DNA of 61,287 nt, counting the filler, from Dirinaria sp. TL-2023a (Eukaryota), in assembly GCA_051941275.1 (NCBI GenBank). It is 17 parts of 17 records of this genome, joined end to end, with 100 filler letters (N's around TTAATTAATTAA, not from the genome) between each part and the next. Parts side by side here need not be neighbours in the genome. Positions count along the whole stretch, not along the records: positions 54,228 to 57,716 come from JAVEBF010002040.1; 16 more parts are not named here. One strand, written 5' to 3'. A model generated the notes under the pieces. It searched no databases and had not been told where the DNA came from. It saw only the letters and a program-made list of their open reading frames with translations. Each line of letters opens with the position of its first letter. The first letter of the stretch is position 1. Made by a program: the position numbers and the translations under genes. Below are positions 1-61,287 of the stretch, in pieces.

Positions 1-177
1 ATTACTATTCGTCGTAGATGTCTGTGTCTTCTTCGTACTTCATAGTCTTATCAGTTATAAAATGCTATCTAATTTGATAATGCAATCTCAAGTTCGAGCC
101 GATTTCGTACCTCCGTCAGACCCCTGAAAATTTGATATAGTCATAGCAGACTGTGGCAGAGGGATTCTTGCTGTGCG

Positions 178-1160
178 GTGATCAGTTGCGACTTCGCCCC
201 TGAGACTCAAATATCATGTTCAGAGCATGTCGCACAGGATTTAGAGCATTCATTGTATGCTGCTTTTTTAGAGTATATCTACGAGGGTGGATTTGTTGAG
301 AAGATTCTAATTCTCTTTCTAATCACTGAGACTTCACTTCATCTCTCATCATCAAAGTCTCATCATCGCAGACATGACGTCTCAAGTTCAGACAGCGAAC
401 TTCGAGCAGCAGACATCGCGGATGATAAACATTTCTCTGCTCCTCTTCTAGATCCTCAATCTGACAGTGAAAGTAGATAGATTCATCTATTTGCACAGCG
501 TGTGAGATTGATCGATTTTCAAATCAGCAACTTAATCGAAAGATCAACATCCTTCAGAATCAACATAACATCCTAAATGATCAATTATTTCGATCGAGTC
601 ACATCAATCAGCTCAACGAGCTTCGTATTCGAATCATTAGCCACGAACGAGAAGAATATGTCGCACTGACAGAGTCGTCGAAACAAGTCGCAGTCAGTCT
701 TCAAAAAGAACTCGACAATCAACAGACGACTTTCGAAATTCAGAGAAGAGAGTGCGCTATTGTCGTTGAGTCGCTCAAGCACGAGTCGACTCGTCGAGAG
801 ATAACAGAGCGATCTCTAGAGCACGAAAAGACTGTCATTCAGAAGATGATCAGCATTCTTGACAAAGTTGAGCTTCTCACGCGCGAGATTTCGATCATTG
901 GCCTTTTCGAGAATATGAGTCTTAGTACCCTTGTTTACGAATGAGAAGATTTCAGATCAGAAATAAAAACTCTGCGAAACGAGTTTCAGCGCATGATCGA
1001 TGAGCTGAGACACAAGCAACTTGTTCTTGAAAATCTATCAGAAAATTTTGGAGTCCAATCACAGAGCATGTCAAAAAAATCTTTCTATGACCGCGACGAG
1101 AAAGTCAGCGTCGAGATAACTGAATTGCAGACAGTCTCGAGAGTACATGAAGTGAGACGA
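178..1160 (+). pseudogene. Mutation-degraded coiled-coil protein gene fragment
   Basis: From about 630 to 1080 one frame reads as heptad-like E/K/Q/L-rich text (SLQKELDNQQTTFEIQRRECAIVVESLKHESTRREITERSLEHEK...RSEIKTLRNEFQRMIDELRHKQLVLENL), broken by TGA. It shows the same GG/CC depletion as the neighbouring patatin relic. Boundaries are approximate. Confidence 0.4.
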
Positions 1161-1596
1161 TGAGTTTATTGAGAGAAAAAAAAAAGTAGACACTCACGAA
1201 ATCATTTGTGTCCTCTCGAAACAGCTTTTTTTTATCTGCATCTTGCTGCAAAAAATGCTTTGTAGCTCGCTCGGCTATTTCATAGATCTGTAACTCGTAG
1301 AATTCAATTCTGTATCTTCAAAATCTCTCTTCAAGTGCTGAATTCAAGTTTCTGTAGACGAGCGAGATCGAGACTGTTGACAGTCTTTTATACTCTCAAG
1401 AGCATGTCAAAAGTGAAGAGTTTATTTTTCATTTGCTGATCGTGTCTGACATCAACTGAAGAGGGTTTCTCACGAACTGCTGAGAATGAATGCACATAAA
1501 GAGTCGAGTTTTGAATAGACAAGACGCATATAAGACCCGACACGATTCTTCTTGCTTTATTTAAATTACGAGACTGTACTTGTTAGCATAATCAAC

Positions 1597-3539
1597 ATGA
1601 CATTTTGTAAACACCTTGAATGACTACAGATAGTAGATGAGAAAGAGATTGCGTTGATCAACTCAGATCGTCTGACGAGAGTCGTTGATGAGATGACTAA
1701 TTCAGCAATTCAGCAACCCTCGATTCTTTTATTCATAGGTCGGAAAGTCAAAAATCAAGCTCTTCGAGAGCTTTTCTCAAATCACATCAAGAAAGAGCGT
1801 AACGACGGCATAGCTACTCTACGAATCGATAATACTAGTCTCTACTCTGATCATTCTGTCCTATTTGCCGAAAGCGATTCGTCTGCGACGATCGCATCGA
1901 CCTTCAACGTATTCTGTCATGAGTTCGAGTCGTTTCTTATTCGATGAGCAAATGTCACAACCGCGCACGAAGTCTACGACATTCTGCATGCTCGACTGCT
2001 CTGTTCATTCAGCGATGTCCTGTGTGTTTTTGCGAACGACTTCCTCAATTTCAGTAGCGTTGTCGATCGTCTCAAAACTTGAGCCGTTGCCGAAGGAGGG
2101 TCGAATCCCGTTGAGAAAGCCAGATCAAGTGTTGTAATCGTCAAAAGCGGTGCCGAGACAAGTGTCAGTTCTACACATGATCTACTCGAGATGCAAGATG
2201 TCAAATTCAGTCTGAATCAGAAAGTCTTGAAGGATTTCTACTCTTTCGTTAAGATATTACATCTGGCGAATGAGCAAATATCGTCATTGACACGTTTTCG
2301 GCGGCTCAAGGAGTTACTTTGAAGACAGATGAATGAGGTGCGAAATCTTCGCTTGCGCTGTCGATGCCTTTACTCTGCCATGCATCTGAACAAGTTCTTT
2401 CAGTTAGTCGTATCACACACAGCAGTCTCTGTTCTTCGATCTTTCAACTTCGTTACGGCAAGCCGTCTCGAGAACGAAGTTGACGCAGATCACGTCGGTC
2501 ATCTAAATTTATTCTTCCGACTTGATAAGAATCACGATCTATCGAACGACATCATGAGACGTTTCATTGCTTCTATCATATTACTGAACGCATATCCTTT
2601 TAGAATGCATCGTGAGTATCTACACTGGCAGTAAACAAGCTACTGACTAATTCAAGACTTAGACTTTGACTCGAACACAGTCTACGATGTCATCTATCAC
2701 CCCTCGTGCTTTAGATCGCTCGTAATCTCTTTCAAAGAGTCATTGAACTCGGAAAATGAGGCTGTGAAGCAGATCGAGGATCAAGAGCAATGCATCAAAA
2801 GACACTTTGTCACGCAATTTGTGAGTATGATCTCGTTCGATAAGACCGCGACGCAAGTACATCAGAAGAATGCAAGTGATCTCGATATATCATGACCGCA
2901 GCTTCAGAGTAATCGTACGTGTCTCTGATGCTTTCGTCGAAGATCAGAAAATCATCTGTCATGCGGACATGCGATATGCAACGTCTGTGTGCGGATCTTT
3001 GAGAATGAGACGCCTCTTGCGGAATGTCAATATCATGTTCGGATCTGTGTTCTATGCCATTTCGAAACTTGCGCGATCAGACTCAAGTCTTTCTCCGCGG
3101 ACGAACGGCTTTTGACTATTGATGAGAGAGACACACGTGAGATTATTCCTTTAGAGATTCTGACGATAATTCAGAATATGATGAGGAATGAACTTCAGAT
3201 TCAAGACTTATTTGATATTGCCTTCGACATCAGTGTTGATAAGCTTCGTGTTCTGATCTTGTCAGAAGTCAAGCTTACAGATGAAAAAGAGAGTCTCATT
3301 GTGTGCATCTTATTTCTACGCGAAATGTCAGCTTCTCAATGTGTTCACATTTTCGACGCATTGACTCGAAAACTCTTTGAACGATCTCAAGAGCCGACAA
3401 ACATCTTCAAACGTCTTCGTCTGTTCTTGAAGAGATGATATAGAGATGATCATTACGATGCGAACGCTCTCGAAGATCGTTAGAAGAAATATCTAGAAGT
3501 CGACGATCGCATGTTCGACTATCATTCACGAGTCATTGT
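1597..3539 (+). pseudogene. Hypermutated patatin-like phospholipase (large fungal type with Cys-rich RING-like segment), 3'-truncated by contig end
   Basis: ATG at 1597 (MTFCKHLE*LQ). Intron 2612-2662 (GTGAGT...CTGAC...TAG). Cys cluster CL*C...SCGHAICNVC...CVLC. Degenerate oxyanion motif LLTIDERDTREIIPLEIL (expected DGGGTRG, 3121) and nucleophile elbow DIAFDISV (expected GTSVG, 3226). Several in-frame TGA at expected Trp positions. Confidence 0.85.
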
Positions 3540-3639
3540 NNNNNNNNNNNNNNNNNNNNNNNNNNNNNNNNNNNNNNNNNNNNTTAATTAATTAANNNNN
3601 NNNNNNNNNNNNNNNNNNNNNNNNNNNNNNNNNNNNNNN
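3540..3639. other. Artificial contig-joining spacer (first of 16)
   Basis: 44 N + TTAATTAATTAA (stops in all six frames) + 44 N. Identical spacers start at 7179, 10813, 14444, 18071, 21697, 25319, 28938, 32550, 36153, 39754, 43354, 46947, 50539, 54128 and 57717. Contig lengths never increase along the window (3539 to 3471). Confidence 0.99.
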
Positions 3640-4311
3640 ACCGTATCCTGGCTCGCTTACCCTTAACTGCCTTCCCGCCCCCCCTTGGCGGCTTGGCCCC
3701 TCCACACACTCAAATCCTTCTCGGCAACCTGCAGGCAGTAAACGGAGCTAAGATCGCTGTCAACCATCTCATCGGTCCCGTCTGGTTATTTTTTTCTCTC
3801 TCCTCCATACAAAGAGAGTACCTTGGGTATTATTCTTATACGGAGTACGAAGACGCCGAGGATCCATCAATACGCGGACTAGCTCTTTCGGGACAAGGAT
3901 GACCAGATAGATGCCCTAGTCATGGAATTCTTCTGCGAGGCTGGTGGATCCCAAAGCTACCTACCCTACCCTCCCTTCCCTCCCTTCCCTACCTGACCAT
4001 ACAGCTCAGAGGCAATTTTTTTTTGTCATGCTGGTCTGACGTGATGGTCTCCACGACCCGGTCGGCGTGCATGGCTGGCAATATGCACCCCTCCGGTCCA
4101 AGGTATCTCCATGTACACACAGCGAGGTACAGTATATGGATACATCACCCCGCCTCCCCTTCTCTTCCCTTCTTCCTTCTTAGTCTACTGCCAATATCCC
4201 AATCCGTGTACGGCAAGAACTCGCTCGCTACGGTTCTGCTGTGTCACTCTCGCTTTTCACTTTTTTGTCTCCTTGATTGATACCAGGGAACGATTGTTCT
4301 CTTCATTCACA

Positions 4312-5970
4312 ATGTTGGGATCCACCTTCGCTCTGTTGTGTCTGGCTGGAGCCGCTGTCGCCGAAGGCAACGAAGGACTACAGCTTGGTGCGAATGGCCT
4401 GCAACCACGATGGTACTCTGTCTATAACACCACCGTCCCATACGCACCAACCGAAACCACCAGCTTGACCACCTACACCACTCTGACCACCTGCCCCGTA
4501 ACGTCAACATACTCGTCCAACTCGACCACGTACACCCTGACCAGTCTGACTACTTCCACTATCGTCGTCACTTCTTGCAAACATGGCTGTCCTACCACGG
4601 GCACTGCACCAACGACCACTACTCCAATTGGCACTGTACCAGTATCTCCAACGACTCCTCCATTGACCACCGGCGTTACCAAAACGATCGAGACTACTAC
4701 AAAACCTGTGTACACGACTTCGACAGTGGTATGTTGACCCAATCTATGAACACGGGATAATGGCTTACTTCTGCAGACTATAACTACAACGACCTGCCCG
4801 GTCACGTACTCGACCTCGACAACAGGCTCCAGCGTTGTGACGGTGCCGATCACGGGAACTTCAACAATCACTCTGACCACCGTAACGACGTATCCGGTAA
4901 CAACGACGGAGTCGGTGACCACCCCAATAACCGTCGAAACATCAACAATTGTTTACACAACGACAACATGCCCTGTCACCTACTCCACGATCACTACGTC
5001 TTCGAGCACCACCGTGGTTCCTATTACCCAGACGTCCACAATCACGCTCACAAGCACAACCGAAAAAACAAAAACGAAAACCTCAGAGACAACTGAAATT
5101 GAAACAACAACGCCCTCTCCAATCCTGACCACCGAAACCGTAATCTTCCCAACCACTACTTATGCCATTACTTCCTACACAATAACCAAACAGTCGAGCG
5201 TCACCGTGATCCCTGTCACCAAGACTTCCGTAGTAACGCTATCGAGCACGACCACCAAGCCTGTAGTCCAGACGGAAGAAACCACCGAAGTGGAAACCGT
5301 CACCCCTGTACCTATATTGACGACTTCCACCGTAGTGATCACGACGACTACCAGCCCGGTGACTTACTCGACCATCACCAAGGAGTCAAGTACCACAGTC
5401 GTCCCTATCACCCAGACATCCGTTATTACCTACTCGAGCGTTACTACCTATCCAGTCTCAACCCCGGTCCCCGTTCCAGAGACTCCTGCACCAGTGCCAG
5501 AGACCCCTACGCCAGCGCCCGTTCCAGAAACTCCCGCTCCGTCGCCAGAAACACCAGCGCCAGTGCCTGTCCCAGAGACCCCAACACCGGCACCTATCCC
5601 TGAGACTCCCACACCGGCGCCAATCCCAGAAACTCTAGCCCCATCACCAGAGACGCCTGCACCAGCACCTACGCCGGAGACAGAAGTGTCTACTCCAGGC
5701 CCCCTCACTGCGGTATCGGAGAAGTCAGAAGGCCAACCGATTGCTCCGACCTCTGTGCCCGGCGTAACTGCTCCTTACCCAACACCCTCCGAAACCTATC
5801 CCGTGGGACCTACTACCGTCGCTTCCGCTTCTGCTTCGGTGTCTTCCGCTCCATCGGTCAGTGCAGTCGCAACCTCGCCCATACCATTCGTCGGTGCTGC
5901 GGCGCCGGCAGCGACCAGGCCCGCACTCGCATTGTTAGCCGGTATGGCCGGCCTAATGGCCCTTGCCTAA
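4312..5970 (+). CDS. GPI-anchored Thr/Ser/Pro-rich cell-wall protein (adhesin/flocculin-like), about 536 aa; exons 4312-4728, 4777-5970
   Basis: Signal peptide MLGSTFALLCLAGAAVA. Frame-preserving 48-nt intron GTATGT...CTGCAG. Repeated TTTTCPVTYST units and a PETP(T)PAP array. Hydrophobic GPI-type tail (FVGAAAPAATRPALALLAGMAGLMALA*). Confidence 0.9.
5461..5680 (+). repeat. Coding minisatellite encoding about 8 PETP(T/A)PAP-type units
   Basis: CCAGAGAC/CCAGAAAC recurs every 21-33 nt with synonymous variation. Confidence 0.8.
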
Positions 5971-7278
5971 ACCCCGCCTTCCCACTTTTTGTATTTGTCT
6001 AAGCATGAAAAATGCACAGGAAAAATCTTACGTTCTTGATGAAGTTGAATGACAACCTTATGACTAGGGCAAGTTTATAGATAGCAGGATGCCCTTGGGT
6101 CCCACACTCCTTTTTTTCAACATCCGAAAGCAAACCGGGCCAGCAGTTCACTGTGGCTCGCTAAAGAGAGGAAGAAGTGAAGGGAAGCATTTGGATATCT
6201 ATGGCTAATTGTTAATAAAAACCCTCCGGCCCGCCCGCCCGCCTAACGACGGCGTTTTATATAGTTCTCTTTCCTAATTTGCGCTAGGGAGAGGGATTAC
6301 CGATATATAATATTGGATGATTACCCAAGGTTTAACATAATCATCGAATCTTAAAACTAGAAAATCGGGCATCATCAAGTAGTAGATGGGACAAATTTAT
6401 TTGCATTAATTTTTGATCTTGGGAACCCACTTGTAATGTCCCTCAAAAAAAACAAAGCAAAACAAGCAAACCACTCTTTCCCAAATCCCAATGAAAGGAA
6501 TCTAGAACCGCAAACATGCATAGAGTATCGAATACTTGAACCACCTAAACCCCCCCCCCACAACAACATATCCCCAAACCCGCCAGCAGTAAAGAATGGC
6601 CACTTTACCTTACCATTTGGCATGCGCGGCATGTGTGTGTTGCGAAATCTTGGCATTTGAAAATTCTTCCCTCTACATCTCAAACCACCCCTTCGTCAGC
6701 GATCAACAATCCTTTTTTTTTTCCCTTTCCATATCTATGGAATTCCCTCTTATAATTTTTTTTTTTTTTTTTCCTTTTTCTTTTTACTGCCTCGGAATTT
6801 TGGATATATCCCTCCAACCCATTCGTTCCTCTCTCCAGCTCAAAGAACGAGAACCCAAGCCCCAAAAAACCCATTTTTTCAGGGAAAGTACCCGATGTGA
6901 AACTAATTCAAGTACCGCTGTCAAAAAAAGAACGCTAGAAAAAAAAGACGAAACTAGATGGAAGAATTTGTCGCAATTTTTTAAGGAAAATACACAGAAC
7001 CTTTTGACAGTAGACGACCACCAAGGAAAAAAGGTTCAGGAGTGGTAAAAATTGACGCCATGCAGAGTAAGAGGAAGAAAATAATTTTTGAGATGTCAAG
7101 GATTTCGGCACCTACACCTACACATAATTAACCGTAAGGTATCTACCTCTGAACCCTGAATCCTCAAATCACAAAATCNNNNNNNNNNNNNNNNNNNNNN
7201 NNNNNNNNNNNNNNNNNNNNNNTTAATTAATTAANNNNNNNNNNNNNNNNNNNNNNNNNNNNNNNNNNNNNNNNNNNN

Positions 7279-10200
7279 ACTCTGGAGTTTTCTTCCAAGA
7301 TGCCGAGGTATCGAAAAGAAAACTAGAGGAAGAATTAAGCTTTTTTTCTCGATTGTGAATGTCTTTAGTATTATTTTGTTGACAGTTTCGATTTTCTTTA
7401 AGAGACGATGCTCTGGGGCAGAGATAAATTTCAAGTCCAGATTGTCTATTTCAAGCTACGTAACTGTGGAACTGTTTAGTACAACCCCATAATGAGATAG
7501 ACACGATACAACGAGTTCGAAATTGCAGAAATAGTCGATCGAGGATGTAGAAATTATCGATTCTATGATCGACGAGTAACAATTCGCTTACAACAGAAAG
7601 AAATGAAAACGTTCTCGTTTCCCAATTGTCTTTCTTGATGACGTTTCTTTTTCTGATGTTCATCTCGTTCGCTCAAAGTAGGTTTTTTATCTTTTCTTTC
7701 GTCAATTTGACTCGACTTTTCTTGACGATCGTTCTTTCTTCGCGATAAACGTTCGAGAGTTTTTTCATTAAAGCGATCTTGAGAGCATGTACGACATCAT
7801 AGATAATTCGAAGTTTCAGCCCTGTGATTGCTACGAGACAGCAGGCTTCGTTCGTTATTGTATACATGACACCCGAGATTTTCGTTCGAGATTGCGACTT
7901 CTCCGATGAGTTTTAAGAGCTTGAGAAAATCGTTCGTAATTTCGATAAATTTTAGTATGATCCTGTTCTTTTCTTTTTCTCGTGAGTCTTGGGCCTTGTG
8001 CTCTTCTTTTTCTTTGCCGACTCTGAGATATCGGGTGACATAGTCCCCTTTTTCTGTTGAGGGCAATTGCTACGCCTCGATCATAAATCGTTGGTTCCTA
8101 CGCCTTCAGTCGACTATATCTGCAATTTCGAAATCGTTTTGACGTGTTCGTATCATCGTGAGATTATGTTTAATAGTCTCCTAGCGTAGTCAAGCAAAAA
8201 ACAATCAAGACTTGACTTTCCACCACTGTGCCATAGCAGAAGTGTAATACTGAAGATCTTCTCATCAATGTGCTGAATGTGAAAGACGATTTTTTAAATT
8301 TTCTCAATGGATTTTGTTGCTTTTCAGATTATTTCTTTCTTTTTTGAAGAGCTGACTTGGAAATCAGTTTCATAGAACCATTTAAAAATTCAAACAAACT
8401 CTTGTTCTTTTCATGCTCTTTCATAACAGCTTGTTTGGAGTTGATTTCTTAATGAACGAATCTCTTTAAAAATTATCTCATTTTAATTGTGTAAAAAACG
8501 AGACTATTTTAGAATGTGGTTCAAGATATTCTCAGATATTTATTCGACTTTGGAGCTTTCTTCCAAGATGCCGAGATATCGAAAAGAAAAATAGAGTAAG
8601 AGTTAAATTTCTTTTCTCGATTGTGAATGTCTTTGGTATCGTTTTTTTACATAGTCGTAACGCTTTTTTTCTCGTTTTCTTGAGCAAGAGAGAGAAGAAG
8701 CAAGAGATCAATTGTTTCTCAGCTTCAGACAATAAAATTTTTTGTTGCGAATCGATCGACTATTCCTGCATCTTCGAATCTAGTTATCGTTTGATCGTGT
8801 CTGTTCCACCATGGAACTGTACTTAATAGTCCCGTAGCTTCGTAACTTAGAAGAAACAATTTTGATCTCGATTTTATCATTGGTTCATAGCATTGTTGTT
8901 TTCCGAATTATTTCTTTCTTAATTAGAGAGCTGACTTGAGATCAAACTCGTATGTAGCAGCTTCGAATTACGAAGTATCGTCTCTTGAGAATCAAACAAG
9001 CTTTTGTCTGTGTTAAATTCTTTCATGAGATTTCTTCAACGTAAGATTGTTGAAAGATAACTTTTTTGTTTTTTCGATTTTCTCAATGAATTTAGCTGCT
9101 TTTCAGATTATTTCTTTCTCCATTGAAGAGCTGACTTGGAAACCAGCTTCATATGAGTATTTCTGAAGAGTCGAATGAGCTGGGTCTGTCTATAACAGTT
9201 TGATGAGTTTTCCATATGATTTTGATATTTGAAATCGATGATTTTTCTTAAGAATAGAGTTTGCTCGCTTGCACACTTTCTTCATTGACTCTGACAGATC
9301 TCCGCGCAAAAGTTTGACCGCTCGACTGCGTATCGAATGATCCGATCCAGCTCTCTATCTACTCGTCAAATGTATATGATTCGTTTATTCATTCGGCGTA
9401 GCGATTAAGATGAGTCTGCTGCTAGAAAGCAGTTCTCGAGACCTGCCGTTGAGATCGATCCTGAGAAAGCAACAATCGAGAATTTTGTAGACTTTCATTA
9501 AAGAGTGTTCTTAGATATTCTTTTGAGCTTTTCGAAAGTCGAAAGAAAAAGTAGAGTCAAAGTCAATTTTCTTTTCTCGATTGTAATTGTTCTTGAGTAT
9601 TTATGATTCCATGGCGTTAGCAATCATAGTGCTAGGACCAGAACCGTGATACTAGAATCGGGGTTCAAGGACCACCTTCTCTACTACGGTGGTGGAGCTC
9701 CTTCCTTCACATGTAACTGGCATGGTAATTAGTATACCAGATGATTCTTGATAGAAATCCAACTTCATCCTCTTCCCACTTTTTGAACACTCCAGCTGTG
9801 ACCCAGTTGTACTACAACATGACTGATTTGTTTGAGTCAAAGTTAATTTTTTTCGAAGTCGAGAAAAATTGCAAAAATTGATTTTGAGTTTAAGATTTCA
9901 TTGTCGCAGTTTTATTTGTTCTTGAGTGTAAACGACAACGTTTCGATTTCTCTCGATGAGTTTTTCAGCTCTATTTCTTTTTTCTTTGTTAGAAAGCTGA
10001 CTGGAATCAATTTCACAAGTAGCAGTTTCGAATTTCTCTATATGTCTCTTGAGAACCAGACAAATTCATCTCTTTTTCATGCTCCACCATGACTTCTTTA
10101 AAGCTGAGTGTCAGGGAACGGATTTCAGCCCTTGTGACAGGAAACCGGACCCCTTGACAATGTATTTTAGCTCGAGATAGTCCAATACAGAAATTCAATT

Positions 10201-10812
10201 TCTTTCTTTTATTGTATTTCTGCCTCTAAGGATGACATTCCAGTCTCTTAAATTGATATTACTGCTCGTTAGATTGACGTTTCTGCCCCATAGATCAGTG
10301 TCTACCATTGAGTTGTGGTTTAAGAACAACGTTTGTCAATCGACGAGATTTTCTTCGAATCTGATTTATGAGTATTCAGTATTCTCAGAATTTTAATTCA
10401 AATTTTTGTCGAGTGTTCGAGAAATTGATAAAAAAAGATAAAATTCGAGTTATTTTCCTTTTCCCGATTGTGAATGTCTTTAGTATCGTTTTGTTGATCT
10501 TTCCAGCGTTTTCGTTTCTGAATTTCACTCCCGTAGTCGCTTTTTCAGATAGAAGCTTGCCCTTCACTCTCCCCCATAACAGCTTCTTTCAAAATTAAGT
10601 TCTCGATAAATCAAATCGATGATTTCGTTTAATAATGAGATCTCATTTAGAATTTGATTCAAAAGTATTCCCAGATATTCGTTCGAACATTTTTTCGAGA
10701 AATCGAAAAGAAACTTAAATTATGCGTAAAGTTTCTTTTTTTTTCTCAATTGTGAATGTCTTTATTATCGTCTTGTTGATAATTTTAATTCTTTTTTCCA
10801 TTGATTTTTTTA
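7279..10812. repeat. AT-rich degraded modular repeat array (whole contig)
   Basis: Module A (anchor GATTGTGAATGTCTTT) at about 7351, 8619, 9579, 10466, 10748. Module B (anchor GAGCTGACTTGG) at about 8349, 8928, 9128, 9994. TCGA-rich and GG/CC-poor; no credible ORF. Confidence 0.75.
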
Positions 10813-13544
10813 NNNNNNNNNNNNNNNNNNNNNNNNNNNNNNNNNNNNNNNNNNNNTTAATTAATTAANNNNNNNNNNNNNNNNNNNNNNNNNNNNNNNN
10901 NNNNNNNNNNNNTGTATGATGAGATGTTTTTGGGTTTGTGATTGGTGTGCATGTTGTAGATAGATGATGAGTTAGGAAGGGAGATATTTCTTTTTTTTCG
11001 TAGACTATTTATGTGTGTGTGCGTTGTTAGAAGGCGATGGATGGGTCGGGTGCTTTTTGGGATTTTTTGGATTTTTTGGATAGGGGAGGTTGGATTTTGG
11101 ATTTTGGATGGGGGGTTTGAAGGGATTAAAGGGTTATAGAGGGGGTATGGAGCGCTGAAGTTGAGGGCTTTTTTTTTTGGCTGCTGGGAATTTTTGAAGT
11201 GCTGTAGGCGAGGGATGGGTCTCTTGATATATTTAGTGCTGATCCGCATCGGGAGAGAGAGTGTGTGGCTTGTGGCTCTTGAGAGGTTCTCCATGAAAGA
11301 CTTAGTTGGGCAAATGACATATGTGAAAGGAGGGAGGATGATGGTTGATATTTCGCTGCGTCTGGGGCTTAACTCATCAGCTTGTTTGGCGTACGGGTCT
11401 GAGACTAAGAGAAATTATCTTATGGCTTCGAATTTTGGATTTATTGAATATATTTCGGCGTAAGGGTCGGAATTTATCGATGCCTATTGTAGGATTCAAA
11501 CGTGTAGCTCGTTATGGTTGGGTTAAAGCGAACATTATGTAGTGCATAATGCTGTTTGCAAAGTTTAATTCTGAAATTTGCCCAGTAGTAATATATATTC
11601 CGAGTAAGATAGCATGAGAAAGGGTGATAGCATAAACGCTCGAAAGACTTTCGGCATCGTGTGGACAAGACGTGCTGAACACTTAGTACTCAGTGACAGA
11701 TTTGCTTCCACTAAAATTTGTGAATGGGAACCTTGAAGGAAAAAAACTCGAGAAGCGCAATTCTCATGGACTTGGGGATCATTGTTGCCATCTCTCACAG
11801 ACTCATGACTAAGTCTCATGCCGGCATCACATGGTTCTTTATCGGTTCTGTCACTTAAGAGTACTGGGAGTGGATCCTACCTTATCCTAATGGCTAGCAA
11901 GATAGAAGTCAACAGCGCAATACGCCGAAGCACTTATGGGGCGGTATGTAGCTCATACTAAATTGCGAGCGCGAGACACGGAAAGTCATAGATGTTAGAC
12001 ACATTTAAGGGCCCAAATCAACCAGGGTGTAGACTCGAAGGACAAGGAGAGCACGTTTCAGGCGGCTCGGTAGCTTCCAGCAAAACACATTGGCTGATTT
12101 TCTCCGCATCTCGGTACCGGTAAAGTTCTGGGATATTAAACCGGAGCAAGCTCCTCTAAATATTGCACTGGAAGTGGAAAGAGATTCTGGTCCATGAGTG
12201 AACCCTGATCTGACTTGAACGATAGGCATTCAACAGAGAACCAATTGTACAATTCTAAACATGTGCCCACTGAAAATCCGTGAAGCATCATCCTACCTAC
12301 AGGAATGACGAAGTAAATAATGCTCAGGCTATACAAGCCAGTCCGAATTTCTAAAATCGGGTGGATCGCATTCCTTACTGACATGCGCAGTGAGACAAAT
12401 CAAGGATCGACCTCGAGGCAGCCGAGCCGTGCTACATTTCTCCAAAAGCTCTGGGTAAGGCGGTCTGAGAATGCCCCTCGGGAAACGGGAGCGAAGAAAT
12501 GACATAGTACTTCGACGTTTACGTTCCCCGTAAACGCGGAACAGGGGACTGTCCGACACCTTTTGCATCATGGGTCGGCATAGGCTGGACCACTCGCCCG
12601 CACTTTTGAAGCGTGGGTCCACTACGACGGAGGAATGTAAGCAGATCGGGGTTAGGGGTAAGATGACGTGCATCTCAGGGACGCGGTCTGATTGCTCTTC
12701 TGTGACCATTCAGAGACCGATGTTTTTCGTTCCAAGCGCTGAGGATGGGAAGATCAAGATCACGTGCCGATGATATCGGGATTATTAAGGGAGAACTAAT
12801 AAATCATAAATGGGAAAAAGGGAGGAAAAAGGACATTAAAGCGACCGAAAATAGATTTTGCCAAGAAAACTCGGATTGGTCCGTGCAATGATCGAGAGCC
12901 TCCTTGAGTCCTTCAGCTTCTGCCCTCCAACCATTTTCCTCCATCGCTTGATTCGCTTCACAATTGACGTTCTGTAACCGCTGCCATGGTCCAGTACGGA
13001 GTTAGTACCTTAGCACTCCCGGACTGCTAGCTCCTCGCCCGCACACTCGCCCTTTACTCGAGCCAATCGTAAAGCTCCATCTTTTGAATGCCATCAACTC
13101 CCAAATCCCTCCTTGTGCCGTTGCACGTTCCGCCAATCCTTGAGATTGCGCGCGCCTACAACGCAAGCCATCAGTATCACAGACATCCTGCCCTTGAAGC
13201 TCCGTCGTTGATTCGACAATCTGTAAGGGAGGCTGCTGATCTGGCCCAAGCGTCTAGCGATATGCAGGGCTAGAGAGGATACTGGCATCCTCACTCACAG
13301 AAGCACAAGAGAAAAAGGTCCGGTTCGACGAATCACGGACCATGGTCTGATATATTTAGAGAGCACCGCGGTTGACCGGTAGGTATGGAATTGCTGCTAT
13401 TCAGCTAGTAAGGTATTATTATATCTCATCTCAATCTCGCTCTCATTTGAAAGGTCCCACGTTTCAACGAAGATTCTCCTTTCCTCTTCGTCCCGCCAAT
13501 CCCTATATTCATATTTCTAGCACTGGTTGTTCTACGTTCATGTA

Positions 13545-14369
13545 ATGTCTTTCCTACCACCACCCACGTCTGCAGCGCAGACTCCCAAAAGACCCCATCT
13601 CTCCGTCTTCCAGCTCTCGTCCTACCGTGGAGAGCCCAGCTCCGAGCCACCAGCCTACTCGCCTCACGATGTCCTCGCTGCGCGGTATCGGAGGCTGGCA
13701 GGACATCTCCACTGGGCACGCCTTGCAGTATCCTTCATCACTCTCATCGCCGGCGTGGTGGTCGTCGGCTGCGCTGCGAGCGCCTTACACTCCTACTCCT
13801 CAACCCAGCTCGATCCCCAATTCATGCTGCCTCTATGGCCATCCTCGATCGACCTACGACCCACTCGCGCGATCATAGCCTGCGGTGCACTCGTCACGAT
13901 CTTCAGCCTCATCTACATTCTCGCCGCTCTCCTACCCACTGTTCGTTCTCCGTCCCCTCCCTTTTCCCCTTCCCAGCCCTATTTCCCATCCAGATCAAAT
14001 AGCTTTATATACTAACCCTCCCCCTAAAAGCCGACCTCTAAGCTCCGCCTCCTAAACACCCTCTCAACCCCACTCGCCTTCCTCACCCTCTTCATCTCCA
14101 TCTTCGCAACCGCCTACGCCTCCACCATCACCTCGCACCTGGTAGACAGCACCAGCGCCGGCACCCTCACCTCCTGGACCTGCAAATGGAGCGGCTTCGC
14201 CGCCACCGCGCCCCAGGGCTTCGCGAAGATCTGCACGGAGAGCACCGTCGCGCTCGATCTGGTCACGTTCTTGGTCGTCGTGGAAGCGATCGCTGTGCTG
14301 ATGAGTGCGGCCGGGTGGTGGATCGAGGCCAAGGTGAGAAGGGATGCGGGCGAGAAATTGGACGGGTGA
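13545..14369 (+). CDS. Fungal 4-TM membrane protein of unknown function, about 244 aa; exons 13545-13940, 14031-14369
   Basis: 90-nt intron GTTCGT...ACTAAC...AAG joins the frames. Four hydrophobic helices; motifs LPLWP..DLRPT, SWTCKW and FAKICTE. An additional upstream exon cannot be excluded. Confidence 0.8.
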
Positions 14370-14543
14370 TGGGTAGGGATAGAGAACCTGAAGGTCGACA
14401 TCCAGATCGAAGTCCCGAATGCGAATACGCATCGGGGGCCAGGNNNNNNNNNNNNNNNNNNNNNNNNNNNNNNNNNNNNNNNNNNNNTTAATTAATTAAN
14501 NNNNNNNNNNNNNNNNNNNNNNNNNNNNNNNNNNNNNNNNNNN

Positions 14544-16680
14544 GTTTTGCTCGGCCGAGGAGGTGCCATCGAGCAATACCTCCGGAAGGATTTTCTTGAT
14601 AAAAACTATCCAGTCTTTGAGAAGACCCGTATACCTGACGTTGCTGGCGTCGATAAGCAAGACCTTTACAACCGGCAATGGCAGATACCCATCATCCTGC
14701 CCCGATCGCCCCATCTAGATTTACCCAACGAATTTATTCCGCCTTTCTTACCTAGCGAAGGCCACCAGCCACGGCATGGGAGCTTTGGTTTTGTGTACAA
14801 GGTGAAAGTGGCGAGCGGTCACCTTGAGGACTACGAATCGGTGAGAATCCTAATATGGGCACATTCACGAGCTGACTGTGGACTAGTCGGAATATGTTGC
14901 TCGGAAAGAAATAAGGAAAGATGATAAAAATGAATGGAAAATAATGATGAGGGAAGTTGAGACGCTCCGAGCTCGAAGACATGAACACATTGTCCCCCTA
15001 TTGTCCTCCTGGACTCAGCAATTCATTGAATCGGAACGTCAGGCCGCCAGTCTGAACCTGCTGTTTCCATACTCTTCGATGACGTTGGAGGAATGGCTTA
15101 ATTGCAGCAAGCCGCCCAGGGACTGGGAGGATAGCCGAAAAGGGTTGAAAGATTATATCTACCACTCGATGAAGTGTCTGTGCGATGCTGTTACGTACCT
15201 TCACAAAGAGATTGATGGTCTGATCTCCTCGCACCATGACCTGAAGCCTGAGAATATCCTTTTATTCGGTAAAGACTGGAAGATCGCGGACTTCGGCCGA
15301 ACCCACCTGATGCGTCTTGAGGCAGGTTCTGATACCGAAGGAAGATCGGGTTTAGGAACTTTTACTTATCACCCACCCGAATACTGGAATCTTTCAGGAA
15401 AGCATGCCGGTATCCGACACGGTCGAGCTTTTGACGTTTGGGCACTGGGCTGCATATTTGTGGAGTTTGCTACCATAGCCGCGCGTGGCTGGTCGTCCCA
15501 AGCACTCCAGCAATTTAAGGAGAATAGGAAGATAAATACATATCGTCCTATCAAAGACTTCCCTGATAGAAAGGACGGGGATGATCATTCCTACCACAAT
15601 AACATGAACGTTGTCCGGGATTGGATGCGCCAGCTTCGAGACTCGGACGGTAGCTCCAGGTTGATATCGGTACTCGAGATCACGGATTCAATGCTCAGTA
15701 GGGAACCACATGATAGACCCTTGTCATGGGAAGTCTACTTGGATCTGGATGAACTTCTGGACCCTAACAAAACTAACAATGAAAAGGAAATTGGAACCAA
15801 TGATAGAGTCCAGAGGCCTAACCGTCGCCATCCTAAAATGAAACAGAACCCTCTTCACCGCAGTGCCGTCAACGGAAACAAAATCCGTGTGAGGTGTCTC
15901 CTGAATTGCGGGTGGACTGCCTATCCTGTGGACGTCTCAAAGCTCAGAGCAGCACACGAAGATGACATTATCAACATGCTCAGAGTTGCTAAATTAAATA
16001 GATTAATAAAAGCAATATGGTGGCGTCGCATCTTGAAGAAGATCTCCCAGTCCAAACTCTCAATGGACCCCACAGATGTTAATTACGCCACAGCCATTCA
16101 AAAGCGCCGGCAGCGCGTGGCCTCCAGTGATGTTCGGAAGGCCTTGGCGTGGTACGACAAGCTGGAGGAAAATTCCCCTTTCAGTGGCTCTGGCGCATCA
16201 ATAGGAAAAGCAACAACGGATGCTAATTTAGATCTTGATAAGCAAGGAATGCACAAACTCCACCACTATTGTAAAAACGGCAATTTCTGGAAGGCAAAAG
16301 TCACGCTGGAGACAATATCTTCGGGCACTCTTCCAAAGCTCTTAACTTGTGACGATTCTAGGGGCATGCTACCGTTACACTATGCTGCAAGAAATGGTTC
16401 CCAGGCTTTGGTGGAGCAACTTCTCAAGAGCTTCAAGCTGGATCCCACTGTTCTTCTCTCATGGCCAGATCGGGAAGGGCAGACTCCATTGCACAAAGCT
16501 GCAGAGAACGGCGACGTGGATACGATCTGGTATTTGCTGCACGCACACATAGATGCGAAAGATTATGTCACCTTTCTGGACAACTCTTCTAGGACCGCAC
16601 GCGATTTGGCTAGAGTTCATGGGTGCGCAGGTGCTGAAAAACTATTGGCAAAAACAGAACACCACACCCTCACGGAGTGA
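14544..16680 (+). CDS. Ser/Thr protein kinase with C-terminal ankyrin repeats (5'-truncated); exons <14544-14840, 14887-16680
   Basis: GSFGFVYKV, VARKE, HHDLKPENILL, DFG, YHPPE and DVWALGC motifs. Ankyrin motifs NPLHRSAVNGN, LPLHYAARNGS and TPLHKAAENGD. Intron GTGAGA...CTGAC...TAG is in frame. Confidence 0.92.
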
Positions 16681-17938
16681 CACGTTGAGGAATTCAACTT
16701 TACTGAGGAGCCGTATTCGCAACATGGCTAAATCAACACGCAATACTTGCTGCGTTCTTGGATGACAGCTTGCACAAAGCACCATGCAAGAGTATCAAGG
16801 AAGTCAAATGCTCCGTGTCCCTCTTTTCATTCTTTACCAACACCCTAATTACATAAGCCAACACAAGATAGCAGATTTAGCCTACAAATTTCCTTGCAGA
16901 ACGTATGGCCAGGCCATTATCATCGGAGACCATTACATCTTTCACAGAAAATCAGGCTCTGGAACCAGTACAACGCAATCTTCCAATTGGTCTTCCTGCA
17001 CAGCTAGCAGCGACGTGAATCCTGCTCTGTCATCACCATCAACCACCATGGTCGGCAGCGGACGGCTCGCTCCCTTCTGCATTTTGAGCGTTTCATATTT
17101 GAGCTTGTTAGTAGAAAATCACGAATTATTCTTTATGGGTTTGATCCCGAGTCTCGTTGCTCGGCCCTTCCAATCATTTCTGAGCAATTAGCTAACTTAA
17201 GCGCAGTGGCGGTGATGTAATCAGCACTAACGCTGCGTATGACCCAAGCACCTAATTGCTGTGACATCAAAGATGCAAGAAATTTTCAAAGGTGGAAAGC
17301 AACATCATTTCTTATCTTTGGTATAGCACGCGACCATATGGCTTCCAGAATCTCTCAAAAGTATCGCTAGCTCAACGTTGGTGTGGACGCATTATATCTT
17401 TCGAAATCCATAGATAGACGGTACCACAATACATCAAAATTTGCCAAAACCCTCTTCTCTAAGGCGAACGGGACTGACCGGCCTATGAGCTTAATGCTGA
17501 CCTTCGCTACATGTAGTTGGGGCTTTCCATATGAGAGCTTGAATCTAGATCCCGCTTAACACGATTAAAGCTTGATTTTGGACGTCGCAAGCATCATAAA
17601 GATCTAATACCCCAAAATATAATAAGAAAGGCAATGACGAATGGAAGATGTAGGCAAGAGTTAGTCCGGGCACTCAGCGCCCCATAAAATTAATGTCCGA
17701 TATCGCTCTGAGCAACTCGAAGTCGATAGAAACCGCCCCTGTCGATCTGTCGTTGAAATCGATTCATCCATGTACTCTCAGGAATCCGAAGAACTCTTAT
17801 AATCCTTCGATCGAGTAATGATGCTCTATCATTATTATTATTTTTCTTCTTTTCTGACGTCTCCACGGTTTGCTCGTCGAGTCTTCCATTTTTAAGAGAG
17901 AATTAAAAAAAGAAAAAAAGAAAAGAAAAAAAAAAGAG

Positions 17939-18070
17939 AACATCGCCCGGAATCGAACCCAGGACCAAAAGGATAAGGACTCGGATCCGGCTAGGTGATC
18001 AGTCTAACCGTTTCCTCGCCGTCTCACTCCCTTAGGGTTAGCTCCGTCGATTGGCCCCCCTGGCCAGGGG
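17939..18070 (-). ncRNA. tRNA-like / Pol III-type element (3' half; B-box/T-arm plus oligo-T), truncated at contig end
   Basis: Minus strand reads GGTCCTGGGTTCGATTCCGGGCGATGTT, followed directly by long T runs. No complete cloverleaf or matching 5' acceptor strand inside the contig, and the T-stem has a G-G mismatch. Confidence 0.4.
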
Positions 18071-18577
18071 NNNNNNNNNNNNNNNNNNNNNNNNNNNNNN
18101 NNNNNNNNNNNNNNTTAATTAATTAANNNNNNNNNNNNNNNNNNNNNNNNNNNNNNNNNNNNNNNNNNNNGTCCCGGAAAACCCCCCCCAAAGGCTGCTG
18201 AATCCCAGATGAATCCCGGCAAAACACGGCTCAAATACTTACCCTCCCGAAGAACGCCTCGCTGGATTCATATGTACCTTCCTTCCGTGTTACTCATACA
18301 ATAGTCCAAGAAAATTTTGAAATAAAAGAAGGGCCCTGGAGAAGATGCCCCAAGAGCTGTTCGGTGGCTTAGGATTGGAATGAGTTGGCCGGTGCCCGTT
18401 GGTGGCGAATGTTTGAGGTGACTGGCCAGCACTTTGACCTAATTGTTCGGGGTCGTGTGCCGCTTTTTTGCACGCTTTGCGCGCCGTATCGGGAGGTAGG
18501 GTGTTCCCTCAGCTTCCTCGCACGTTGGCTGCTGATCCTTCTCAATCTCGTCGTGGTTGTACCAGAACATCCATGGC

Positions 18578-21059
18578 CTAGAAGTGATTATATTGCGAAC
18601 TCTGCGGAGGCACCCAGTAGTTCTGATACGGATGCTTTGGTGCTGAAAAATCCGCCTTGCTCAACAGTGGATTCACAATACCCTGCGGTGGGCCCTTGTT
18701 CATCATAGTTGGAGGCGCAGGTGGCAGCTGGCTTCCACTACTATTGCTCTGTTGGTGGAAGGCGAAGTTTGGCATTTGCATGATCCCCGCTTGCATCTGC
18801 TGTTGTTGGCTCTGTTGCTGCTGTTGGAAGGCTTCCTCATCACTGGTCCAGCCCCACTTCTCCTTCAGCTCTTTGTACAGGAATGCTACCCTCCACCCTG
18901 TTTCTTTACGGATTTTTTCGAATATGGTCAAGACTTCTTCTTGTTCACGCCGCGATGTAAGGCATTCACCGGCAATGGCCAGCGACCGGATGGCGACAGA
19001 GGCCACACCACGGTCCTTGACGTGCGCGACGATGCCGCATAAGTCGTGGGCGTGGCTAGTCTGCATATCGTGCATCTCGCCGGACGAGACAGAAAGCACA
19101 GGATTAACGCGGGCAAGAAGGCACATGGCGGTGTGATAGAATAGACGGGCGACAATAGTGGCACGCTTGATGAGCCTGGACAAGTTAGTGAGACCTTGGT
19201 GCTTGTGCTTTTATCAGGGGAATCCTACCAAACTTCTGGAAAAGCCGATTTGGTGCTCGTCTGGTAAGGATAAAGGTAACCCATAGGGTGCATCGTCCGT
19301 GGCACACTATTGTTCCACGACTCGCACCAATCCCTCAGCCGATTCCACTCATTGTACCGTTTTTGCAGCCTGCTCTGCTCCGCATCGTGTGTCGATTCCG
19401 CGTACCGTGGAATAGAAGCGCGAAAATTTGCAACCTTCGCCACAATGTACACCATCCGATGGGTCCACACCTCTTCTTGCCCCTGACCTGCGTCGCGAGA
19501 GAAGTCCATATCCACTCCCCATTGATCAGGATCCCAGGCCACCTGCCAATTAAAATGCAGGCAGCTCAAAAGTTCCATCCCCACATTCAACCAGAAGCAC
19601 GCAGCACCGATGCCGACGGATTTTGCATTCCATCCACATTCTTTGATCAATGCACGAGCGCCAGCAATATGATTCATTCGTTGCAGTGCCTTTTCGGACA
19701 TGATTTCATAGACATTCAGTATGACAGCTGTGGTGGCACAAATGACAGTGTTTCTATTGGGGTTCTGCAATGACTTGAGCAGGATACTAGTTGCTGTATC
19801 ATAGTAATTCAGAGCTTTATCTTCATGGTAGGCAGGATTGACAAGGGTCAGGTGCCGGGCACCGCAGGCAAGAAAAGCGTTCAACAACATGGGCTCGCCC
19901 AAAGCATCGAACGGCAAGAGCCGCGAAAACTAGACTTATCAGCCGTTTCGCACACAACTACCGGGGAAGCCGTGGTTCTTACGTGCTTGTAGGGATCCAT
20001 GCTATCCATCCACAACCCGACCTCCTCCACAAACACTTGCATGAACAGTAGCTCTTCTGGTGAACTCAAAATCTGCCTTGTCTCATGTGGAGGGGTAAGC
20101 GTCTGCTCGGACTGGCCGTAGGAAGGCTGAGGAGGCGCTGGGATCGTAGAACTGGAGAAAGTTGAGTCCGAATGTGTGGAAGAATGACGATGCGTATCTC
20201 GCACCTGGTCAGGAAACCGCTGGGACGTGCCCGAATACGCCTCTACACCACCGGGTGGCAGAGACGATATAGAAGGTAGTTGTTGGTGGGAAAGAGTTGG
20301 TGTGTCGATGCTGCTGGGGAATTCGAAAGTGGCTTCGGCATTCGCGTCGGTGATGCTCGCCTGTTCTATGGGTATGTGTGCATACCGTCCGAGTCCACCT
20401 CGGTACTCCGACGCTATCTCCCGAGATTCATCTTGAAAGCATACATCCCATTCTTGCGTCGGTGGAGTTATTGGAGGGCTCTTGACCTGCGTGTCGATAA
20501 AATTGAGTCGTACCCCTCGCTTGCAGGCCCGACTCGATTTTCGGCAATTTTGGCAGTCCGGGACGCCTTCATCACACTTCAGATGTCTTTCTCTGCAAGT
20601 CAAGCAGCCTGTTCGAACCCTCTTCGGCCTCGATGAGGAGGCATCAGCAGGTATGGATTGGCCTGCAGGTGGGGGGGCGGCCATTGCTCTTTGATCCATC
20701 CCGGCGTTACGTTCTTCGCTGGGCCCAGTTTCCTCGATTTTAATCCGCTTCAGGGGCTTTATGTCCTCCACATCTTGAATGTACTCCCAATCGGTGGTTT
20801 TAGCGTCAACGGTCGCGTCGCGTCCAACGATTCGACTCTGTGGTAAGGCGTTCGGCGAAATTGATAGGTAGCCTTGCGTGTTGAAGTTCGGGAAAGTCAG
20901 GTCAGAGTCGGATTGCGGAAAGGACGGAGGCGCGATAAAGGGAGCCAGAACGCCGAGATCTTGCGACCGTCTCGGAGCTGCGACGGATTGTGCTTTTGAC
21001 AATTTGGGGGCGACAGAAGCTGGCGATAATGTGGTGGAGGGCTTAGGGTTGGATGCCAA
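18578..21059 (-). CDS. Zn(II)2Cys6 transcription factor with fungal-specific C-terminal TF domain; introns 19930-19982 and 19176-19228; start uncertain (first in-frame ATG at 20699, frame open to about 21067)
   Basis: RVRTGCLTCRERHLKCDEGVPDCQNCRKSSRAC. Two GT-AG introns with branch sites restore one frame (PYKH|FSRLLPF, PEVW|LIKR). Gln-rich tail. Confidence 0.92.
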
Positions 21060-22203
21060 ACCGACAACTGTTGGTGATCAGAGGCCTGTGTGCAGGTCGG
21101 ATGGTGCTGTAGCCTTGTGATTGGAGACTGTCGAAATTCACTCCAGTGCCAAAACACGGGCTATGAGTATGAAGTGTCAGGTATGGTTCCGTACCGCAGT
21201 CTGTAACGGGATGACGAGGGAACTCGAGACGTCGGGATAGAGCAGGGCAGAGATGGCGAGTTCAAGGACGTTGTGAATTATTGTATATTTTTCCAGAGCC
21301 GGAGAAGGAGTGAGGAGATGTAGCGAGTAGTAGGAGTGAACTAAGGGTAGTACCGTAGTAGCGAAAACCCTCTCAGGCTCTCAGCTGGCGGAGAAGCGCA
21401 TTGAGGGCAGAAGTGGCTCTTGTGGCGTTATAGAAATGAGCGCTGGACCCAATCAACGTCATGCCATCCGGATCTCTGGCTAGGATCAGATGCTTGATAG
21501 AAGGACGGATTGGCTGCACGACACAGACAGGCCTGGGCGGAATCTGCAGCAACTTGGCCAAGTAGTGCAGACCTTCCTGGCCTTTGTGCTTCTCTCCTCG
21601 CCTGTCTTTAAGTTGTGGACTTTACTTTTTTTTACTTGGGGTCTTATGGATTCCCTAGCAGTAGCGCGGTTCGTCACGAAAGGGCCGAAAAGAGAGNNNN
21701 NNNNNNNNNNNNNNNNNNNNNNNNNNNNNNNNNNNNNNNNTTAATTAATTAANNNNNNNNNNNNNNNNNNNNNNNNNNNNNNNNNNNNNNNNNNNNCCCA
21801 GATCCCAGATCCCAGATCCCAGTGATCATCCCAACTACATAAGGTACCCAAACCAGATGCTCGCTTATTTAACAAATAAATCCACCGTATTTCATACCCT
21901 GCCTATGGACCTTCGTCATCCGTCAAGAAGAAATCAAGGATGGTGATAATAGATAAGTGGTGTGGAACGGGCCAATTGGCCAGAGCAAGTCCGGGTGGCA
22001 AACATTCTAATTTGCCACCCCGAACTCAGCCCCCTTTGCAGCATGCCATATAAAGAACCACCGCAGGGAAACATGGACCATCCAAATAACCTGCAATAGC
22101 GGCCAAAGAAAGAGTTGTAGGACCGAACATGGAAAGTAATAAAATCGTATCCAGAGTGGCTGACCAGAGCGCGCATATCGAATCGAGTAAGCGACCTTGG
22201 TCT

Positions 22204-23099
22204 TCAGCGGCGACCCCGTTCTCGGTCCCGGCGGCTGCGAGATGGCGAATACATATCGGCAACGGCCGCCCGTGGGCTCTGTGGTGATATCGGTGGAGAC
22301 AACGTCGAATTATTGTGTGGTCGGCCGGGAATCACGAATCCTTTGAGATCGCAGTATTCATCGTTGCGCTCCTTGCTGTGACCTTTCAAGTCCTTGTAGG
22401 TGGCCACGGGGATTAAGTGGTTGGTATAAAGGTATTCAAAGAGCTCAAAGTCCGGTCGAGCGATGGCCAGCCGATGGCCGAGCTGATGGTGGATCTGGAC
22501 ATGCTTCATTCTTTTCCCCCACGACTCCAAGGCATTGTTGGACACGAACAGCGCATCGCAGAAACAGCACTTGTTCCGCCTTGGAGGGCCTACCACACGG
22601 CTCTCGGAATTGAAGTGAGTCAAGCTATGATCGACCCAGTCTCGTTCGTTTGCGAAATCCTTAAGGCAATAGAGGAGGTTGAAGGGACATTCCAGAGGCC
22701 CCTGGGGTGGCACCGTGACCAAAAGCGTACCATCAGGCCCCTGCTCTAAGATCCTCTGCTCCTGTTCCAGCTGCCTTCTGCCGACCGACGAAGGAACGGT
22801 GGACTCGGGCTGGCTAGCCGTGGAGCTGAGCGCCGGAAGGCTGTTCTGGCAGGTGTGATCACTACCAGAGACCTGCATCGAAGTGCGGACGCTCAATTCG
22901 GGAAGACCTCGATGGCCGTGGGTTCGGGAGTAGGGCGAGTCTGGAAGTGGTCTTTCGATGGTGAATTGTCTTGCAAATGAAGCATCGGAGTTGTCTCTGA
23001 TGAAGCCGTTCAAGGCATGGCCCCGCCACGACTCCGACGAACGTCTGCTCACTGCCGCGGTCAGCGTTACGCAGGGACTCAGTTGCCTCTTTGCCTACT
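22204..23099 (-). CDS. Uncharacterised fungal protein with Cys/His zinc-finger-like motifs, about 282 aa; predicted A|TG start across intron 23052-23098
   Basis: LECPFNLLYC...W..HSLTHF and CCFCD...RMKHVQIHH motifs. The long ORF lacks an ATG at its 5' end unless the 47-nt GTAGGC...CTGAC...CAG intron is removed. Confidence 0.78.
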
Positions 23100-25020
23100 T
23101 TTGTCTGTGCCGCGTTGCTATCGCAGCAATGCGGCTAAAGATCGACTCGCTCGACGGGTGGGAGAATGCGACCTCGGGCTGAGTGGCACCCACAGTGGAT
23201 CTCTTGTTTCAGAGCGAGCCAGCGGCAAGACACGGAGCGGAGAGTAACCCAGTGCTTTTGCTCAAATGATGGTTGTATGGGGATTAGAAGTGGAGAACCG
23301 TTGTTGGTTCTATGGGAGAACATGGAATATTGGGATGCTCCTGCGACGGATGTCATACGCCAACCTGGACTAGATCAAAAGTTGAGCCGCAAGTCATCGT
23401 AACGCTGGGCAACAGCGAGCTTCATGCAGAGTCTAAATCCTTCAGTAGGTAGGTGTGATGCTGACGACGACGACGATAAGTCGGCACCCTCTCGATTGAA
23501 GTTCAAAAATCATGTAGAAGTGATCGATGAGCTTCGACTGACGGGCGCTAGTAGCGCTCGACCCCCAATTGGCACGATAGCATGATGGAATTGATTCAAG
23601 GAAGGGAACTACCTTAGGTCCCTCGGGTGCAGTATGGTCTTGTTCTCATGATCCATTCACCCCTCTCTGGACTAGTCCGAGGGTCCCTCCCAATCATCTG
23701 CAGATGATCCAATTATTTGTTGATCTACCGAGCGGGGCTGCGGGCGGGAATTCGCGAGCCAGTCTATTAGCCGCCGCTACAACTGGACTCGCCTTGCAAG
23801 GTGTCAGTAGGAGAGTGGCACGGCGAGGCTAATCCAAATTTAGTCAAGTAAGACCATGAATGATTTGCTTTAGCCGAATTACATTTCATAAACGGTCAGA
23901 GTAATAACATCACCACTGCAATCGTCCGATCCCTGGGTACAACCCAATGAGGTAGGCGGGTGGTGATGGAAACCCACCAGCCGAGCCAACCAGCTGGCTC
24001 TCTAAGGTAGGGTCAAGATTTGAACCCTCCTAATCCACAGACAAAGTTGATATACACCAAACGGGACTGTTGAAACCCCAGAACGAGATTCCCGAAGTCA
24101 ATCCAGTTCGTTAATGGAAGTATATATCCACGATGATTCTGTACATACTCATACTTCCAGTTTTCCATCAACATCACTCCTTTCGAGAGGGTAGATAGAT
24201 GCCTTCTTGCTTTATGACTTAAATAGCACAATCTCAAGGCTGTGAGTACCCTAGACACGACGAAGTCAGATATGACCACTCCGAAGGGCAACGGAAAATG
24301 ACTGAGAAGAATGCATCCTTGTGGCGCTCTCCTCTCCACCCGCTGTAGGTGCTCGATTCCCATTATTATACCTCAACCTTTCATAATAGCCCATCCCCTT
24401 GCCAAAGACTTCTTATTGCGCTGCATGTGACTTAATAGGCAACTGTGTATACATATATATTGCACTTTTGCACCTCCATTAGCAAATCCCATTCGTTCAC
24501 TGTCATCCATAGATGTTGTGTTCAACAACAGAGGTTCAATTCGGTTACAGAAAATAAGTCCTCGAACGTGATATGATATTGATATAGATGCCATTTATAT
24601 CTTTTCTTTAGATATACTAGGATAGTATCTTAAGATAAGACGATAAATTTGTGTCTTACCTTACCTCACCTTACCTCACCTTAAAATGCACAAAACCCCC
24701 ACCTGATCCCATACTCTTCTTCCCTGCACCATTTTTTTATCTTTCATGTTTTTTTTCTACATGGATCTGTTAACCGGTTCGTTACATGTCATGCGCTAGA
24801 ATTTTTTTGTTTTCAGAAGCAAATGAGAGCAAAAAAAAAAAAAGCGAGATCGATATATAAACTTCGCATCCCCCTGAGATTCCTCCTGAGTCATTCAGCA
24901 CATCAGCAACGACAACGTGAGCGCCCCCACCTCTCCCAACATCACAGTTCCAGAGGAATCGGTCATGGTCTTTTAGTACATCCTCAACCTGGTTATGAGG
25001 CCAATCCCGTTCAGATATTT

Positions 25021-25248
25021 TTACTCCCGAGTCGGCGATGGTGCCTCGGCGCGTTTTTCAGCTCCTTCGCCATGCTGCAGTGCATGGCGCACTACATGGC
25101 GACCGGCAGGATGGCGTGATGAAAGCGAGCGTTTGGAGTGTTGGCGGACATTGCGGGGGCAGTCATGGCCCACGACGCAGAAGTATTCGTTCACAGGGCA
25201 GCCTTGGATGGTGCCGGCTGTGTCGCTAGGATATGCCATTGCAGCGCC
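25021..25248 (-). CDS. Probable last exon of a truncated gene (Cys-containing, possibly secreted)
   Basis: Preceded by CTAAC...TTCAG acceptor; reads GAAMAYPSDTAGTIQGCPVNEYFCVVGHDCP...*. Upstream exons lie beyond the contig end. Confidence 0.4.
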   Translation of the reverse strand, partial: GAAMAYPSDTAGTIQGCPVNEYFCVVGHDCPRNVRQHSKRSLSSRHPAGRHVVRHALQHGEGAEKRAEAPSPTRE

Positions 25249-26846
25249 CTGAAGCAGAGGTTAGACTTCGAGCAGCTATGTAATTTGTTGGTCGGTAGTG
25301 CGTGGTTCAGATTTGGGGNNNNNNNNNNNNNNNNNNNNNNNNNNNNNNNNNNNNNNNNNNNNTTAATTAATTAANNNNNNNNNNNNNNNNNNNNNNNNNN
25401 NNNNNNNNNNNNNNNNNNAGATTATTAGGATTTGGGTTGTGGAGTGATGGGGGAAGCGTTGCTGTGTGGGTTAGGAGTGTGTGCAGGGCGATGAGGAGGA
25501 GCCATTTGAGGTGATACATCTCGGTTCAATTGTGTGAGGGAGAGATTTTTGGTCGGAGAGAGCATTTCCTTGCTCCTTTGTCTTTTTTTTTCTTCCCAAA
25601 TTTTGATGCTGTGCTTACTTTATTATTATCCTTCTTCTTCGAATGCGCAAACCATGCTAGCTGTGCCCGCTGTCATGTTTTCTGGGGCGGGTCGCTTGTC
25701 GGCCGTTTCGGGATGGGTTAAGTGTCCGATTGTTTGGCAGCTGCTTGAGCCGCAAGCTAAAGCAGGTCCATGTATGCTATTCTGTGAGTTGAGCGGTTGC
25801 AATAATTTCGTGATGGGGAAGATGGTTTGAACGTTTTTGTGTCGCTGGGAAAAGGCTATTAATCCGCCGCGCAGTATGTATAAGCGAGTTGATTATTTCG
25901 CTTGACCAAATTCGCATCGCGCCTCAATCGAGATTGTTGAAGCATGGCGTGAAACGTACTTATCAATGAAAGTGGATTAGACGGGTTGGGATTGGGCGGT
26001 CTTGCCTGAAGGCTAGTGCTGACAATCTCTCCTATATAAATACCAGCAATATTCCATCGGAAGCGAGGAAAAGTTGCTTACTGCTCCAAGCTGCGATTTC
26101 GAATGCAGATCCTGCAGGCCAAAGAAGAAGAATCATACGAATACAAGCCGAAAACACCAGAAGTGCCGTACAATCAACGGGATGGGTCGATGCGTGTGGT
26201 GGCCAAATTGGATCTGACCCTTAAAATGCTCTGGCAAGAATGGGTTATGGTTTTCTTGCTCTGGCATGTTATCGAAATTGATACATGTGTGCGCTCGCTT
26301 CAACGACTTTACTGTGGTCGATTTGAACTCGAAGATTCTATTGAATTGATAGTCGTTTCTGCGTTGATGAGTTGTATCGTCGGTATTTGGTTAGTAAGCA
26401 CTTGTTATGAAGTAGTCACATGATTGGTATCTGCACTTTGATGCGTGGGATACACCTGGAGTCGAATTTCCGTGGAAGCAATCAACATGGAGACGGAAGA
26501 AGAATACGGGAAATCATATGTACTGTTTTAATACATACTCTTTTTGGTAGAGGGATAAGACAAGAAAGTTGCGTCGGCAGCAAAGGCAAGGACCAAGAGT
26601 GGATATGTTCAAGAAGGAGACTTCTCCATCTCACTTGAGGAAAAGCAAGGGTACTGATTTTGACACCACGATACTATGCTTTCAATTGACATAATTCCAT
26701 GTTTGCTACTGATCATAAAATCATGAGCCGATTATCCTCTGTACGGTTACTTACAGCCTACGATTTCCCCAACTCCAGAGATGCCGCTAATTCATCAATA
26801 TCGGTTCTTCTGACCGCCAGCCAGCTCACTCGCGCTTATCGACAAT

Positions 26847-27833
26847 TCAGACATGCTCATGCCGGAACGGTTCATAGGATGTCTGCCTAGCGCCTACGTT
26901 ACCCATCATGACACCGTTCTGCTGGCCATACGAAGCCTCATGGCCATATGGCTGTGGCTGTTGGTATCCCGGCATCGGGGTGGGCATAGGCTGATAGCTC
27001 CCACCGCCCTTGCGGTCATTGTAACCTTTGATTCTGTCGCTACGCCCAGAGCAGCAGCAGCTTGAGAACAGCCAGAAGATCCCTGCGGCCCAGGAGAACG
27101 CGACTGCCAACCAAGTCCATACGTAGATGTCTCTGCCCAGCTTGCCGTGGATATTGTATTGCTTGAGTGCATGATTGAATGACCCCGTGAGGGTAGCGTA
27201 CAGGATCGTCGCGGTAAGCGCGAAGGCGATGGTGAAGATGCTGCTAACGGTGCTGACTATTGTGGTGGCGAGCGATCCAAGGCGGCTGAACAAGGCAGAA
27301 ATGCCGACCAGGATCTCTGCCGCGGTGCTAATGACAGCCACGATGTAAGCGATGTACATCCATTTCGCCGTGGTTTTGTAAGCTTTGAGCCCGTCCTTGA
27401 GTTCCGTGCTGAAGTACTGGTCCGTAACGCTGTTGTTCAGGTGCCAGACATCCACAGGGTTGAACCAGAATTGCTTCTCGCGCGGGCTGCAGTACGTGAC
27501 GTTCTCTGTGGTGCCACCGGAAGAGTTCTTGCCATAGCTACCGGCGCAATAATTCCACAGACTGACGTGGTAGAAGTCGTAAATTCCGAGTTCCTTGCTG
27601 GCTATGGTACCAGCATCTTTCAAGAGTGCATCGGTGAGCGCATTCTTCGGAAGGTTGAGGATGGAGCTGTTGGCGTGAATGTCGGAGGTGTTGGCGCGGA
27701 AGAAGTAAAGGCTGTTGGAAACGTGAGAAGATTTGTTCGTGCCACCGGTGCCGACTATGATGAGGGAGACGAGGGAGACGATGGTCAAGGCCATCGGGGT
27801 GAAGATACAAGCGAAACGACCGAGTTTGCCCAT
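26847..27833 (-). CDS. SUR7/PalI family tetraspan membrane protein, 328 aa
   Basis: N-terminal TM helix, extracellular loop with LGIYDFYHVSLWNYCAG...YCS, three further TM helices and a CCC palmitoylation-type cluster. Single exon. Confidence 0.9.
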   Translation of the reverse strand: MGKLGRFACIFTPMALTIVSLVSLIIVGTGGTNKSSHVSNSLYFFRANTSDIHANSSILNLPKNALTDALLKDAGTIASKELGIYDFYHVSLWNYCAGSYGKNSSGGTTENVTYCSPREKQFWFNPVDVWHLNNSVTDQYFSTELKDGLKAYKTTAKWMYIAYIVAVISTAAEILVGISALFSRLGSLATTIVSTVSSIFTIAFALTATILYATLTGSFNHALKQYNIHGKLGRDIYVWTWLAVAFSWAAGIFWLFSSCCCSGRSDRIKGYNDRKGGGSYQPMPTPMPGYQQPQPYGHEASYGQQNGVMMGNVGARQTSYEPFRHEHV

Positions 27834-30043
27834 GCTGGCGGTGTTGTTTCGATGATTGTGTTAGGATTTGATTCTTGTTGATCAGGTTGTTGATCACCCA
27901 GGCCTGGATAAAGCGAACGTGGGTAGTAAAAGACAGAAGATAGCCGAAACTAAAGTGAGGCGTAGATTTGAGGACAGATGGAGGTTGGGAAGTGGCAGGA
28001 TGATGAAGGAAGTTATTATGTATGGACTGGCTTGTAGCCTGACAATCCGACCCCCTGTTCCACGCGGCCACGCAAACTTGGAGGCGGAGGAGGCGAGGGA
28101 GGCTGTGTTTGGGCTGCACCATCGCATCACTCATTCACTCCACCAATCATCACCCATGGGCGGCTGAACTTCGGGTCTTGCCCACATCTATTTCCAAGAC
28201 TGAACTCGAATGATTTCTTGGCTTTACTATCATTATTATTTGCCAAGTGAAGCTTCTTCGTGGCAGGGGAGATGCTAAATCGAGCCTCCACTGAGCAACG
28301 CTAAGAAAATCTCTCCGCACATATCTAATCGAAAATCTCATCCGTCTCGGATTCAGGCAGACGCGATACTGACTTTCGCCCATCCAAGCCATGCACAACC
28401 GGGAATCAGTGCCAAGGCTGATACTAAATATAGAGGTATAGATCCTGCGCCTTTTGATCACGAAAGCATCTGAGGTCATGGAGGGAATACCTGAAGAAAT
28501 ACCTAACCCTAGGTATCATCAACCTTGCTGTAGGCGTTGAACCTACCTTACCTTACTCACTGCCCATGTTGGCCAGTCGTCAACCATCACGTGTCTCAAA
28601 TACGCCGAGTGGCACACGTAATGTACCCCGAATTCTACCGTACTCCGATAGTCCTTATAGGTGACCAGTCTCTATACCTGTTCATTGAACTTCGCCACAT
28701 ACTTTTGAGCCGCGTATCTCCAACTTGCTCCATCTCAATTTCGCTTTCCTTCTACGCTGCTTGTCAGACGGGCGATCCCCCGATCGCAAGTCCTCTCGTA
28801 AATCCAATGTTCCAATCCCAAACCCCGCTTTTGCTATGAGAACCTTGTGAACGAGATTCCCGTCTTGCTCCCTGCTCCGTTCCCAATCAGAGGCCCCAGA
28901 ACATCCCCAACACCGCCCCCAAAACCATTCCCGTGACNNNNNNNNNNNNNNNNNNNNNNNNNNNNNNNNNNNNNNNNNNNNTTAATTAATTAANNNNNNN
29001 NNNNNNNNNNNNNNNNNNNNNNNNNNNNNNNNNNNNNCGCCGAGGATATCCTTAAGATGGTGGGCATCTTTTGATTATCGAGATGCTACCCCAATATTGT
29101 ACGTGCGCTTTCCCATTTTTTTAGCGAAGTCATCCGGGGCCAAGCGTGGGCTAGCGCGTGATTCGAGCCCCCATGAAATTGGAATCCCGGGTTCCAAGCT
29201 GTGCGATTTGAGTAAAGTCATTTCTGTAATAATAAAATACTCGAAAAACAAATATGAAAGGCAGCAGGGATTTAGACGACACGCATGCCTAAGGTACCAC
29301 TAATAATGAATAATATGTCTAGAATGGTACACATGGCAATCCACTGTCATGCTAGCATGATCAACATGATCGGCACATGAAGGTATTATCGCCTGTCAGA
29401 GTTGCAGGATCACCAGACTGGTGCAGGTAGCGTGGCTTCATGCCTCATGGGCGATAGCCGAAAAGGGACCCAAGTACAATTGACTAAAAATTTGATCGAG
29501 CCGCAGATAATGTAAGTATCGTACGATTTATACGTAGTAAATAGAAACTAGAAAGCCTCTCGTGCGCCTAAGGTAGCGAATATTGTGCTGAACCTGTGAT
29601 GCAGTTCTGATGAGATGCCCAACAGGGTATTTCCTTTGGCAAATTGCGCCACAAGAGTTCACGAGCCACTCTCAGTACGAAAAGGGTTCTGACTTACATA
29701 TGCTCACTTATTGTTGATATCAAGGTAAGTACCTAAGGCAAGGTATCGATGCACTCATGGTAACTCTTCGATCTACCTAGGGTTGCGTAGATGCGAACCT
29801 ACCCCTACCTCACCTTACCTTACAGTACCTTACCTTAACATAAGGTACCTTACGTAAGCCAACCTTGAAGGTACCTCGGTACCTGCAACATGTAAAGAAC
29901 ATGTAGGTAAGGTAGCTTGAGGCGCCTCTAAAACCTCTATACGCTCACTATCCCAAGGCACCACGAGTAATATCTACTGGCTTTTGCCTTTTTTACCTCG
30001 TTGCTGTGCAAACATAGACTCTGTTTCCTTCCCGGGGTTTGAC

Positions 30044-30826
30044 ATGTCTCCCTCGCCAGGACTGAGGCTGCCAACCGCGGCATCCCACTCGTTTATCGAC
30101 TCGCAGGTAGACGACCATTCTCACGATGAAAAGCCACCATCTCCAATAGCCCCTCCGTACTCTCCCATCACGCCCGTCATGAGTACTGCCGATCTCGCAT
30201 CGACGGACGAAGCATATTCATACTATCCGCCGGCAGAAGCCCCCAAACCGCCTCCGCCCGTCCCTTTCTCCGAAAGTGACAACCCTGATGCTATGGCGCT
30301 TCAATCTGCCATCTCGATCCTCCAAATTCAGAGGCAACAGAGCTTGCAAGATATGAAGACCTTGCAGGAGCAGAAGTTAATCGCTACAGCCGACCCGGAA
30401 GGTTTTGCCAGAGCTGTCGCTGCAGGCGAGCTGAAAACCACGCGCAGCGGAGGGGTTATTGATGGCCTGACTCTAGATCTACAAGAAGAAGAGCTCGCAA
30501 ACGGAGATAGCGACGGAACTGCAAACCTGGATGAGGACGATAGCAATGCGCAGTCACATGAGCGTTCCAAATTTGGTGCTATGCCCGGCCTCCAGAAGGT
30601 TGTGCGTTGTCCGCCGATCAATTGGGCTAAATACCACGTGGTTGGAGAGCCTCTGGATAGAATGCATGAAGAGCAGCGGAAGAGACCCACGCTGGGAGAA
30701 CCGCATGTGGACGAGGAGCCTGCAAGAGCAGTCGAACACGTTATCGCTGCACCTTACAATCCGTGGACGGATAAATTGCCAGAGACTTCCATGCGTACTA
30801 GGAGTGTGACAAAGAAAGAAAGCTAA
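30044..30826 (+). CDS. Fungal protein resembling the ZZZ3 N-terminal / yeast Ahc2 helical domain, about 260 aa
   Basis: First ATG at 30044. NPDAMALQSAISILQIQRQQSLQDMKTLQEQK...DPEGF...QKVVRCPPINWAKY pattern, recognised from memory of ZZZ3-family proteins and not searched. Confidence 0.8.
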   Translation: MSPSPGLRLPTAASHSFIDSQVDDHSHDEKPPSPIAPPYSPITPVMSTADLASTDEAYSYYPPAEAPKPPPPVPFSESDNPDAMALQSAISILQIQRQQSLQDMKTLQEQKLIATADPEGFARAVAAGELKTTRSGGVIDGLTLDLQEEELANGDSDGTANLDEDDSNAQSHERSKFGAMPGLQKVVRCPPINWAKYHVVGEPLDRMHEEQRKRPTLGEPHVDEEPARAVEHVIAAPYNPWTDKLPETSMRTRSVTKKES

Positions 30827-32242
30827 CGGCTACTCTTTGGCCTCACCGAGGCGCATATTCGAACTTATATCCACCATTCTCCACTGGTGTGTGTTGAGTT
30901 GAATACTAGACTTTACCAACCGACAACCATCTCCACTCTATCGACATGATGTCAAGATCAGACAAGCTATACGTTGAAAAGATCACCAATGAGGGATCGA
31001 AATTTCACCTTACCCTACAGGAAATAGTAACATAGCAGTCTAGCTTTCCTCTGGCCACCATAACCTATTATCCGAGACTTAAGAGGCCGCTCGAGATAAG
31101 GTAAGCCTAAGAGAAAAACAGTTAGCTCTCAGGAGGAGCGCTTGCATATCGTACCCTCAAACATAATCTAGGCTCCTCGACGGTCATCAAATTGCTGTCT
31201 AGCTGATTTTTTCTGGCGCAATTCCACGTCTACTTTGCCGAGCCCATGGAGGCGAAGCAGCTTAATCGAAACTCGGCGGCTCCGATGAGCATTTGATACT
31301 CATGAATTGCTGCTGCAATAGCTTTACTGCTATCAGCTAATTTTATTGAGCCTGAAAACCACTCATTCTCCTCGTATAGTGGATGTACGCACACCGACCC
31401 AGCAGATCTCTCGATATTCTTTATCCTGCCACAGCGGGCTTTATCCCATAATTCTGGCTTGAAAACCAGTCAATAACATCAGTACATAGAAAGTCAGCAT
31501 GGAGTATTTGCTGGCATGCCCAGCGAAGATATTCGGCAACAGTGGTTCAAGAATAGGTTAATATTTGAAATGTAACTCGTACGAAGCTGGCCGTGTCTCC
31601 TGTGCCTTTGCATAAATGTTCTTCCTGAATACTTCTCAACAAAGTGTTTTTAAAACGATTATAGAATAAGACTCGAGACCATGAGACACTTCGCGGATTC
31701 GACTTCACTTTTGTTGATACCAAGCGCAAGTAAGGTAGGTAGCCATCGATACATAGTGGCAGTGTTTAACTTCATGAGTCATCGGTACCTAAGATAATGT
31801 AAGACAGCACGCCTGATCCGCTCCTGTGCTGGCCGTACGCAGCACCGCCACTGTCCCGTACATCACAGCCTTGGCTAGTCCCGATATTATGAGGATAACT
31901 AGCATTCTAGGGACAACTTCTTACGAATGGCCAGCTGCTGATAGGCTAGAATCTGTCAGCCCGCGACCGGTGTCAGCACCCTCAATCGAGCCAGCCGCGC
32001 CTGGGATACACTTATAGTCAAGGCTGCCCATGGCATCAGCACCTTGGGCCTTATATACTGCTCTCTCTTCCGTTCTCTAGAGAACCTTCTCTACGCCTAA
32101 CATTCCTATTAATTTCAACGCAGTCCTCTTCACTGAGCGCTACTGCATAAACCCAATCAACCCCTCCAATCTCACTACCAACGAATCCAAACCTTCTCTC
32201 CCCCAGTACCAAAACACCCCTTCCCCTAACCAACAAAAAAAA

Positions 32243-32549
32243 ATGTCCCACTCCTTCGACCTGCGCGCCCCCTCCACACCGCAAACCCGCTTCCGCGCCC
32301 GCGCACACAAATACGACGGTTTCCGCGCCGTTAAGCCCGGCCAACTGGGTCGACCGCACTACGACGTCCGTCCTCCTTCCAAAAGTAGTCCTTTTTCGTA
32401 CGATGCTCCTATATCGACTGATACTCCGATCGAAATCTGGAACAAGAAAAGGCTGTTCATCGAGGCCCAGCAGTGGCCCCGCCCGCCTACGTACCATCAT
32501 GCCCATCAAGATAAAAAGAATAAGAGGGGCGCGAAAATGGCGTATGAGA
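32243..32549 (+). CDS. 5' part of a hypothetical protein, truncated by contig end
   Basis: ATG in A-rich context after a C/T-rich leader; open for 102 codons to the contig end; no recognisable domain. Confidence 0.45.
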
Positions 32550-34085
32550 NNNNNNNNNNNNNNNNNNNNNNNNNNNNNNNNNNNNNNNNNNNNTTAATTA
32601 ATTAANNNNNNNNNNNNNNNNNNNNNNNNNNNNNNNNNNNNNNNNNNNNACATCAGCTGCACTGTCGCTGAATACATAGCTGCAAGCCATGGATTCGCTG
32701 TTGCAGAGCTAACCCCCAAACAAGTGGTCTTGGGGAGCGCGTCGCATCTCATTCGTCATGGGCACGCTCTGGCGCCCGGATTAACCGTAGATAAGGTTCT
32801 GGAACATTGGTGCCATTGCGAGCCTCAAATGGTGGTGATAGGGATTAGGGACCCGAACGCTCCTCGTCGACGTGTGAAGCCTGCGGGCAAGAACTCAATT
32901 GACAGGATCAGACTGGGGTACCTTGCATTGTTAAAGTTGTCAGCTCCACATGTCCACTGATCATCTGTGACTCCGTCCGAGAGCAGATGTATCTACCCAT
33001 TGCCGCCTGGGCTGACTGGCTGATCGTGGGTAGGACCCGCGAGGGCCGCGACTTGCCACATCAATGATTGGCGAGTATTGACGCATCTTTCACATGCCAC
33101 ACCGTTACCTTCGACCTTCTCTTCATGCACGTACACGAAGTGGTGCAGGGAGTCGAGCATTCCGATGCAGTGTCACGGCTGATCTCGCAGCGTCAACGTT
33201 GTACGGTAGCGGAATTTCACGATATGTAACCGTAACTACTGTAGAAATTAGATCTTCATGATCATTGCGAAGGTGGAATAATTACGCGTGAAGTTTTTTG
33301 CCAACTCTGCTTGCTTTTTCCCAAGACACGAAACCCAAAATCCCAAATCCTCCTGCTGCATGCATGAATGCCGCCGGCCTGGATCGCCTAGGTGGCTGCT
33401 GTCTGCCGACTGCTGATCCTTTTTCGTGTTAGACGGGCCAGAGAGACCGAGTACACTTTCTTTCTAGTGTCCAACCAGCAGGCGTTTGGCCAAGCTAGAG
33501 GGTGCATACTTTGGCACCATCCCCTCGGCTATCTACGAGATCTCAACCCTTGAGATCTTTATAAGGATTTATACCCCAAACCTCATAGCTATCAGGTTTC
33601 TCTTCTGCTTCCAGAGCAATTTTCATTCTCCCATCCCAAGTACTTCCTTCACAGTACGATCCTCCAAGTACCTTGTTATTCGTGGCCTATGACTGTCGTT
33701 CTACGATTCGGAGCAGCATGCGGCAATCCGTATCTGCTCGGTGATGATTGATATTAATCTGCTCCCATTCTCGGAGTCGTTCGCCATTGTCAGTCGATCT
33801 TGTGTGCCTCAAGAACATTCAAAAAGTGATTGGTACACGAGTGTGCTCTGGTTGGTATAGCGCGCAGAGTGGTCCCAAAGGAGGACATGGACCCAATCAT
33901 ATTTGCTCTTTCTCGACCGCGTTTCTCGAATGATCGAGGTGCATAAATCGCAATAATAATTTATCTCGCGTCTCCACCACAGCCGTGGAAAACACGTGGT
34001 AGTCAATGGGAAATTCAAGCATTCGAGGACTTCGCTGCTTGATGGCCAAAGGGCCTCCTACGCAATCCTCCGTGTTATTACCTTA

Positions 34086-34867
34086 TCACCGCATCACGGG
34101 CGGCCTCCCCTCGGAATTCCAACTCACTCTACTCTTGATCCATTCCACCGCTTCCCTCACTCCGGTTCCTTTCAGTGCACTGATGGGCAGGACCCTACTG
34201 TCTCTAACCCCTCCACCCTTCTTGCCCTCGAACACTCTCCTAACCAGGCCTTCTTTGATTTTGACAGTCTCAACGCAATCCTCACGGTCCTGCTTGTTCG
34301 CAAGCACTAATATAGGCACACCCTGGGTAGCTTCTGAAGAGATCACCGACTCGAGTACCAGCCTACATTCTTGAAGCCGTCCTACATGCTGACCCCCTCC
34401 TTGATCCTCACTTTCCCCATCTCTTTCATCGGTAGCATCAGCTCTAGGATCTCCACCATCAAGCCGATCGTTCTGCAGATCGTCAAGTTCGCTGTCTCCC
34501 AAATCGCTGCTATCCACAACAAAGACCACGGCGTGGCAACTCTCGTAGTAGCTTTGCCATAATCGCCTTAGACTGTGTTGTCCACCGACATCCCAGATCT
34601 TTAGATACACATCTCCGAGATCGATGGTGGCTACATTCTGCCCGACTGTAGGCACGGTCTTCTGCGCGGTAGGCGGAGCCGATGGGTTATAGAGGGATTT
34701 GATACTAGAGAGGAGTGTGGTTTTGCCGGCATTATCGAGGCCTAGGAGAAGTATCGAGAATTCTGCATGATTGTTAGGCCACTTGTCATTGGCTCTGACC
34801 CCCTGCAACGGAAATTACCTTCTTTGCTGGTTGCGTAGGTGTAAATGGCCTTGGCTAGGTGGTACAT
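34086..34867 (-). CDS. ARL3: Arf-like small GTPase Arl3/ARFRP1, 241 aa; exons 34867-34819, 34762-34086
   Basis: MYHLAKAIYTYATSKE|EFSILLLGLDNAGKTT, PTVGQN, WDVGGQ, NKQD and SAL motifs. No Gly2, as expected for acetylated Arl3. 56-nt GTAATT...CTAAC...CAG intron. Confidence 0.95.
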
Positions 34868-35056
34868 TGTGAAGCGGAGGATTAGGGGAGAGCCTGCCTG
34901 CGCAAGGGCAGCTGATAAGATGCTGCAGAGACTGGCATACTTTGGAGTAGAAGAGTCCGAAGACTTCTTCAAATCGCCATGAAGCGGTCATCGCTTGGTC
35001 AAGCCGCAGGGCTGTGAATCTGGTGCCAAGCTCTCCTGTCCGAAGGTCATCTGTGA

Positions 35057-35068
35057 TTAGGGTTAGGG
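35057..35068. promoter_or_regulatory. Interstitial (TTAGGG)2 telo-box about 190 bp upstream of ARL3
   Basis: TTAGGGTTAGGG in the promoter region; function is inferred only. Confidence 0.3.
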
Positions 35069-36253
35069 TTTGTGTCATTGCTGCCCCTTATTGCTCAAGC
35101 CGAATTTTTTTCGACTGGACATAGGAAGGTACCTACAACATGTTTGCCTGTGAAGACTTTTTGAACTCCAGTTTAATGCTAATATCCTCGAACGCTTCGA
35201 ACCAAAGATTTGATATCGTATTAAGCTCTCCTGTGCTTGCTATGAAAGATCTGGACACAGGTTCTCCTTTTTCAAGGGTAAAACCTGAATGGGTAAAGAG
35301 TAACAAATCTTACTCCTGTATCTCTCAGGGCCTCCTTCAATAGATTGATGTGTTTATAAATTCCTTATAAACTCGAGAATGACCTCCAATATGGCCACAA
35401 CGAAGTCACCCGCAAAATGGACTTATCTCCGAACTAAACCACAACACCTGTCATAGAGCCCGGTGATCAAACATCTACAAAGATATAGCAACGTGAGGGG
35501 TATCATTGCTGCACAACTATTCAGAACCTTAACAGCATATTCCTTTTTCTTTTTTCGAGTGATGATTTAACGAGTTGGATCTCTAATGAATTCAATTTGA
35601 TTAATTAGCGCCATAGGTACCCCACCAGAAGTCATATTTGCGGACATAGCTGTCATTATGAGTTCCTACTACAAGTACTTTTATCGCCACAGGCTGTTCT
35701 CTTCCTTAAGACCGTCCCTCTTTGATCTAGTATCGCCTCGGTGCATATTCTGATTCAGAGCGCGCTACCTACGCCTGAAAGGGAGCCTGTGGTAAAGTTG
35801 CTCAGCCATTCAGTCCCTGCTTTCGAACCACTGTCCCGTCTTCGAGTACAAAGACAGCATGTGAATTGAGGAAACGAAATTCAAAGGTTGATCATGAGCA
35901 CAAAGCTAGAAATATCGCTCTAGCCCGTTTACATTGCTAATCTCTCCGAATGGTAGGAGGTTCGAAGAAAAGGATGTAGCAAATTGCGCTATCGAAACCC
36001 TTCTAGAAAGCAGGGACCGGTTGCCGTTCCTATATCGATAAGTGTGAAAAACCAGGCGCCAATGACAGCGCACATTTAGCATCCTCCTCCTCCTCCGCCG
36101 GAGAAACTTGCAGCAGCGCTTGAAGTAGCAGCTGCAGCTGCAGCTGCTACTTNNNNNNNNNNNNNNNNNNNNNNNNNNNNNNNNNNNNNNNNNNNNTTAA
36201 TTAATTAANNNNNNNNNNNNNNNNNNNNNNNNNNNNNNNNNNNNNNNNNNNNC

Positions 36254-38225
36254 CTAAAAAACAGCCCTCAAAACCCGCTTCGGCCAAGACCTCGATTCAA
36301 TTTCCTCCACGACGCCCGGATCGAGATCGAGTTCGCGCAAGCCCGATTTCAGATCCATCTCGTGCGCGCGCCGGTACAGCCCGCCGTCGCCGCGCGAGAA
36401 GGCTTTCCAGAAGAGGTACAGCACAATAATAATGGGCGCGGCCATGTAGTTCTGGAAGAAGACCTCGGCGCTGGCGGAGGAGCCGATGGGCTAGATAGAA
36501 AGTTTTTTTTAGGTGAGGACGGAGGGTAAAGGAAGGGGGGGGTTTAAACTTACCCATAGACTGGTATAAAAAGTCGCGATGATAGCCAGCACATTCAGAA
36601 TGAAGCCGATCCAGCTCCCGATAACGCCGAAGGAGGCCTGATACGGTAATTCGTCCAGGGTATGGCCCTGGACTTTCCAGCCGTGCCGAAACCGGATGTG
36701 GCAGAGACAGATGGAGCCCCAGACGAAAAAATACGAGAGACCGGACAGCGCCAGCAGCCAGGTGAACACGGTCGATCCGACCGACGCCTCCTGGATAAAC
36801 GCCAGCAGGCCGAACAGGAGCTGGATCACGACGCACCAGATCGGCCGGCCTTTCTTGTCCACGTAGGCCAGGAACCGCGGGCCCATGCCCGTCGAGGCCA
36901 TGGCCTGCATCGTGCGCGTCGAGGCGAAGGTGCAGGAATTCGCCACGCTGATGACGGAGATGGTGATCACGGCGTTGAAAACCGAGGGCAGGCCCTTGAT
37001 GCCCGCCGTGGAGATGGCCAAGACGAACGGCGACGCTTTCGTGTTATCGGTCGAAGCACCCAGCAGATCGGGCGAGTCGGACGGCAGGATCAGTCCGACC
37101 ATGAAGAGGCTGAGGACATAGAACCCCGCGATGCGCCAGAACACCTGTTTACTGGCCTTGGGAAGCGATTTCCGGGGATCCGCTGCTTCGGCTGCTGCGA
37201 GACCAACCAGCTCCGTGCCTGCGAACGCGAAGGCTGCGTTGACAAAGACGGAGCAGAACCCTTTGAAGCCGTTGCGGAAAGCGCCTGGATGATGCCAGTA
37301 ATGCGCGCCGATGTACCCGCGATGGTCGGTTGGGACGCCGCCACAGTCGATGATAACTGCTAGGATGATAAAGCCAATGACGGCGATGACTTTGATCATT
37401 CCAAGAACGAATTCGACTGGATTACTCTTTCAGCAAAATGCCGCCGAAGCAAAGGGGAAGTTTGAAGCTTGGACGGCATACCTTCTCCGTATCCTCTAAC
37501 ACCAAAGACTTGAATAAGAGTCAGGACGACAAGAAAAACCGTGATCCAGACACCTGTAATCAAGTTCAGAAACTTGTCTTGAGGCTCGAATACTTTGACT
37601 TATATATTGATGTCCGTTCGCCAGAAGTCGATCGTCAATCCCGCGGCGATGAGCTCGAAAGGCAATACGGTGAGCCAGGAAATCGCATAGTCCCAGCCAA
37701 TCGCAAATCCACTATCTACGTTTTAGTCTCAAATGTCCGGCGCATCTACTCGCAATCAACTCACACAGCCGGGTCGAGGAAGCGGCAAAAGTATTGGTAG
37801 AAGGCTCCGTTCACCGGGTACAGGACTGCAAGTTCTCCGAGTGCTTGAACGGTACAGAGCAGCATGCCTCCTGTGATCAAGAACCCCAGAAGCTTTTTAT
37901 CTGGTCAGAAGATCCAAGGCTTCGCTTTCTTTATCCCATTTACTTACAACACTGCCAGGGCCACCACTGTGGAAGGAGGGGCCGGAGCCCACGAACAGAC
38001 CGGCGCCGATAGATCCACCTTTTTGTAGAGCACAATTCAGAATGGAGCATTCAAGCGTAGTGGAGGTCGCGATCACATACCGATAGCAATCATCTGCATA
38101 TGGCGACCTTGGAGACTGCGCGAAAGCACGCCGTTGCCCGGCACAGTCTCGATGTCATGCTCGTCCGGGGAGCCGTAGCCGACATCTTCTTTGGTGGGGC
38201 TGAAGTCCTTCTTTTCCTCGGCCAT
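36254..38225 (-). CDS. Amino-acid permease (APC superfamily, yeast amino-acid transporter family), multi-exon
   Basis: [57 protein letters not shown] and KQVFWRI motifs. Several GT-AG introns; TAG at 36254. Confidence 0.95.
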
Positions 38226-41200
38226 GTTGGGACGTCCCGCAGATATACACTTCGCAGCAAGAGACCAAGAAAAGGAGAGTAAGGTTGAACGGAAGAAGTT
38301 TGGAGCTGCCAACAGGAAAAGAGAGGCCGCGGTCAACTTACAAAGTCGCGCAATGAGCGCACTATGGCGAACCAGCGCTCAGCTAGCAGCGGAGACATTC
38401 GAACCCTTGTCGACTGCAGATCACCAGATAGGTAGCTCAGAGCAAATTTCAATTGGCTGATATAGTAGAAGATACCAGGTCGGCCGCCTCGCCGCCTTTC
38501 TTGAATGGAGAGATTGGAGCGAAGCTAGAATGCAATCGTGGGAGTTCCCGTGTCGCTTATGGGATGACCGCCCTGCATTCCGGACCTGCACTCGGTCCTG
38601 AAGCTTTTTCTGTGCCGTTACTTGCGTACGAACAAATCCTTGCTTAGGAATCTTGAGGATTTGCTGATACCCCATCCTTGCAAAAACCAAAAAAAAAAAA
38701 AAAAAAAAAAAGATCAAAAATAAAATACCGGAGATCCCTCCAATAGAAATCTTCTGCATTACGAAAATAAGAGACAATCGTGTTGCTTGCAGTCGCCATT
38801 GAGAACCAAGGAACGTGGAGCGGCTCGGTCGCACTGATACAGCACGCAGCGGAGAATGTAAGTAGTGCGGCAAGCTGCAGGGACCACGGGGGTTGTGCAT
38901 GAAGGGGCTGACGACCACTAGCACAACAGTCAACCAGGTAACAGTTGTATAGTGGAATCGATCGCTATAAAGTGATCTTGTCTGGAACAGGAAGGACGCT
39001 CGGAGTGGGAAGTTGAGGGGAAGCCTGCCGGTGCCGAAGGATCTACAACCCTACTGGCAAAGCGAAAGTAAAACAGCACCTATGAAGATCAGTGATACTA
39101 ATGTGAGCTATGTCAAGTACAGGTACCTACCTTAGGTACTTACTTGTAGGTAGCGTACCTTCGTACCTACCTTAGGTACTGTACATTGAATAAGTACCAT
39201 GCCTTAATGTGAAGTAGATAAAAGTAAATTAGGTACCTCGGTACCTTAGCGGAGATATCCTGTTCCTTCAAAGTTGAAGTACGAGTACATATAGACAAAT
39301 TCCTCAATCCGAGAACTACCCCAGAAAATCATTCAAAAACCAGTATTCAAATACCAAAGCCGGAACCATTCAAGCATGTCCCAGCCACAGCCAGATGAAA
39401 AGGAAAAATCTGATCCCACCAAACACTACCTACCTAGCAGAATACTCTCACATAAGAAGTTTACGTACATATTAAAACCAACAAGCAAGCCATTTAACTT
39501 CTAACCTGAAAGATCAACAATAATCGAAGGTAACAAAATGCAACGACAGACATGAGATGTAGTCCACCAAGCATCCAGAAACAGGATAGCTAAAGTAGGT
39601 AGTATAGCAGGAAAGGAAAGGCCAAACATGAAAGAATGACTAAGATACGTCGGATACATGTACCTGAGTAGATAGGCAAGCCAAGCAAGCAAGTACGTAT
39701 ATCTCTTCAGTGACACCGCATCAACAATCCGTTCAAAAAGGAAGCCGGAGGAGNNNNNNNNNNNNNNNNNNNNNNNNNNNNNNNNNNNNNNNNNNNNTTA
39801 ATTAATTAANNNNNNNNNNNNNNNNNNNNNNNNNNNNNNNNNNNNNNNNNNNNTCCTCCCCCCCCGCGCGCCCCCCTTCTGGATTTGCAGTCCCGCCAGA
39901 GACACACCTAATTTACCCTACCCTACCTTACCTTACCCTACCTGGCCTTACCCTTAGATATCCCACACCCGCCATTTTAAACCCCGCCGTCTCCCAAGTA
40001 AGTGTGGCTTGACTGTCCCTCTCCCGCGTACTCATATACTGTACCTTATGGTCCTATTCTTATTATTACTGTAGATTATTTTCCCTTCTGGATCCTCCTG
40101 TGTAGGGCGAGAACTGAGAACCCAAGCAGCTCCCTCAACCACCGCGCAGAGGGATAAATATTATTACCTGCCTTCTTTCGTTGTCCATGCAGGATCTACC
40201 TTACTCATCCCATCATCCCGTCAGCCATGACAAAGCAAACCCCCCCAATCATCAACTGCCACTTATCCAGATTACTTCTCCAGGGGATTCGTCCACGGCC
40301 ACTACTCCGTTCATATGCACAGAACGGTCGCCACACTACTGAATATTTCTCTGTAGACTAGAAAAATCCAAGCGGACGTACCAAAACGCGACTTCATCCT
40401 CCTGATAGGACCAGAGCGATTTCGAGGCGGCCATCGTAGTAGCGAGCTTTACGCTCATTCGGCCGAAAAAGCAAAGAGGTAACGTATCACAAGAGGAGAA
40501 TATATTTTTAAAGCATCAATCAGTGTTGGTTGTACACGGACCGCTCGACTAGAGTATGCAAGCATAGAGTCCAAGTTACCTTAGACCGTAAGCCTCGCTG
40601 TCAAAGCGATGCACGACGGACATGCGAGATGCGGAGGTGTGTGGTTACAAAGCGACATCACCATTTCCGTGGGCCTGGGACCTATGACGCTACTGGCTCC
40701 TTTTGCATTTCGCCGTTCTAAGGCTGTGTGGCGTAGGATGCCACATTACGGAGGGATGTTGAAATTTTGGTGGCAAGGTGAAAGGCGGTCCTCCGTAGTG
40801 CTGAAACATCAGTGGCCTTCTATATGAATATCCGGGAGGCCATGACTGAGTATGGAAGCTTCTTGGTCAGGAGCAAATAATGGCTGTACTGCTCCTATCC
40901 AGTCCCGCAAATTGGGCTCCTCCAGAAACGGGTTTCCAGCTGCCCCCTGTCGGTCGAAGCACACCCAACTCTGGAAACATATAACACTTTACTAACAGCC
41001 GCTTGTGGCGCTAGCTGTTCCAGAACCCCTGCTCTGTCGCGTGGCTGCTCGACGGTTCGAAATCTAAAGTAAGATATGTAGAGATCGGAGAACCTATCGA
41101 CCGCTAACAAAGCAAACAGAGTGCCAGCACGAAGATCATTCGAAACCAGTTCTCCCACGGCCAATATATCAACGCAGATCTCAGCATAGATACCCAGTCC

Positions 41201-43454
41201 ATCTGGCTTGCCAACTACGTGATTACCTACCTTACCTTACATGTACCTATTATGAGGCACTTTGTACCAATGAAGGCGACGCTAAGCCCGGCATTTTGAA
41301 AAGCAGCCAGTCCGCCTGCAGCGGTGCTGCCGACCCGGTTCCGCGGGCCCCACCAGTGACAGCGCCAGATCCAGAAAGTATCAGCGACAATATAAGCCGA
41401 CTGGAAAGAACCATGACACCTTCGTTCTCCACCGGGGCAATGAGTGGGCTGAATACCGAAGGTGGGTCACCTCCCATAGGAGCAGCATATGTCAGTCAAT
41501 CCTCCAACAGCTGTGTGTTTGAAAAAGAATTGGGATATCGTGATCCATCGGAATAATGGTTTCATACAGAGCGAAATGGCACTGGTGCGGACGACCTCGA
41601 GCCCCAGATACACTTCAAGTATGGACCCATCAAGAATTAATCAGTATCAATATTGACAGACGAGCGCCCTAAAGCTTCGCACATGAGATCTTCGTAAAAT
41701 TCAACCCCCGCCTGAAACCCCGCTTCGGTATAAAAATTTATCCAGGACGGACATCCCAAGTGCAAATCGGGCTACCCCACCGCCGATCCCACGATGAACG
41801 ATCTGCAAGGGCCGCCTTCCAGAAGGTTAACCGAAGGATTAAAGGAGAGAACGTTAGTATGGGCCAGCTTCTTCTCTGTAGCCCTCCAGAACGAGCCACT
41901 TTCATCTCTGACCTTTGCCCATCTTGATGCATAATCCTATCTGAGGCATTAACAACAAACCAATACTCGGCCTCCTTCAACCTGCATGAAAAGCAGCTCA
42001 CGGATACCTGCATCAATATACCGAAGCGACGAGGCTTGTGACACTCGATCGATCACTACCCTTACGGACCGCGCAGCAGCACAAAGCAAGGCGCAAACGC
42101 TGGAAGTGCGCCTGCATGCATATCATGAATCTCATATTTACTTTTTTATCCTTCAGGCGCTTGCTCTCTGCTGCAAAAATCTCCATTCCCGCAATTGTCG
42201 TCTTTGGATGTCAATACTGTACGTATATGGGATTCATAAGGCAGCGTAGGATGACCAAGCTTCCCCCCACAGCGCCAGAGCTGACATGGCCCTCCTTCCA
42301 CTTCGATATAAGCGGAATCTGCCTGTATGATGGCAGGAGAAGAATATTGAATACTACCCAAGGCGAGTAAAAAACGGGTACATATGCAGAATCCATACAG
42401 CAAGGTAATGTGGATGGAGTTCCCGAGAAAAGAGTTGGAAGTTTGACCAAGCGTGGACAACTGCGGCTACCACACCATGATCACCAGGGCGCTCTTACTA
42501 ACAATGGATGCAAGGTGTAGCCAATGCCTGCAAGGATCTTCAAGGAAGCCCTGGAGATTCGCAATGGTGGAAAGAAGCGACAACTGGGGAGTTTGGGGTC
42601 TGTCGCTACCGGTAGAAAATGTGAGATAGAAGAAAAATAGCTGTAGCATAAAGTAGAATAGGGCCGCTTCTGAACACATACCTTAAGGTGGTAAATAGAA
42701 CAACAAACCGGCGTGTAAGATACGAGGCCCTGAGCACCGAGCATTTAGTCACCTTCCTAGGATCTGTCGCCCCTCGAGTACCTACTCGAGTACCTCCTTT
42801 ACCTACTGTAGTGTACTCGGGGTAGAACCATCCGGGTGCGAGCATGAAGTACCTTAACCCACTGCCGCCACACCCACCCGAGCCACCCTACTTACCTTAC
42901 TCTGCTGCCACCAACCCGCTCCCCACCAACGGTTTTACCATCTGTCATTAATGCATCTCACATATTTCTTTTGCTAGGATCTTTCCTCTGCAACAATTTG
43001 CCTATTTGGATCAGTAGGCCATAATGTCACTTCGGTCAACCGTCTTTGCTGGAAAGTCGGAGCCTGTCAGAGCAGAGCGATGAACATAAGGCAATTCTGA
43101 GGCATCAAAGGTCGCGTGCGTTACCGGGTGAAGATGAGGACGGGAGTAGTTGGGAGGGTTGGTATGCCAGTCGAATGATAATACTCTCTAGGTTGGTGTG
43201 GCGGCAGCGGGACCCTCAAATCTAGGTACCCAGTAGACCATCGTGTATTATTATTATGAAATGTTTGCTACCTCAAGGGACCTTATCCCTGATAAAGAAG
43301 ACTAAGCATGGGAGCTATAATAATAATAATCCATTATTGATACATACTACTACNNNNNNNNNNNNNNNNNNNNNNNNNNNNNNNNNNNNNNNNNNNNTTA
43401 ATTAATTAANNNNNNNNNNNNNNNNNNNNNNNNNNNNNNNNNNNNNNNNNNNNT

Positions 43455-43664
43455 AGCAACAACAGCAACAACACCGCCTCCGCCTCCGCCCCGCGACCGA
43501 CCAAGACCGTCCACACGGTCATCGCCCCGACGGGCTCCTCGGCAACGGGTTCGAGCAGGGCGCCCGCGACTCAGACTGCGAATGCCGCGGCTGCGGGGGG
43601 ATATTTCGCTCCGGCGGGTTGCGTGGTTGCTGGGTTGGGCGCTGTGGCTGCGCTGGTGCTGTGA
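43455..43664 (+). CDS. 3' end of a GPI-anchored protein (5'-truncated; not in ORF track)
   Basis: SNNSNNTASASAPRPTKTVHTVIAPTGSSATGSSRAPATQTANAAAAGGYFAPAGCVVAGLGAVAALVL*: Ser/Thr linker, omega-site-like NAA and a hydrophobic tail. Confidence 0.75.
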   Translation, partial: SNNSNNTASASAPRPTKTVHTVIAPTGSSATGSSRAPATQTANAAAAGGYFAPAGCVVAGLGAVAALVL

Positions 43665-44245
43665 ATGGGTGGAGTGTGAAATGGGATGAGATGGGATGGG
43701 GGAGGTAAGGTAGCCCGCAAGCATCTTTTTTTTCTAGGGCTTGGGGGGGGAAAGGTGCTTTCCCCCTCCATGGCGAAGGTGTTGGTTTAATTCTCCCTTC
43801 TTTTCTTTTTTTCCCCTGGTAGGATATTTCGTTTTCATCTGTAAATATCTACTCCTTTTTCATGCGCGCATGTACAAACAAAAATGGAAAGACTTGTAAT
43901 GAAAATTGACGTGATTCAGCTTGTTCCATGTATATCTCTCCTTGAGACAGTAGTGACCCGTGGTCCCATAACCCCCTCCCTCTCCAGATCCCCCGTAAGG
44001 TCGATTCATCCCTTTTTCCCCTTTTTCCCCCTTTTCCCCTGAAAGTACTCTTACCCTTCCAAAAAAAAAAAAAAGAGCCGACTTTAAGAAGCATTAATAT
44101 TTTCTTCCCACCATTTTTATTGGTCTACGACACATTCAACCTTTGGAGACGGCCACTGAACCTCCTTTCCTTTTTTTGTTTCTGCCTTGTCTTTTAGAAA
44201 GGAAAATGGGGGGAGGGGTTGTGGGTTGGGTAATAATGTATTAAT

Positions 44246-46217
44246 TCACCGCCCAAACTTCTTCAACTCGAGCCACCTCAGCGGCGGATAGACGAGCGCC
44301 GCCCAGGAGAAGCCGACGTAGTTGCCCATCTGCACCACGGAAGTAGTCAGTCTCTTCTTTCTTTCTTTCTTTCTTAACTCTCATTATGCAATTCTTCTAC
44401 AAGCCAGTGCAAGGCTTGGAGTGGAAGGGGTAAGGGAACAAAAGAAGTAAGAGGACAGATAGGATGCATAAAAAAAAACTCACATCGGCACCGTACTGGC
44501 CCACGCTCGCGGCGATGGGCCCAATATACCAGACCTGGGCCATGCAAAGGATCGCCCCGGCCCACCCGACCAGGAAAGCGATGAGAGCCGCGATCCCCAG
44601 CGGCAGTTTTTTTCTCTCGTTCCACGCCGTCCAATCATACCCTCTTCTTCGGCGGAAAATGATCTGCTCTTCGATGGTGATGGAGATCCAGATCGCGACC
44701 CAGTAGCCCATCAGCGCGAGGAAATTGGTGAAGACCTCGCTTAGATGATCGCGGCCGGCGAGGGCGCAGACCATGTAGATGACGACGCCGACGGTATTCC
44801 AGACCAGGCGTGGGATTCGCGCGAAACCGCGGCCGAGGACCTGGAAGTCGATGCCGACGGAATACGTGGGTGCGACGCTGTTGGCGACCAAGGTCAGGGC
44901 GATGATCACCGCTAGGAAGCGGCCGAAGCCTCCGAGCGGTTCGTTGAGCGCGGTGACTAGAAGAGCGCCCTGGCTGGTATCGTAGGCTGAGGAGAAGGAA
45001 GGTGCAGAGGGTATTGCCGAGGCGAGACCAATCCCAGAGAGGATCATGAGGGTGAAGGAGATGGTGAGTCCGAGGATCGACGTTGCGAAGATGGCAACGC
45101 GTGGTGTCGAGACGGGGTAGTACACGAAATAATCAGCGGCGCACCCTGCGTAGGTGATGGCTGCGGCAAGGCAGAGGGAGAAAAAGGAAATTCTGGTGAC
45201 TTGAGGATTAGGATCGGCGGGAGAGAAAAGCCACATGGCTGGAAGAAACGGAAGTACCTGTTGCCTGTAATTGTCCGAGTGTCTCCTGTAGACGGCGTTG
45301 TAAGATCGAACTTTGAGCCTGCAACGCCATACAGGATACTAATAGCGATAAGTGGAGGAATGAACGCATAGCTAACTCTAGATATTAGCGATTTTATGGC
45401 TGATCACGAAAAGGTATAGCGCACCGTTCGTAAATATTGAAGGCTTGAATACCGAATGTTGTCACGACCCAGACACAGATCGCAACGACTACGATACCTA
45501 GACTTATGGTCAGAAGCGCATATACAGCACATCATGTAATACTTGCCAACGGCCACAGACATACTGCCATTGGAGGAGACAGCAGAGAGGATTTGGCCAG
45601 CAACCACAAGATCGATCATTGAATAACCCAAGAGAATGATGATGTTCAAAATTACGATCAGCTTACTCGGCCACCATCCCATTGTGTATCGAGCAAATAT
45701 CTATCAAAGAGTAGTCAGGAGCTGCATTTCTTCTGTGAGTCTGCGTTCATACCATCGTTCGGTTGCCAGATATTGGGCCCCAAGTAGCGATGTACGCAGT
45801 AGCTGCCGACCCAAACAGGGCCCCGAACACAGCACATAAAGCTGCATCTTTGAAGCTCAAGCCGTACACAGCCGGCGCCAGCATGCCAAGGGTGATATTG
45901 ACTGCAGCAGTATTGATCGACATCCACAAGATAAAGGGTTGAACAAAGCTCTTCCACGACAGAGGATGGCACTCCTCCGGTGTGACCCTCTGGATGCCAC
46001 GTCCTTCGAGGTTGAACTTTTTCATTTGACGTTCGAAGCGTTGAAGGCATTCTCCAACTTTTGTTGTTGCAGGCGCCGGCGCCGGATACGGTCCCCGATC
46101 GCCAGGCCTATCAAGTACGATATCAGTATTACCGTCCGGCCTGCTTTCGCTCGTGGATGCCTTCTCGACATCCAGTACTGCATCGCTGCTTCGATGCCAC
46201 ATTACAGGCTTCCGCAT
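44246..46217 (-). CDS. NCS1-family purine-cytosine / vitamin B6 permease (Fcy2/Tpn1-like), multi-exon
   Basis: LEGRGIQRV, WGPISGNRTM, MGWWPSKL, AADYFVYYP, TNFLALMGYW and MAQVWYIGPIA motifs; last exon MGNYVGFSWAALVYPPLRWLELKKFGR*. Start at 46217 or 46202. Confidence 0.92.
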
Positions 46218-46902
46218 CGTCAGTACGTCTTTGGCGACACGAAGGGAATTATAGCACGATCCTTTCGCTGGAATTATCCAGATCAAGTTCAACCGTATAA
46301 TCTCAGAACGACGCCTGACTGGTTGATAGCATCTCTCATTTCATGTATCATCGAGTACGGTACGTGTAAAAAGAGTTGGATGCAATAACAAGAGCAAGCC
46401 GACGAACACCGGTTTCGTGCGTTCAAGTTTACCTAGTTACCTCGAGTGGTGGACTGGAAATCCTTAATACCCGACATTGCTACTGAAGTGCACGCGGGCT
46501 GTACTCTGTCTGCCGTGCGAAAGGGACTTTTGCTATACTCCAACTGCTTGATCAGCTCCTGTTAATCAATGTAGAAAGGATGGACGGAGTCAGATAAGAG
46601 GCGCTTCCTTCCACGCTGAGAAGCGAATGTATTACGTAGACGTGCAGGATTTGCATGTTTGATTACCCAGGTAGGTAGACATCTTCGATTACCTATAGCT
46701 GCTCCTTCATGCAGCAAGACATAAGGAGAATGTTACACATCAAAATATACCATAGGTGACTTCTGATAAGATATAGCTTTAAAGGAGCGAGTGCGCGCTC
46801 CTTGCCAACAAGAATGTGCAATACTGGTGTAGACATAGATGATGTGCGGAGTGTACTTACCGAGTTTCGAGATTGTCTTTGACGAGCTGAAAAGAAAGTT
46901 TC

Positions 46903-46946
<44 letters not shown>

Positions 46947-47850
46947 NNNNNNNNNNNNNNNNNNNNNNNNNNNNNNNNNNNNNNNNNNNNTTAATTAATT
47001 AANNNNNNNNNNNNNNNNNNNNNNNNNNNNNNNNNNNNNNNNNNNNAGAAAGAGCTTTTGTCACGAAGATCAGAAGCTTGAATATTTTGTACCTGGAAGA
47101 GGTGAGTGTGAAGGGGTCTTCAGGGTCCTCCATATGCGTCTAGAAGCAGCCCCTAAAGCCGACAGTCATCGCCATTCGCCAATGAGACTCCGCGACTGGA
47201 TCTGAGTCAGCCACTTCCCTGTGGCACCACAATCCGGGAACTTGTGTGTCCGTTAAAGTACCGTACTCTACCTTACCTGAACCCGGACACGCTTGTTGCA
47301 ACTTTACAACCCTACATCCACAACCCTAGGTACGAGGACCTGATAGACCCTGCAGCAGCCCCTCCTTAGATGTATCTCATCACCTGACCTACCTTAAGGT
47401 AAGGTCCCTTTAAGGTAAGGTACCTACTGTAGGTAAATCGGAAATACCTGATGAAGATTGCCAATCCTGCTGAGCTGATATATCTACGTGGAGCAGCAGT
47501 ACGTCAATACCTTTTGCAATGTAGTAGTAATTAATTACTTATTATACAACAGCTACATGTCCTGGGCTTTGAACTATAGACATTGCGCAAAGGACATATT
47601 AATAATGTACACACTAGCTAAACACCCCTTTGGATAAGGTAGCCGCAATCAGCGAATGACCATGTACAATCCGAAAAAGTTTCTACAATCCGAACCGCAT
47701 ATATATACTTGTTGAAGTTTCTGGCAACTCCGCTGCCATCCCTCCCTCCTTGCCCAACCGGCTAGACACATCCAGTACTCGTACCTCCAGCCACAGAGCC
47801 CGTCCTTCATTCGTGACGTCGTTTCGTGGTAGCGTTCCTCATGTATACGA

Positions 47851-49273
47851 CTAGCCTGCCCAGCCGCCTGACATGCTGTGCTGGTCTAACTCGTCGAAAT
47901 CAGGGCTGCCTGTGCTCTGTCTTTGGCTACCGTTGAGAAGCCGAGGAGGCTTGTCGCTTGGATTGCTGCTGCTGGAACGCCGACTACGGGCTTCCTTCTT
48001 GATTTCGCCGCGCCCCTTCGTGACAGAAAAGATGCGTCGGTCCTTGCCCCGACCCTTGATGCCTTTGTTGCTGTTCTTGTACACCGTAGCGAAATATTCC
48101 CACAAATCTTTGTCTGCCGAGGAAATGGTGTCACCCTCGTGCATCGACGCAAACTTCATGGTCAGATTCCTCAGCGTGGCTGCGTGGAACTTATTCTGAT
48201 GGGACTGGGGGCGGATCAGTGTGCATGCCCCATCACGATATCAAGTCAGACCAACCTTCAGGTTGCCCAACTGAGTGAATTGCTTTCCGCATTCCTCTAG
48301 CCGGCACGTGAAAGGCTTGACTTGCTCGTGTACGATTCTGTGGGCGCGGACATTCCCACGCTGTGCAAAACGCTTGCCGCAGCTTTCACAAGAATAAGGT
48401 CGCTCCCCAGTGTGCCGTCGTTCATGTGTCTGGATTCGTTAGCAAAGCGCCAATCTAGATAAGCCGAATCCTTGCCTTGAGATTGCCCAGCTGGGAAAAT
48501 CTTTGGCCACATGATGGTTCTTTGCAGAGCTAGAACGATCTTGTCAGTTTCGTATACTTTCATTCAGACTGTCCACGACATACAAATGGCTTGTATCCTG
48601 TATGCGCACGCACGTGGATATCGAGATGGGTTTTTTGAAAGAATATTTTCCCACACGACGGAATCTGGCATTGATATTTCTTTCTTGCCCGGAACCCAGT
48701 GTGCTCTGATCGATTGCTACGTGCTCTGACATGCTGCTCCGGGCCGTAGACAGACGGTCTACTGTAAGACTGGTCGAGTGCGGCGCTCGATTGAGGGGGA
48801 CTGTTGCTGGTAGATTTGTGCTGGATGGTTCGCACCAAGGTGTCCACATCAGTACCGAAAGCGGCTGCTGAGGAGGGCGATAGCGAATGCAGCTCCAGTG
48901 GTGAAATGTTATGAACTTCGTAGCTTGTACCATCTCGACCAGCGTCTTCGGCTTTCACTGTTGGACTGTTCCTGCTTTGGATTGTGCTGGTCCGTGCTTG
49001 CTCAGCCTGCACCACGCACCGAGGGTCGGTATATGCTGCTGGCATGTAAAGCGATTGCTGAGCTCCGTCACCACAAGCAGCATTGAATCCCGGAATAGTC
49101 GCTGCATGAGACGAGTGGCCGTAGTTCCCATAGCTGAATGTTAATGGGTAACTTGACAAGTGTTGCGAGTACGCCGAGTAATCCAGATTATATTCGGTTG
49201 CCACCATCCGCCGCAGGGCGTTTGGATGGGCCAGCTTTGGATAACCCTCAACGATCATTGTCGAGGCATCCAT
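47851..49273 (-). CDS. AZF1: Azf1-type C2H2 zinc-finger transcription factor, about 423 aa; exons 49273-48584, 48529-48476, 48429-48256, 48204-47851
   Basis: Four C2H2 fingers ([59 protein letters not shown]) plus the [13 protein letters not shown] motif characteristic of Azf1. All exon lengths are multiples of 3. Confidence 0.93.
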
Positions 49274-50638
49274 GTCAGGCGCCGTAACTTCAGATATTAA
49301 CTCTGTCAGGGTGCGTCAGGCCTCGATAGGCCTTAGTAGTAATATCTCGCGTTGATATTTTCCCCTCTGAGCTGTAGACCTCTTGTGTCAATTATTCATG
49401 GAGCATTTCCGAAGCGGTAGATGCCCCGTGATAGTTTGATATGAGCTTCCAGAGCACAGACATGCAACAGCGAGACGAGACGTAGTGAGTACGTCCAATA
49501 GGAAATAAGGAGGGGCAAAATAAAGGGAATTGAATAAAAGAGAAGGAACGGATTTGAATTAAGCCCATGCAAGAAACGAGATCAGTGTATGTATATCCCA
49601 ACCAGACTGACGCACGCTTCACGTACTAGACGATGGCCATGACCACATTTCGAAACATAGCGATTCTGGCCGGGGTAGGTAGTTGGCAGGTAATCCCAAC
49701 CGCATGAGAAAGATCCTCCATTAGACTGCATTTCCGACATCTCAGCGGGAAGGATCCCAGAACCACGCTACGGTACACCGGCACTGTGGTTCGCATGCAG
49801 GCTTTGGAGGACGGGATAGACGCCAAATTGGCAAAAGTCTGAAGACGTGGAGATTCACAGACGAGCTGGACCAATGAAAGGGCCACAGGACTTTTACAAA
49901 TGGGGGGGAATTCTGTAGCTATCGCAGCCCCTGGTTGTGGGAATGGGGGGTGATGTAAGGTGTGCATGCTGGGCCATGATGCAAGGCTATGTTTGTCCTC
50001 AATCTTCCAGACTCGGGCCTACTGGAGGAGGATGGCTGGAGCCTGGCGCCGAGGGGCACGGGCGTGAAGATGCCCTGAGCAGAGGAGAAGAAAGGTTTGT
50101 GGCAAGGTTGTCAGGAAGCTGCTTCTGATGCCGGCAGCGGTAGGGTGTGGGATCGTCTTCCGCTATCCACGGAGTGTGGGGGGCCATCATGCAGCCACGA
50201 CGAATGAACCAGCCAACCGTCAACGATTCTTTCTTTGGTGACCCCTCCTCCCCTCTTCGACTGCCATGGTAATTTGCATGTCGTGATCCCACTTGCCACG
50301 GCCCAATTGCCAATGGTGGCATTTGAAGATATGAGGTAATTGCGTTCAGCCCATTGATTGTAAAGTACCTTAGCTTTCTGCACCCTACCTTACTTTTATC
50401 AACCGGTAAAGGTTGCTGGGTCAACATCATTGACGTAAAGCTTTCTCCGCTTTTCTGAGGTACTGTAGATAAGAGATTGCTTACAGTACAAGTTTGACAG
50501 CTTTTTGATGCGGGTCGTCTCGGGGGTTGGGGGTTGAGNNNNNNNNNNNNNNNNNNNNNNNNNNNNNNNNNNNNNNNNNNNNTTAATTAATTAANNNNNN
50601 NNNNNNNNNNNNNNNNNNNNNNNNNNNNNNNNNNNNNN

Positions 50639-53600
50639 CGTATCCTGTATTTGGTTTTGGACCTCTGTTGATCTGTGCGGGCATACTAGATGGGTAGAGA
50701 CATTTACAGATACTTCTGGAGGACCCAACGATCACGGAGGAAGAAACGAATGGGAACAATTCTTATCGCAGCGTCGGAAAGCACCCCTTCCTACCGTCTG
50801 ACCTTGTCGTTAGCTAAAGCACTAGATAGTAGCTAATGTTCGGCCATTGCCCCAGGACCTCGATTGTGAAAGCTAATCTTGTTGAGCATTGACTTATCTC
50901 ATGAGATGTTGATGCCGAATACGATCTTGCTTACTGGAAGGGAAAAGGAAATTGTCATACTAAGACTGAGTCCCAGTGCAAGGCTCTGTATCCTCGCTGG
51001 AAAAGCTTCCTTCGCTGATCATCCCCCATCTTTTCAACCGAAATCACGCTAGCGGCACCGAGGACTGTGCTTTGGATTCAAATCCTACCCGGGACCTGTT
51101 TACAATCCGACAAAAGACTTAGTGACAACCCGAAAACGATTAGTTCCTCCGGAACCCTACCTTACTTTGTTTGACCGCTAACCCTACCTCTACATCATTT
51201 GAGACTAAAGGAGCCTCTGTCAGCATCTAAAGGTATTCTACCTAGGTAAAGTGATTGAGACATTACAGGTGCTTCTCGAGGGTTCAAGACCACGTTAGGA
51301 ATGAATGGATTTCGGATCAGTACAGTTCATGTTGCCGCGTGGAAGCACCCACGTGATCTAGCCGTAGCGCATTGATGTTTATCAGTCATTGTTAAATAAC
51401 AGCTTCGCTCGCGAGAAAGCTTGATACTGGAGTTAAGAGAAAGTTTCTCCTCATAAGGCTAAGGTGAGATCGAGTAGAATGACCCGTATATTGGCCCGGT
51501 AAGCGCTTTCCATAGCTCAGGTCTGGTAATGGTGGTATGTGGTCTCCTTCCAATCTTTTCAATCCAAATCCCGCGAGCAGCACCAGGACTGTGCTTTGGA
51601 TTCAAATCCTACCCGGGACCTGTTTACAACCCAACAAAAGACTAAGTGACAACCCCGAAACAGTTAGCTCAGCCGCAGTCCTACCTGACTTCAACCGCTG
51701 ATCCAACACCCTTGAATCTCCGCCAATGTGCCTTCCCTCATCTTAGCTTCGATGTCTCTTAGAACCAGTATTTACACCTGAAAAAATGATATAAGCATTG
51801 TGTGAATACTGCATCGATATGATTTATAAGAAGTACTAAGATGTGAATACTGTTACTCCAGAGCTACCGCGTATTCTTGATCTCCTAGGATTTCATGACT
51901 GCCAAGGTAAATTTGAAGGTACATACAGTATCTCAAGTGGTTAAGAATTGACTCCTTGAAGCCCGGCATCAAGAGGGAAGAAAGAAATGAACACAGCTTA
52001 TGTTGCGATATCAAAAGCATCCTTTCCATCAAATGAGCTTGTCGTATGTTGAAGCATTGATGATCGCAAAAGCCCACAAAGTCTGTCTGAAAAGGCTTAG
52101 CTGACTGCATGATGAGCTGCTCTTGTGAGAGATCTTGAATATTTGAAAAATCTTGTGCCCGTAAAGCTGAGTCAGAGTGCAAAGATCTGTGCTCTACTTG
52201 TTAGCGTGGTGAGTGTTTCTCATAAAATAACTCAGGTCTGCGGTGATTTGTGATCTCTCTTCTCGTCCTTCCAACGCAGCTCCGCGCTAACAGCATCAAG
52301 AACTGTATTTTTGCTCCACATCCTACGCGCGACCCGTTCACAATCCAACAAAAAGTTAAATGAAATCCCTAAAACAATTGAGAAGACTTCTTCTAGAATG
52401 CGGGTGCCGACTAGCTCATCCGCGACCCTACCTTACCTTGCCTCAACTACCTCTTGCTTCGTCTTACCACCGCCAGATGCTGACCTTAAGTTCTTTGAAA
52501 GCTCCGTCAAGGTTTGAAGGTAATGTATACTAAGTAATTAGAACATTTCAGATACATCTCGAGAATCGAGGGCCATAGGCGAAGGAATGATTGAGTACAG
52601 CTCATGTTGCGGCATCAAGAAGTCAGCGATGTGTTTCGCATCTAGGTATAGGTGAAGCATTGATGCTCGCCAATGATCAGCTGCGCCTCAAGACCTTGGC
52701 TATAGAACCAGCATCTTTGGACAAATTCTTATCTTGTGGGATTTTCTTTGGGTGTTAGGTATGGTCTTACTGATGAAAAGAAAAAAAAGCTCTTCGTCAG
52801 ACTAAGTTCGAGTAGCAAGAGCCTGTACTCTACCTTACCTAAATATTTGCGCGGTAAGCGCTCTCCTCAGCCCAGGTCAGTGGTGCTGTCTGATAACCTA
52901 AGGTAGGTTCCTTCTCTTCAACCAAAACCGCGCTAGCAGCACCGAGGACTGTGTTTTTGGTCCAATTCCTACCCGCGACCTGTTTACAATCCAACAAAGA
53001 ACTAAGTGAGAACCCGAGAACGGTTAGATTCTTCGGAACCCTACCTTACCTACATGTATCTTAAGGTAAGGTAATTGCTTCAACCGCAAACCCTACGCAC
53101 TTCGAAACGAAAGGGACGTCCATTAATGCTTGAAGGTAATGTGTACATGGTTAAGTAAGTCACTGCACCCCAAAACCATGGAGCAAAGAACGAGTGGGCG
53201 CAGCTAATGGGCAGCATCGGAAGGGTTACTTTGCGTTACGGGCCACAGCTGTATGTTTCACATCTAGCTGAAGCATTGGATGCTCGCCAATATCCTGCTA
53301 TGGCCAAAATCTTGGCCAGGAAGTTGAGCTTGTTCGATCATGGCTTACCTCGTGGGAGCTTTTTCTTCTCTTTAAGGCTGACCTCCGAGTGCAAGAGCAT
53401 GTACTCGTCCTCCGTACGCAGTACTACTGCGCGGTACACCCTCGCATATCTTCAACCCGCACCGCGCTAGAAGCATTAAGAACTGAGTTCTTGGTCCAAG
53501 TCATTCCCTACAGACATTTACAACCCAACAAAGAGCTAAGTGACAACCCGGTAACGATTAGCTCGCCCATGATTCTACCTTACTTCCATCAACCGCTAAT

Positions 53601-54127
53601 TCTCAACCCTTTGGACTTTGTGGTCAATAGGAGTCAGTAATCAAATCCTCAATCCCTAAAGTTTTTTGGAATCAATCCCTGATTCCTACTCAGGAATGGG
53701 AACCAGATTCCGAATCCTGACATTTTGGAATTGATTCCTGATTCCTGACTGTAGAGTTTTGGGACCTCGGGGAGTTTTTGAAGATACGGGTTTCCGCACC
53801 ATAAATCCTGGCCAGCGCGGTCAATGCCACAGGTAGTGTTCACTAAAAGTCGCTCGGGAGACCAGCGAATATCGTCACCCGAAAGCCCCAACTTGGTCCT
53901 TAGAGTGCAGCTGTGCTCTCCAAAGCTTACCTGTAGTGACCTTATTGACTCGTCTTGGTACACATGACGCTAGCTAGCACTTTTGACGCCAACCTCCCGT
54001 TCGTACCTGTAGACCATAGGTGGCGTTAAGATGTTACAGGCGCTTTTCGAGGCCCAGGGCCATGAGGAAGGAAACGGGTACAGTTCATGTTGTGGAGTCG
54101 GAAAGCATCCCTTCTATTAGGTGACCT
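50639..54127. repeat. Long-period (about 520-710 bp) diverged non-coding tandem array, at least 5 core copies plus partial flanking units
   Basis: Core starts at about 51055, 51579, 52292, 52938, 53473; 45 identical bases at 51061-51105 and 51585-51629. Secondary modules recur in the same order (GACATTACAG...CAGTTCATGTTG at about 50697, 51257, 52541, 54028; GAGTGCAAG-like at about 50965, 52166, 52800, 53376). Confidence 0.88.
53631..53751. mobile_element. Possible MITE-like insertion
   Basis: Imperfect terminal inverted repeats (GAGTCAGTAATC... / ...GATTCCTGACTG followed by TA) and internal GATTCC/AATCC subrepeats. Absent from the other array units. Confidence 0.35.
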
Positions 54128-54227
54128 NNNNNNNNNNNNNNNNNNNNNNNNNNNNNNNNNNNNNNNNNNNNTTAATTAATTAANNNNNNNNNNNNNNNNN
54201 NNNNNNNNNNNNNNNNNNNNNNNNNNN

Positions 54228-54662
54228 CAACAATGCATTGACCTAGATGGCAATGTCAGCAACGCACCCGGTAGGCATCTAGACACTTCCCCCTAGCCCT
54301 GCTAGACACTTCATGACGAGCCCCGCGCTGGCGAATCACGAGCGCTCGTAGACACAATACTCTATAAACGTCAACTGCTCACTGACTTTTAATCAGTCTC
54401 GAGATTCAGTCTTTCGACGCTGACTTCTAGGCGGCGCTAGCCATGCTTCAGACCCCGAAGGATTGCCCCTGGGCACCCCCGACTGCCAAGCGGCGCTAGC
54501 CTGCATTGGTCAATATATATCAATATATCAGATATCACTGTTACAGCGGTTAAGTATAGAGGATCACTCACCCTTTCGGAGGGGGTTCCTTAGTGATTAG
54601 TTCTAGCAGAAACTACAGTATCAGGTAGTCATATAATCTATTACACTGCCACGTCTTTCACA
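54228..54662 (+). mobile_element. LTR-like segment (normal GG/CC content) abutting the Gypsy gag remnant
   Basis: Short internal direct repeats (CTAGACACTT x2, GCGGCGCTAGCC x2), TATA-like TATAGAG, and an end in ...TTTCACA where composition switches to hypermutated sequence. The 5' end is cut by the contig edge. Confidence 0.45.
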
Positions 54663-57600
54663 CAAATACTGCGTCGGCGGATAATCGACGCATACGATCT
54701 TACATAAATTTAATCAAAACGACGCATCGTGCAAAAATAAAAAATTACTGAACGCTGAACAAATGACTGTCAAACTCAATTGAGATAATGAAAAAATAAA
54801 TCTAACAATAATAAATGTTGATTTCGAGTCAGACGAGTCTCTCTCGAAAAACGACGCTGAGTTCGAAAATGACTTCGACTCGAAAAACGAGTAAACTCTG
54901 ACGAAAATCGTTGTCAGAGACAAATACAATTCTTAATACGCGAACGAATCAATGAGCTAAAACGCGATTTACGTTTGAGCGATTTACAGCTAAAAGACTT
55001 CTTAAATGATTTCTCGCTTGTCAATATATGTTTTTTCAGTCTGAATCTTCACTCGAAAAAAAAGATTCGCAACGATCGACAACTGAAATTTCAAATCAAA
55101 ATACATCTTCTCAACGAAACTGTCAAACTGTTTCTGATAATCGATATCGAAGTTTCGACGCAGAGTTTCGTCGATTCGAAACTGATCAAACAACATAAAT
55201 TATTCACGATATCTCTCAAAAAATCAATAAAATTGCGACTCGTCGATTATAACATCGTTTTCGAAATTACTCATATGACTCAAATCAAGTTTTCTCTCGA
55301 CACTCATAAAGATGAGCTCTGATGTTTGATCACAAAGTTTGACAATCATTCACTAATACTCGATATGTTTTGAATAAAGAATCACGAATGCGACATCATA
55401 AATGAAAAAAAAGCTCTTCAGTTCAGTTTCACTCGTTGTCTCGCTCACTGTTTGATAAATCATCTGTCGATTAAGATCTATTCAATCACGTCAAAGAGAT
55501 TTAAAACTGATATCTCTACGTCGAATCACGAGAACGTTAACTTAGTCTCTGTTTATATTTTCTTCAAAATGTCGATGCAAATCGAGAATCAAATCATAAT
55601 AATGCACTTTGAGTACTTCGTAATGCTGAATCAATTAAAGAAAAACGATCGATATTTCGTTGACAATCTTTTTATCGCGAACGTGACTGCAATCACAGTC
55701 GAGAATTATAAAAAGTTTCACGATAAAATGAATAAGTCATCGCTAACACTCGAGAAACTCAAAGAAATGATTTTCGAAAATCATCATCTTTGATTGAAGT
55801 GTTGAAATTCGAAGAAAGTCAGCAAACTCTTTTTTCACAGATCTGTCGATCATTTAATCGATCTTCAATTTAACGCTATCTCATCAGCGAAAAAAATTTA
55901 CGACATGTCTCGCGATTAAATCGCAGTGATAAAGAAATATGTCGATGACATGCTCAAAAAAGATTTTATTCGACGAAATCATTTCGATTATATCGTCTCT
56001 GTTCTGATCGTCAAAAAGTCTGACGACGAACTGCGAGTTTGCGTTGATTATCGAGCTCTCAATACTTTAATCATTAAAAATCGCAATGCTTCATCATTGA
56101 TTCGCTATACGCTGACTCGTCTGTGTCATATCAAGATCTACATTAAGTTTGACATTATCGTCGTCTTCAACGAAGTCCGTGTTCGCGAAAAAAAATCAGA
56201 ACAAGACTGCTTTTATTACTCATTACGAACTCTTCGAGTATGTCGTCATGTCTTTCGAGTTATGCAATGCTCTCGAAATATTTCAATCATTTATCAACGA
56301 TAATTTTCGCGAGTATTTTGATAATTTCTTCACGATATATCTGAACGATATTCTGATTTATAACGAAAGTTATAAGCAACATCAGAAGCACGTGCACAAG
56401 ATGTTAAAGAAATTTAAAATCGCTAATCTCTTTCTAAACGTTAAGAAATGTCAATTCAACGTCACTCAAGTAAAATATCTGAGACTAATCGTCATTATCG
56501 AAAAACTCAAAATGAATCTCGACAAAATAAAAATCGTTCAGAAATGAGAGATTTCTCGCTCATTTAAGAATGTTCAAGTTTTTCTCGATTTCGTTAACTT
56601 TTATCGACGATTTATTTATGAATATTTCAAACTTGTTAGATCATTAACTCAATTGATCAAAACAGAAAAGAAGAGTACAATCTTCTCATAAACGTCAAGC
56701 AGTTCTGAAACAATAGCGTTCAAAGCTCTCAAACAAGCATTCGTAACTCAGTCAATTCTTAATCATTTCGATCTCTCAAAGAAAATCTGAATAGAAATCG
56801 ATGTTTTCGACTACGTGATTGTCGCGATACTATCTCAGAAAGACGCAGACGATCTTTTTCACTCAGTTGCATATATGTTCAAGCAAATGTTTTTCGTCGA
56901 ATGCAACTACGAGATTTATGACAAGAAATTTCTCGTTATAGTTCGCGTCTTTAAGAAATGACATCTCGAGTGCGTCGAAACGTCAATTAAAGATCTCATC
57001 AAAGTTATTAGCGATTATCGCAATCTAAAACATTTTATGATTATCAAACAATTGAATCGTCGACAAACTCGTTGAGTAGAATTTCTCTTCGAGTTTAATT
57101 TTAAGATTATTTATCGATCGAAAACTCAGAGAACAAAGTTTAATAGTCTCACTCGACGAACGCAGAATCTATTCAGTTTCGACAATGATTTAAGACGTCA
57201 ATTTCAGAACAAAACGATTTTTAAAAAAGCTAATCTGAAGTCAGAGATGACAAAAACTCTCGATCTAGTCTACGTCATGCTCGAGAACAGTCTCAGCATC
57301 GTCACTTAATTAACATCGATAATTTACGACGTCGTCATCGCGAACGAGAACATTTGAGTTTTAATTGACAATGATTTAATCGATGCTCAGTCTGAGTAAA
57401 CGACAAACTCGAACAATGAGATATTCGAGAACATTTTCACGACAATCGAATTGAAACAAAAAATTCGTAAAGTTTACAAAAAAACGATGATCTGCAACGA
57501 ATTATGAAAATCAAAATCTCAGAAACTCGCAAAATTTCTCATAATTTGCGACGAGTCGAATACAAACTACAATTATTAGATTTTGAGATTCGCAACGATA

Positions 57601-57716
57601 TGCTCTATTATCAGAAACGATTATACGTCTCAAACAAGAAAAATCTATACACAACGATTATTAGACAGATGCATGACTTTTTTTTCGCGAGACATTTAGA
57701 ACGCGAAGATATATAT
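54663..57716 (+). mobile_element. Hypermutated Ty3/Gypsy LTR retrotransposon: end of gag, then pol (PR-RT-RNaseH-start of IN)
   Basis: gag stop ...TCGAAAAACGAGTAA (about 54881-54895). PR LIIDIEVSTQSFVD. RT KKSDDELRVCVDYRALN, VMSFELCNA and YLNDILIY. RNase H EIDVFDY and ECNYEIYDKK. IN zinc finger start MHD...RH. Many stops and a frameshift. Confidence 0.95.
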
Positions 57717-58455
57717 NNNNNNNNNNNNNNNNNNNNNNNNNNNNNNNNNNNNNNNNNNNNTTAATTAATTAANNNNNNNNNNNNNNNNNNNNNNNNNNNN
57801 NNNNNNNNNNNNNNNNGACTTGGTAGAGAACCCCCCATCATTGGGAGGGTAGGGAAGGAAATAAGCCGCAACGAAAAAAAGAGAGGGATCTCAATACCTG
57901 AAATTTCAAAGCGAGAGAGGAAGAACAAAACAAAACAAACCAAAAGGAAGGGGTTGATGATGTAGCTCCTACCTAGGTATGTAGTAGGTACCGTTGATAC
58001 AGTAGGTCCCCATTTTATTTTAGGGACGATTGTATCTTACATCCCCCTTTTAAAAAAACATCAATTAGAAGGATATAACGAACTCTCAAAGGACACTAAG
58101 GTACCTACACTTCCCTTAGATACCCTACCTTACTCCACTTTCGGGCATCGAATTCATTTGTGTTTTTTTTTTTTCCCCTCGAAAATCATCAGTATCATTC
58201 TTATTCTTTCTCTTCTCTCTTTCTTGCCTCCTCCGGGGCAAAAGAAGGAAAAAAATCAAGGAGGAACGGATTTCTTTTCACACCACCTAGCTTAGAATGC
58301 TTTCCCCCGTTACTAGAGGGGGAAAAAATGGAATGGATCAAGATAAGGAGGCAGGCAGGAATGGGATGATATAGTAAGTTTTTCTTTTTTTTTTTTTTTT
58401 TTTGGAAGGAGAGAGGGAAGTATATGGAGCGAAGTAAAATAAGTCTCTGTTCCTG

Positions 58456-59165
58456 GGCCGGCGATGAGGATCACCTGTACGTGGTGCCGGCTACGAACCT
58501 ATTGCAATGTCAATAGAGCCAAGTATCCTTTTTGTTGACGATGAGGGCACAGTGGGAGCAGTGTGTCCTCGTGATGACAACTGTGGTCTGATCTGCTACA
58601 CACGCGTCTGAACTCGAAATTCGCGTCGTCAACGTCGATTGTTCTGTGTGATTGACGTTTACGTTGACACGAAGTCAAAAAAGAAAATAGAAAAAGTTCG
58701 ATTCGTTTCACGCGATTTCGTCTTCAACGACATCGATACTGTTACTGCCGAGAACATTCTTTTCGATTCGTCATTCTTCATCCGCTACAGTATTATGTTT
58801 TATAGACTGCTAGCAAGTTCTTCTCGATATTCAACACGTCACGAGTACTACGATTTAAGAGATGAAGACCTCGATATTACGAATACAAAGAAGTTAATAG
58901 ATCGAGGAAAAGTTTCAGTTCTAGAGATTGTTTTTTTATTTGTTTTCACAGGATGAATCACGAGTATCGAAACGCGCTCCTCCGAAATGACAGAGAAGAC
59001 GTCGGTTAGAGGATCGAGACGATTGTGCCGAAGAAAATCACTCATTAGTACATTGTTATAAATACAGAGAGACTATAGATAGATTGTTTTGATGGCCGCA
59101 TAGCTAGTCCTGATTGAGGACGGGCTCCGAGTGCCTAATGAAGTAATCAATCAATCAATCAGTCA
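58456..59165 (+). mobile_element. 5'-truncated non-LTR retrotransposon (LINE, probably Tad-like) 3' end, 710 bp
   Basis: 15-bp direct repeat AAGTCTCTGTTCCTG at 58441-58455 and 59166-59180 (TSD). (AATC)n tail directly before the right TSD. Hypermutated interior. Confidence 0.82.
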
Positions 59166-59488
59166 AAGTCTCTGTTCCTGAAAGTCGAGAATAACGTGAG
59201 GTAAAGATAAGATAAAGGAAGAGATGCAAGCGTGGACTCATATCGAATCCAGATTCGTGAGCGAATGGATTTATGTACATCAGGTTAAATAAGTCTCTTT
59301 AAGATTTAGCGAGAAAAAGGGGGAAAGAAAAAAGGACTAGAGCCTGCCCGAGTCCCTTCCTTCCCTTCCTTTCCTTTCCGTTTCCTTTCTTTAGGTATCC
59401 CTGAACCCGCGCCCTATGCCAATGAGGCCCTTGAAAGAATGAAAGTTGATGGTTAAAAAAAAAGAAGAAGATGCAGAAGAGAGGTTCA

Positions 59489-60448
59489 TCAAGCCGCAAC
59501 ACCAACATGCGCGCCCGAAGTGCCCAACGGTTCCTCCTTCAATTTATCCAGCAGCACCATACTGCCCGGCCGGGGCCTCTCCTCGCCTCCCTTCCAGCTC
59601 AAGCGGCGATTACTCAAGCTCCGCACGAGTCCCGTGCTCCACCTCTTGCGCACCGGCGGCCGTTCCCCGTTATACCCGAGCTCGGTCTTGAGGACGGAGA
59701 ACTCGGCGTGGTCGCGCGTGTTGCGCATGCGATGGCACCACGTCACTGCCCTCCTATCCTCCTCGCCTTCGTCCTCGACTTTCTCGAACAAAAACTCTCC
59801 GCCCACCTGTGAAAAATCGCCTCCGCTGAGCATCTTGTTGCCCGCGCGCAGGGCCTGCAGAAACGAGCGCACGATGGCCGACGGGACGGACATTTGCATG
59901 TACGCCGGGTTCCGGGGCCCCAGGTCCAGGGTCCGGGTCATGCCGAGGGACTTGTAGAGGGATTTGGTGGGGTCGCAGTAGATGGGGAAGGGGCAGGATG
60001 TTTCTTTGATGTACATGGGGATTAGATCCGGTTGGCCGCAGCCGATGACGATTATCGAGGTTGGCGTGGGCAGTTGGAGGAGCGAGGAGGGGGTCAGGAC
60101 CGAGGCCAGCGTGCGCAGGTATTCTTGACAGTTCTGGCCAGGAGCGGGTGGGGGTTAGTTTTTTTGTGGGTTGGGTTCGGGTTGTTTGGGTTGGGCATGG
60201 AGGGAGAAGCTTACGCCGCAGAAGAAATGTCGGATGAATACTATCAGCACTTTCGGCTTGTCTGAGTATAGGGTGCGGAATTTGTGGGATTTGCGGGAGG
60301 CGTCGAGGACAGGCAGGTCGGCGACACGTTCTAGCTCGGCTCTCGAGGGCGGAGTGGAGGATATTTTCGTGGAGTCGTTGGGGTTATTATCGCATCCGCA
60401 TGACGGGTCGTCTCGCGACGATTTGGAGCTTGATTTTCGGATTGCCAT
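59489..60448 (-). CDS. AhpC/TSA-like thioredoxin-fold protein (PRXL2/AAED1-like), about 292 aa; exons 60448-60215, 60133-59489
   Basis: VLIVFIRHFFCG|NCQEY (CxxC), FPIYCDP...LYKSLGM, QVGGEFLF and WCHRMRNTRDH motifs. 81-nt GTAAGC...CTAAC...CAG intron. Confidence 0.92.
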
Positions 60449-61287
60449 GGCGATGCAGAGGAAAAGGAAAAGAAAGACTGGGACGGAAGTGAGGTTTCGT
60501 CAGTCTGGTGAGCAGTGAAATTGAGGAGATGTGAGGAACAGGACAAGAGAGACGAGAGTCAAGATTTGCAGCCAAGACAAAGGACGGTGAAGGGGAGGAC
60601 AAGGGCCAGATCTCCACACTAGTGTTCTAGATTGGCGATAGACAGTAGTGAAGAGGCAAATAAAGGCAGAGGCAGCTCACAGCAGATGAATGATAGCGAT
60701 AGCATGGTATGGGCGGCTGATGGGACGAGGAGCTACTGGACACTGCTAGTGTTTTAAGGGACTTTTTTTTTTGGTCTTTGTTTCTTTTGCTGCTGCAGGC
60801 TTGCAGCAATCATGTTGACTAAGGTCGGCCGACGACCGGCTGGGACCAGACGATTTTCGCAGGAAGCAAGCGCGTGTGGTTTTCTATGGGGAAGGGGGGG
60901 GGTGCCGAGGGATGAGCTTCTGAGCCTTCTGCCTTCCACCTCGACCTTAGGGAGTTTCATCAGCAAAAAAAAAGATCATGCATGCATGCAAGAAACTGGC
61001 CCGTTCCCGCTAATAGCATGATCGTCCATGCAGCATCTGCAGCCAAACTTCCTTCCCTCCTTCCCTCATCCAGACCTTCCCGCAAACAGCATCCCCTTAA
61101 TCCGCTTCCGTCGATGATTGTATCGCTAACTTTCCGCTTCCTGCACCCTCTCGCCAAGCAGCGCTTCTCATTGGCTGTCCCGGCTGCTAGATGTCCGGTT
61201 TAGGTGCGAAGGGCTAATGCTAGATGGGGACGGTGGCTTGTACTAGCGGGCCTCTCAGGTTGCGACGAAGCTTTCCCTGCGCCCTAC

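Follow-up and report, generated by a model that had tools for sequence, protein, structure and literature searches.

What has deprived a fungal retrotransposon of nearly all of its CC and GG dinucleotides? The window, the whole stretch of 61,287 nt from Dirinaria sp. TL-2023a (assembly GCA_051941275.1) that was analysed here, is composed of 17 contigs of ~3.5 kb each, separated by linkers (N/TTAATTAATTAA/N), and the mutated Gypsy tract in question is confined to one of them, contig c16 (54228-57716). A protein encoded in the window was assigned to Ascomycota, and to no finer rank, in an atlas look-up. The classic way in which fungi defend their genomes by mutation is RIP, which in its canonical, RID-dependent form in Neurospora converts CpA to TpA, so that TpA and TAA/TAG stops are inflated. 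RIP-like defences share this CpA preference and are active in few clades, according to section 9 of a 2025 kingdom-wide survey (PMC12543289). Among lichen fungi, RIP has been reported in Xanthoria (preprint 10.1101/2025.11.25.690456), Endocarpon (PMC3897900) and, in the available part of the article, Cladonia rangiformis (PMC12542154). A preliminary description of the c16 tract had proposed a different target, namely CpC>TpC on one strand and GpG>GpA on the other. Our results agree with this direction and context, and we assign a probability of roughly 80% to the reading that the tract is a Ty3/Gypsy relic of a lichen-forming lecanoromycete, inactivated by repeat-directed, RIP-like CpC>TpC (other strand GpG>GpA) hypermutation on both strands.

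Composition of the tract and its visibility to RIP indices

Across 54663-57716 (3054 nt), a single CC (observed/expected, O/E, 0.01) and two GG (O/E 0.03) remain, so both strands are affected. CpG is enriched (195 occurrences, O/E 2.29), as are TC (308, O/E 1.80) and GA (257, O/E 1.54); TpA is not (183, O/E 0.55), and CA (201, O/E 0.99) and TG (128, O/E 0.91) persist. The tetranucleotide TCGA is found 59 times where 9.3 would be expected, with TCG at an O/E of 4.06. The near-absence of CC and GG over about 3 kb, together with the persistence of CpG, CpA and TpG, had been remarked on in the preliminary description and is borne out by these counts. The depletion is local: CC+GG density is 0.98/kb in the tract compared with 127/kb in the 14 ordinary contigs, and in these 14 of the 17 contigs the CC and GG O/E values range from 0.89 to 1.16. 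The upstream part of c16 itself is normal, with 48 CC/GG sites in 54228-54662. The boundary of the affected segment is abrupt: two of the tract's three remaining CC/GG sites lie at its 5' edge (54676 and 54679), and the saturated part (~54680-57716) has no GG and one CC, at 56177.

Margolin-type thresholds for RIP are TpA/ApT > 0.89 and (CpA+TpG)/(ApC+GpT) < 1.03 (quoted in PMC3897900). The tract scores 0.56 and 1.08, respectively, with a composite index of -0.52, and the standard indices call c16, the partly mutated contig c1 and related tracts unaffected; TpA-based indices are therefore blind to the signal, as had been suggested. By comparison, (CpC+GpG)/(TpC+GpA) is 0.002 in the tract vs 0.93 in control contigs. 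This ratio is the index that RIPCAL provides for CpC>TpC, defined as one of four RIP types in the available text of Hane and Oliver (2008, PMC2621366). In the same text CpA is dominant in the species analysed and no CpC-dominant case appears, whereas the c16 tract is CpC-dominant.

Fate of conserved residues in the relic and in a patatin-like pseudogene

At a cut-off of E <= 0.001, phmmer identifies 53927 homologues of the c16 relic, 1111 of them at E <= 1e-30; the best match has E 5.6e-103. The relic's Pfam domains run in the Ty3/Gypsy order, RVT_1 followed by RT_RNaseH_2/RT_RNaseH, and its close homologues are Gypsy pol proteins (Table 1). The relic is truncated, with no LTR, gag or complete integrase on the contig, and its reading frame shifts near 56200 (~56190-56210); Pfam alone found no family in 54828-56222 at E <= 0.01. 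The 3' end (57600-57716) presumably corresponds to the H-x-GH motif of an integrase zinc finger, a match made by eye and unscored.

Table 1. Positions of the relic, its domains and the other low-GC contigs in the window
Feature	Position	Strand	Details
Patatin-like phospholipase pseudogene on a separate contig (c1), partly mutated likewise	1..3539	+	CC O/E 0.34, GG O/E 0.27; pseudogene frame +1 at 1621-3537
Third low-GC contig	7279..10812	.	Weaker, strand-skewed depletion: CC O/E 0.81, GG O/E 0.42, GA O/E 1.72; no Pfam match in six frames
Unmutated flank of c16	54228..54679	.	CC/GG density normal, thinning at ~54590-54680, where the mutated tract has its 5' edge; last sites 54624, 54649, 54676, 54679
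Ty3/Gypsy pol relic, 5'-truncated, saturated for CpC>TpC and GpG>GpA	54680..57716	+	Reaches contig end
Reverse transcriptase, N-terminal part	55839..56222	+	Frame 0; KKPGGG read as KKSDDE at 56013-56030; from translation and homologue alignment
Reverse transcriptase core	56218..56481	+	Pfam RVT_1 (E 8.7e-10) on the 56197-57714 read-through, residues 8-95; MPFG -> MSFE, YLDD -> YLND
RNase H-like domain	56704..57096	+	Pfam RT_RNaseH_2 E 2e-16 (residues 170-256), RT_RNaseH E 1.4e-14 (residues 192-300)
Probable integrase zinc-finger start, cut by contig end	57600..57716	+	Frame-0 translation ...MHDFFFARHLEREDIY; frame uncertain

The codons on which the preliminary description had based its case are all present: AAA AAG TCT GAC GAC GAA at 56013-56030, ATG TCT TTC GAG at 56248-56259, TAT CTG AAC GAT at 56338-56349 and CTC GAT at 56584-56589. 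Its claim that Trp codons become TGA rather than TAG also holds, as the pol frame at 56200-57200 contains five TGA stops, one TAA and no TAG. We examined columns conserved in 100 intact homologues, the ancestral bases of c16 being inferred from protein homologues only. None of the 43 conserved Pro, Gly and Trp residues is retained, whereas at the remaining conserved columns 123 of 180 residues are (Fisher p 1.9e-18): Pro (CCN) became Ser, Leu or Phe, Gly (GGN) became Asp, Glu, Lys or Arg, and Trp became TGA. Residues whose codons necessarily contain CpA or TpG (His, Gln, Cys and Met) are retained at 13 of 16 positions. Among 73 inferred transition events, 51 are of the CpC/GpG type and four of the CpA/TpG type, and C:G>T:A transitions alone explain 65 of the 100 changed conserved residues. 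Translation with table 4 (TGA=Trp) lengthens the longest open frame in c16 from 149 to 376 aa, with zero Gly and zero Pro. As TGG>TGA is the sole stop that this chemistry makes, such relics retain long stretches that stay open when TGA is read as Trp, though they lack Gly and Pro.

The same signature is borne by c1. Its patatin-like identity comes from a homologue search, an earlier search limited to longer proteins having given none; Pfam gave no match for the patatin-like pieces at E <= 5, and no family beyond one sub-threshold chance match in six read-through frames of 1-3539 and 7279-10812. The pseudogene retains four of 17 conserved Gly, three of 16 Pro and none of five Trp (together 7/38), compared with 179 of 201 other residues; all five Trp read TGA. 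Forty of the 44 inferred events are of the CpC/GpG type and none of the CpA type, and C:G>T:A transitions alone explain 44 of the 53 changed conserved residues. Intact and mutated copies of this family both exist in public data. A duplicated cellular gene thus appears to be a target as well, judging from its sequence, and the process is not limited to retroelements. It is uncertain whether contig 7279-10812 belongs to the same phenomenon; the internal repeats of this contig and of 50639-54127 show no CpC-specific excess.

Mutation spectrum in related element families

Within the window no further copies of the c16 Gypsy family were found, and 79 related public loci gave only weak matches to c16 (63-379 nt at 65-84% identity). 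The DNA spectra below were therefore obtained from different element families, located on public contigs; these families have weak DNA similarity to c16 and may not be from the window's organism. With the unmutated half of locus L005 as the reference for the main spectrum and L013 as the mutated copy, the differences comprise 198 C>T, 125 G>A, 14 T>C, two A>G and two transversions, that is, 323 of 341 are C>T or G>A and 18 are anything else. Per-context rates in L013 are 85% for CpC (140/165), 15% for CpG (27/177), 12% for CpT (28/241) and 1% for CpA (3/234), with 85/104 for GpG and 5/183 for TpG as the opposite-strand contexts. CpA, the classical RIP target, is thus the least-hit context of all. 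In the partly mutated copy L003, 94 of 137 CpC/GpG sites have changed (69%) vs six of 598 remaining C/G sites (1%), and a comparison of L026 with L071 gives 0.44 for CpC and 0.06-0.08 for other contexts. The context tabulation by alignment that had been recommended for this element, run here on the related public families, therefore finds CpC dominance there too. Of the lesser targets previously named, CpT stands in these families and CpA does not, CpG taking its place.

The mutator reads the +1 base only: the base at -1 has no effect on the CpC rate, which stays within 0.80-0.86 (0.84 for ACC and 0.80 for GCC). Terminal CpC (CCA, CCG or CCT) has changed at 194 of 197 sites, whereas the leading C of CCC has changed at just 31 of 72. 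About 98% of terminal CpC is thus converted, with a non-transition divergence of ~0.1% and reverse transitions at ~0.5%. Mutations cluster by strand only weakly, with runs-test z values between -2.0 and +0.4. The 5' 3.2 kb of L005 is unmutated and its 3' 2.3 kb is saturated, a half-and-half state that might reflect an assembly chimera. Three identical, unmutated copies of a ~240-bp TG...CA element lie inside saturated tracts of L034 and L005; they could represent the escape of short repeats or, equally, very recent insertions. In L017, table 4 extends the frame from 239 to 1311 aa, again with no Gly or Pro, and the signature recurs on contigs under nine different accession prefixes.

Mechanism, alternatives and significance

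The alignments show that C is replaced by T on either strand where its 3' neighbour is C, and that repeated rounds act on the current sequence until CC is exhausted, as a result of which CCC runs often end as CTC. The candidate enzyme would be a RID/DIM-2-type protein, similar to cytosine-C5-methyltransferases, whose preference for the 3' neighbour has changed; like its Neurospora counterparts, it would act in the sexual phase and on duplicated DNA. That the process depends on repeats in the window's genome is suggested by the nature of the affected sequences, one being a transposon and the other belonging to a gene family. Several features are shared with the RID/DIM-2-dependent RIP of Neurospora crassa and other Pezizomycotina: the changes are nearly pure C:G>T:A transitions on both strands, the segments hit have sharp edges and are probably repeated ones, and the targets include transposons and an apparently duplicated gene. 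In Neurospora, too, rounds proceed to saturation and it is the 3' neighbour that determines the context, further neighbours being of minor influence and context differences fading at saturation (available part of preprint 10.1101/344036). Unlike in canonical RIP, the target is CpC, CpA is the least affected context (1% vs 85%), TpA is not enriched and the created stops are TGA only. We regard the process as a real, RIP-like one with a new target context. In the literature we found no report of CpC-dominant RIP, and further papers or supplements may contain a mention.

It is rather unlikely, but worth weighing, that the same CpC>TpC change is made by a different catalyst, such as a deaminase that acts on cytosine in double-stranded DNA or some other recruited deaminase. 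A +1-base specificity is typical of C5-methyltransferases, whereas it is the base at -1 that AID/APOBEC and DddA-type deaminases recognise. The order CpC >> CpG > CpT > CpA, which ranks the Neurospora favourite last, would fit a different enzyme, as would the RIP-like hypermutation of Pucciniomycotina, for which no close rid homologue was found in the available text of Horns et al. (2012, PMC3318451). On the other hand, specificity at +1 alone matches Neurospora RIP as described in the accessible part of preprint 10.1101/344036, and homologues of RID and DIM-2 are reported in the available part of the Cladonia rangiformis article (PMC12542154). The Pucciniomycotina process itself (Microbotryum, Puccinia and Melampsora), as far as the available text describes it (PMC3318451), is likewise a context-specific C>T change at a non-CpA target, conserved within its lineage. 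It acts on a C preceded by T and followed by G, so that CpG is lost, whereas here the -1 base is irrelevant and CpG is kept in c16 (O/E 2.29); with TCG at 4.06 as well, we reject a TpCpG process. Slow decay, in which repeats methylated at CpC lose 5-methylcytosine by spontaneous deamination over evolutionary time, would also yield two-strand C>T with a +1 context inside silenced repeats. We nevertheless judge it improbable and reject it on the rate contrast in L013 and L003: with 194 of 197 terminal CpC converted and other-type differences at 18 of 341, the CpC rate would have to lie orders of magnitude above the background, and L003 shows 69% of CpC changed vs 1% elsewhere. The ~98% conversion against ~0.1% non-transition divergence points to a process too fast for such decay.

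APOBEC3G prefers CC, deaminates its 3' C and edits retroviral cDNA, giving GG-context G>A. Editing of this kind during reverse transcription would suit both the retroelement nature of the c16 substrate and the CC target, yet it is very improbable. Both strands are saturated in c16 (CC 1, GG 2) and mutated in L013 (198 C>T, 125 G>A), the 5' C of CC is the mutated one (Pro -> Ser, Gly -> Asp/Glu), the -1 base is without effect, and a non-retroelement, patatin-like cellular gene copy bears the identical signature; AID/APOBEC editing, with its one-strand action, -1 context and restriction to retroelements, is rejected. Could there have been no mutation, the composition being native to a foreign organism in which TGA encodes Trp, or a sequencing or assembly artefact? 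Table 4 does open the frames of c16 and L017, and frames of this kind stand in databases as proteins predicted by gene callers, but this explanation is extremely improbable and we reject it. The frames lack any Gly or Pro and have lost positions that are invariant in reverse transcriptase and patatin (YLDD>YLND, MPFG>MSFE, IDGGGTRG>IDEEDTRD). Instead of the intact TGA-recoded ORFs that had earlier been considered as a counter-indication, c16 has a TAA stop and the frameshift near 56200 in addition to its 376-aa frame free of Gly and Pro, and the same contig is normal upstream. Intact and mutated family copies differ nearly only by C>T and G>A, the signature occurs under nine accession prefixes, and Gly/Pro-free frames are found in ENA, JGI and Logan. 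Lichens are strongly UV-exposed and UV yields C>T at CC and TC, so that damage at dipyrimidines in sun-exposed thalli might be considered; its probability is practically negligible. TC accumulates (O/E 1.8), the rate is no lower after a purine (ACC 0.84, GCC 0.80), the 5' C is mutated, and particular segments with sharp edges have lost ~98% of terminal CpC, on which grounds UV damage is rejected.

RIP-like CpC hypermutation also accounts for odd database entries, namely long Gly/Pro-free, Trp-containing frames that are open only under TGA read-through. Such frames make up 12 of 151 Gypsy matches and nine of 32 patatin matches among the database homologues. When 28 Gly/Pro-poor database proteins were compared with the public loci by tblastn, there was no match at >= 90% identity; the Trp residues of these proteins probably correspond to TGA codons, by analogy with the loci that have table 4 frames. 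More broadly, and only tentatively, a lineage of lichen-forming Lecanoromycetes may possess a genome defence with the order CpC >> CpG > CpT > CpA. Its enzyme, which would modify cytosine in double-stranded DNA with near-absolute CC specificity, would be either a re-targeted one or a different one altogether. The process would be so common that surveys relying on TpA indices or AT-rich k-mers have counted affected genomes as free of RIP, and that many Gly/Pro-free pseudo-proteins, called with TGA=Trp, have entered public collections.

A ~70-fold selectivity for C next to C over other contexts in double-stranded DNA would be of interest to base-editor engineers. For the biology of RIP, our results suggest that a complete switch of target context is possible, which opens the way to locating the enzyme region that recognises the adjacent base. 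Because TpA/ApT, the composite index and AT-rich k-mers give false negatives here, RIP may be more widespread than it seems, at least among lichen fungi.

Loss of CC and GG from a Gypsy relic

The region 54663-57716 (3054 nt), on the contig at 54228-57716 (c16), holds one CC and two GG, which bears out the near-absence of both dinucleotides over ~3 kb claimed in the preliminary description, and the codon strings quoted there were all found in place. CC+GG density is 0.98 per kb, versus 127 in 14 ordinary contigs of the window, where observed/expected ratios (O/E) of CC and GG lie between 0.89 and 1.16; TCGA is found 59 times where 9.3 would be expected. Over its first 435 bases c16 is normal (48 CC/GG sites), and density falls off across ~54590-54680. 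Two of the three surviving sites lie at this edge (54676 and 54679), so that the saturated tract (3037 nt) keeps a single CC, at 56177. Depletion on this scale far exceeds chance, and it is a local feature rather than a genome-wide one.

Dinucleotides in 54663-57716
	CC	GG	CG	TC	GA	CA	TG	TA
Count	1	2	195	308	257	201	128	183
O/E	0.01	0.03	2.29	1.80	1.54	0.99	0.91	0.55

With stops read through, the translation of 56197-57714 gives matches to Pfam RVT_1, RT_RNaseH_2 and RT_RNaseH. Of 1.84 billion representatives searched in full with HMMER, 53927 matched at E <= 0.001 (best 5.6e-103), and the long matches that were aligned are Gypsy-type pol proteins. The pol region has one frame change, near 56200. 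The upstream edge of the tract is just ~460 nt away from the protease-like region, which marks the element as a relic truncated at its 5' end; at its 3' end it is cut by the contig end, near the integrase start.

Two read-through pieces were aligned with 100 intact homologues of 700-1500 aa and more than 8.5% Gly+Pro, drawn from the best 151 of the 53927 matches, and the 223 columns with at least 70% homologue agreement were scored. Pro, Gly and Trp were kept in 0 of 43 columns, a sharp departure from the remaining residues (Fisher p = 1.9e-18). Other common changes, namely Ala>Val (5), Thr>Ile (3), Ser>Phe (4) and Asp>Asn (5), can likewise arise from C>T with a following C or G>A with a preceding G. 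For 65 of the 100 changed columns, C>T or G>A is sufficient by itself; the other 35 require further changes, in part because the frame is uncertain past ~57400. The 73 inferred events (GpG 26, CpC 25, CpT 8, ApG 5, CpG 5, TpG 3, CpA 1) include 51 at CpC/GpG, in agreement with the proposed direction, mutation of the 5' C of CC on both strands.

Conserved residues kept, and what replaces the others
Residue	c16 kept	c16 now	Patatin-like kept	Patatin-like now
Pro	0/19	Ser 11, Leu 2, Phe 2, other 4	3/16	Ser 11
Gly	0/16	Asp 5, Glu 4, Lys 3, Arg 1, other 3	4/17	Asp 6, Glu 5, Arg 2
Trp	0/8	TGA 4, TAA 1, poorly aligned tail 3	0/5	TGA 5
All except Pro/Gly/Trp	123/180			
His/Gln/Cys/Met (codons necessarily with CpA or TpG)	13/16			

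Context of the mutations in related loci

Through alignment of Gly/Pro-poor copies, 79 loci were fetched from public metagenome contigs. Tracts nearly devoid of CC/GG occur in 13, all among the 16 loci with contig names starting JAABU or JAABV; the remaining 63 of the 79 lack the depletion. The loci comprise three element families, with copies at differing mutation stages. In family A, L005 served as reference over its unmutated 5'-most 3.2 kb. Pooling strands in the partly mutated L003, 94 of 137 CpC/GpG sites are mutated versus 6 of 598 other C/G sites, a ~70-fold contrast. In family C, comparison of the unmutated L026 with the partly mutated L071 gives 0.44 for CpC and 0.06-0.08 for other contexts, and with the heavily mutated L025 gives CpC 0.85, CpG 0.49, CpT 0.37 and CpA 0.21. 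The ranking is CpC >> CpG > CpT > CpA. These families differ from that of c16, with weak DNA similarity to it; the public loci establish the process and its action, but not c16's own history. The L005 copy is itself half mutated, with a saturated remainder of 2.3 kb (0-2 CC/GG per 250 nt, against 14-30 in the first 3.2 kb) and a switch near L005:6650, which could reflect partial duplication or an assembly chimera.

Changes and mutated fractions relative to L005
	L013 (saturated)	L003 (partly mutated)
C>T / G>A	198 / 125	67 / 33
T>C / A>G / transversions	14 / 2 / 2	12 / 5 / 0
CpC	140/165 (0.85)	64/91 (0.70)
CpG	27/177 (0.15)	0/89
CpT	28/241 (0.12)	2/130 (0.02)
CpA	3/234 (0.01)	1/103 (0.01)
GpG	85/104 (0.82)	30/46 (0.65)
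TpG	5/183 (0.03)	0/94

The -1 base is irrelevant, CpC being mutated at 0.80-0.86 after each of the four bases. CCA, CCG and CCT were converted at 194/197 sites in L013 and 192/197 in L017, another mutated locus, and the first C of CCC at just 31/72 and 24/72. This first C is often spared because conversion of the middle C leaves no C downstream of it, which means that the enzyme acts through successive events, each on the sequence as it then stands. Mutations of both strands are interleaved, with patchiness weak at most (runs z -2.0 to +0.4), and tracts have sharp edges in c16 and the public loci alike. Within saturated tracts, three identical ~240-bp elements with TGTTA...TAACA ends (solo-LTR-like) are unmutated, which is compatible with a minimum repeat length and equally with their having inserted very recently.

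By the codon table, TGG>TGA is the sole stop obtainable from CpC/GpG chemistry, and open frames therefore lengthen when TGA is read as Trp: the longest one in c16 grows from 149 to 376 aa and that in L017 from 239 to 1311 aa, with 0-1 Gly or Pro. Twelve of the best 151 protein matches have <4% Gly+Pro, ten of them essentially none (P0005, P0007, P0008, P0058, P0059, P0073, P0079, P0099, P0112 and P0151, all Gypsy-type); the poor matches retain 0.8-2.5% Trp and derive from assemblies in ENA, JGI and Logan. The patatin search described below returned similar entries with normal Trp (P0273, P0274, P0278, P0282, P0284-P0287, P0290). The most likely origin of such entries, which reach 986 aa, is mutated relics in which TGA was called as Trp; gene callers would have deposited them as proteins because their frames are open under that reading.

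A patatin-like pseudogene and the other contigs

The contig at 1-3539 is partly depleted (O/E: CC 0.34, GG 0.27, TC 1.65, GA 1.64) and carries a pseudogene; its frame +1, read from 1621, shows 57% identity to a family with the patatin domain (PF01734), with named members in the lecanoromycetes Toensbergia and Squamulea and in Aspergillus. Scored over 239 conserved columns of 19 intact homologues, it wholly retains Arg (21/21), Phe (20/20), Cys (12/12), His (9/9), Tyr (5/5), Lys (5/5), Gln (4/4) and Met (3/3), and its 44 inferred events are 40 CpC/GpG, 4 CpT and 0 CpA. The public family likewise has an intact form, P0272 (11 cluster members), and a mutated form, P0273 (13 members), 82% identical without gaps, IDGGGTRGVIPLE in one standing for IDEEDTRDVIFLE in the other; source contigs reach 303 kb. 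Mutation restricted to retrotransposon cDNA fails to account for this pseudogene.

The window's 17 contigs (3471-3539 nt, in descending order of size) are joined by N44-TTAATTAATTAA-N44 linkers, and adjacent contigs are therefore not genome neighbours. Other contigs encode fungal proteins in open frames (Zn2Cys6 cluster, fungal-specific transcription factor domain, SUR7, amino-acid permease, Arf GTPase). The permease fragment is 79-84% identical to proteins of Lecanoromycetes lichen-formers (Pseudocyphellaria, cf. Caloplaca, Pycnora, Sticta, Icmadophila, Cladonia and others) and 96% to one further entry, which makes a lichen fungus of the Lecanoromycetes the most likely source of the window.

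Features and side observations, in window or locus coordinates
Feature	Position	Strand	Remark
Patatin-like phospholipase pseudogene	1621-3537	+	CpC/GpG signature as in c16
First linker junction	3540-3639		15 more in window
Skewed segment	4001-6000		GC skew strongly negative (-0.26 to -0.33), GC 52-56%
Two long open frames in it	4111-4737, 4837-5970		no Pfam family
Low-GC contig	7279-10812		GC 0.36; O/E GG 0.42, CC 0.81 (GG loss stronger); no Pfam match in six frames; many short internal repeats (60-180 nt, 67-92% identity), no clear CpC signal in them
Perfect 30-nt palindrome	36123-36152		extreme end of contig 32650-36152; possibly assembly end artefact
Permease fragment	36509-37399		
Contig with dispersed repeats	50639-54127		~140 nt, 74-85% identity, normal composition; e.g. 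contig positions 387-529, 912-1053, 2272-2411
~240-bp elements	L034:5151-5400, L034:11751-12050, L005:1501-1750		CC/GG content normal
Half-mutated copy	L005:3410-8995		

Relation to known RIP systems

Cytosine-C5 methyltransferases typically read the +1 base, and AID/APOBEC and DddA-type deaminases read the -1 base. Given the +1 readout, and the RID and DIM-2 homologues reported for a lichen fungus in the accessible text of PMC12542154, we propose that a RID/DIM-2-type enzyme with a shifted neighbour preference may be responsible and would target duplicated DNA during the sexual phase. C>T changes could also come from methylated cytosines that decay slowly. However, CpC conversion is near-complete against ~0.5% for all other differences, which favours active hypermutation.

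It had been anticipated that TpA-based indices would miss the signal, and classical indices indeed call the c16 tract, and every mutated locus tested, unaffected. The accessible text of PMC2621366 (RIPCAL) lists CpC>TpC among four formal RIP types, with its own index, and gives CpA as dominant in the species analysed.

RIP indices (thresholds from the accessible text of PMC3897900)
Index	c16 tract	14 control contigs	Threshold
(CpC+GpG)/(TpC+GpA)	0.002	0.93	none quoted
TpA/ApT	0.56	0.76	RIP if > 0.89
(CpA+TpG)/(ApC+GpT)	1.08	1.22	RIP if < 1.03

Our searches of full-text literature (main texts) found no case of CpC-dominant RIP. The consulted part of PMC3318451 describes a TpCpG-specific process in Pucciniomycotina, which differs in requiring T at -1 and removing CpG, and, citing Clutterbuck 2011, target sites that vary considerably among ascomycetes. 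Across 1239 fungal genomes, a 2025 survey finds CpA preference common to RIP-like defences (PMC12543289, accessible text). GC content or classical indices were the basis on which RIP was reported in the lichen fungi Xanthoria, Cladonia rangiformis and Endocarpon; the accessible portions of these papers make no mention of a CpC context.

The central claim of the preliminary description is supported, and the process is RIP-like with a new, very clean context. As in Neurospora, changes are transitions only, on both strands, apparently restricted to repeated segments, and reach saturation in successive rounds, with transposons and an apparently duplicated gene both targeted; there too the 3' neighbour sets the context and further bases have little effect (10.1101/344036, accessible text). 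All these features match except which 3' neighbour is read. What is new is thus the CpC context, and what is known is RIP-like behaviour otherwise as in Neurospora.
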